Assembly: GCA_031556275.1 (NCBI GenBank)
Contig: JAVBTG010000001.1
Location: forward strand, 1 to 39,759
Origin: Opitutales bacterium
GTDB taxonomy: Bacteria; Verrucomicrobiota; Verrucomicrobiia; Opitutales; JAKPNF01
Direction: 5' to 3'
Length of the DNA stretch: 39,759 nt
In this document: positions 1 to 39,759 of the stretch, piece after piece
How positions within the stretch are numbered: position 1 is the first letter of the stretch
Layout of the letters: the number at the start of each line of letters is the position of its first letter
Translations under genes and position numbers: made by a program
The notes under the pieces: model-generated
What the model was told of the DNA's origin: nothing
What the model saw: the letters and a program-made list of their open reading frames with translations, nothing else
Database searches by the model: none

Positions 1-861
1 CTCGGTCTCCGTGAAAATGACGGCACCGTCAGGCACCTCCAATTCAAAGGACCAGTCATAACGATTGATGCGGTAACCGCGCTTGTCGGCGACCATAGTG
101 TCGTCGTCCCGTGTCAACCGTATCCGGACGGGCGTTTCCACGCGACGGGAATCTCCGCTAAGCAGATCTGCCTCCAACACGGTTCCGTCCGTCGGGATTC
201 TTTTGAAGAAATGTGTGGCGGACGTGATTAACGGTTCCGCCCCCTGCGAATGCCACATGCGAAAAATAATGGGGTTTTCAAATGAGCCCCAATCGCCAAA
301 TTGGGTGGCATGCCGTTTCAGGTTTGATTCGGCCTGAACGTAACCGGCTTTTTCGAGCCGGAGAAGGGAGATATCCTCGGCATTGAATCCGCTGACATTA
401 AACCGGCCGGCCGAGTCCGTGAGCACGGAAAATTCAAAACCGCCCTCGTTTACCTCATTGTCGGGTTTTCGAAACAGACGCTTGGTATGCAAATTCACCC
501 GTACCTCTGGAATGCCGACACCCTCCTGATCGACCGCCAGTCCAAATATAATGACAGGATGGTTCATCGTGTTGATGGACCGACGCATGGCCTCTCGCAG
601 TCGTTGCTGGTAAAGGCGTTCCTCCAGGCCGGCGCCCTTCGGTTCGCCGAGAATGCTCGTGAGCCGCATGTCGTAGGGGGTTTCAAGTCCGTCGGGGTCC
701 AAATTATGTGGTTTCGCTTCGACTTGTCCGCCTGCGTGGTTCGGGGCAACCGTCGTCACCTCCATTTTCCCGGATTCTTCCCTGGAAAGATAGGAAGATA
801 GGCCGAAAAGCAAAACTGCCCCCGCGACGATAACGATGGTCTTTTTTTTTGATGTTTTCAT
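1..861 (-). CDS. N-terminally membrane-anchored beta-sandwich protein, partner of giant hydrolase (copy A; C-terminus lies beyond window start)
   Basis: Absent from the ORF track because it runs off the window. My minus-strand translation from ATG 861..859 gives MKTSKKKTIVIVAGAVLLFGLSS...LDPDGLETPYDMR...HPVIIFGLAVDQEGVGIPEVRVNL...NPIIFRMWHSQGAEPLI...YDWSFELEVPDGAVIFTETE. This is colinear with ORF 24385..25539 (LDPNGLQTPYDMK, VFHGRVLDQDDEGIPGVEVQL, NPVVFRMWRSQGAEPIL, YDWRFEVEVPGGGIIL). The start overlaps the stop of 858..5333 as ATGA (plus-strand tcat, 858-861). Confidence 0.75.
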   Translation of the reverse strand, partial: MKTSKKKTIVIVAGAVLLFGLSSYLSREESGKMEVTTVAPNHAGGQVEAKPHNLDPDGLETPYDMRLTSILGEPKGAGLEERLYQQRLREAMRRSINTMNHPVIIFGLAVDQEGVGIPEVRVNLHTKRLFRKPDNEVNEGGFEFSVLTDSAGRFNVSGFNAEDISLLRLEKAGYVQAESNLKRHATQFGDWGSFENPIIFRMWHSQGAEPLITSATHFFKRIPTDGTVLEADLLSGDSRRVETPVRIRLTRDDDTMVADKRGYRINRYDWSFELEVPDGAVIFTETE

Positions 862-3800
862 TTCTTTATGCCGCTGTCTTCCATAAAAGTGGTCCAAAAA
901 TTGACATGCTTGCCCATCCAGTAATTGAATTGCCCGCTGTGGTCCAGTTCGTGATCAGTAAATCCGGCCCCCAGCGGTCGGTCGATAAAATGTGTCGTTC
1001 TGTCGAGATCCACGGCCCCAAGGGCCCGCAGGTATGCCCCCGCAACGAAACTGAATATTTCATATCGATCCCGGTCAAATACCAGTGAAGCGGGATTTTG
1101 AGTTTGATGATTCCTGAAATATTCGGCTCCCGGCTCGGGTTTCTGGGGCCATTTGACTTCATATAAAAACCCTCCCATCGTGCCGAACTTTGAGCTGTCC
1201 GGTTTGCACCATTGATTAAAATTCCATTTTGAAAGCGCATAATCTAACGGATTGTAAAAATTGATCCAGCGCTTGGCCGCCAATGTAATATCCGCGCTGC
1301 CACTATCTCCATCAAGACTGTGCATATACGGAACACTTTCGGCGCCGCCGTCAGGATAGTGCCCGTAAACATCCGGTGACGTCGGACTGTCTCTGACAGT
1401 TTGAAGGCGCCAATAAGTGGTGAAGACACTTGCCGTTATGGCCGCCTGGCAGGCGGAATAACTCTCCAGAAGCTCGACGCTGGGATATCTTTCAAAGTAA
1501 AGTTTCAACGCCTCGCATGCAATGGTGTTCCCTTGGCTGTGCCCCATTAAATGGACCCGATAGCCTTTGTCTTTGAGCTCCATCAGCAGGCTTAGCAGGG
1601 TTTCCGCGGACTTCCATGCGATGAACTCGCTCTGGTCAAAGTAATATTTTGTGTTGCACGGCCACAAAAATACGCCCGCGCGCCCCTTGTAGCCTAGCTG
1701 AAACAGCCGTTTGAACATTGTTTCGCCAATGTTTTTCTTTTCCTGTTCATTCATATTGTAGCCGTGGACCAGAAGCACATAATCTTTTTCGTCCTCCGCC
1801 GCAGGGGCCGATGCGTACTGCGCATACCCGCTCAAATAGCGGCGGTTTCCGACACTTGCGTTGGTGACGAAGGCACCGGATTGCTCGCATTTGTAGGCTT
1901 CCATCATTGTTTTGACGGGAACCGAATGCACCGTAAGCTGGCTGCCTGGATTTTTTGGAAAGGCGTCCGATTTCGATTTCACGTAGGCGCTCAGGCGCAA
2001 TGTGAGCGTTTGGCTTGTCTCCAATAGGAAAGAGCATTCCGCATCCTCGTTTGTATCCGAAAAACGAAGCATTGAATAGGGAACAGCTTTGCGGCGCGCC
2101 CCATCCCCTTCGGACGAAAAGAAGGTTTTCTGTTGCATCTGTTCTTCTGCCTTTAACCACACCTGGGCGAAGGGAGAAATGCCGAGATCATCGCGCACGC
2201 CGACGGTTGAGACAGACGGATACATGTTCCATTTGCGCCGTTTATTCGCGACGCTTGCGACGTTTGATTCGATATACAGTTCCATTTTCCCTGATTCCAA
2301 AAACGGCCGAATTTTCTTGGCTCCAGGGATTTTAAAGCGGATCAGATGCAGATCTTCCAAGTCACGGCGTCCGTTGATCCTGTCATCCGCCCCGTTTGGC
2401 GCTCCCTTGCCGTCCGGGTTGTCTATTTCTTTTTCACGGGCTTCGGTGTCGTAGTCGTCGTTGTTCCAGATGTAGAAGGCGTCCGGGTCGACGGCCGCGA
2501 GCAGATGGGCGCGGCGGGGAGTTTTTGTATCGCCGTCGACAACGAAGGTGTGGGTGGCCTTGTCGTAGGTTGACATGTATTCGATCTCGCCGTCGCCGTC
2601 GAAATCCGCCCCGATGTCAATGTAGGGCAGCAGATCTATTTTTTTTGTGTCAACCGCGACCAACGGAGAAGATCTGAGCAGCTGGGGGGATTGGGCCGCC
2701 GATTGGGAGTTCCCCCACTTAACCCGCAGCGTGACTGTCATGGTCCCGGGCTTCGTGGCGTATAGGCCGATCTGGCCGACTCTCGGTTCCCATTGGTCTG
2801 GCGACGGGAGGAATGTGTGCAGATCTTGCCCTGAGAGGGTGATGGTTCCGCCCCCGTCGCCGGGCGGGGTGAGCGCTTGCATGATTTGACCGTTCAGCGT
2901 CACTTGCCCTTTGGAGATGGCGGAAGAACAAGTGGGGGCAAAGGCGATAAGGCCGCCTTCCCCGGCGATTTCTATGGTGGCGAATTCGATATGCCAGTGG
3001 TATGGGTAATCCCCGGAATCACTGAACGGATCGACTCTCATGTAGGTTACATATTCGGAATCGAGTTCAATTATGTTGTCCGAATTTGTTTGTCCCTGAG
3101 GAGGCGGTGGAACCTGCATGGTTTCGGGCGTGCTGATCTCGTGGGAAACACCCGACAACGAAACAGCGTATTCGCCTTGGCTGCCTATGACATGATTGAC
3201 CCACTCGACTTCGCTCGGATAGGTGTCCGGGTCGTCATAGTCGTCGATTGTTTCTTCGCAGGCGGCAAGGAAAGATTCCGAGAGGATAATTTTTTCCGTG
3301 TCGAGCACTTGCATCTGGCTTTCATCCGGCCGGCCTCTTTTGTCGTACGGAATAAAAAGGCGGTGTTTCAGCACATAATAGCGGTACCTTGTGTCGCGGC
3401 GCGAGTACGGAGCCATTTTGTATTTGTAAGCGGCCCTGCTGACGACGGCCATGTTTTGACTGGAATAATGGGCGGCGGATATCCTGTCCGCTCTGATAGA
3501 CGAAACGATGTCGCTACAGTGAGTCTCCTCGGGAGGTCTGTCGTACCTTATTTGGCCGAAGTTCGGGTCACGCCCAGATCCTAGAGATTGGCTGATCCAG
3601 CCCAGTCGCATTTGCGCCGTGATGGGTTGTGAAAGTCGGTATCTGGTGGTGTTCCAGCTTTCGCCGGCATGGCTTATCGGGGGGGAATCATAACGATAGA
3701 GGTGAGTGGGGCCCCACGAAGTCCAGTTAGAACCCACGATATTCGGACCTGACCCAAAGTTCCATTCCTCAGATCCAGAACTGCTTCCGCCCGCTGTTGT

Positions 3801-5333
3801 GTAGCGATACCAGTTGCGACGGCCGCTTTTTGGCATGTAGACCGCATGGGCATCTTGATCGTCTGTTGCTACAGAAGAAGGTTTCGGGATATCGTAATCG
3901 TGGCGAAAATAACGATGATATTCATAATCAATCACATTATAATACTGGTATGTCTCCGCGTCCTCTATCGAAGTGACGAACTCTCCGAATCCTCCCGATG
4001 AGCTGGCTTCCCATGTTTTTGCCATAGTCCAGACGAGCATTCGCGTGAAGTCGCCGATGCGAACTTGCAGTTGCGCGCTGTCCGAGATCAGTCCTGCGGC
4101 ATCTTCAGTCATGATCCTGTAGGTCAATGTGATGCCGTTGTCTGCCGGCAGGGCGAAGGAGGTGTCTTGATAGGAACTAACATTCATCCCCAGCTCCTCC
4201 AGCAGCTCGTCATTGCGATAGAGCAGCTGTTTCGTGACAGAAGCCCCACCCGGCTCGGCGCTTCCGGGCGTCCAGACAAAGGCAACAAGATTTTTAGGCA
4301 CACTCACTTCGGTGGGATAGAACTGCGTTGGCGCTTTTGGCCGCGGGAGAACCTCCTCATCCCGATTTTTCCCGGCGTCGTAAAGCTGCTTGTTGGTGGA
4401 GCCGTAGCCGACGCCCGCGCCGCCATTGGGGCCGTTGTTGGGGTCGCCGCTGCCGTCGTCGAGCGGGTCGAGGCCGTTATCCACCTCCCAACCGTCCGGC
4501 AGACCATCGCCGTCGGTGTCGGGGTTGTTGGGGTCGGTGCCAAATTGAAATTCTTGTCGGTTGGTCAACCCGTCGCCGTCGGCGTCGGTATCGGGGTCAA
4601 ACCCTTCCAGCGTGCCAAAATGTTCGATGATCCAGGAGTCGGGGATGCCCTCGAACATGGTCGACTGGCCCAAGTCGAAGGAGAACACCATTTTCAGCTG
4701 CCCGATATTGGCGGGGACATAGTTGCCCTTGAGCCATGCCTCGTAGGTCGCGCGCTCGGGCGTGCCAGGTTCGCCTTGCGGCGGCGGTTCGGGCCACGGA
4801 TAAGGGGAGTTCCAGTTAAGCGGATATCCCATCGACCACAGGTAAAGCCGGGTGTCGATACCGAACGAGATCAGTTGGTTGTAAAAGGGCAGCCCGACCG
4901 CCTTGAGTTGGCCGATGTTGGCGGGGGCGTAGTTGGCCGTGCGCCATTGGGGGTAGGCCGGGTCGGCGGGGCCGGGCGGGGCGGGGAAGAGGTCCGTTAG
5001 CGGAAAGCCTGCGCCGCCGGAGAGCAGGGACTCGAAATAGGCGTGGGCCTGGGTGGCCGTGTGCTTGAGCTGGCCGACATTAAGGGGGCCATAGTTATTT
5101 TGCGGCGCGTCGGCGTTGATGATCCGCGTGGCCGGGGCTGTCCACCAGGCGGGGGTTTGCGGCTGCGCCGGTTCCCCGACATCCTCGGCGTGAAGCGGCG
5201 TGAAGGCGGCGGCCGCGCACGCGAAGGCGGCGGCCAGGAAAATTTGGTGTGTTTTCAAAAGAGGGGCGGGGTTGGTCGTGTGTGCTGTTTGCGGCGCTGA
5301 AGAAAAGGAGCCAATAAAAGCGCTGTTTGTCAA
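858..5333 (-). CDS. giant secreted multidomain protein with C-terminal DUF900-type alpha/beta-hydrolase domain (copy A)
   Basis: 1491-aa ORF. It has a signal-like N-terminus (KTHQIFLAAAFACAAAAFTPLHA/EDV) and three NYxPxN(I/V)GQLK motifs (aa ~80-215). DPDTDADGDGLTNRQEF and DPNNPDTDGDGLPDGWE are thrombospondin-type-3-like Ca repeats (nt ~4449-4598), followed by an FN3-like stretch. The C-terminal ~308 aa (nt 861-1784) read DYVLLVHGYN..FLWPCN..RVHLMGHSQGN..YNPLDYAL..DHSGQ, matching the DUF900 (PF05990) pattern as I remember it, with the putative nucleophile Ser codon at 1536-1538. The called start is a TTG inside a TTGACA hexamer. TTG at 5258 (MKTHQIF...) is a plausible alternative start. Confidence 0.85.
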   Translation of the reverse strand: MTNSAFIGSFSSAPQTAHTTNPAPLLKTHQIFLAAAFACAAAAFTPLHAEDVGEPAQPQTPAWWTAPATRIINADAPQNNYGPLNVGQLKHTATQAHAYFESLLSGGAGFPLTDLFPAPPGPADPAYPQWRTANYAPANIGQLKAVGLPFYNQLISFGIDTRLYLWSMGYPLNWNSPYPWPEPPPQGEPGTPERATYEAWLKGNYVPANIGQLKMVFSFDLGQSTMFEGIPDSWIIEHFGTLEGFDPDTDADGDGLTNRQEFQFGTDPNNPDTDGDGLPDGWEVDNGLDPLDDGSGDPNNGPNGGAGVGYGSTNKQLYDAGKNRDEEVLPRPKAPTQFYPTEVSVPKNLVAFVWTPGSAEPGGASVTKQLLYRNDELLEELGMNVSSYQDTSFALPADNGITLTYRIMTEDAAGLISDSAQLQVRIGDFTRMLVWTMAKTWEASSSGGFGEFVTSIEDAETYQYYNVIDYEYHRYFRHDYDIPKPSSVATDDQDAHAVYMPKSGRRNWYRYTTAGGSSSGSEEWNFGSGPNIVGSNWTSWGPTHLYRYDSPPISHAGESWNTTRYRLSQPITAQMRLGWISQSLGSGRDPNFGQIRYDRPPEETHCSDIVSSIRADRISAAHYSSQNMAVVSRAAYKYKMAPYSRRDTRYRYYVLKHRLFIPYDKRGRPDESQMQVLDTEKIILSESFLAACEETIDDYDDPDTYPSEVEWVNHVIGSQGEYAVSLSGVSHEISTPETMQVPPPPQGQTNSDNIIELDSEYVTYMRVDPFSDSGDYPYHWHIEFATIEIAGEGGLIAFAPTCSSAISKGQVTLNGQIMQALTPPGDGGGTITLSGQDLHTFLPSPDQWEPRVGQIGLYATKPGTMTVTLRVKWGNSQSAAQSPQLLRSSPLVAVDTKKIDLLPYIDIGADFDGDGEIEYMSTYDKATHTFVVDGDTKTPRRAHLLAAVDPDAFYIWNNDDYDTEAREKEIDNPDGKGAPNGADDRINGRRDLEDLHLIRFKIPGAKKIRPFLESGKMELYIESNVASVANKRRKWNMYPSVSTVGVRDDLGISPFAQVWLKAEEQMQQKTFFSSEGDGARRKAVPYSMLRFSDTNEDAECSFLLETSQTLTLRLSAYVKSKSDAFPKNPGSQLTVHSVPVKTMMEAYKCEQSGAFVTNASVGNRRYLSGYAQYASAPAAEDEKDYVLLVHGYNMNEQEKKNIGETMFKRLFQLGYKGRAGVFLWPCNTKYYFDQSEFIAWKSAETLLSLLMELKDKGYRVHLMGHSQGNTIACEALKLYFERYPSVELLESYSACQAAITASVFTTYWRLQTVRDSPTSPDVYGHYPDGGAESVPYMHSLDGDSGSADITLAAKRWINFYNPLDYALSKWNFNQWCKPDSSKFGTMGGFLYEVKWPQKPEPGAEYFRNHQTQNPASLVFDRDRYEIFSFVAGAYLRALGAVDLDRTTHFIDRPLGAGFTDHELDHSGQFNYWMGKHVNFWTTFMEDSGIKK

Positions 5334-5484
5334 TGTTCAAGATTCCCAATTTTTTTAGGAAAATAGCAAAAATAAGTGCATAATGCATCACATTCCATAA
5401 AATAACAGCTGATTTCGTAGTGCTGATCATCCCGTCGGCATCCGTTGGACGCAAACGGGTGAAAAATTCGCCTTTGACGGATGG

Positions 5485-7428
5485 GTGGCGTTTCGGGGAT
5501 TATGGCGGTGGATGAAAAGCGTTCGCGGAAAAATGCTTGCGGCGATGGCTGTCATGTTTTTGGGCATGGGAGGGGTTATCGTGTGGCTGTGCCACGGGGT
5601 GTATCAGAATTATAAGCGGCTGCAGGTGGCCGATTGCCGGTCGGCGGTGGATTTTCAGGCGGAGCGGATCAATAAGAACATTCGCGAGTTGCAGGAGCGG
5701 GCGCGGAGTTTGGCGTTGTGCGCGTTCGGGTATTATAACGCGCCCGTGAAAGACCGGGAGCTGGCGGAGATCGAGGTGCAGTCGCACTTTACGGAAGGGT
5801 CTGTCGCCGTCGGCGGGGGGATTTGGTTTGAGCCGGGGAAGATCGAACCGGGACAGCGGCTGTGGTGCATTTATTCCTTCAACGACGGGATGGACGTGCT
5901 GATCGCCAAGAGTTTTGAAAGCGAACAGTACAATTATTTGGGGCAGATGTGGTATAAATCCGTGCGCGAACAGTTAAAGGGGGTGCGGGATATCGCGTGG
6001 ACGCCTCCCTATTTTGACGACGAGGGGACGAAGGCGCTCATGACGACGGCCGGGGCCGGCATTTATGACCGCGACTGGAATTTTGTGGGGATGTCCACGG
6101 TCGATTGGAAGCTGGATTCGATGGCGCGGGACACCGCGCGGATTCGCCCCACGGAAAACAGCTTCTCGCTTTTTGCCGACGCGCGGCACGATTATATTTT
6201 GGCGCTCAATGACAGGAACGTGGGGGGCGACCCGCTCGGGAAATCGCTCTCGACGCTGCCGTGGTACGTCGCCGACGCGGGGGAGGAGAGCGAGTTTGAT
6301 TACGCGGGGGAGCGTTACATCTCGTTTCGCCGCGAGTTGGACAACGGTATGGCGATTGTAGTGAACGTGCCGGAGGACGAGTTGTTTGCGGCGGTTTATG
6401 CGAGCCTGTGGTCGACCGTGGCCGCGTTTTTCGGGGCGTGTTTTTTGCTGTCGCTGCTGACGTACCTGCTGCAGGAGTGGCTGGTGAGCAGGCCGATAAA
6501 ATACCTTTCGCAAAAGGCCGACGAGATCGGGCGGGGGAATTTTGACGCCGAGATCCGGTTGGAGCGCAACGACGAGCTGGGCACGCTCGCCGCCGCGATC
6601 GGCACGATGGCGCGCAATATCAAAACGCACATTAGCGAATTAAGGGACGTCACCGCCGAGAAGCAGCGCATCGCGACGGAGCTGGATTTGGCAAGAAACA
6701 TCCAGTCGTCGATTTTGCCGTCGATTTTCCCGCCGTATCCGGAGAAGGAGGAGTTTGATATTTACGCGAAAATGGTGCCCGCGAAGGAAGTCGGCGGGGA
6801 CTTTTTCGATTTCTTCTTGGTGGACGAAAAACATCTGGCCGTCGTGGTGGCGGACGTGTCCGACAAGGGGGTGCCCGCCGCGCTGTTCATGATGATCGCC
6901 AAAACCCTCGTCAAAAATTTCGCGCAGTTGGGGCTGCCCGCGGGCGAGGTGTTCGGGCGCGCCAACCGGCAGCTGTGCGAGCACAACGACGCGGGGATGT
7001 TTGTGACGGCGTTCATGGGGATTTTGGAGATCGACACCGGGGTTTTTTCCTACGTGAACGCGGGGCACAACCCGCCGTGTGTTTCACGCTCGGGCGGCGC
7101 CTTTGAGATGCTCGATGTCCCCCCCGGGTTTGTGCTTGCGGGCATGGAAGACAGCATGTACGCCGAGAAAACAACCCGCCTCGCGCCGGGCGACCGGCTG
7201 TTCCTCTACACCGACGGCGTGGTCGAGGCGTGCGACCGCTCAAACGAGCTTTTCGGTGACGATCGCATGATCGCGGCGCTCAACGGCTGCGGCGCGAAAA
7301 GCGACGACATTCAAGCGCTCGTGCATCATCTGGGAAGCGCCGTCGCCGACTTCGCCAACGGGGCGCGGCAGAGCGACGATATCACGCTGCTGGGGCTGGT
7401 TTATTTAGGTGGCGCGGGGCAAAAATAA
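5485..7428 (+). CDS. membrane sensor protein: extracytoplasmic sensor domain - HAMP - PP2C/SpoIIE-type serine phosphatase (RsbU-like)
   Basis: 647-aa ORF with an N-terminal TM helix (MLAAMAVMFLGMGGVIVWLC), a ~280-aa Cache-like loop and a second TM helix. A HAMP-like segment follows (RPIKYLSQKADEIGRGNFDAEIRLERNDELGTLA). The SpoIIE signature is ARNIQSSILP...VGGDFFDFFLVDEKHLAVVVADVSDKGVPAALFM...LYTDGVVEA...DDITLLGL. The called start is GTG 5485; ATG 5512 (MKSVRGK...) is equally plausible. Confidence 0.85.
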   Translation: MAFRGLWRWMKSVRGKMLAAMAVMFLGMGGVIVWLCHGVYQNYKRLQVADCRSAVDFQAERINKNIRELQERARSLALCAFGYYNAPVKDRELAEIEVQSHFTEGSVAVGGGIWFEPGKIEPGQRLWCIYSFNDGMDVLIAKSFESEQYNYLGQMWYKSVREQLKGVRDIAWTPPYFDDEGTKALMTTAGAGIYDRDWNFVGMSTVDWKLDSMARDTARIRPTENSFSLFADARHDYILALNDRNVGGDPLGKSLSTLPWYVADAGEESEFDYAGERYISFRRELDNGMAIVVNVPEDELFAAVYASLWSTVAAFFGACFLLSLLTYLLQEWLVSRPIKYLSQKADEIGRGNFDAEIRLERNDELGTLAAAIGTMARNIKTHISELRDVTAEKQRIATELDLARNIQSSILPSIFPPYPEKEEFDIYAKMVPAKEVGGDFFDFFLVDEKHLAVVVADVSDKGVPAALFMMIAKTLVKNFAQLGLPAGEVFGRANRQLCEHNDAGMFVTAFMGILEIDTGVFSYVNAGHNPPCVSRSGGAFEMLDVPPGFVLAGMEDSMYAEKTTRLAPGDRLFLYTDGVVEACDRSNELFGDDRMIAALNGCGAKSDDIQALVHHLGSAVADFANGARQSDDITLLGLVYLGGAGQK

Positions 7429-7479
7429 ATTTCGCAAAATTCTTGTGCGGGAATATGCGGGGCCGCATAATTCCAAGAT

Positions 7480-9336
7480 ATGTGCGGGATTATCGGTTAT
7501 GTGGGGCATCAGAAGGCCGCCCCTTTCCTTATCGAGGGCTTGAAACGCCTTGAGTACCGCGGGTACGACTCCGCGGGGCTGGCAGTGCTGCAAAACGGCG
7601 CGTTTGAGGTGGTCAAAAAAGCGGGGCGCGTCGAAAACATGGCGCGGGTCGCCCAGCACAAAAATCTTTCGGGGACGACGGGCATCAGCCACACGCGCTG
7701 GGCCACCCACGGCGGCGTGACGGACGCCAACGCCCATCCCCATGTTTCCTCCGACGGCAAGATCGCCCTCATCCACAACGGGGTGATTGAAAACTACGCC
7801 TCGATCAAACGGTTCTGCCAAGGCAAGGGTTATACTTTTGTGAGCGAGACGGACACGGAGGCGCTGGCCAACCTGATCGCCTACCACTACGCCAAGGAGC
7901 CGCAGGGCGAAAAGAACGGGCGCCTCTTCAACGCCGTGCGAAAAACGCTGTTGCATGTGGAGGGCACGTACGGCATCGCGGTGTTGGCGGTCGACTGTCC
8001 CGACGAGATTGTGGGCGCGCGAAAAGGTTCGCCGCTGGTGCTCGGCGTGGGCAAGGACGAGAACATGATCGCCTCCGACGTGTCGGCCTTTGTGGGGCGC
8101 ACGCAGAACGTCGTCTACCTCGACGACGGGCAGATCGTCCATCTGACGGCGGACGATTTCAGCATCGCGACGATTTCGCGGGAGGAGGAAGTTTCGCCGG
8201 TTATCAACCAAGTTGACTGGGAAATTGAGGAGGCGGAGCTGGGCGAGTTCAAGCACTACATGGAGAAGGAGATTTTCGAGCAGCCGCAGGCCATCGAAAA
8301 CGCCATGCGCGGGCGCATCTCCGACGACGGATCGACCGCGCGGTTCGGCGGGCTCAACCTCGACGTGCGCGAGTTGCGGCAGGTGGACCGCATCCTGTTC
8401 TGCGCGTGCGGCACGGCGTGGCACTCCTGCCTCGTGGCCGAGTATCTGATTGAAAAGTACGCGCGCATTCCCGTGGAGGTGGAGTACGCCTCGGAGTTTC
8501 GCTACCGCAATTCCCCGCTCGACAAAAACACGCTCGTCTTCGTCGTCTCGCAGTCCGGCGAGACGATCGACACGCTGGAGGCCCTGCGCGAGTCGAAGCG
8601 CAAGGGGTACCGCACGCTGTCGATCGTCAACGTCGTCGGCTCCACCATCGCGCGGGAGTCCGACGGCGGCATTTACCAGCACGCGGGGCCGGAGATCGGG
8701 GTGGCCTCGACCAAGGCGTTCACCTCCCAGAGCCTCGTGGCGCTGCTGGTCGCCCTCTATATCGGGCGCATGCGTGACCTCGCCTTTGTCGAGGGGCGCG
8801 CGATTGTGGACGCTGTGCGCGACTTGCCGGAGCGCGTCTCGCAGATGCTCAAACAGGCCCCGCAGATCAAAAAGATCGCCCAAAAGTATTTTCAAAAGCA
8901 CGACTTTCTGTTCCTCGGGCGGCAGGAGTTTTTTCCGCTGGCTCTGGAGGGGGCGCTGAAGCTCAAGGAGATTTCCTACATCCACGCCGAGGGGTACCCC
9001 GCCGCCGAGATGAAGCACGGGCCGATCGCGCTGATCAACCCCGAATGCCCGACCGTCCTATTTGTGCCGACCGGGGAAATGTTCAAAAAGACCGTCTCCA
9101 ACCTGCAGGAAATCCGCGCGCGAAAAGGCCCCGTCATCGCCATCACGGACGCGGCCGCGGCCGAGTTTCCCGATTCGCTCGCCGACGACGTCATACGCAT
9201 GCCCGCCGTCCACGAAAGCGTGCGCCCGATCCTCGCGGCGATACCGCTGCAGCTGCTGGCGTACGACATCGCGGTCTTGCGCGGATGCGACGTGGACAAG
9301 CCGAGGAATCTCGCGAAATCGGTGACAGTTGAGTAG
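7480..9336 (+). CDS. glmS: glutamine--fructose-6-phosphate aminotransferase (isomerizing)
   Basis: 618-aa ORF starting MCGIIGYVG (N-terminal Cys nucleophile of class II amidotransferases). It contains HTRWATHG, two SIS-domain regions (VSQSGETIDTL, GPEIGVASTKAFT) and the canonical C-terminus NLAKSVTVE. Confidence 0.97.
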   Translation: MCGIIGYVGHQKAAPFLIEGLKRLEYRGYDSAGLAVLQNGAFEVVKKAGRVENMARVAQHKNLSGTTGISHTRWATHGGVTDANAHPHVSSDGKIALIHNGVIENYASIKRFCQGKGYTFVSETDTEALANLIAYHYAKEPQGEKNGRLFNAVRKTLLHVEGTYGIAVLAVDCPDEIVGARKGSPLVLGVGKDENMIASDVSAFVGRTQNVVYLDDGQIVHLTADDFSIATISREEEVSPVINQVDWEIEEAELGEFKHYMEKEIFEQPQAIENAMRGRISDDGSTARFGGLNLDVRELRQVDRILFCACGTAWHSCLVAEYLIEKYARIPVEVEYASEFRYRNSPLDKNTLVFVVSQSGETIDTLEALRESKRKGYRTLSIVNVVGSTIARESDGGIYQHAGPEIGVASTKAFTSQSLVALLVALYIGRMRDLAFVEGRAIVDAVRDLPERVSQMLKQAPQIKKIAQKYFQKHDFLFLGRQEFFPLALEGALKLKEISYIHAEGYPAAEMKHGPIALINPECPTVLFVPTGEMFKKTVSNLQEIRARKGPVIAITDAAAAEFPDSLADDVIRMPAVHESVRPILAAIPLQLLAYDIAVLRGCDVDKPRNLAKSVTVE

Positions 9337-9361
9337 GCTGGCGCTGGACGGGAGGGCTAAT

Positions 9362-9556
9362 TGGGGCGTTGGGCCTCTGTGAAATCCTGCGCGAATTTCC
9401 TCCGGAAATCCGCGTTCCCGCGGTTAAAATCGGGCAATGCTGCGTTATCGTCGCCGAGAAGCGGGAGCAGTAAGCATCGTACAGCCCCCGCCTCACGGCT
9501 TCCTCAAACTTCGCCTTGCCCGATTTTTCCGCGCGGGAAAGGTGAGAGGAATCTAG
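9362..9556. repeat. intergenic hairpin-forming repeat element, copy 1 (paralogous to 34300..34470)
   Basis: Aligns by eye in the same orientation with 34300-34470: tcctgcgcg(a/c)atttcc..gttcccgcgg..aaaatc(g/a)ggcaa...cctcaaacttcgccttgccc(g/a)atttt..cgcgggaaag..ggaatctag. The left arm gttcccgcggttaaaatcgggcaa (9414-9437) is complementary to the right arm ttgcccgatttttccgcgcgggaa (9517-9540), giving 8-bp and 12-bp stems. Confidence 0.6.
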
Positions 9557-9972
9557 ATGGAAACTGTGGGGGTGAAATGCTTGTTGTTAGAAAAATGCCA
9601 AAATTATAGCAGCAAGGAATTTTGTTGTTCATGAATGAGTAACAAGGATTTTGGCATTTGGGAAGCGGTGTTGATAGTGGTGTCGGGAAGCGGGCAGTTC
9701 TTGCAATGGGGCGGGGGGTTTTTGTAGGCTGGGGCGTGTCTTCAAATTCAAAACACATCGGCTGCTCGGTCCGTTTTTGCCCCTTTTTTGTTTCCTCACC
9801 TCGACGATGCTCTGCATCGCCTCGGTTAGAAGCCCAAAAAATGGGCTAAAAACTGCCTGTCGCACCCTCCGTTTGAATTTGAAAACACGCCCTGGGGCGT
9901 TAACTTTTTGATGGCGTGCTGGCGCACGTTTTTCTTTAACACTTTTTTCGCGCGGGGGACCGCGCAACCTAT

Positions 9973-10893
9973 ATGGAAACAATTCAAATCAACGGCAGGG
10001 ATATCGCGAAATGGACGGTCGGGGCTTCCACGTTTTTGGCGTGGCCGGAGGCGGGGGCGCGGTTGCTGAACTGGCATTTGACGTTGGCGGACGGGACGGT
10101 GCGCGACGTCGTTTATTGGCCTGAGGACGCCGACATGGGGAACGTCGCCAAAGTGCGCGGGGGGAACCCGATTTTGTTTCCGTTCTGCGGCCGCTCGTTC
10201 AACGACGGCGAGATTTTCATGTGGAAGGATCCGGACGGCGTCGTGCGGCCCATGCCCATGCACGGGTTCGCGCGGGACGGAAAGTTTCGGATTGAGGACG
10301 TGAGCGACGCCGGGTTTGTGGCCGTGCTCGAGCCATCCGAGGCGGCAAAAAAGGCGTACCCGTTTGACTACGAGTTCAGCGTGCGCTACCGGTTTTCGGA
10401 GCTGTCGTTCACCGTGGATTTGATTTTGGCGAACAACGGCAAAAAACCGCTACCGTGGAGCGCCGGGCACCACTTTTATTTCCAACTGCCGTGGCACGCG
10501 GGGGCCCAGCGAAAGGATTACCGCATCCGCATCCCCGCCAAAAAGGCAGTCCGCCAGAACCCCGACGGGACATTGCAGGCGGAAAAGCTCGAGGGCGACA
10601 CTTTTTCTTTTGATGATCCTGCTTTAAGCGACCGCATCCACGCCAAGCTGAAGGAAAACAGCGTCACTTTCGGCCCGCGCAGCGGGGAGGAGGACATGCG
10701 TGTCTCCATCGGCGCGGGCCCCGGCGTGCCGCCGTGGGCGAGCGTCGTCACATGGACGGAAAAGGCCGACAGCCCGTTTTACTGTGTCGAGCCGTGGATG
10801 GGCCCGCCCAATGCCGCCGAGCACAAGAACGGCCTGCACTACGTCGAGCCGGGGAAGACCGAGGCGTTCACGGTCGAGGTGTCGCTGTTTTAA
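9973..10893 (+). CDS. aldose 1-epimerase (galactose mutarotase-like) family protein
   Basis: 306-aa ORF with an ATG start. The motifs GGNPILFPFCGR, PMHGFAR, PFDYEFSVRY, SAGHHFYFQLP and YCVEPW match the pattern of aldose-1-epimerase / YeaD-like proteins. Confidence 0.75.
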   Translation: METIQINGRDIAKWTVGASTFLAWPEAGARLLNWHLTLADGTVRDVVYWPEDADMGNVAKVRGGNPILFPFCGRSFNDGEIFMWKDPDGVVRPMPMHGFARDGKFRIEDVSDAGFVAVLEPSEAAKKAYPFDYEFSVRYRFSELSFTVDLILANNGKKPLPWSAGHHFYFQLPWHAGAQRKDYRIRIPAKKAVRQNPDGTLQAEKLEGDTFSFDDPALSDRIHAKLKENSVTFGPRSGEEDMRVSIGAGPGVPPWASVVTWTEKADSPFYCVEPWMGPPNAAEHKNGLHYVEPGKTEAFTVEVSLF

Positions 10894-10936
10894 TTGGTAT
10901 TTTACTGACTGTTAGTAGGATGCGCCTTTTGCAATT

Positions 10937-10954
10937 ATGTCGATGAATTCGACA
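10937..10954. promoter_or_regulatory. 18-nt repeat with imperfect 6-3-6 palindrome (atGTCGATgaaTTCGACa), distal copy flanking fic
   Basis: Seen directly. It differs at one position from 12159-12176 and lies 64 nt beyond the fic stop. Confidence 0.35.
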
Positions 10955-10961
10955 TATATAA

Positions 10962-11000
10962 AAAACGTGTCGATTTTTTTGGAAAAAATGGACACGTTTT
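10962..11000. terminator. long hairpin between the convergent mutarotase-like and fic genes (putative bidirectional terminator)
   Basis: aaaacgtgtcgattttttt / ggaaaaaatggacacgtttt. The outer 10 bp pair perfectly and the A/T inner stem extends the pairing. U-runs follow on both strands. Confidence 0.5.
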
Positions 11001-11017
11001 GTGCGGGGTGGTTTTTT

Positions 11018-12136
11018 TTAACGCCGCAAAATTTCCACGAGGCGGGTGTTGATGTAAATCTTTTCCCGCCCGCTTTTGACCTCTTGCAGGATGCCTAGGC
11101 GAACGAGTTCCTGCAAATAGATGCTGGCGGTTTGGCGTTTAGCCAGACCGTAGTGGACCAAGAAGTTCACCTTGCAATACGCCTGTCGGAAAATGATTTC
11201 GACCAGCTCTTTGCTGTAGATTTTGGGGGCTTTGGTTTTGACTAGGGTGCGTGTTTCTTCAAAAAGACTGCCGATTTGTCGAATGCGCTGGGTTGTGTGC
11301 AGCGACATTTCAGCGACGGCTTTTAGCATGTAGAGAACCCATGCCTCCCATTTCTTTTCTTCCGTGACGGCGCAGAAAAGACGGTAGTATTCATTTTTGT
11401 TTTCAATGATGTAGCGGCTTAGGTAAAGCACCGGCAGATCGAGCAGGCCCTCGTTGATCAGGAACAGGATGTTCATGATGCGGCCCGTGCGGCCGTTGCC
11501 GTCGTCAAAGGGGTGGATCGTCTCGAATTGATAGTGGGCCAGTGCCATGCGTATAAGCGGGTCGTGGCTTTTGTAATGGGCGATGTACTCGTCCAGATCG
11601 TTCAACTTGTCCAGCAGAATGTCGCCGCCTTGGGGCGGTGTGTACCTGCGCTCGCCCGTGTCGGGATTGGACAGGGCCACGACATTTCCGTAGGGACGAA
11701 AACTGACGGAGCGCCCGCGCAGGCACGAGCAGATGTCGCGGATCAACCGCATATTGAAGGGGCGCGTCTTCATTTCCTCGTACCCGTAGCGCAGGGCCAT
11801 GCGGTAGCGCAAAACCTCCTTGGTGGCGGGATCGATTTTATTCTCGTCCAGTGCTTCGTTGCGCAGCAGGCTCGACTCGCTCATCAGGTCGGCTTGAAAA
11901 AGTTTGTCCTGCGTGGTGACGATGTTTTCGATCTCCGAGCTGATCTTGGCTTCTTGCAGCGGGATCGAGTTTATCAAAATGCTCTGGTCGGGCAACGTGT
12001 GGGCAACCCCCTTGAGTTCCGCCAAGGCGCGCGTGGCCTGCAAGCATGCCTTGAGGACCTCCTTTGTTTCGACTTCGCAGGGCGGAGGCAAGGCAGGCAA
12101 TTCGTTGAAAGGCCGTGTGCGGTCGTGGGCGCTCAT
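11018..12136 (-). CDS. fic: Fic family protein (class II, auto-inhibited AMPylase-type) with C-terminal winged-helix region
   Basis: 372-aa ORF. The Fic active-site motif is HPFDDGNGRTGR (nt ~11482-11517). An N-terminal inhibitory-helix motif SxxxEN lies within KISSEIENIV, matching the [S/T]xxxE[G/N] motif of class II Fic proteins. The C-terminal 70 aa resemble a wHTH (LAKRQTASIYLQELVRLGIL). The gene and its flanks look more AT-rich than the neighbours. Confidence 0.9.
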   Translation of the reverse strand: MSAHDRTRPFNELPALPPPCEVETKEVLKACLQATRALAELKGVAHTLPDQSILINSIPLQEAKISSEIENIVTTQDKLFQADLMSESSLLRNEALDENKIDPATKEVLRYRMALRYGYEEMKTRPFNMRLIRDICSCLRGRSVSFRPYGNVVALSNPDTGERRYTPPQGGDILLDKLNDLDEYIAHYKSHDPLIRMALAHYQFETIHPFDDGNGRTGRIMNILFLINEGLLDLPVLYLSRYIIENKNEYYRLFCAVTEEKKWEAWVLYMLKAVAEMSLHTTQRIRQIGSLFEETRTLVKTKAPKIYSKELVEIIFRQAYCKVNFLVHYGLAKRQTASIYLQELVRLGILQEVKSGREKIYINTRLVEILRR

Positions 12137-12158
12137 GTGAAAAAAGGGGTTTTGTGGA

Positions 12159-12176
12159 ATGTCGATGAAATCGACA
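12159..12176. promoter_or_regulatory. 18-nt repeat with perfect 6-3-6 palindrome (atGTCGATgaaATCGACa) in the fic upstream region; candidate operator
   Basis: Seen directly, 23-40 nt upstream of the fic ATG in an AT-rich spacer. That spacer also carries further TCGAC-containing half sites (12206-12215, 12240-12247). Confidence 0.35.
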
Positions 12177-12302
12177 GGTTGGCTATATATGTTTATATTA
12201 TTCTAAAAAATCGACAAATTAAAGATTATATTTGCTTTCGTGTCGAAAATTTATTGAAAAATAAGCATATCTTTAAGTAAAAAGCAATGCCGTGGGGTGG
12301 CG

Positions 12303-12869
12303 TTAAAAACAACCCAATCCGCTAAAAGTGTCCCATAGGCGGAGCAACCATCGGCCAAATGAGCGGATGGTTGCCTTGAAACTTTGTCCGCGCAACTGCC
12401 CTAAAAATTCGACGGTGAAGGTGATGGCCAGCGCGAGGGCACACAGCAGCAATAGCGGCGGCCAGAATGGGTGTTCGCCGGTGTTTGCGGCGAGGATGGC
12501 GCACAGCGCGATACCCGCAAGCGTGAGCGCGAGCCGCCAAGGGCGCGTGATGGTAGGCGTGGGCGCCTCCACGCCGTGGTGCGCGAAAATTTTGGAGATT
12601 TCCTCTGCCTTCGTCGTCCAAAATAGAAGGTAGGCGGGGGCGTTGGGGGCTTTGTGGATGATGCGGACGCCTTTTGAAAAGAGGCCGTGTTTGCGGCGGA
12701 TGCAGAGGATGTCCGCGTGTGCCAACGTGTATTTTTTGTTTTGAAAAAAATGGCGGCCGATTTCGATGTGGTCGTCCTCAAAAGACAGACGGGCGAAGGG
12801 CCATGAAAAACTCCATGCCAGAAAACTGTTTTTCCCGATGCGCAGGCCGCCTTTGAATGTTTTCTTCAT
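12303..12869 (-). CDS. small paralogue family, member 4 of 4: conserved ~100-aa N-domain plus C-terminal two-TM extension
   Basis: 188-aa ORF with an ATG start. The N-terminal 105 aa align with the three upstream genes (MKKTFKGGLRIG..WPFARLSFEDDHIEIG..YTLAHADI..GVRIIHKAPNAPAYLLFW..EEISKIFAHHGVE). The tail has two hydrophobic helices (LALTLAGIALCAILAA, WPPLLLLCALALAITFTVEF). Confidence 0.7.
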   Translation of the reverse strand: MKKTFKGGLRIGKNSFLAWSFSWPFARLSFEDDHIEIGRHFFQNKKYTLAHADILCIRRKHGLFSKGVRIIHKAPNAPAYLLFWTTKAEEISKIFAHHGVEAPTPTITRPWRLALTLAGIALCAILAANTGEHPFWPPLLLLCALALAITFTVEFLGQLRGQSFKATIRSFGRWLLRLWDTFSGLGCF

Positions 12870-12891
12870 GGGGTTGCGGGAGGAGTCGGGT

Positions 12892-13206
12892 TCATTGTTG
12901 GATGACTTGCACGCCGTATCGCGCGAAGATGTCGCAGATCTCTTTTATTTTTCCCGACCAGAACAGGAGGTAGACGGGGGTGTCGGGCGTTTTGTGGATG
13001 ATGCGCAATCCCGTAAAAAGATGGCGTTCCGGGCCAATGGATTGGATGTCCGCGTATGCCAGTATGTGTTTTTTCTTTGGGAAAAAACGATAGACGATTT
13101 CGACGTGGTCCTGTTTAAGGGACAGGGAAATGAGCGGCCACGTGTAATTCAAGGCGCGGGAAAAAGTTTCTCCCGCGCGCAGGCCGCCGATGAACTTTTT
13201 TTCCAT
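12892..13206 (-). CDS. small paralogue family, member 3 of 4 (104 aa, unknown function)
   Basis: MEKKFIGGLRAG..WPLISLSLKQDHVEIV..HILAYADIQS..GLRIIHKTPDTPVYLLFW..KEICDIFARYGVQV. It lies 22 nt upstream of member 4, and a GGAG-type RBS is present in the spacer. Confidence 0.7.
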   Translation of the reverse strand: MEKKFIGGLRAGETFSRALNYTWPLISLSLKQDHVEIVYRFFPKKKHILAYADIQSIGPERHLFTGLRIIHKTPDTPVYLLFWSGKIKEICDIFARYGVQVIQQ

Positions 13207-13230
13207 GGGTTTACAGAGGGGGGAAATGGG

Positions 13231-13548
13231 TTATTTTTGTGTGACCTCTACGCCGTGTTGCGCGAAGGTGTCGCAGATTTCTTTTGTTTTGGGGGACCAA
13301 AACAAGAGGTAGGCGGGGACTTGGGGGGATTGGTGGAGGATGCGCATGCGCGTGAAAAAAAGGATGCGCTCCAAACGGACGGACTGGATGTCCGCGTATG
13401 CCAGCGTGTGCTTTTTTGTGAAGGAAAAACGGCAGCCGATCTTGATGTGGTCGGAGTCGAAGGAAAGAAAGGCCAGCGGCCACGTGCAGTTCAAGGCGAG
13501 GGAGCGAGACTCGCCTGCGACTAGGCCGCCGATGAACTTTTTTTGCAT
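13231..13548 (-). CDS. small paralogue family, member 2 of 4 (105 aa, unknown function)
   Basis: MQKKFIGGLVAG..WPLAFLSFDSDHIKIG..HTLAYADIQS..RMRILHQSPQVPAYLLFW..KEICDTFAQHGVEV. There is nucleotide-level similarity to member 1, for example ttatttttgtgtgacctctacgcc vs ctatttttgtgcgacctctacgtc. Confidence 0.7.
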   Translation of the reverse strand: MQKKFIGGLVAGESRSLALNCTWPLAFLSFDSDHIKIGCRFSFTKKHTLAYADIQSVRLERILFFTRMRILHQSPQVPAYLLFWSPKTKEICDTFAQHGVEVTQK

Positions 13549-13570
13549 GGGGTTGCGCGGTGGGGACGGG

Positions 13571-13891
13571 CTATTTTTGTGCGACCTCTACGTCGTGTTG
13601 GGCGAAGATGTCGCAGATTGCTTTTGTTTTGGAGGGCCAGACAAACAGGAGATAGGCGGGGATATGGGGGGCTTTGTGGATGATGCGGATGCCTTTTGAA
13701 ATAAAGAGGCGCTCCAGACGGAGGGATTGGATGTCCGCGTACGCCAGCCGCCATTTTTTCATGAAGAAAAAATGGCAACTCAGTTCGATGTGATCGGCTT
13801 CAAAAGACAGGCGGGAGCACGGCCAAGAAGGATGGTATACAAGGAAGCGATTTTTCCCCGCATACAGTAGGCCTATGAATTTCTTGCTCAC
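13571..13891 (-). CDS. small paralogue family, member 1 of 4 (106 aa, unknown function)
   Basis: GTG start. MSKKFIGLLYAG..WPCSRLSFEADHIELS..WRLAYADIQS..GIRIIHKAPHIPAYLLF..KAICDIFAQHDVEV. Confidence 0.65.
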   Translation of the reverse strand: MSKKFIGLLYAGKNRFLVYHPSWPCSRLSFEADHIELSCHFFFMKKWRLAYADIQSLRLERLFISKGIRIIHKAPHIPAYLLFVWPSKTKAICDIFAQHDVEVAQK

Positions 13892-13921
13892 AGATTTTTA
13901 TAGGTGGCTTTTTTTGGGGGG

Positions 13922-13956
13922 CAAAAAAGGGCGGGCATCATGCCCGCCCTTTTTGT
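13922..13956 (-). terminator. rho-independent terminator after the 13997..15187 gene
   Basis: aaaaaagggcgggcatcatgcccgccctttttg: a GC-rich 9-bp stem with a 3-nt loop, flanked by A/T runs on both sides. Confidence 0.75.
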
Positions 13957-13996
13957 ATTCATGTTTTAAATACGCCTTTGGTCGGGGCGCGTCGTC

Positions 13997-15187
13997 TTAC
14001 TTGCAGTCGCAGTCGCAGCCGAAGGCCGCTTGGCCTTCCCTCAGGAAGCCGAGGTTTACCGCGACGTCGGCCGTCGCGCCGCTGAGGGCGGTGAGGCGGA
14101 TTTTGCCGTCGTCGAGCTTTTCCACCTTGGCCACCTCGTCGAAGTTTTTTGGGACGGCCGCGACGCCCATGATATAGCGGATCTTGGTCGGCTTTTTCGA
14201 GGAGAATTTTATCGTCGTGGGCACGTCCTTTTTCTTGAGGGCGTTCGGGGCCTGCGATTCGGCCCAGCCGTAGGCGAAGTAGCTCGTGACGTCTTCCAAA
14301 CCGATGCGGTCGGTGTGGCGCCCGTTCCACGGGGCGTAATGGCGGCCGCCGTTGCTGATCCACAGAACCGTCGCCGCCAGCACTTTCGGGTCTTTCAGCG
14401 CGAAATAGAGCCAGCCTTCCTTCTGCACCACGGCCGATACCCACGCGAAGTCGGCCTTGGGGTCGTTCAGCAGCAGGGCCAAATCCTCGAAACCGCGGCG
14501 GGCGGGGTAGACGCTCAGGTCGGCGGTTGTGCCGCATATCGTCGGCACTTTTTTAAGGGAGGTGAAGCGCGCGCCCTCCTTCAATGCCTGATAGCCGCCT
14601 TGGGCGGGGTTTTCAAAGGGAGTAGGGTTCACAAAGCCCTCCTTGAAGGGCCCCGCGCTGATGCGGGTCGTTTTGCCCGTGAAATCCAAGGTGGGGTGAT
14701 GGCCCACGGGCATCTGGGCGTTCAGGCCCGACACGGTGTGCTCGCTGTAAATGACGCTCTGGCCGGCGCGCGCGTAGAGGCGTTTGTCCACGCGCAGACC
14801 TTTGATTTTTTTCGAGGTCTGCGAGAGGTGGAGCATCGCGCCGTTTTTGCATTTTTGGGATTCCTCAAAATCCCATTCGGCATTCGCCGGGTCGCCGTGG
14901 CACTCGAAGGAAAACTGCTTTGTGCCGTAGCCGAGCTTTTTGATCGGGGTGGTGTTGCCGCCGAAGGGCAGGCAGAAAAAGTCCCCGCGCAGGTTCTTCG
15001 CGATACGGTCTATGCCGGGGGCCACCTTTTCGTCGCACCACGGCACCACCGAAAACGGGCGGATGGTTTTGCCGCCGCAACGGAATGTCACCGGCGCGCA
15101 GTGCCCGCCTTCCTTTGTGACCGCGAGGTCCACGTTTTTGCTTTTCAGTTCGTAGGAGGGTTGTCCGCAGATTTTTTTGGTTTTCAT
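13997..15187 (-). CDS. hypothetical protein, possibly galactose-mutarotase-like fold
   Basis: The ORF track gives 13997..15286. ATG 15187 (MKTKKICGQPSYEL...) is the more plausible start. The beta-rich sequence has HGDPANAEWDF, PVGHHPTLDF and ISNGGRHYAPWNGRH, which is only weakly reminiscent of the aldose-epimerase superfamily. It ends in an unusual ...GCDCDCK tail. Confidence 0.6.
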   Translation of the reverse strand: MKTKKICGQPSYELKSKNVDLAVTKEGGHCAPVTFRCGGKTIRPFSVVPWCDEKVAPGIDRIAKNLRGDFFCLPFGGNTTPIKKLGYGTKQFSFECHGDPANAEWDFEESQKCKNGAMLHLSQTSKKIKGLRVDKRLYARAGQSVIYSEHTVSGLNAQMPVGHHPTLDFTGKTTRISAGPFKEGFVNPTPFENPAQGGYQALKEGARFTSLKKVPTICGTTADLSVYPARRGFEDLALLLNDPKADFAWVSAVVQKEGWLYFALKDPKVLAATVLWISNGGRHYAPWNGRHTDRIGLEDVTSYFAYGWAESQAPNALKKKDVPTTIKFSSKKPTKIRYIMGVAAVPKNFDEVAKVEKLDDGKIRLTALSGATADVAVNLGFLREGQAAFGCDCDCK

Positions 15188-15533
15188 GGGTGATGAATCA
15201 GGGTTTTTGGAAAAGCCGATCTGTCGGCGTGGAGCATTTTTAGGCCATAGGCACGCCACGGCATCGCAGTGTTCACCATTAAACACCTTTGCGAACTCAA
15301 ATAAAGGTAAAATTTTACGGGGTGCGCGAAGACGCTACTCTAGGGCACGCCGCGCGGGCGCTGTGCGCGCGGGCCGGAGGCGGGCATAGGCGGGGTTTTG
15401 CGATAAAACATAGCCTTGCACGGACAGGGGAATATTGACAAACTCACTTTGTTATAACACAGTAATCATTGAGGGGCGTATTTGGAAACAACCGCAAAAT
15501 CTAGCTTCGCCTCTTTTTTACCTTACCGCTTTT

Positions 15534-16379
15534 ATGGCCAACCCAAAGAAATTTAACATCCGCTGCGATCTCGAAGGCGTCTCCGGCGTCGTGCGCCCCG
15601 TGCAGTCGGACCCGAGCAAGCCCGAATACCCGCAAACGTGCGAGTGGTTCATGGAGGAGCTGCTCGCCATGGTCGAGGGGCTTTTGGACGGCGGGGCCGC
15701 CGAGGTCGCCGTGTATGACGAGCATTGGTTTGGCACCAACATCGACATCGCGCGCCTGCCGCGCGGGGTGAAGGCGATTTGCGGCAAGCCCGCTTACCAG
15801 CCCAACTGGGCGGGCGGCATCGACAGCTCTTTTGCGGGGTTTCTCCTGCACGGCTTCCATTCGATGGAAGGCACCGGGCACCTGCTCGCGCACACGTACG
15901 AGCCTGACTTTAAGGCCATCCGCCTCAACGGGGTGAAGATGGGCGAGATCGGCATGGAGTCGGCCATCGCGGGCGATTGGGGCGTGCCCTTGCTGATGAT
16001 CACCGCGGACGACAAGGGGGTTGAGGAGGCGCAAAAGCTCATTCCGGGCGTCGTCGGGGTGGCGACGAAAATTTCCCGCGCGCTCCACGGCGGCGAATGC
16101 TTCGCCCTCGAGGACAACTGCGCCAATATCTACCGCGCGGCCGCCGCCATCGCCCAAAACGCGCCGGCCGTGAAGCCCTACAAGATCAAGGGCAACGCGC
16201 GGTTCGAGGCGGATTATTTTGACGGGCCGTATGTGGACACGCTGCGCCGGATGTTCCCAAAACTGTTTATCAAGAAAAACACCGTCGCCATCGAGGCCAA
16301 GACCGCCACCGCCGCGTGGGCGAAGATCTGGCAATGCAAGCTCGCCGTCCAGGCCGAGATGGCCAAAAACGCGGAATAA
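15534..16379 (+). CDS. peptidase M55 (D-aminopeptidase DppA-like) family protein
   Basis: The real start is taken as ATG 15534 (MANPKKFNIRCDLEGVSGVV). The called TTG 15435 sits inside a TTGACA hexamer. DLEGVSGV, VYDEHWFGTNI and GFHSMEGTGHLLAHTY resemble the DppA/M55 motifs D-x-EG-x-x-G, D-x-H and GYH..G....H. Confidence 0.72.
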   Translation: MANPKKFNIRCDLEGVSGVVRPVQSDPSKPEYPQTCEWFMEELLAMVEGLLDGGAAEVAVYDEHWFGTNIDIARLPRGVKAICGKPAYQPNWAGGIDSSFAGFLLHGFHSMEGTGHLLAHTYEPDFKAIRLNGVKMGEIGMESAIAGDWGVPLLMITADDKGVEEAQKLIPGVVGVATKISRALHGGECFALEDNCANIYRAAAAIAQNAPAVKPYKIKGNARFEADYFDGPYVDTLRRMFPKLFIKKNTVAIEAKTATAAWAKIWQCKLAVQAEMAKNAE

Positions 16380-16406
16380 AAGAACCTCAACCAGCCCATA
16401 TTTCCC

Positions 16407-17273
16407 ATGGCACACGACAAACTTTTCCCCAACCGACCGTCCGTGCGCGCGCTGCGGAAAGCCGGCAAGCCCGCCAGCGGCACATGGCTGCAGGCGGGCA
16501 CGCCCGTGGCGGCCGAGATTTTCGCCAACGCCGGGTTTCGCTGGATCGGGCTCGACGCCGAGCACACCAGCGCCGACACCGCCACGGTGGAGACGATGTG
16601 CCGCGCCGTTCACGGGCGCGGGGCCGACTTGCTGGTGCGCGTGTCGCAGGCCGACACCATCGAGATCCGCCGCGCGCTCGACATGGGGGCTAACGGCATC
16701 ATCGTGCCCTACGTCGAGACGCCCGAGCAGGCGCGCACGGCCGTGGCCGCCACGCGCTATCCGCCGCAGGGGGTGCGCGGGTTCGCCTTCCACCGCGGGA
16801 ACAACTGGGGCGCGGACTTTGACGAGTACGCCGCCAAGGCCAACGAGGAGATGCTCGTCATCGTCATGATCGAGTCGAAAAAAGGCGTGGAAAATATCGA
16901 CGCGATCCTCGCCGTCGAAGGCGTGGACGGCGTGCTGGTGGGGCCTTACGACATGAGCGGGAGCTACGGCGTGCCGGGCCAAGTGCAGCATGCGTTTGTG
17001 AGGGAAGCCATCGCCACGGTGCTCGCCGCCTGCAAGAAGGCGAAAAAGGCGCCCGGGCAGCACATCGTGCGCTCCAAGCCCGAGCAGATCAAGGCGGCGC
17101 TGGAGCAGGGGTTCACGTTTATCTGCCTCGACGCCGACATCATTTTCCTCAACGAGGCCTGCCGTGTCGCGCTGGGCACGGCCAAGGCGTGCATCGAGCA
17201 GATGAAGCGCATCGACTGCGCGGTTGAGTTTTCAAAACCTTCGTCGCTGATTGAGGCCGCGAAAATGGCATAG
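16407..17273 (+). CDS. HpcH/HpaI family aldolase (2-keto-3-deoxy-sugar-acid aldolase type)
   Basis: 288-aa ORF. GTWLQAGTPVAAEIFANAGFRWIGLDAEH, LLVRVSQADTIEIRRALDMGANGIIVPYVETPEQA, RYPPQGVRGF and MIESKKGVENIDAIL are typical of HpcH/HpaI/RhmA aldolases. Confidence 0.85.
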   Translation: MAHDKLFPNRPSVRALRKAGKPASGTWLQAGTPVAAEIFANAGFRWIGLDAEHTSADTATVETMCRAVHGRGADLLVRVSQADTIEIRRALDMGANGIIVPYVETPEQARTAVAATRYPPQGVRGFAFHRGNNWGADFDEYAAKANEEMLVIVMIESKKGVENIDAILAVEGVDGVLVGPYDMSGSYGVPGQVQHAFVREAIATVLAACKKAKKAPGQHIVRSKPEQIKAALEQGFTFICLDADIIFLNEACRVALGTAKACIEQMKRIDCAVEFSKPSSLIEAAKMA

Positions 17274-17469
17274 AGGGGTGTTTTAAAATTCCTCACGGCG
17301 GCGGCGCGTCCGAATGTCGGCCCTTCGGGGCTTGGGGCCGAGGCGCATCGTCGCAGTGGGCGCTCCAAAAATTGTATAAAACCGCCATTCGCATCCACCT
17401 AGCGGAATTTTAAGACGTACCTTAACGGTGGGTCGGTCATTTTCAAACACGCTTTTTCGATTTCATTCC

Positions 17470-18387
17470 ATGAAAGATTCCATTCGCAATTACGCCAAAC
17501 TGGGCTTGGTGCATCACATGATGTACGGCAAGTGCACGAACGATCCCGTCTACCATTTGGAGACGTTAAAGCAGTTCGCCAACCGCGCGGACATCGAGAC
17601 GTTCGACTGCTGCCTGCCCTACGGCGAGCCGTACCGCTCTGAAGCGGCCGCGGCCGTGCGCGCCTGCGGCAAGGAGCATCTGGTGTTCGCCACGCACTTG
17701 TTCCCGTTGCGCAAGCTCTCGTTTTGCTCCACGGGCTACGCCGAGCAGGACCAGTGCCGCATGATCGTAAAGGACATGATCGACCAAGCGGTGGCGATGG
17801 GGGCCTACGGCTTCATCTTCGCCTCGGGCGGCCCGGCGTTTGCCCAGGGCTCGCGCGCGAATTTCGACGCGTTCTACGACTTCACCTGCTGGCTGTGCGA
17901 GAATCTGGCCAAACACAACATCATGGCCCAGCTCGAGCCGTTTGACTACGACTTCGACAAGGCCTACTACTTCGGCCCGATGGACATGTGCGTGGAGCTC
18001 GTCGAAAAGGTCGGCAAGAACCACCCGAACATCGGCCTCGAGCTCGACATGGCGCACCTGCCGCTGATGCGCGAGCCCTATGCCTCCTCGATCGAGCGTT
18101 CGGGCAAGTGGCTGCAGCGCGTGCACCTGGGCAACTCGGTGAACAAGGACAAGAACGATCCTTTCTACGGCGACAACCACCCCCCCATGGGCTACCCGGG
18201 CGGCAACATCGACATTCCCGAGCTCGTCGAGATTTTGACGGCGCTCAAAAAGAACGGCTTCCTGAACAAGGAAAACCGCGGCGACCTCGTGGTCGAGATG
18301 CAGCCTTTCCCCGGCAAGACCGTCGACGAGACCGTGGCCGACAACTTCGACCGCCTCGAAAAGGCGTGGGCGATGGTGGCCGAGTGA
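17470..18387 (+). CDS. sugar phosphate isomerase/epimerase (xylose-isomerase-like TIM barrel) family protein
   Basis: ATG 17470 (MKDSIRNYAKLGLVHHMMY) is preferred over the called GTG 17428. The sequence shows an alternating beta/alpha pattern. LEPFDYDFDK, IGLELDMAHL and VHLGNSV are consistent with the metal-binding E/D/H/E pattern of AP-endonuclease-2/TIM-barrel proteins. Confidence 0.65.
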   Translation: MKDSIRNYAKLGLVHHMMYGKCTNDPVYHLETLKQFANRADIETFDCCLPYGEPYRSEAAAAVRACGKEHLVFATHLFPLRKLSFCSTGYAEQDQCRMIVKDMIDQAVAMGAYGFIFASGGPAFAQGSRANFDAFYDFTCWLCENLAKHNIMAQLEPFDYDFDKAYYFGPMDMCVELVEKVGKNHPNIGLELDMAHLPLMREPYASSIERSGKWLQRVHLGNSVNKDKNDPFYGDNHPPMGYPGGNIDIPELVEILTALKKNGFLNKENRGDLVVEMQPFPGKTVDETVADNFDRLEKAWAMVAE

Positions 18388-18420
18388 GTTTTTTGGAAAA
18401 AAGTCCCTGTCCGTATGCGA

Positions 18421-18458
18421 AAAGGCGCGCCGAGGAAATTCGGCGCGCCTTTTTTTTG
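18421..18458. terminator. rho-independent terminator between convergent genes
   Basis: aaaggcgcgccgaggaaattcggcgcgcctttttttt: a 10-bp GC stem followed by a T8 run. Confidence 0.8.
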
Positions 18459-18490
18459 CTTTTTCGGGGAAACGGGGTGAGCGGTTGTAT

Positions 18491-19123
18491 TTATTTTTTG
18501 GATACTGGCGGGGCGTCGGGCGGCGCGGGGTTGTCGGCGGGGATGTCTTGGTGTGGGAAAACCCTTTCGCGGTAGCGTTCGGGGATGCGGGCGAGGTAGT
18601 CTTGCGCAATGGCGACGGGGAGGGTTTCGGTTTTGGCGTTGACGGTGCCGTCGGGCAATTTTACGAGGTCTTTAAAGATGATTTTCAGCTGCCATGGGCG
18701 GTCCAGTTTTCGCTTCTCGTCGCGCCAGTCCAGCAAGAACCAAAACACTTCGGCGGTTAGGTCGCGCGATGCGAGGACGACGGGCTTTTCGGTGATCGGC
18801 TCATACGCGCGGTTTTGTTTTCCCCAAATGCAATCGCGTGAGTTTAATATAGTCGTACTGCCTCTGCAAAAAATGGAAATGCTGGTGTTTTGCTCAAGCG
18901 CCCCCGCCCATACGCGCGCGGACGGCGGGCCGCGCACTATGATTTCGACGAGGCCGTTTTCGGGGTCTTCGGGTAGGCGCAGTTCGAGCGAGACATCTTG
19001 CTGCGTCTTGCCGGTTGCCGGAGGCGGTTGAGCGGGCGGTTTACTGTCCGCGCGCAACGGGCAAAGGCAGATCGACGCGAGGATGGGGAGCGCGGCTGAT
19101 GGGAGAAGGAGGGGGATTTTCAT
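18491..19123 (-). CDS. secreted protein consisting of one copy of an unrecognised ~150-aa module (4th copy of the module in 19041..21191)
   Basis: 210-aa ORF with a signal peptide (MKIPLLLPSAALPILASICLCPLRA/DS). LELRLPEDPENGLVEIIVRGPP...LTAEVFWFLLDWRDE...RPWQLKIIFKDL...AQDYLARIPERYRER parallels the last module of the upstream protein (LRLPDDPADGHVEITVQGPP...LTARIFQMLLERRDE...QPWQLRIRFTDL...TPDYRAKIPERYREK). Confidence 0.75.
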   Translation of the reverse strand: MKIPLLLPSAALPILASICLCPLRADSKPPAQPPPATGKTQQDVSLELRLPEDPENGLVEIIVRGPPSARVWAGALEQNTSISIFCRGSTTILNSRDCIWGKQNRAYEPITEKPVVLASRDLTAEVFWFLLDWRDEKRKLDRPWQLKIIFKDLVKLPDGTVNAKTETLPVAIAQDYLARIPERYRERVFPHQDIPADNPAPPDAPPVSKK

Positions 19124-21191
19124 GGAAGGCGTGCGTGCTTATTTCTCTGGATGCGGATTGCGGGGTGGGTGCGGGGATGTCTTGCGGGGGTTCGCGTTTT
19201 TCGCGATAGCGCTCGGGGATTTTAGCGCGATAGTCCGGCGTGACGAGGACGTGGCCGGTTTTGACGTTCACGGCGGTTTCATCGCCGGGAATTTTGGCGA
19301 GGTCGGTGAAGCGGATGCGCAGCTGCCATGGTTGATCGGGGTGCCATTGCTCGTCGCGCCTTTCCAGCAGCATTTGGAATATGCGGGCGGTCAGCGTGTG
19401 CGGGGGATATACGGCCCCGCCTTCGGGCATGGGGCCGTAGAAACGGTCGGCGTCTGCGCGATGGGTGCTAATTTGCCTGATGTTGCACGTTTCATTTTTG
19501 CAGGTGAGGGAAATGGTGTAAAAATCAGGGTCAAACGCTCCCGTCCAAATGCGCGTAGAGGGCGGGCCTTGTACGGTGATTTCGACATGGCCGTCCGCCG
19601 GATCGTCGGGCAGGCGCAACGTGGCGCGGACGTTTTGGGCGAACCATTTTTCCCATTTGGCGACGGCGGCGTCCCATTCGGCGCGGTTCTCGAACAGGAG
19701 TTTTTCCGGGTCGGCCCCCGGGCCTTGGCCTAGCAGCTTTTCCAGAATGTCCGACATGGATTTGGTGCCCGCGGCCATGGCGTAGGGATTCACCTTTAGG
19801 GCACGGAAGCAGACGGCTATCTGCGCGGGACTCACTTCGCTCGGTGCGAGGGTTTTTAGGAAATTATGGATTTGGTTGAGTTTCCACATGTAGCCGAGGG
19901 AGGGCCGCTGGGGATCGTCGAGCAAACGGTCGAGCGCGCGGAAGGCGAAGGCGACTTGATCGGGGCGCTCGAGAAAATGGTGATAGGCGTTCAGGTGTTC
20001 GTATTTGTCTTTGGTGGAAATGAAATATTCGACAGGGTCGGCGTCTTTGAGCGGGTTTTTTTCTTCGGGCTGGCCCGGGATGCGGGCGACCCATTCGCGC
20101 GGGACACGGATGGGCGCGGTTTCGTAGGTGGGGCATTTGCCGTCTTGTGTGAATTTGTGCAGGGAAACAAAGAGGGCGCCGTCGCCGCTTGATTGCCATC
20201 TGAGGTTGTCCTTGTTTTTCGCGAGGAAATTCAGGATGCTTGCCGTCATCGTTTCCGATCCCAAGACGGAGGTTTCTTCGGTGAGCGGTTCATAGACGGG
20301 CGGTCCATCGGCGGGCGACGGGACAAAGGCGCATCGGAAACTCAGGGAAGACTTATAATCGGATGTCCCGTCCGGGTAGAAGAAATGGAAAGAAAAAGAA
20401 TCCTCCACGGCACGGCGGTTGATCAAGGGAGGATTCGCGAGGTCTTTTGGGGACACCTTTATGCGGAAATAATCCGTGGCCGGGTCTTTCGGCAGGGAGA
20501 GTTCAAGAACAAGGTCTTGCTCCGGCTGGTCTTTCGAGATTATCGACTGATAGGTGCCCGCGAAAACCATGGCCTTTTCGCCGTAATGCGTGGAAAGACG
20601 GGCAAGCCACTCGCGGGGGATCGGTAGCGGCTCGATCTCGTACATCATGTCGGGATGGCCTTCCGTGAGGCGGGAAATGTTGACGAGCACATAGGCTTCG
20701 CCGTCCCCGCTCCATGCGGCCGGGTTTTCGGCCCTGTCGTGGTTGAGCATGCCGAAAATGCGCGCAGTCATGCCCTCGGAATGCAGGACGGTCTTTCCCT
20801 TGGGAAGCGTGTCATAAACCGGGCCGCCGGAGGACGCCCCGAATGGGAGGGAAACACACCCGCCCGTTTTCCCGTCCGGACGGATAATGGTATAAGAATG
20901 GGGACGTTCAAAAGCTTCCGGATCGATGCGCACCGGCTTGGAGGGGGCTTTGGCTGACACCTCAATGGCCAGCCATTCTGTGGACGGGTCTTTGGGGAGT
21001 TGCAGCTTGAGAACAAGGTCTTGCTCCGGTTTGTCTTTTGCCTGAAGGAGTTGACGGTATTTGAGCGTTTCCGCGGCCTTCGAGAGCGGCGGGGATTGGG
21101 GGGCATTATCTTCGCCCGCCCGCGCGGATGATAGGTAGGACAGCGCGAGGGTGAGCAGTGCGGCGGTTTTGAGAATGGGAGAAATCTGCAT
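19041..21191 (-). CDS. secreted protein with three copies of an unrecognised ~150-aa module and a helical insert
   Basis: The ORF track extends to 21878, but that N-terminal part overlaps the DUF308 gene out of frame. Internal ATG 21191 gives a signal peptide (MQISPILKTAALLTLALSYLSSARA/GED). Modules begin EQDLVLKLQLPKDP, EQDLVLELSLPKDP and TLRLPDDP, and end IPREWLARL, VPREWVARI and PDYRAKIPERYRE. The 3' end overlaps the next gene by 83 nt. Confidence 0.7.
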   Translation of the reverse strand: MQISPILKTAALLTLALSYLSSARAGEDNAPQSPPLSKAAETLKYRQLLQAKDKPEQDLVLKLQLPKDPSTEWLAIEVSAKAPSKPVRIDPEAFERPHSYTIIRPDGKTGGCVSLPFGASSGGPVYDTLPKGKTVLHSEGMTARIFGMLNHDRAENPAAWSGDGEAYVLVNISRLTEGHPDMMYEIEPLPIPREWLARLSTHYGEKAMVFAGTYQSIISKDQPEQDLVLELSLPKDPATDYFRIKVSPKDLANPPLINRRAVEDSFSFHFFYPDGTSDYKSSLSFRCAFVPSPADGPPVYEPLTEETSVLGSETMTASILNFLAKNKDNLRWQSSGDGALFVSLHKFTQDGKCPTYETAPIRVPREWVARIPGQPEEKNPLKDADPVEYFISTKDKYEHLNAYHHFLERPDQVAFAFRALDRLLDDPQRPSLGYMWKLNQIHNFLKTLAPSEVSPAQIAVCFRALKVNPYAMAAGTKSMSDILEKLLGQGPGADPEKLLFENRAEWDAAVAKWEKWFAQNVRATLRLPDDPADGHVEITVQGPPSTRIWTGAFDPDFYTISLTCKNETCNIRQISTHRADADRFYGPMPEGGAVYPPHTLTARIFQMLLERRDEQWHPDQPWQLRIRFTDLAKIPGDETAVNVKTGHVLVTPDYRAKIPERYREKREPPQDIPAPTPQSASREISTHAFHENPPPSPISRAPHPRVDLPLPVARGQ

Positions 21192-21245
21192 GATGGGGCG
21201 GGGGCATTTTGAGGAAAGGGGCGGTGGTTTGCAAGTATGCGGGCA

Positions 21246-21281
21246 ACAAAAACGCGCCCCGTTGGATGGGGCGCGTTTTGC
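21246..21281 (-). terminator. rho-independent terminator after the DUF308 gene
   Basis: aaaaacgcgccccgttggatggggcgcgttttg: a 9-bp GC stem with a 7-nt loop. A U-run follows on the minus strand. Confidence 0.7.
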
Positions 21282-21307
21282 GGATGGGTGTTGTGTGCGT
21301 TTCTTGC

Positions 21308-21808
21308 TCAGTCCGCCGTCGTCCAAGCGAGGCTGGAGACGCCTGTGAACAGGAGGTTTAGGCCGATCAGGATGCCCAAAAGGACATAGCTGGCTTCGGG
21401 GTTGAGCAGGAAGATGACGCCGAGGATCAAGGTCGCGATGGCGTTGATGAGGATGAGCACGGCGTTTTTCGCGTCGCGCAGCCGCCCCCATGCGACGAAC
21501 GAGAAGCCGGACTCGATCAGCATAAAAATACCGACGAGCGTCGCCAGGGCCAGCGTGCCTTCCAGCGGGTTGAACATCAGGAAGTAGCCCGCTATCAGGT
21601 AGAGCAGGAACATCACGACGTTGAGCAGTTTCGCCGCCGTGCCCGCGCAATAGGGAAATTGGAACAGCGCGAAAAACGCCGCGAACAGCAAGGCTACGCC
21701 GGCGAAGATGCTCGCCGACACGCTCGCCACTACCGGGAACAGGATGCAGAACACGCCGCCGATGATCAGCAGCACGGCCAGCAGACGGGATGTTTTTAGA
21801 CGGAACAT
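21308..21808 (-). CDS. HdeD/DUF308 family integral membrane protein
   Basis: 166-aa ORF with six evenly spaced hydrophobic helices. The repeating pattern is typical of DUF308 (LLIIGGVFCILFP, MFLLYLIAGYFLMFNP, LATLVGIFMLIESGF, ILGVIFLLNP, LGILIGLNLLFTGV). Confidence 0.7.
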   Translation of the reverse strand: MFRLKTSRLLAVLLIIGGVFCILFPVVASVSASIFAGVALLFAAFFALFQFPYCAGTAAKLLNVVMFLLYLIAGYFLMFNPLEGTLALATLVGIFMLIESGFSFVAWGRLRDAKNAVLILINAIATLILGVIFLLNPEASYVLLGILIGLNLLFTGVSSLAWTTAD

Positions 21809-22045
21809 GGATGTGCGGAGTTAAAGATGGTGGGTTGTGTGTTCTTGGGGAATATATGCCGGAATTTTGTGTTGGCAAAGGGGGGCGTGTGATTTTTGGT
21901 CGCGCGCGCGAAATTGGCGGGCGTTTTTAAGGAGACGGTAAATATTGACATTTCTTATAAAACGGGGTTTCCTGTGGGCGTCCATTCGTATCGAAAATAT
22001 GTGAGTGTGTTTTTGAGAATTTCAAAACCGAACAACCCCAAAAAT

Positions 22046-23377
22046 ATGAAAACAAAACATACCTTTCTCTCTGTTTTCACATGTCTGCTGGTGTTCGGCA
22101 CGGTTTGCCGAGCCGACCTCACCTGGGCGGACAACGTGGTCATCAACGGAAATCTGACCGTTACCGGAAGCGGGGCTATCCGTTCCTTCGCTCCCCTGGC
22201 GGCGCCCGCGACTATCGGCGTCACCGCCAGCCTCATCCCTAGCGGAGCGCAGGCGGTCTTCAATTGGAATCCGTCGACGGCGAGCCTGCTAGTCGGCGTG
22301 GGGGGGAATCGATTGGGCGTCAGCGGTAATCGCAACATAGTGATAGGGCTGCTCAACGATGTGGATGCGGCCAGTGTGGTTGTCTTGGGTGATCTTAATC
22401 ATGTCAGTTATTCAACAAACTCGTTCGTCGTGCTACGCTCAATGGCGAACGACACGTATAACAGCTTTGTGGCGGCTGTTTCTCACACGGAATTGGCGAC
22501 GTATTCCGTTGCTATAGCCAACGCGAGTGTGTACGAGGCGAAGAATTCCGCAGCGTTCTGCAACTCGGGTGTGAGTGGGGCAGACGCGTCCTTTGCGGCG
22601 GGCAATTCCTCCGTTTCCGTTGAGCGTGAGAGTGGCAGTTCCTTCAACATTGCCATGGGAAACTCCCGCATTGATAACATGGGGACGTCAAACACGATAT
22701 CCATGAACGTCGCTCTGGCGGGTTCTGAGATCGCTCCGTGGGATGATTCGGGAAATGTCGCTTCCTTTGCGGCGTGCCGCGCCCAGGTTTATGGGAGTCG
22801 TTCCTTTGCGGTATGCGAAGCAACCACCAATGGAGGAAATTACTCCTTCGCGGCGTGCGGAGGTTATATCGAGGGAAATTATTCGCTTGCGATCGGGAAG
22901 GGAACTAAGAGCATTCCCAGTGGGACGGTTGTGCTGGGCTGTTACAATAAAATGGCCGATTATGTCAAAGTGGACGAATGGGTACCTTCATCTTATTGGT
23001 TCGGTGGCGATCCGCTTTTCATGGTTGGCAACGGGCAGTCTGAAGACGCTCGCAGTAACGCGTTTTTGGTGCTGAAGAACGGAAAGGTTTGTGTGGAGAA
23101 CAAATATTGGGATCCAGCCGAACCGACATTTGCTCCATCCCAGCCGAAGAACGTGACCATAGTCCACAGTTCTTATTGGGACGATGATATAGAAGACTGG
23201 GTTGTGGATCAAGAGACGGGCGACGTGGACGAGGCGTCGGGCGGTGTCGCCCTTGAGGTGGGCGGGCACACCGTGCTGAAGGGCAACACGCGGCTGGACG
23301 GCAAGGTTACCATGAGCCAGCCGCAGGGGGACATATTGATGGGGGTGTTCGGCATGCCGCAGGCGACGCAGCCTTAG
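22046..23377 (+). CDS. secreted protein with YadA-head / Hep_Hag-like repeats (adhesin- or tail-fibre-like), no obvious membrane anchor
   Basis: ATG 22046 gives the signal peptide MKTKHTFLSVFTCLLVFGTVCRA/DL. Degenerate N-S-x-A-x-G type repeats are present (NSFVAAV, YSVAIANAS, NSAAFCNSG, ASFAAGNSS, FNIAMGNSR, YSFAACGG, YSLAIGKG). They are followed by PLFMVGNGQSEDARSNAFLVLKNGKV, a motif I associate with Hep_Hag / tail-fibre-like proteins. Confidence 0.5.
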   Translation: MKTKHTFLSVFTCLLVFGTVCRADLTWADNVVINGNLTVTGSGAIRSFAPLAAPATIGVTASLIPSGAQAVFNWNPSTASLLVGVGGNRLGVSGNRNIVIGLLNDVDAASVVVLGDLNHVSYSTNSFVVLRSMANDTYNSFVAAVSHTELATYSVAIANASVYEAKNSAAFCNSGVSGADASFAAGNSSVSVERESGSSFNIAMGNSRIDNMGTSNTISMNVALAGSEIAPWDDSGNVASFAACRAQVYGSRSFAVCEATTNGGNYSFAACGGYIEGNYSLAIGKGTKSIPSGTVVLGCYNKMADYVKVDEWVPSSYWFGGDPLFMVGNGQSEDARSNAFLVLKNGKVCVENKYWDPAEPTFAPSQPKNVTIVHSSYWDDDIEDWVVDQETGDVDEASGGVALEVGGHTVLKGNTRLDGKVTMSQPQGDILMGVFGMPQATQP

Positions 23378-23558
23378 GCGCGTTTGAGAATCATCAGCGC
23401 GACCGGCTTCACGGGATGTGTCTGGATGTCGGCTAATACGTCGACGGTGCTTCCGCATTCGTCTGATAGCCCAGGGGTGGGCGAAAATTCAGTTGGCGAA
23501 GGTATGAAAGAAAAATATCCGAAGTTCGTTTTTTACGACCCCAATGACAGTCTTGGGA

Positions 23559-24185
23559 CTATCTTGTTTTTTGTTTCGCCGCTTTCTCCGCGCGCATTTC
23601 CTCCAATAGCTTTTTTACGTCTTCACGCTCGTAAAATTCTTTGTAACGGAGATCCTTTTCGCGTTCGTACTCCAAATTGCGCGAGCCGGAGGGGTTGGTG
23701 TAAATGTCGTATGTGACGCTTATATCGGGATCCGCAATCCGATTACCGTTGCCAGGGCTTGTCGCAACGTCAAATTTTGCGCGCGTGTAACGCAGAGGGT
23801 TTTCCTCTTTTATGTAGCACCAAAATTCCTTGTTGCGAATCCAGGCGGGATTATCTTTATTCATGAGAGATGTTACCTCCGGCGTGTATCCCTCCTCGGG
23901 GGCCAAAAATGGTTGCACATCTTGCGTCAGGATCACGCCTCCGCTTGGGACGGACACGCTGAACGACCAGTCGTATTTTTTTCTTCCGTCAATATCCTGA
24001 GTTAGATTGGTTCGAATCGCGCGGATCTCGATTTGTCCTGTTGATGACAGTGTCCCTGTTGTGATGTCGATTTTTTCGGGAGCTCCCTTGCATGATATGC
24101 GCACCCAGCCTTGATTATAAATCATTGGTTCCGCGCCCTGCGCTTTCCACATGCGCAAGATTTCCGGGCGCTCATAGGGGGGCAA
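23559..24185 (-). pseudogene. orphan, 5'-truncated copy of the hydrolase-partner gene (C-terminal domain only; may still be expressed from TTG)
   Basis: 208-aa ORF with a TTG start, no signal or anchor, and no carboxypeptidase-regulatory-like domain. ILRMWKAQGAEPMI...KYDWSFSVSVPSGGVIL...YTNPSGSRNLEYEREKDL aligns with the C-terminal half of 24385..25539 (VFRMWRSQGAEPIL...KYDWRFEVEVPGGGIIL...HTNPSGSRNLEYDPEKDV). Weak similarity (EKDGYLRE vs LEKAGYVQAE) continues upstream to an in-frame TGA at 24261-24263. Confidence 0.55.
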
Positions 24186-24302
24186 TACGAAAGATGCCGG
24201 ATTACCGCGTGGGTTATAGGGGGCTGGCCGATTGTGCTCTCTCAGATATCCGTCCTTTTCTCAATCATCGATACTAAAAGTGGAGGCTTTTAAGCCCTGG
24301 AT

Positions 24303-24333
24303 GGAAAAAACGCCCGTTCGAACCGGCGGGCGG
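24303..24333 (-). terminator. rho-independent terminator after partner gene copy B
   Basis: Minus strand reads ccgcccgccggttcgaacgggcgtttttt: a GC stem followed by a U6 run, 50 nt after the stop of 24385..25539. Confidence 0.65.
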
Positions 24334-24384
24334 ATGAACCCGTTCTGCCGGGCCTTTTATGGATCCGCCATTGCGCGGGAGCGT

Positions 24385-25539
24385 TCACTTGCTTTCTTGA
24401 TTTTTATAAAACTCCATCAGGCGAACATCTTTTTCGGGATCATATTCCAGGTTTCGCGAGCCGCTGGGATTTGTGTGAAATTCGTAATTTAGCCTTATGG
24501 TGGGTTCCAGTTTTCCATCCCGTTCGCCGTCAAATGTCGCGATTGTGAGGGAGGCGCGGGAATAGCGGTTCGGGTTTCCCGTCACGATGTACGCCTTCAG
24601 TTCCTTTTCCGCGGACCAGTCCTTGGAATCCTTCCGCACCTCGTAGACGGCTTTTCTTTCATAACCCTTTTCGGGCGCAAAATAGGCCTGCTCGGCGTCA
24701 ACCAGTATTATTCCCCCCCCAGGCACCTCCACTTCAAAACGCCAGTCATATTTGAATTTCGCGCCGTATTCGCCTTGTTCTTTTGTTGCCGCCGCGTCGT
24801 CGCGCAAGACACTGAAAATCACAGGATCGGTGACCGACCTGCTTCCTCCCGCCAGCAAGTCGACCGTTTCCGGCGTGCCGTCGCTGGCGAGGCGCGCAAA
24901 CCCGCTTGCGGGCAATATCGGCTCGGCCCCCTGGCTGCGCCACATGCGGAAGACGACGGGGTTTTCGCGGCTGCCCCAAGCACCTCGCTGGGTCGAATGT
25001 TTTTGGCGGACATGCGGCGATTGGATGTAGTCTTTTTTCACCAAATTATAAACATCGATGTCAATGGCGTTGAACCCCTCCACGGAAAATTTTCCGTCGC
25101 CGCCGGTTTCAACGGAAAAATCGAACCTGTCCTGCCCATAGCGGCCGCCGCCGGGATCCTTGTACATGCGCGATGTCTTAAGCTGGACCTCAACCCCGGG
25201 AATCCCCTCGTCATCCTGGTCCAGAACGCGGCCGTGAAACACGACGGGCTTGTTGAGGCCCATATCCCGCTCGATGGCTTTTTGAACTTTCTTGTCATAT
25301 TCGGCCATCCAGGACGTCAGCACGGACGGTGTTCCCGCAGACCTCCGTTTCATGTCATATGGTGTCTGCAGGCCGTTCGGGTCGAGATGGCCCGAGGTCG
25401 CGCCTTTTTCAATTTTAGCAGCCGCGTCTTTCGTTTCGCGGATATCGGGTGCCGTGCCGCGCGTTTTGGGCCGAAAAAGAAACAAAACGAGCCCTGCAAC
25501 AACTAAAACAACTAATATTGCAAAAATTTTCCTTTTCAT
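24385..25539 (-). CDS. N-terminally membrane-anchored protein with carboxypeptidase-regulatory-like beta-sandwich and conserved C-terminal domain; partner of giant hydrolase (copy B)
   Basis: 384-aa ORF with a TM anchor (MKRKIFAILVVLVVAGLVLFLF). VFHGRVLDQDDEGIPGVEVQLKTS...GDGKFSVEGF is CarboxypepD_reg-like. The C-terminal ~200 aa are shared with 1..861 and 23559..24185. The ATG at 25539..25537 overlaps the TGA of 25536..30077 (ATGA). Confidence 0.85.
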   Translation of the reverse strand: MKRKIFAILVVLVVAGLVLFLFRPKTRGTAPDIRETKDAAAKIEKGATSGHLDPNGLQTPYDMKRRSAGTPSVLTSWMAEYDKKVQKAIERDMGLNKPVVFHGRVLDQDDEGIPGVEVQLKTSRMYKDPGGGRYGQDRFDFSVETGGDGKFSVEGFNAIDIDVYNLVKKDYIQSPHVRQKHSTQRGAWGSRENPVVFRMWRSQGAEPILPASGFARLASDGTPETVDLLAGGSRSVTDPVIFSVLRDDAAATKEQGEYGAKFKYDWRFEVEVPGGGIILVDAEQAYFAPEKGYERKAVYEVRKDSKDWSAEKELKAYIVTGNPNRYSRASLTIATFDGERDGKLEPTIRLNYEFHTNPSGSRNLEYDPEKDVRLMEFYKNQESK

Positions 25540-28500
25540 TTCTGTGCCCTTTTTATTTTGGTCAATTCGAAAAATGTCTCCCAGAAATTCCCCCTTTGGG
25601 CCAACGAATAATTTAGCTGGCCCTGGTGGTCGTCCATTTCGTCAGTGAACCCGTATAGCGCGCTTGAGAGGTTGGCTTCCCCGCCGACCCCAATGACCCC
25701 GACCGAGACGGCCCCCATCGCGCGCACATAGGACCCCGCCGCAAAACTGAAAATCTCGTACCTGTCCCGGTCGAATATCAATTGCTTTTCCACGGACACA
25801 AAGGCCTTATCCCGCCATTCACTATGGATTCTGGAATAGTATGCGGATGTTCCGGGCGCTCCCGTGTAAAGGACGTCGTAGGAAACCAGCCCGGTAAACA
25901 GGGTGTTGTCGGGTTTTGTGCGTTGGGCCCATTCCCAGTTGAAGTAGAGCCAGGAACCGCCGGTAAGCGCAAAATCGTTGGGATTGTAAAAATTGACCCA
26001 ACGCCCGGCCGCCTTCGTTATATCGAGCGCGCTTGCGCGCATGTAAGGTTTTTGGCCGGACAGTCCGTGGGGATAATGCCCATACACGTTCGGAGAGTTT
26101 TGGGTGTCCCTGATAAGGTCGAACGACGAAGTGTTATTAAACACATTCGCCGATATCGCGGCCTGGCAGGCCGTGTAGCTCTCCACCCAAGGCGTATTTG
26201 AAGAGGCGAACCCGTGTATGCGCAGCGCCTCGCAGGCGACCACGTTGCCTTGGCTGTGCGCGACCAGGTGCACGCGGTAGCCGCGCGCTTTCAGGGAATC
26301 TATGTGGAGTTTCAGCGCGATAGCCGTCTGCCATGCGCGGTATTCGCTTAAATCGAAAAACGGAATATAGCTGCAATTCCAAAAAAACGCCCCCGTGCGC
26401 CCCTTATAGCCCGAATGGTGCAGACGCTTGAAAATCGCCGCCAGGCTTTCTTTTTTGCCGTCCGCGCCGTTCTGAAATCCGTGGACGTATAGCACATAGT
26501 CCTTTTCGTCGTCGTTAACGGGGGCGGGGAATCTCGCGTAACCTTTAACATGCTGGGCGATGCTCACAGCCATCGAACCGGCGCCCCCTTCCGTCGTCGA
26601 TTCGTACGCCTCGACCATGTCCTTGACCTGACTGGACCGGACCGTCACCGACTTTGCCGCATGCAAGGATTCCGGGAGCTGGGAAGGCCCCATGTGGACC
26701 GTCAGTTTCATGTCTTCGGACCTAAAATTTTCAAACAGCACGGACACTTCCAGATCGTCGTCCATCACATTCAGCATGTTTGAAGGTATTTTGATGGCCG
26801 GGTTGTCGGAGCCACTTGAAGTCATGCATTTCATCGACAACTGCAATTTTTCCGCCGCCGTGAGGTTGGGCGTGAAGTCAACCCGCCCCTTGCCTGTTGA
26901 TATCGATGGGTACACATTCCAATAACCCCGGCTTGTGCTGCTTTGCATGTTGCCGACGTTCAGGTACAGCGAATATCCCCCCGCATCCTTCAAATGCGCC
27001 GCGTTTTTGACCCGGAAACGGATCAAATGCAAGTTAAGCAAATCGTTGCCGTCTTCTATTTTTGGCTTCAGGTAAGGAAAAAGCGAACCCTGTTGCCTGT
27101 TGTCCCAAATCTTCAGCGTGCTTGGGGGCGCAAAGCTTACGCCGCGGTAGTCTTCCTTGTAGTCGCCGTTTACTTTGAATTTCTTCGCCACCTTGTCGTA
27201 TTCGGAAAGATATTCGACGGCGCCGTCGCCGTCGACGTCGGCGCCGACGTCGATCTGCGGCATAAGGTAAATAACCCTCTTTTTCACGACTTTCATTCGC
27301 GCGTTGGGCAGCGAAACCATTATCTCCAACTCAATCGGACCCGGCTTTAGCGGATAGACGCGCACACTGAGCAAGGGGATTGTGTCGCTGTTGTCCTTGT
27401 TCTCGATGGTAAATGCGCCGCCGTTTCCGCCAAGCATGTAATAGAGGGTCTCGCCGACTTTTACCGTGGGATAATTACCCGTCAGCAGGCGGGGCAGCTC
27501 GCTGTGAAGGTCGGTGTAAAAAAAGCCCTCGCCCACGCCGGAGATATAAACGTCCACCCGTTCCCAGCGTTCTTCCTCGACCAGCTCCTTCAGTGAAATG
27601 CCGACACTGACCCAGTTTTGCCAACTGTTGTCGGGGGCGGGGTATTCGGGAATGTTGCTGGCCGCCGACCGCAGCAGGCTGGAGGACGGCGGCGGCGAAT
27701 CCGGTACTTGTATGACAAGGGGAATTATCGCGCTGACGAACAGCTGGCCCAAGGACACTTCCCGTTTGCCGAAACGGCTCTCGTCGTAGTCGAGCGCGAT
27801 CTCCTCGCTCGGATAGGCGTTCGGGTTGCTGATGCATTCCTCGACGAAGGCTTGGGAGAGATTGACGCGCCGGCGTTGTTCCACGACCTTTTCATCGAGT
27901 AAAACGTCATACCCGGACCCAGACTCCCTCGCCTTGTAGGGCGTGAACGTCTGCACGATATCAACGTAATAGCGTTTGTCCCTTTGCGGGGTCCCCCTAA
28001 TCCTGTATTTGAAGACGCATTTTTGCGTTTCCCCGTCCTTGGCGTCGGCAAAACAGTGGGCCATCGGTTCGCTGTTGATATTGTATGGATCCGATGTCGA
28101 TGCGCCGAGGCTTGAAACTTTGGTCTGCCCGAATTCGGGTTGAACTGCCCCGGACATCTGTTCCGCGCACCAGGAAAGGCGCAATTGCGGTGTGATCAGC
28201 TCGTCGAGCTCCTGCGATCTGGCATAGTCACTCCATCCCCCGTCGCCGTGTCCGCCAAATCTCCTGCCAGATTCTCCGCGCCCGGGGCAGCCCGGGATGG
28301 AACATGTGTCAGGGTCGCTTTCGAGACTGCTGTAGTCGCTATATGGCGTCCCTCTTTCGCTTTTGGCTTCACGGCAAAGGGTCTCCGTTTTTTCAACATC
28401 CGGACTTGCCTCGTTAAAAGTCCAAATCGGATATGTGTTGACCAACGGCTTCTCGTCTTTTTTCGACACAGGATTGTGATCGTCGCTCTCTTTATGAACG

Positions 28501-30077
28501 GACTCTATATCACTGCCCTCAAGGGTGAAGATATGGTAGTCGTCCTTTTTAGACTCGAGTGAATATTTCGACAGGCCGAGGCCCGTCTTCGCCTCGTAGT
28601 CAAATGAGAACTCTTCCTCGGAGGAAAAGAAGCGCTCACTTTTCTCATACATCTTCTCGTATGAGCTTTCAATAATGCAACAATCGTTTTTTGAACGCGA
28701 AAAGTGGTAGCTGTCCTCGGAAACGCTATAGTATCCCTCGGCATCGAAAGATGATCCCGAGATTTTATTGTAATACCGGTATGTCCCCTCCGGGCCCGGC
28801 ATGAAACCGCGGATGCCGACGTTCGCGCTGGCGCTCCATGTCTTGGCTATCGTGGACACCAGGGCCTCCTCGAAATCCCCGACGCGCGCATCGCAGGAGC
28901 CGGAACTTGCGCGCATACCGGCGGAATTGACCGTCACAATCCAGTACACGAGCGTGACGCCGTCGTCTTCCGGCAATGTGAAGGAGGTGTCCGTGTAAGT
29001 GGTGGCGTCCGCGCCCAAACGCGCGACGATCGCCCCGTCACGCCACACCTGCACCTGGGTGACGGGCGGTTCGTCCGCGGGAGGCTGGTCAAGGTTCCAG
29101 ACGAGTTTTATCGCGTCCAATGCGCTGTCCTCGACCTCTAAATTGTAGGCCGCCGGGGGATTTGGATAGGAAACCTCGTCCCAATTTTTTCCAGAGTCGT
29201 ATAATTCCTCATTGGTCGGGCCCCAGCCCGCCCCGGAAACGCCATTGGGCCCGTTATTGGGGTTTATACTGCCGTCGTCCAAGGGATCGAGACCGTTCTC
29301 CACCTCCCAGCCGTCCGGCAGGCCGTCGCCGTCGGTGTCCGGGTTGTTCGGGTCCGTCCCCAGCTCGTATTCCCGGCGGTTGGTCAGGCCGTCGTTGTCG
29401 GCGTCGCCGTCCGGGTCAAAACCATTCATGCTTCCGAAGTGCTCCAAAATCCAACTGCGGGGAATGCCGTCGACATCGCTGAAGAATTCCAGCAATTCCG
29501 ACAAGTCGAAACTGAACACCATTTTCAACTGGCCGATGTTGGCGGGCGCGTAGTTCTCAATGGCGGGCGTGGCCGGGTTCCAGGGATACGGCAGGCTCCA
29601 TGTGCCGGGATACCCCCTCGCGACGAGATTGGCCCGGGTGTCATATCCCAAAAACAGCAGCGCGTCGTAAAGCGGCTTGGCCATCGCCTTGAGCTGCCCC
29701 AAATTCGCGGGCGCGTAGTTTGAGCGCAGCCATTCCTCGTAAACGGACCGCGCCGGCGTTTCCGGTTCCCCTCGGGGCGGCGCGGGCGGGATCAAATCGG
29801 AAATTTCAAAGGGCAGATATCCCGGCACGGTCTCGTTCAGATAGACGTATGCCATGCTTACCGCATGCTTGAGCTGCCCGATGTTGAGGGGGGCGAAATT
29901 GTCGGCAACCGATCCGGCGCCCGTGTCGAGGATCCGGCTGCTGCTTGCCGTCCACCAGGCGGGCAGGGGGGTGCTTGAGGGGGAGGGATTTTCGGATTCC
30001 TGGGCAAAAGAGGCCAGGGGTATCAGCAACGCGGCGATCGCACACAGGATTTGTTTCATGTTCTGGAATTTTTGCAT
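25536..30077 (-). CDS. giant secreted multidomain protein with C-terminal DUF900-type alpha/beta-hydrolase domain (copy B)
   Basis: 1513-aa ORF with a signal peptide (MKQILCAIAALLIPLASFA/QES) and three N(F/Y)APxN(I/L)GQLK motifs. The TSP3-like repeats DPDGDADNDGLTNRREY and DPNNPDTDGDGLPDGWE are followed by an FN3-like segment. The C-terminal 321 aa (nt 25539-26501) read DYVLYVHGFQ..FFWNCS..RVHLVAHSQGN..YNPNDFAL..DHQGQ, colinear with copy A. The nucleophile Ser codon is at 26253-26255, and the motif is AHSQG rather than GHSQG. Confidence 0.88.
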   Translation of the reverse strand: MQKFQNMKQILCAIAALLIPLASFAQESENPSPSSTPLPAWWTASSSRILDTGAGSVADNFAPLNIGQLKHAVSMAYVYLNETVPGYLPFEISDLIPPAPPRGEPETPARSVYEEWLRSNYAPANLGQLKAMAKPLYDALLFLGYDTRANLVARGYPGTWSLPYPWNPATPAIENYAPANIGQLKMVFSFDLSELLEFFSDVDGIPRSWILEHFGSMNGFDPDGDADNDGLTNRREYELGTDPNNPDTDGDGLPDGWEVENGLDPLDDGSINPNNGPNGVSGAGWGPTNEELYDSGKNWDEVSYPNPPAAYNLEVEDSALDAIKLVWNLDQPPADEPPVTQVQVWRDGAIVARLGADATTYTDTSFTLPEDDGVTLVYWIVTVNSAGMRASSGSCDARVGDFEEALVSTIAKTWSASANVGIRGFMPGPEGTYRYYNKISGSSFDAEGYYSVSEDSYHFSRSKNDCCIIESSYEKMYEKSERFFSSEEEFSFDYEAKTGLGLSKYSLESKKDDYHIFTLEGSDIESVHKESDDHNPVSKKDEKPLVNTYPIWTFNEASPDVEKTETLCREAKSERGTPYSDYSSLESDPDTCSIPGCPGRGESGRRFGGHGDGGWSDYARSQELDELITPQLRLSWCAEQMSGAVQPEFGQTKVSSLGASTSDPYNINSEPMAHCFADAKDGETQKCVFKYRIRGTPQRDKRYYVDIVQTFTPYKARESGSGYDVLLDEKVVEQRRRVNLSQAFVEECISNPNAYPSEEIALDYDESRFGKREVSLGQLFVSAIIPLVIQVPDSPPPSSSLLRSAASNIPEYPAPDNSWQNWVSVGISLKELVEEERWERVDVYISGVGEGFFYTDLHSELPRLLTGNYPTVKVGETLYYMLGGNGGAFTIENKDNSDTIPLLSVRVYPLKPGPIELEIMVSLPNARMKVVKKRVIYLMPQIDVGADVDGDGAVEYLSEYDKVAKKFKVNGDYKEDYRGVSFAPPSTLKIWDNRQQGSLFPYLKPKIEDGNDLLNLHLIRFRVKNAAHLKDAGGYSLYLNVGNMQSSTSRGYWNVYPSISTGKGRVDFTPNLTAAEKLQLSMKCMTSSGSDNPAIKIPSNMLNVMDDDLEVSVLFENFRSEDMKLTVHMGPSQLPESLHAAKSVTVRSSQVKDMVEAYESTTEGGAGSMAVSIAQHVKGYARFPAPVNDDEKDYVLYVHGFQNGADGKKESLAAIFKRLHHSGYKGRTGAFFWNCSYIPFFDLSEYRAWQTAIALKLHIDSLKARGYRVHLVAHSQGNVVACEALRIHGFASSNTPWVESYTACQAAISANVFNNTSSFDLIRDTQNSPNVYGHYPHGLSGQKPYMRASALDITKAAGRWVNFYNPNDFALTGGSWLYFNWEWAQRTKPDNTLFTGLVSYDVLYTGAPGTSAYYSRIHSEWRDKAFVSVEKQLIFDRDRYEIFSFAAGSYVRAMGAVSVGVIGVGGEANLSSALYGFTDEMDDHQGQLNYSLAQRGNFWETFFELTKIKRAQK

Positions 30078-30202
30078 GGAGTATTAAAAATGCCCTCGTT
30101 GGGGGGCAAGGCCTCCAAAATCAATCGGCCTGAGCAAAGACAAAACGCCCCGCCATTGCGGTCCGCCTCACGCGGCCTGCCGTTCCGGGTGATCCTCAAA
30201 AC

Positions 30203-31273
30203 TTACTGCCCCGCGCCGCCTCTGAGCGAGGCGCTTTCGCCGGAGGTGCGGATGGTGACGCTCTTGCCTGTCGCGGACAGCGGCACGCCGAGGGTGTGCG
30301 CCCCGGCGCACAGCATGATCACGTCTCCCGACGCGGCGGCGGATATGGCCCCGGGGATGGTCGCCTTGGGGCCGACACCGTTTCCGGCGGCGACGGGCGA
30401 AAGGCCGTTGTAGGCGTCGCTTCCGGTGGCGGGATTAACGTAAAAAACACTCTCCGCCCCGTTTGACTGCAAGGAATACATCGCGAGGTTTGCGTTTTCT
30501 GAAATGAGAGCGGCTTGCGGGGACGCCTCGTTTTGCCCGGCGGCGGCGCCATTTGCCGCGCGGGCGGAATTCCCGGCGTCGCGCATCGACAACAGGCCGC
30601 CGGCGTTGTCCGGACTGTCCTGCGACAGCAGGGAACCCAAGTCCCCGACGCACACGTCGTCCGCCATGACGGCCGAACCGTTCGCCAGGATGGAGAGCCA
30701 TGACGAGCCTTGCGCCCCGTCGAGCGGGAGTCCCAGGCTTGCGATCTCCCCGTCGACGAAAAAGTCCCAGACCGGCGTCCCTGTCGTGTGATCCTGCCAG
30801 ATGGTCAGGCGCAGCCACTGGGAGACGCCGTCCGCGTCGAGCGGCAACGCCTGGGAGACGGGCGCCCATGCCTCGCCCACGCGCGCGTAAAACACGCCGT
30901 CGCCGTCTCCTTCCCGCACGAAGGCAAGCTGTGATCCCCCGAATTCCAGCAAAGGCTCTGTCACCGCCTCAAGGCCCGCGCTCGCGGAAAGTTTCAACCG
31001 CACGTCGGCATAAAGCGCGCCGGCGTCTTGGGCCGCCAACTCCAATGTCGCGCCTCCTGCCGAAAGATAAAGGACGCGCTCGCCCGTGGGCGCCTCGAGG
31101 CTCTCCGCGACCATTCCCGAACCGCTCCACGGGCCCTGCCCGACGACAGGCCCCAGCACGTAATGCTCCTGCGCCTCAAATGAATGGCTCGCGCCGAAGA
31201 CCGTTATAACCAGCGGCATCCCGGCACAAAACAATGCCGCCGATACCGTCGTCGCATATTTGGAATGTCGCAT
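30203..31273 (-). CDS. secreted protein: ConA/LamG-like jelly-roll followed by only the N-terminal cap of a right-handed beta-helix domain
   Basis: 356-aa ORF with a signal-like N-terminus (TTVSAALFCAGMPLVITVFGASHS). WLRLTIWQDHTTGTPVWDFFVDGEI is LamG-like. The C-terminal FYVNPATGSDAYNGLSPVAAGNGVGPKATIPGAISAAASGDVIMLCAGAH matches the cap motif of DUF1565/pectate-lyase-like beta-helices. The ORF stops ~30 aa later, 125 nt upstream of the giant gene. Confidence 0.65.
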   Translation of the reverse strand: MRHSKYATTVSAALFCAGMPLVITVFGASHSFEAQEHYVLGPVVGQGPWSGSGMVAESLEAPTGERVLYLSAGGATLELAAQDAGALYADVRLKLSASAGLEAVTEPLLEFGGSQLAFVREGDGDGVFYARVGEAWAPVSQALPLDADGVSQWLRLTIWQDHTTGTPVWDFFVDGEIASLGLPLDGAQGSSWLSILANGSAVMADDVCVGDLGSLLSQDSPDNAGGLLSMRDAGNSARAANGAAAGQNEASPQAALISENANLAMYSLQSNGAESVFYVNPATGSDAYNGLSPVAAGNGVGPKATIPGAISAAASGDVIMLCAGAHTLGVPLSATGKSVTIRTSGESASLRGGAGQ

Positions 31274-31641
31274 GGTGATGTCGGGTTGTAGCAGAAATCT
31301 AACAATAACAACAGGTTTGTCAATTGTTATGAAAAGATCACACCCGTCCCCCGAAAATAGCCAAAGTCAGGCGAAAACAGGTGCGCGCGCGACGGACGAG
31401 GCCTCCGCGTTTTATTGGGGACACGCAGTGGAGTGATGGAAGCGGAGAGCGCGCCTTGCGACAAGGGCGGACATGTTGGCGGCGCCCCGTTTTTCCGCCC
31501 GTTATCCGGGCGGGCGCAAGGTTTTCCTGCGGAGTTATTTTACAAGGCAATGGAAAAAGAAAGCCCGCCGCCCCCCGGCCGCGGTTTCGGCGTGAAAACG
31601 GATCAGCGCGTGTTTGTCGCGCGTCCTAGGCTGTGGCCGTC

Positions 31642-32130
31642 ATGAAAAAGGCGATCGCGCAATGGTTCCGCAAGGGAAACCGTTTGGACTGGGCAAAATG
31701 GCTCGCGGGGATTGCGGCCGCGTTGGTTGGGTTGTGTGTTTTATGGGTTGTGGGGATTTTTGTTTTTATCAAGGTGATGCTTCCGCCGCCGTTCGACTTT
31801 GACGCATGCATGGAAAAGGTGCGGCAGGTGAGCGCCTATATGGACGGATTGCCCGCGCGCGCAAAACCGCTGCCGCCGACATACGGTTTTTTGATGCAGG
31901 ACGAGCCGCCGCCGTTCGAGGCGGATTACCGGGAGACGACCGGGCACGACTATCCGCGCGGGGTGAATTATGCGAAGGAATCCGAGGCGGCTTACAGCCT
32001 CTACATCTCCATAGGATTTCAGCGCGATTTGATTTATTATTCCGCTCCCCTTCGCGGACAGGAGGCCGGTTTTTGGATCGACGAGCGCGATGGGATGCCG
32101 TGGACGCGCGTTTTACCGGACAGGCAGTGA
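31642..32130 (+). CDS. hypothetical single-pass membrane protein
   Basis: ATG 31642 (MKKAIAQWFRKGNRLDWAKWLAGIAAALVGLCVLWVVGIFVFI); the called start is GTG 31633. There are no recognisable motifs in the ~110-aa extracytoplasmic part. Confidence 0.5.
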   Translation: MKKAIAQWFRKGNRLDWAKWLAGIAAALVGLCVLWVVGIFVFIKVMLPPPFDFDACMEKVRQVSAYMDGLPARAKPLPPTYGFLMQDEPPPFEADYRETTGHDYPRGVNYAKESEAAYSLYISIGFQRDLIYYSAPLRGQEAGFWIDERDGMPWTRVLPDRQ

Positions 32131-32182
32131 GACAGGGGTGCTAAGATAAGTTTTTTGCGACAATTAACGGAGTGAACAAATC

Positions 32183-32647
32183 TCATTCATTCGCTTGGGC
32201 TTCATTCGAGGCGGATGCGGGCGTGGGTTTGCATTCGCAGGGGATTGGCGCGGCTTGTGCCTCGTTGGCGGCGGGGAGAGGTTCGGAAATGGCGGGCGCG
32301 CGTTTGCACGCGACGATCCCGTAGTCGTTGTCTTTCACCACAGCGTACGCGAAGGCGAATAAGAGAAGGAAAATAACGAGCACAAGCACGCCGAGAAAGG
32401 CGCTGTTTGAATAGGCTTTGGCCAGTGTGAAATCGCCGTTTCGTTTGGCCTTTATTGTTATTAGGGAAAGGCAGAACGGGCCGACGCACAGGATGCCCAA
32501 TAGCATTAGAATCATCGCCCCTACGTCGCCGCCAACGGAATAACCGTGTCGGTAGCAATGGTAGGCAAGGCACGAAAGAAGGGCCAAATACAGAAGCAGC
32601 AATACCGCGTTGGGGATGAGGAAAGATCGGATTTTGGGCGGGTGCAT
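32183..32647 (-). CDS. small 3-TM membrane protein, tandem paralogue 5 of 5
   Basis: 154 aa. IRSFLIPNAVLLLLYLAL ... GPFCLSLITIKAKRNGDFTLAKAYSNSAFLGVLVLVIFLLL, followed by a unique Ala/Pro-rich tail. Confidence 0.7.
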   Translation of the reverse strand: MHPPKIRSFLIPNAVLLLLYLALLSCLAYHCYRHGYSVGGDVGAMILMLLGILCVGPFCLSLITIKAKRNGDFTLAKAYSNSAFLGVLVLVIFLLLFAFAYAVVKDNDYGIVACKRAPAISEPLPAANEAQAAPIPCECKPTPASASNEAQANE

Positions 32648-32666
32648 GTGGGGGAGGTCGTTAGAT

Positions 32667-33023
32667 TTACATCGTAAAATACATTGCCGCCATAAACGCC
32701 AATAGAATGATGAAAAGCAGGATCATGCCGCAACAAGCGGCTATCGAATATTTTTTGGCCGCGTCGTAATTTTCGTGCCGGATCGCCGCGCGGGTTGCCA
32801 GCGAAAGGCCGAGCGGTGCGAAGCACAGGACGGCCTTTACCAGCGCATAATTCATCGGGAGGCGCGGCATGGGAACGGCTCCGTCGACCAAGACTCGAAG
32901 GATGACTAGCATGATGAGATCTGACATGAACAGCAGCGCCAGCACGGCGTTGGGCACCAAGAATGTGGTGATTCTCGGCGCGCCGGCATCGCTGGCGTCG
33001 GCGTGGGATGTCGGGTTATTCAT
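32667..33023 (-). CDS. small 3-TM membrane protein, tandem paralogue 4 of 5
   Basis: 118 aa. ITTFLVPNAVLALLFM ... APLGLSLATRAAIRHENYDAAKKYSIAACCGMILLFIILLA. The start overlaps the upstream gene by 8 nt. Confidence 0.7.
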   Translation of the reverse strand: MNNPTSHADASDAGAPRITTFLVPNAVLALLFMSDLIMLVILRVLVDGAVPMPRLPMNYALVKAVLCFAPLGLSLATRAAIRHENYDAAKKYSIAACCGMILLFIILLAFMAAMYFTM

Positions 33024-33486
33024 GGGGCGTGGAAAGATGGACGGGGGTGCCGTCGGGGTGGCGCGGGATGTTTTTGATGCGCTCCATTTCCTCGGGGGGA
33101 ATGGTGTCGATAAAAAGGAAGCATGCCAATGTGAACAGCAGCCACAATATCAGCAAAAAGATAATGATGACAGGGCCGCAGCGCGCCCCGCGCGACATGC
33201 GTTTGGCGCGGGCATAATCGCCCCGCCGCAGGGCCTTGGCCGTCGCCAATGAGTAGCAAAGCGGGCAGATGCCAACGAAAGCGTGGACGAGCACGAACAA
33301 GGCGATAGTGATATGGTAGGAAATGTGGGCGTCGGCATCGTACGGTTGCGTTGCCAGCCACGCCATGAGCAGGACAAAGTAAACCAACAGCAGGGCGTTG
33401 GGGATGAAAAATATGCGAATGGTCGGCAATTTCGGAGCAAGCGCGGGGATGTCGGCGGTGGAGTGGGAGGGATCGGCGCTCTTCAT
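33016..33486 (-). CDS. small 3-TM membrane protein, tandem paralogue 3 of 5
   Basis: 156 aa. IRIFFIPNALLLVYFVLL ... CPLCYSLATAKALRRGDYARAKRMSRGARCGPVIIIFLLIL, followed by a unique C-terminal tail. Confidence 0.7.
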   Translation of the reverse strand: MKSADPSHSTADIPALAPKLPTIRIFFIPNALLLVYFVLLMAWLATQPYDADAHISYHITIALFVLVHAFVGICPLCYSLATAKALRRGDYARAKRMSRGARCGPVIIIFLLILWLLFTLACFLFIDTIPPEEMERIKNIPRHPDGTPVHLSTPHE

Positions 33487-33501
33487 GGCGTGCGGAGTTA
33501 T

Positions 33502-33852
33502 TTACGCGGGCAGGAAAAAATGTCCGAGGGTGAGGCCCATATAAAACGCCAGCAGATACGATCCGCACAGCGCGATTCGCGAATGGCGTGTGGCCCGTTT
33601 GGCGTCGCCGTTTCGGTTGGCGCGGATGGTGGCCAGCGAATAGAACAACGGAGCGATGCAGACGATGGCGGAAAAGGGGTCGAATTCCAGATACCCCAGT
33701 AGCAGCACAAAGGGAAACTCCACCCAAAACCCGCAGGCGAGTCCCGTGAAATAAAACAGCAGCAACAACACGTTGATGGCGAGATAGGCCCGGGCTTTCG
33801 GCGGAGTGGCAGGGGACGTGCCGTCGCGAAGAATTGTTTCAGCATGCGTCAT
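33502..33852 (-). CDS. small 3-TM membrane protein, tandem paralogue 2 of 5
   Basis: 116 aa. AYLAINVLLLLFYF ... APLFYSLATIRANRNGDAKRATRHSRIALCGSYLLAFYMG. Confidence 0.7.
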   Translation of the reverse strand: MTHAETILRDGTSPATPPKARAYLAINVLLLLFYFTGLACGFWVEFPFVLLLGYLEFDPFSAIVCIAPLFYSLATIRANRNGDAKRATRHSRIALCGSYLLAFYMGLTLGHFFLPA

Positions 33853-33882
33853 GACGGGTGTTTTTATGCGGCCATCGGAACC

Positions 33883-34242
33883 TCAATGCGGGAGCACCAT
33901 GATGATTGGAAACAGAACGATGAAAACAAGCACCATGATGGGGCCGCAACGTGCGTTTCTTGAATATTTTTTTGCCAGCACGAAATCGCCGTGTCGCTTG
34001 GCTCTCATCGTGCCCAGCGAATAACAGAAAGGGCTGATGACCAAAAAACCCATGCACAATGATCCAAGCAAATCAAACCACTTCATTTCCATGAATGCAC
34101 TACCTATCGCAATGCTGCAGGATTTGAGGTTGATAAACGAAAATGCCAGCAGAACGGAATTGGGGATGATAAACGTCCGAATATTCCACAGTTTGGCGGC
34201 GGGAGTTTGGGGACGGTCGCTTGTCGCTTCGACGGCGTTCAT
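33883..34242 (-). CDS. small 3-TM membrane protein, tandem paralogue 1 of 5
   Basis: The ORF track starts at 34374, but that extension runs into the intergenic repeat. ATG 34242 gives MNAVEATSDRPQTPAAKLWNIRTFIIPNSVLLAF ... SPFCYSLGTMRAKRHGDFVLAKKYSRNARCGPIMVLVFIVL, colinear with the other four. Confidence 0.65.
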   Translation of the reverse strand: MNAVEATSDRPQTPAAKLWNIRTFIIPNSVLLAFSFINLKSCSIAIGSAFMEMKWFDLLGSLCMGFLVISPFCYSLGTMRAKRHGDFVLAKKYSRNARCGPIMVLVFIVLFPIIMVLPH

Positions 34243-34299
34243 GGGGTGTGAACAGCTTACGCCTGTGCGTGCGAAAGGCAAGGGCGCAGATGCGGCAAA

Positions 34300-34470
34300 T
34301 GGGGGCGAGGGACCTCGGGACTCCTGCGCGCATTTCCTTCGGAAACGCACGTTCCCGCGGTCAAAATCAGGCAAGGCATTGTTTTCGCCGTCGGGGTAGC
34401 TACTACCCCTCCAGCCTCAAACTTCGCCTTGCCCAATTTTGCCGACGCGGGAAAGCCGGGTGGAATCTAG
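34300..34470. repeat. intergenic hairpin-forming repeat element, copy 2 (paralogous to 9362..9556)
   Basis: Same orientation and same arm sequences as copy 1: gttcccgcggtcaaaatcaggcaagg (34351-34376) vs ccttgcccaattttgccgacgcgggaa (34427-34453). It ends with the same ggaatctag. It lies 58 nt upstream of the first 3-TM paralogue. Confidence 0.6.
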
Positions 34471-34876
34471 GCGAAAGCAAGAAGGCGCGCAGGGGATGTT
34501 CACAAACGCCGCGCAAAAGCGCGGTGAGTCAAGTGCAGGGGAGGTAAGAACAGTACTTTTTTATTTTTTCCGTATTCCTTTATTTTTCCAGCACTCGATT
34601 CTTTTATGTTTTTTCCGCATTCGACTCACTGCGCCGTAGGCGCAGCGTAAGAACCCGCCCCTGCCCGCGCGGAAAAATTCTTCGAGACGAAGTGCAAGGA
34701 GGCGTGAGGCGGGGTCTGTACCGTGGTACTGGCCCCGCTTCTCGCCGACGCAGCATGTAGTATCGGAGGATTTTGGCCGCGGGGACGGAAAAAATCGGAG
34801 ATTTTTTTCGTAGAGTCCGAACGCGCGCATCCGCCCCCGCTACAACCTATCGAACATCCGAGCTCCGCTAATGAAA

Positions 34877-35479
34877 TCACCAGCCGATGGCGTTGCGGCG
34901 GCCTTGTTTGGTGATGGATACCTCGTCCTCCCAGACAGCCAACCCGCTCTTCACCTCGGTGAGCGAGAGCTGGAACACATACGTGCGCTGCGTCGTGCTG
35001 CCCGCCTGCGCGGAGTCCTCGATCAGCTTGCCCGACAGGGTGTAGTAGGGGATGCGGTCGGGGGCCTGTTCGCCCGCGGCGAAGGCCGCAGCGTCGCCGG
35101 CTTCCTTGGCGAGGGTGTCCTCGGCGTTTTTGCCGAATGTCGTCGTGGTGACGACCTTGCCGCTTTGGTTGAGCGCGACGCGGATCTTTTTGGTGAGCAT
35201 GTCCGTGTCCACCTGCTGCGTCGTGTTGTTGACGATGCGGCTGACGGCCATGACCGCCGGTTGCGTCGGGGCCTTGTCGAGCGTCTTCGAGGCGAGCAAC
35301 GACTGCACCATTTGGTCGGCTGCGTTCGACCAGTCCTGGATGTTGATTTTCTCCAGGCTCACGACCGTGCGCGGGCCGGAGGAGTCGACATAGGCGGCGT
35401 TGCCGCCCGTGCCGGAGGAGCAGGCGGTGAGGGCGAGCGCGAGCGAGGAAAGCAGAGCGAGAATGGAAAATATTTTCAT
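34877..35479 (-). CDS. lpoB: LpoB-like (penicillin-binding protein activator family) outer-membrane lipoprotein
   Basis: ATG 35479 gives MKIFSILALLSSLALALTAC/SSG (lipobox). RIVNNTTQQVDTDMLTKKIRVALNQSGKV and YYTLSGKLIED...YVFQLSLTEVKSGLAVWEDEVSITKQGR fit the LpoB/COG3417 pattern. It follows a YcfL-like gene, as in E. coli ycfL-lpoB. Confidence 0.7.
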   Translation of the reverse strand: MKIFSILALLSSLALALTACSSGTGGNAAYVDSSGPRTVVSLEKINIQDWSNAADQMVQSLLASKTLDKAPTQPAVMAVSRIVNNTTQQVDTDMLTKKIRVALNQSGKVVTTTTFGKNAEDTLAKEAGDAAAFAAGEQAPDRIPYYTLSGKLIEDSAQAGSTTQRTYVFQLSLTEVKSGLAVWEDEVSITKQGRRNAIGW

Positions 35480-35523
35480 GGGAATGTTTTGGAATTTGTT
35501 TTTTGAAAAAAGCTGAAGCGCGC

Positions 35524-35961
35524 TTACAAAACGGTGCCGGACATGCGGACGCTTTCGAGCATCTTTATGCGGAAGTCGACGGCGTCGGGGTTGGGGGCAA
35601 CGGCCTTTATCATCTTGTGCTCGCCGCCTTCGAGCGAGAGGACGTGCCATGTCTGCGAGGGCGAGCGCACGAGCATGCCCTCCTTGTCGTACCACTCCAC
35701 TTGGTAGCTGACGTTCTTCACCCCGCGCGTGCGGTTACGCACTTCGGCCTGCACCTGCAAAAGGTCGCCCGCCATGGAAGTGTTGACGCCGAGCACCTCC
35801 GCCACGCCGTTGAGCGAGCTGTCGGTGATGACGCGCTTGTCGGCGATCATCTGTTTTTGGCCGGTCGGGTTGGCGGCTTCCACCGTGTTGACGCTGGCGC
35901 AGCCGCCGAGCAGGAAGGCCCCGAGGACGCAGACGAGGATCGCGGGTGTGATGGTTTTCAT
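35524..35961 (-). CDS. YcfL-like (DUF1425) lipoprotein
   Basis: ATG 35961 gives MKTITPAILVCVLGAFLLGGC/ASV (lipobox). The ~125-aa mature beta-rich protein contains LQVQAEVRNRTRGVKNVSYQVEWYDKEGM, matching the YcfL-family pattern. Synteny with lpoB supports the call. Confidence 0.6.
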   Translation of the reverse strand: MKTITPAILVCVLGAFLLGGCASVNTVEAANPTGQKQMIADKRVITDSSLNGVAEVLGVNTSMAGDLLQVQAEVRNRTRGVKNVSYQVEWYDKEGMLVRSPSQTWHVLSLEGGEHKMIKAVAPNPDAVDFRIKMLESVRMSGTVL

Positions 35962-35998
35962 GGGATGTGTTTTTGTGGAGATATTAGGATGAAATGCC

Positions 35999-37390
35999 TC
36001 AGGGAACCAATACAAATTGCGAGACGATCAGCGGCAGGCCCGCCGCGACGCTTTTGGCGCATACGACGTTGACCTTGCCCGGCAGGAGTTCCACCTGTGC
36101 CTGTTGGCCGACCGTCTCAAGGGCGAGGGTGCGGCCGGCGGGCGTGTTCAGGCGCAGGATTTGGATTTGCTTGGGCAGCGTCGACCATGTGCGCAGATCG
36201 GCGTTGTTGGTGGCCACTTGGTAAATGACGCCGATGATCTGCGCCGCCGTCGCCCAATCGCTGTTGCCTGCCGCGCGCGCGCCCTCGGCGACGCCGTATT
36301 GGGCGGCGGCTTTCGCGGCGGCGCTGAGCAGCGCGCGGGTGAGGATCGCGGGAAAGTCGGCCTTAAATTCCTGCCCGACGACGGCGTCGATGTCGGCGAT
36401 CGTGCGGGTAGTGTGGCGGGCACCGTCGGCCACGACGGTGAGCGACGGGGCGTACCCGCCGTGGAACACCAGTTCCGGCAAGGCCATGCCCACATAGGGC
36501 ACGTCTTTGCTGATGAAATAGGAGGGGATGTCGATGCGGCGCTGGGTGCGCCACGGGCCGATGCCCGTTTCAAAAACGACATAGGTGATGGAGGTGTCCA
36601 ACGCCTTGCCGGAACGCGCCAGAACGATGTCGTCGGCCACGAGGGTTTTGTCCACCATGTCGGCGACGCGCTCGAGCGATTTTCGCGCGCGCTCGGCGTC
36701 GCTGGGGCCCTCGCCCCTGTGCAAAAAGAAAACGCCGTCGAGCCACACGCTGAACGGGTTCACAAAAGGCGCGTAGGCGGGCAAGGCGTCGAGGGGTTTG
36801 GTGATGGCGTCGACACCCGTCGCGACGGAGGGGGCTTTTTGCGCGCCGGAGACAAGGCGCGAGTTGGAGGACGCTTTTTTCTTGGCCGCCTCGATCGCGG
36901 CGGCGTTGCGCTCAAGGGCCTTTCTTTGGCTTTCGAGCGCGCGGTTGAGCGCGACGCGCGCGTCGTCGGGCTTGTCGGACTCAAGGGCGTTTAACGCGCG
37001 GTACGTGTCGAGCATGATGCGGTCGTACGCCGCGCCGCGATAGGGGAGCTGGGCTTGGTTGACCAGCAGCGCGCTTGTCTCGTAGCCGACGAGGGTGTCG
37101 GGTTGGTCGTCCCAGTATGCGACGGATTCCTGCGCTTTTGAAAACGCCGCCTCGCTCGCGGCGATGTCGTGGGCCGCCCGCGCCGTCGCGCCCGCCTCCA
37201 GCTGCCAGACAAGGCCGTTGACGCGGTTGTCGTTCCCGTTCATCCCTTTTTTGGCCTCGGACGCCGCCTTTTGGGTGTCCCCCTTTTGCCACGCTTGGCG
37301 CAGGGCCGCCGCGTCGTCGCGATAAGTGGCGCAGCCCGTCAGCAAACATCCCGCAAGCGCGGTCAACGAGATGAGGAATGCGCGGGCCAT
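35999..37390 (-). CDS. large lipoprotein, COG3014-like (partner of YcfL/LpoB-type lipoproteins)
   Basis: An internal ATG (codon 70 of the tracked ORF, 37390) gives MARAFLISLTALAGCLLTGC/ATY (lipobox). It has a helical TPR-like N-half and a C-terminal domain. Its position upstream of YcfL-like and LpoB-like genes mirrors the three-lipoprotein operon I recall from Campylobacter (Cj0089-Cj0091). That comparison is from memory. Confidence 0.55.
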   Translation of the reverse strand: MARAFLISLTALAGCLLTGCATYRDDAAALRQAWQKGDTQKAASEAKKGMNGNDNRVNGLVWQLEAGATARAAHDIAASEAAFSKAQESVAYWDDQPDTLVGYETSALLVNQAQLPYRGAAYDRIMLDTYRALNALESDKPDDARVALNRALESQRKALERNAAAIEAAKKKASSNSRLVSGAQKAPSVATGVDAITKPLDALPAYAPFVNPFSVWLDGVFFLHRGEGPSDAERARKSLERVADMVDKTLVADDIVLARSGKALDTSITYVVFETGIGPWRTQRRIDIPSYFISKDVPYVGMALPELVFHGGYAPSLTVVADGARHTTRTIADIDAVVGQEFKADFPAILTRALLSAAAKAAAQYGVAEGARAAGNSDWATAAQIIGVIYQVATNNADLRTWSTLPKQIQILRLNTPAGRTLALETVGQQAQVELLPGKVNVVCAKSVAAGLPLIVSQFVLVP

Positions 37391-37416
37391 GTTTGTTTTT
37401 CCAAAAAAAGAAAAAA

Positions 37417-38304
37417 TTACTTCTGCGGGTAGGCCAGCTGCAGCGGTTCGACGCCGAAGTCTTCGATGAGTTCCCCGATCGCGTACTTGGGCAGCACGCT
37501 CGTGATTTTCACTTTTCCCACCGGCACTTCTTGGCGGCCGAGCGATTCCTTGGTGTCGGGGTCGACGAGCTCTTCGCCCTGCGCGCACAAGATCCAAATT
37601 TGCCCCATGGCGATATTGCCGCCTTGGCCGCGGTTGATCGTCACCTGCTTGCCCGTCTTGGCGAGCACGCGGGCGGGGTAGACGCTGTCGGTGGTCTTGC
37701 GGGAAATCTCTTCCGCGAGGGTGCGGGCCGTGCGGGCGATGAGGCGATCGTTGTCGACATCGCTCATCTTCACGTCGTTGAACTGGCGCTCGACGTCGAA
37801 TGTGTCGCTCGAAACGCTGGCGGACTCAAGCAGTTTTCCGGTGCTTGTTTCGTAAATTTTGGCGACGGCCCCGGCGCGAATCGAGCGCTTGCGCACCGTC
37901 ATGTCCGACTCGTCGAAACGGCCGAGGTCGTTGCGGTCTTGGAAGTCGTCGATGGTGACGACGAGCAGGTACTTCGCGCCCGCCAGCTCGTAGAGCTTCG
38001 CCATGTTGTCGGCGGCGAGATTCCCCGAGGCCGATAGGCCCTGCTCCTGCATCACCGCCGACAGGTCGGCGCGCACGACGATCTGAAACTTTCGCGTTTG
38101 CTGGAACGTGTCGATGATCTGGGCGTCGACGCTCTGCGCGAGGCGCTCGAGGGAGTTTTTCGAGCCGCGCTTTTGGGCGGCCTCGAGCACGGCTTTGCCG
38201 GTTTCGACGGGCGCGATGCCGAGGGTCTGGCGCTGCTCCGTCTGGGCGAAAACGGCCAAGGGCGACAGCGCGAGGGCGAGCAGGAGAATTTTTTTCATTT
38301 TCAT
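37417..38304 (-). CDS. periplasmic protein with CsgG/LpoB-like alpha/beta domain and C-terminal small beta-barrel domain
   Basis: 295 aa with a signal peptide (MKMKKILLLALALSPLAVFA/QTE). LGIAPVE..., AQIIDTFQQTRKFQIVVRADL and AGAKYLLVVTIDDF resemble the CsgG/LpoB-superfamily core. The C-terminus (ARVLAKTGKQVTINRGQGGNIAMGQIW...VGKVKITSVLPKYA) looks SH3-like. Confidence 0.5.
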   Translation of the reverse strand: MKMKKILLLALALSPLAVFAQTEQRQTLGIAPVETGKAVLEAAQKRGSKNSLERLAQSVDAQIIDTFQQTRKFQIVVRADLSAVMQEQGLSASGNLAADNMAKLYELAGAKYLLVVTIDDFQDRNDLGRFDESDMTVRKRSIRAGAVAKIYETSTGKLLESASVSSDTFDVERQFNDVKMSDVDNDRLIARTARTLAEEISRKTTDSVYPARVLAKTGKQVTINRGQGGNIAMGQIWILCAQGEELVDPDTKESLGRQEVPVGKVKITSVLPKYAIGELIEDFGVEPLQLAYPQK

Positions 38305-38322
38305 GAGGGCGGGGAATGGAGA

Positions 38323-39468
38323 TTAGCGGATGGCGGGGGTCTGCTGGAGCAGGCTCTGGTTGTAGTTTTGAATAATGCCTTCCTTGGTGTCCACTTTGAT
38401 GTCCTCGCTCTGGCGGATCATATAACCGCTCTGGCGGAGCATCTGGGCGTAGCCGTCGATCTGGCGCACTTCGGCGTCGGTCAGCTTGGAACCTTGTTTG
38501 AGGTCTTCGAGGAATTGGGCCATGTCCTTCCAGCGGGCCAGCCCCTGTTCGTCGAGCGAAAGGGCCACGGTGAGGTTCAGCCCCTCGGTGACGTTGACCA
38601 TGCGCTCCCACGGTGCAAAACCCTCGCGCGTGAGCTTGAGCTTGGCGAGGCCGCGCGCATGGGAAATAGTGGTCGGGGTGGTGCCGACCACGATGCCGTC
38701 GAGCGCGACGGAGACGCCCGAGATGTCCACGGGATAGCGCGTTTGGGTGGTGCGGTATTCGCCCTCCTTGGTCTTGATGACTTCAGGGAACAGCAGATCC
38801 CCCCACACCGTGCGCACTTGGACGGCGGCTTCGGCGGGGACTTTTCCGGCTTGCGCGATCGTGGATGCCCTGTCTTTGATTTGCGAGGCAAGGGCGGTGG
38901 CGAGCTTTTGCGCGGCCTCGGCCATGAGGGGAACCGCGACGTTGCTTTCTTCCACTTTAAGGCTGGTGCGTTCCGGCGTCGTCAGCGTGGCGACAGCGTT
39001 GACGCCCGCAAGGGCCGCGCCGTCGCGCGTGTCGAGCAGGCGGGCCGAGGCGTGGAGCATGTGGGTCTGGTTGAGGGTGAGCACCCCGTAGCCGTTAAAC
39101 TGGCGGCTCTGCGTGTCGTAGCCTGTCAGCGAGGCGACGATGATGCAGTCGACCCCCATCGCGCGGGCGAGGGCCAAGGCGGTCGTCTCGTCTTCCAGCG
39201 CGGCGTCGAGCTTCGCCATGCCCGCGCCGGCGGCCTTGGGCGAGGCGTAGTTTTGCAGGGCCTTTACGGTGTCGCGCTGGTCGGCCACCGCTATATTGTT
39301 TTGCGCCAGCTGGGCGGCCAGCATGTCGGTGAAAGCGCCCGCCTTCTTTTCAAAGAGGGGGTCGGCGATCCGGTCGGCCACGAACAGCGCGGCGCGCACC
39401 GGCTCGGCGGCGCGCAAGGGCAACCACACGGACAACAGGCACAGGAGGGGAAGGATGAATTTTTTCAT
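38323..39468 (-). CDS. secreted protein with CsgG/LpoB-like N-domain and PEGA domain
   Basis: ATG 39468 gives MKKFILPLLCLLSVWLPLRA/AEP. VSVALDGIVVGTTPTTISHARGLAKLKLTREGFAPWERMVNV fits the PEGA-domain pattern. The N-half (FTDMLAAQLAQNNIAVADQ..., ARAMGVDCIIVASLTGY) resembles the same alpha/beta fold as the downstream genes. Confidence 0.55.
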   Translation of the reverse strand: MKKFILPLLCLLSVWLPLRAAEPVRAALFVADRIADPLFEKKAGAFTDMLAAQLAQNNIAVADQRDTVKALQNYASPKAAGAGMAKLDAALEDETTALALARAMGVDCIIVASLTGYDTQSRQFNGYGVLTLNQTHMLHASARLLDTRDGAALAGVNAVATLTTPERTSLKVEESNVAVPLMAEAAQKLATALASQIKDRASTIAQAGKVPAEAAVQVRTVWGDLLFPEVIKTKEGEYRTTQTRYPVDISGVSVALDGIVVGTTPTTISHARGLAKLKLTREGFAPWERMVNVTEGLNLTVALSLDEQGLARWKDMAQFLEDLKQGSKLTDAEVRQIDGYAQMLRQSGYMIRQSEDIKVDTKEGIIQNYNQSLLQQTPAIR

Positions 39469-39577
39469 GGGCGCGGTGGTTTCTACAAAATGATATTTTC
39501 CTATGCGGAAAAGTAGTCCTATTCGTTGCGCCTTGCAAAGCAAAACAGTGTTTTTTAAGGTGGAGAATAGAATCTCT

Positions 39578-39759
39578 ATGAAGCCGCAAACACACCTTTC
39601 GCACCTGTTCCGCCAGATCACTTGGGATGAGATCGACCCGGCGTATCTGCGCCAGATGATCGCCATCTCCCGGGCCGAGGACATTGAGGGCGCGGGGCTA
39701 AAGGAATTGCCTGCCCACCCGGGCGACGTGACGACGGCGGCGCTCGGCGCGAAGGGAAT
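39578..39759 (+). CDS. nadC: nicotinate-nucleotide pyrophosphorylase (quinolinate phosphoribosyltransferase), 5' fragment
   Basis: My translation from ATG 39578 is MKPQTHLSHLFRQITWDEIDPAYLRQMIAISRAEDIEGAGLKELPAHPGDVTTAALGAKG. The ...A(L/I)xEDxxxxGDVTT pattern is typical of NadC N-termini. Only 60 codons are visible. Confidence 0.5.
   Translation, partial: MKPQTHLSHLFRQITWDEIDPAYLRQMIAISRAEDIEGAGLKELPAHPGDVTTAALGAKG

Follow-up and report, generated by a model that had tools for sequence, protein, structure and literature searches.

The window analyzed here, a 39,759-nucleotide stretch from an Opitutales bacterium (contig JAVBTG010000001.1, assembly GCA_031556275.1), carries two copies of a two-gene arrangement in which the gene for a giant exported protein overlaps the gene for a smaller, membrane-anchored partner. 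All genes of both copies are on the minus strand. The genes of copy A are referred to as bigA and partnerA, those of copy B as bigB and partnerB.

25536..30077, minus strand: bigB, exported giant protein and toxin candidate (1513 aa, ATG start; ORF call)
30003..30077, minus strand: Sec-type signal peptide of bigB, aa 1-25, ending ...LASFA/QE (sequence reading and hydrophobicity test)
29277..29405, minus strand: bacterial TSP3 calcium-binding repeats of bigB, aa 225-267 (PF18884, 30 bits; cut-off 25)
26508..27380, minus strand: pre-domain of bigB, aa ~900-1190 (family alignments; motifs DVDGDG, IWDN and DLLNLHLIRF)
25539..26507, minus strand: C-terminal alpha/beta-hydrolase domain of bigB, divergent DUF900 (Pfam, AF2, Foldseek, alignment)
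26253-26255, minus strand: codon of Ser1275 of bigB, in AHSQG
25974-25976, minus strand: codon of Asp1368 of bigB, in NPNDFAL
25626-25628, minus strand: codon of His1484 of bigB, in DHQGQ
25536..25539, minus strand: ATGA in which the stop of bigB overlaps the start of partnerB (read from the sequence)
24385..25539, minus strand: partnerB, predicted inner-membrane-anchored periplasmic protein and immunity candidate (384 aa)
24439..24471, minus strand: partner motif NPSGSRNLEYD, aa 357-367, near-invariant (family alignments)
24305..24358, minus strand: hairpin and U6 behind the bigB-partnerB operon, plausibly its intrinsic terminator (-22.8 kcal/mol, z -1.6)
23559..24185, minus strand: orphan, an N-terminally truncated partner paralogue (208 aa, TTG start; HMM match to profile positions 161-367)
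858..5333, minus strand: bigA, second giant hydrolase, copy A (1491 aa from TTG; Ser1266, Asp1364, His1465)
1..861, minus strand: partnerA, of which the window contains the first 287 aa (ATGA overlap with bigA at 858-861)

A preliminary description of this DNA had proposed these open reading frames, both ATGA overlaps, the Ser/Asp/His motifs, a second copy at 1..5333 and a partner remnant, and all of them were found at the positions claimed. The two giant proteins are 47% identical over N-terminal residues 33-439 and 33% identical over the C-terminal ~970 residues, while their hydrolase domains taken alone are 46% identical. PartnerA and partnerB share 37% identity. The orphan is 40% identical to residues 192-384 of partnerB and has neither the membrane anchor nor the first beta-sandwich. 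The terminator proposed 3' of partnerB stands only in part: the hairpin and its U6 tract are present, but the fold is unexceptional compared to shuffled sequences and a consensus scan missed it. An upstream 356-aa ORF (30203..31273), earlier called a "jelly-roll" gene, had no Pfam match. We do not consider it part of the module, as it is not kept beside the module elsewhere and a terminator-like hairpin lies between it and bigB.

As predicted, the C-terminal domain of the giant proteins resembles an alpha/beta-hydrolase with a conserved catalytic triad. The Ser, Asp and His residues are unchanged in 106 of 106 non-redundant hydrolase domains. When an AF2 model of the domain (pLDDT 66.5, pTM 0.76; medium confidence) was compared to the PDB using Foldseek, only lipases and esterases matched, with low TM-scores of 0.2-0.3. 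Pfam returned only DUF900 and generic Abhydrolase matches on the hydrolases. For DUF900 (PF05990, gathering threshold 20.5 bits), bigA scored 24.9 bits and bigB 16.7 bits, which is below threshold; relatives scored 17.3-46.2 bits, apart from one without a match. A PDB sequence search with the hydrolase profile found no relative, the Tle1 and Tle4 entries included. On sequence grounds, the hydrolase is a divergent branch of the DUF900 (PF05990) family. The medium-confidence model, the low TM-scores and the sub-threshold score of bigB are observations that count against reading the pair as a toxin and its immunity protein.

The pre-domain is always fused N-terminal to the hydrolase, and 80 of the 83 pre-domain ORFs from metagenomes encode both in the same ORF. 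Its sole PDB sequence matches were to the Ca-binding middle domains of protein-arginine deiminases (E 0.08), and it probably binds calcium. Across the family, the pre-domain and the C-terminal hydrolase are fixed while the adhesin-like N-terminal part is a mosaic of modules: NxGQLK repeats and TSP3, and in relatives Ig, FN3, PKD, discoidin (F5/8 type C) and LCCL. TSP3, which scored above the TSP3_bac threshold in both bigA and bigB, is the N-terminal element of bigB most widely common to other family members. The hydrophobicity test flagged a signal peptide in 29 of 35 family members of at least 722 aa. The enzymatic end had been described as the conserved part of the giant protein. The hydrolase is indeed conserved, but within the window the N-terminal 440 residues are equally so, and it is residues ~460-900 that vary.

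The AF2 model of partnerB (pLDDT 84.5) has a transmembrane helix at residues 2-21 followed by a disordered linker, a transthyretin/CarboxypepD_reg-like sandwich at residues 97-167 and an all-beta domain at residues 195-357. An N-terminal hydrophobic helix was found in 70 of 71 partner family members and was predicted to be N-in in 67 of these 70, which would place the bulk of the protein in the periplasm. The partner is therefore modeled as an inner membrane protein with a periplasmic body of ~330 aa. This location makes it unlikely that the giant protein is a surface-tethered esterase with the partner as its anchor.

Neither Pfam nor NCBIfam offers a model for the partner family, beyond a weak match to CarboxypepD_reg. 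With a cut-off of 32.3 bits for PF13620, the two window partners scored below it (16.3 and 14.9 bits) and two fused relatives above it (33.5 and 35.9 bits). The Pfam matches anticipated in the preliminary description were thus borne out for TSP3 in both giant proteins and for DUF900 in bigA, but not for DUF900 in bigB or for CarboxypepD_reg in either partner, where the scores were sub-threshold. A PDB sequence search with the partner profile found no relative, and a PDB fold search with the partner model found generic beta-sandwiches only and no close fold. Within the motif NPSGSRNLEYD, conservation across 106 partners is 94-100% at the residues N, G, R, N, L and E. An immunity protein that determines specificity would not usually have its strongest conservation concentrated in one motif, as the partner does, and this counts against such a role. 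Word-indexed homologue searches under-sampled the family badly (24 partner, 13 hydrolase and 3 pre-domain matches); an exhaustive profile search yielded 1,828 partner clusters (50% identity) at E<=1e-30.

Linkage of the two genes was surveyed from both sides. In the partner-based survey of GTDB genomes (84 loci, ~110 partner genes), 56 partner genes were directly after a full hydrolase gene and 12 after a hydrolase remnant, 68 of ~110 in all; a further 16 followed another partner and ~14 were solo. In the hydrolase-side survey of metagenomes, which was independent of the partner and located 80 loci via the pre-domain, a partner was downstream of 72 of the 74 hydrolase genes with enough downstream DNA. 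The partner family does not, then, usually occur without a hydrolase neighbor. The ATGA junction, named earlier as something to look for in related genomes, does recur there: 46 of 65 scored hydrolase/partner junctions have a 4-bp overlap. The pair also appears to lie outside characterized systems, with no family model for the partner, no sequence relative in the PDB, and no description of the pair found in the literature on DUF900 and on Verrucomicrobia toxin/immunity systems. By these comparisons of sequence, the hydrolase and its partner are a conserved two-gene module that is widespread in Verrucomicrobiota and undescribed.

The two proteins diverge together. Across 106 modules the pair co-divergence was r = 0.73, a value not reached in any of 999 Mantel permutations; the median pairwise identity was 33% between hydrolases and 28% between partners. 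Co-divergence is also expected of any two linked genes, and to that extent it counts against a toxin/immunity reading. It could be speculated that the proteins do not interact at all and are simply co-transcribed envelope proteins, the partner being for example a structural protein of the envelope or a sensor, and the near-invariant NPxGSRNLE could serve such a hydrolase-independent function. However, linkage is near-obligate in both directions, the 4-bp overlap is conserved and the genes co-diverge to the degree just given. We therefore regard this explanation as very improbable.

Several locus patterns recur around the module. Tandem arrays of two to three divergent partners follow one hydrolase at five loci (L004, L005, L031, L041 and L029). 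Short hydrolase ORFs of 312-666 aa have no signal peptide (10 of 10), most start in or just before the pre-domain, and half of them are downstream of a full module (L005, L011, L076, L057 and L029). Elsewhere only hydrolase stubs comprising the last 60-240 aa remain, followed by a full-length partner with the ATGA intact (e.g., L016, L019, L033, L047, L050 and L077). The ~14 solo partners have unrelated upstream genes in housekeeping contexts, LptD, DUF1501 and PP2C among them. A single MAG carries one full module (L049) together with a dead toxin and its partner and two solo partners at other loci (L019, L021 and L048). Modules of one genome are 26-67% identical; paralogues at the same locus are mostly 26-41% identical, with one pair at 58-67%.

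The preliminary description had likened the locus to effector/immunity organization, and comparative genomics agrees: linkage holds both ways, and arrays, displaced cassettes and partners behind dead stubs all occur. The arrays, the cassettes without signal peptides, the dead stubs with intact partners and the solo partners favor toxin/immunity evolution over a foldase or an anchor.

A membrane-anchored lipase-specific foldase, Lif, is encoded downstream of the lipases of Pseudomonas and Burkholderia. Lif is alpha-helical and occurs 1:1 with its lipase, and to our knowledge it is not found as orphans or in arrays. The partner resembles Lif in being a membrane-anchored periplasmic protein encoded directly after a lipase gene but, unlike Lif, it is all-beta past its anchor. 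A Lif-type foldase was accordingly rejected, as the partner is all-beta, has no PF03280 match in Pfam, and occurs as orphans and in arrays. A wider possibility follows the same logic: the partner might be a periplasmic helper rather than an inhibitor, whether a steric foldase, a chaperone, or a factor for export or activation. Translational coupling directly after a lipase-like gene, anchoring in the membrane by the N-terminus with the body in the periplasm, and co-divergence with the hydrolase would all suit such a role, and effector activation can require known Tli proteins. On the other hand, a helper without a client should decay, whereas intact partners last behind dead hydrolase stubs; solo partners exist in housekeeping contexts, one hydrolase can precede two to three divergent partners, and the all-beta partner gives no Lif signal. 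We consider a helper quite unlikely. Some Tli proteins also activate their own effector (bioRxiv 10.1101/2023.03.28.534661), so immunity and helper roles may coexist.

The locus patterns also bear on what the giant protein is for. In the window and in six Pfam-annotated contexts, no T5, T6 or T7 secretion genes are linked to the module, as had been noted for the window at the outset. The absence of a delivery machine in these contexts, the Sec signal peptides and the carbohydrate- or surface-binding type of the N-terminal modules (F5/8 type C, PKD, FN3, Ig and LCCL) would fit a secreted or surface enzyme that degrades lipids, cutin or esters for nutrition. Verrucomicrobiota are polymer degraders, and this habit would fit as well. 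In that case the partner would do no more than shield the producer's envelope while the enzyme is exported, and the pair would not serve to kill other bacteria. This is unlikely, in our view, because the solo partners and arrays imply protection against hydrolases that are absent from the same genome, and because fast pairwise diversification (1,828 clusters and low paralogue identity) together with displaced cassettes is characteristic of conflict systems rather than of catabolic enzymes.

Taking these patterns together, we favor, with some reserve, the interpretation that each copy works on its own as a toxin/immunity module of two genes. In this view, Sec would export the giant protein, which would pass through the periplasm, where the partner sits. 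The most likely substrate of the hydrolase would be lipids in the envelope of competitors, attacked from the periplasmic or the outer side. The ATGA overlap would couple translation of the partner to that of the toxin, and the N-terminal anchor would keep the partner at the inner membrane, facing the periplasm, where it would most likely bind and block the hydrolase. Such a block would keep the producer safe during export and its kin safe from incoming toxin. To reach the periplasm of a competitor, a protein of 1500 aa would have to cross two outer membranes, which counts against this interpretation. The family would diversify as cognate pairs, and its leftovers would be the displaced cassettes, the dead toxins with live partners, the partner arrays and the solo partners.

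Among known systems, the toxin/immunity interpretation invites comparison to lipase effectors of type VI secretion. The Tle families correspond to DUF2235, Lipase_3, DUF3274 and PLD. Tle1-5 phospholipase effectors with Tli immunity are reportedly the subject of work by Russell et al. in 2013. The likeness lies in a lipase-type toxin with a Ser nucleophile, action on the periplasmic side (here predicted), the periplasmic product of an adjacent immunity gene, and the occurrence of extra and orphan immunity genes in genomes. In contrast to Tle/Tli, the module has no linked T6SS genes, its hydrolase is of the DUF900 lineage, and the fold of the partner is unrelated to any solved structure. We rejected membership of the T6SS Tle/Tli group since no VgrG, Hcp or PAAR is linked in the window or the six annotated contexts, there is no match to the Tle1-5 families, and signal peptides are present (29/35), which is at odds with T6SS loading.

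Classical polymorphic toxins (CDI, Rhs; Zhang et al. 2012, PMC3482391) likewise have the immunity gene directly downstream, with arrays and solo immunity genes. Both have displaced C-terminal toxin cassettes and immunity genes downstream of the full gene, and a conserved segment before the toxin domain, within which the orphan cassettes start. The polarity of variation, however, is reversed: here it is the N-terminal part that forms a mosaic, and the C-terminal toxin and the pre-domain stay constant (80/83). SUKH, Imm66 and Imm69 are the immunity families linked with Tox-ABhydrolase-2/3, and the partner is not among them (Zhang et al. 2012, PMC3482391). Nor are there T5SS, T6SS or T7SS genes, Rhs/YD repeats or a PT-type demarcation motif here. 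A classical polymorphic toxin was ruled out, as the same hydrolase follows the pre-domain in 80 of 83 ORFs. The constancy of the toxin domain, unlike that of classical polymorphic toxins, also counts against the toxin/immunity interpretation in general.

Colicin M with Cmi and pesticin with Pim are modular bacteriocins that target the periplasm and have immunity proteins anchored in the inner membrane. They share with the module, as interpreted here, its variable N-terminal targeting modules and conserved C-terminal killing enzyme, an N-terminal helix that fixes the immunity protein to the inner membrane on its periplasmic side, and a self-contained two-gene unit with no injection machine. Colicin M and pesticin are, in contrast, small proteins that are not Sec-exported and have Ton/Tol-dependent uptake domains, none of these features being detected here. 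Their enzymology is different, and they showed no relationship to the module in sequence or fold.

Cinquedea of Haloferax larsenii is a secreted alpha/beta hydrolase shown experimentally to be a bactericidal phospholipase A, and most of its homologues carry DUF900 (bioRxiv 10.64898/2026.06.10.730825). It is likened to the giant protein as a secreted alpha/beta hydrolase from a family mostly annotated DUF900, and in this respect it speaks for the toxin/immunity interpretation; it is not known to be closely related to the hydrolase of the module. Cinquedea is, on the other hand, an archaeal single-gene unit for which no immunity gene is mentioned.

The theme of a lipase effector with periplasmic immunity is thus already known, and the hydrolase/partner module appears, from its sequences, to be a new version of it. 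It is tempting to go further, and as a tentative and rather doubtful proposal we suggest that Sec-exported, machine-independent, bacteriocin-like lipases may be the main weapon of Verrucomicrobiota against other bacteria. The range of targets would depend on exchangeable adhesin modules at the N-terminus, and a new class of immunity proteins anchored in the inner membrane would neutralize the toxin by inserting the near-invariant NPxGSRNLE into the invariant catalytic pocket, with specificity coming from the surrounding variable surfaces.

Antagonism is almost unexplored in Verrucomicrobiota, a phylum that takes in the relatives of Akkermansia, the Opitutales, and lineages abundant in soil and freshwater. 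If the toxin/immunity interpretation is true, this very large family would be a toxin/immunity system without T5, T6 or T7 machinery. It would bring a new immunity fold and a new toxin architecture, in which a PAD-like Ca-binding domain is joined to a DUF900 lipase, and a toxin whose targeting end recombines rather than its killing end. It would also provide a functional handle on DUF900.

The window holds two copies, A and B, of a unit in which the gene for a giant protein with a C-terminal hydrolase domain (bigA and bigB, the toxin candidates) is followed by a partner gene (partnerA and partnerB, the immunity candidates). The features discussed here are as follows.

1-861, reverse strand: partnerA, incomplete at the window edge
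858-5333, reverse strand: bigA
19041-21878, reverse strand: large ORF of 945 aa beside the orphan
21896-23377, forward strand: large ORF of 493 aa beside the orphan
23559-24185, reverse strand: orphan ORF of 208 aa, similar only to the C-terminal half of the partner
24385-25539, reverse strand: partnerB, 384 aa
24439-24471, reverse strand: NPxGSRNLE(Y/F)D motif, partner aa 357-367, near the C-terminus
25536-30077, reverse strand: bigB, 1513 aa
26508-27380, reverse strand: pre-domain of bigB, ~290 aa
29884-29901, 29704-29721 and 29539-29556, reverse strand: NxGQLK motifs of bigB (aa 65, 125 and 180)
30203-31273, reverse strand: ORF of 356 aa with a signal-like N-terminus

The ATGA overlap joining bigB to partnerB can be read in the sequence, and the same arrangement, with an identical junction, recurs at bigA and partnerA. 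Coordinates and overlaps confirm the observation in the preliminary description that the two-gene unit is present twice. BigA and bigB share 47% identity across the N-terminal ~400 aa, weak similarity at aa ~460-900, and 33% identity over the C-terminal ~970 aa (46% for the hydrolase domain alone), while the two partners are 37% identical. The orphan lacks the anchor and is 40% identical to the C-terminal half of the partner. A hairpin with a U6 tail 3' of partnerB is a plausible terminator; it is not statistically exceptional.

Chromosomal genes of an ordinary kind fill the remaining window (a SpoIIE-type phosphatase, GlmS, an aldose epimerase, Fic and a PEGA protein), and it contains no secretion-system genes. 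G+C is low (0.52-0.56) at 1-4000 and 22000-29000, in both modules, and 0.59-0.64 in the adjacent housekeeping genes, which is consistent with accessory DNA or horizontal movement. G+C is also low in the Fic region (11-14 kb). The 356-aa ORF, separated from bigB by a terminator-like hairpin (30108-30091), had no Pfam match and showed weak tblastn similarity to the N-terminal parts of giant hydrolase ORFs at four related loci (L094, L096, L086 and L013). Its C-terminus resembles the beginning of a beta-helix domain and then ends; this ORF may be a gene fragment. Neither of the large ORFs adjoining the orphan matched Pfam. The 493-aa ORF carries short degenerate repeats and, about 50 aa in, a hydrophobic signal-like segment; its true start may lie further downstream.

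The hydrolase and its partner form a conserved module. From the partner side, GTDB species genomes scanned with a partner motif gave 147 relatives, nearly all from Verrucomicrobiota and a few from Planctomycetota. We scored 80 returned loci and four found earlier, with about 110 partner genes, using custom HMMs for both proteins. Directly upstream of the partner lay a full hydrolase gene in 56 cases, a hydrolase remnant in 12, another partner gene in 16 and none of these in about 14 (“solo” partners); the remainder were at contig edges. Among the junctions, 65 had a start that could be assigned, and 46 of these showed a 4-bp overlap (ATGA or GTGA). From the hydrolase side, metagenomes scanned with the pre-domain motif RDLEDFARL yielded 83 pre-domain ORFs. 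Eighty of these ran on into the hydrolase. Sufficient downstream sequence was available for 74 hydrolase genes, 72 of which had a partner behind them. Among 106 non-redundant modules, divergence of the hydrolase tracked that of the partner (r = 0.73, reached by 0 of 999 permutations).

The AF2 model of partnerB was confident (pLDDT 84.5). It starts with a membrane helix and a disordered linker, after which come a transthyretin/CarboxypepD_reg-like sandwich and then a larger all-beta domain with no close PDB match. Among 71 family members whose start could be assigned, 70 had the N-terminal helix. Charge distribution predicted an N-in orientation for 67 of these 70, and the body of the protein is therefore predicted to be periplasmic. 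Despite a median pairwise identity of 28%, the NPxGSRNLE(Y/F)D motif is almost invariant, six positions of NPxGSRNLE being 94-100% conserved across the 106 modules; it may plug the active site, act as a structural cap or serve in recognition. The family has no model in Pfam or NCBIfam. Searched exhaustively with a profile, 1.84 billion cluster representatives yielded 1,828 relatives at E<=1e-30, rising to 4,370 at E<=1e-10. Some proteins carry both beta domains behind a long fused N-terminal extension (L058 8264-10828, L081 8147-10867, P0054 of 884 aa and P0130 of 653 aa); one such fusion has a TSP3 repeat and one fits the partner profile in two stretches.

BigB begins with a Sec-type signal peptide, followed by three NxGQLK repeats and TSP3 repeats. 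The NxGQLK motifs also occur in bigA (aa 85, 139 and 209) and in the giant hydrolases of L067, L082, L132, L145 and L147; the TSP3 segment beside them weakly resembles the Amuc_1099 pilus-like family of NCBIfam. Across the family the N-terminal regions are mosaics that combine Ig, FN3, PKD, discoidin, LCCL and TSP3 modules. The C-terminal domain carries AHSQG (Ser1275), NPNDFAL (Asp1368) and DHQGQ (His1484), and these Ser, Asp and His residues are invariant across the 106 modules. In Pfam it lies near DUF900, passing the threshold in bigA and missing it in bigB. A PDB sequence search found no relative of the hydrolase among solved structures; its AF2 model (pLDDT 66.5, pTM 0.76) matched only esterases and lipases, with modest scores.

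The pre-domain (bigB aa ~900-1190) always precedes the hydrolase in alignments A4 and A5 and contains the motifs VDANRDG, FWxNDDxD, RDLEDFARLW, LFEGxxxGKGxL and DIKxMYERWTVG. When two profiles built independently were searched against the PDB, almost all sequence matches were to the Ca-binding middle Ig domain of the protein-arginine deiminases PAD2/3/4 (21 of 21 in one search, 6 of 7 in the second). Because the E-values were 0.08-0.3, this likeness is suggestive and not significant.

Several locus patterns bear on function. First, hydrophobicity tests detected an N-terminal signal in 29 of 35 hydrolase proteins of at least 722 aa and in 0 of 10 versions of 312-666 aa. Most of these short versions start within or just ahead of the pre-domain, every one has a partner of its own behind it, and five such cassettes occupy positions downstream of a complete module (L005, L011, L076, L057 and L029). 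Second, hydrolase stubs that retain only the last 60-240 aa, without the catalytic Ser, are followed by a full-length partner with an intact ATGA junction (L016, L019, L033, L047, L050 and L077). Third, two or three divergent partners follow one hydrolase in L004, L005, L031 and L041. Fourth, solo partners have unrelated genes upstream (LptD, DUF1501, PP2C or a xylose-isomerase-like protein). One MAG combines a full module, a dead toxin with its partner and two solo partners. These cassettes, dead toxins with live partners, arrays and solo partners are traces of the kind that toxin/immunity systems leave. Other lipolytic enzymes, one a GDSL lipase and one a “Putative esterase”, are encoded directly upstream of two solo partners (L054 8628-9740 and L048 8004-9383); these neighbours may be coincidental, or the partner may also pair with hydrolases of other types.

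Alternatively, the partner could be a foldase, chaperone or anchor for the hydrolase. Nothing would be expected to retain such a protein once its client is lost, yet partners occur without an intact hydrolase. A mixed immunity-and-helper role is conceivable, since some Tli proteins also activate their effector (bioRxiv 10.1101/2023.03.28.534661). The effector/immunity organization proposed in the preliminary description is, on linkage and locus patterns, the best supported reading of the pair, and we regard it as rather probable.

More distantly, a sister module (L002 3106-6475; L003 2885-5868 and onward; also L013, L016, L042 and L078) pairs an alpha/beta hydrolase matching only the N-terminal half of the hydrolase profile with a shorter protein that resembles the partner (Big_1/CarboxypepD_reg). 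Some copies stand in tandem with the main module, and RelB/ParE genes adjoin it; in L003, more gene pairs of similar size lie downstream.

We compared the module with known systems. A T6SS Tle/Tli pair was rejected: the toxins have signal peptides, the sequence families differ, and neither the window nor any of six annotated contexts contains T6SS genes. A classical polymorphic toxin was also rejected, as here a constant C-terminal toxin is joined to a mosaic N-terminal region. Closest in logic, without homology, are modular bacteriocins such as colicin M with Cmi, which combine a periplasmic target with an immunity protein anchored in the inner membrane. Three alpha/beta-hydrolase toxin families appear in Zhang et al. 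2012 (PMC3482391); SUKH, Imm66 and Imm69, the immunity families linked there to Tox-ABhydrolase-2/3, differ from the partner. Cinquedea is a secreted archaeal hydrolase that was shown to be a bactericidal phospholipase A (bioRxiv 10.64898/2026.06.10.730825), and DUF900 occurs in most of its homologues; a membrane-lipid target is therefore plausible for the hydrolase. The principle itself, a periplasmic protein that confers immunity to a lipase toxin, is known; both protein families and their architecture are undescribed.
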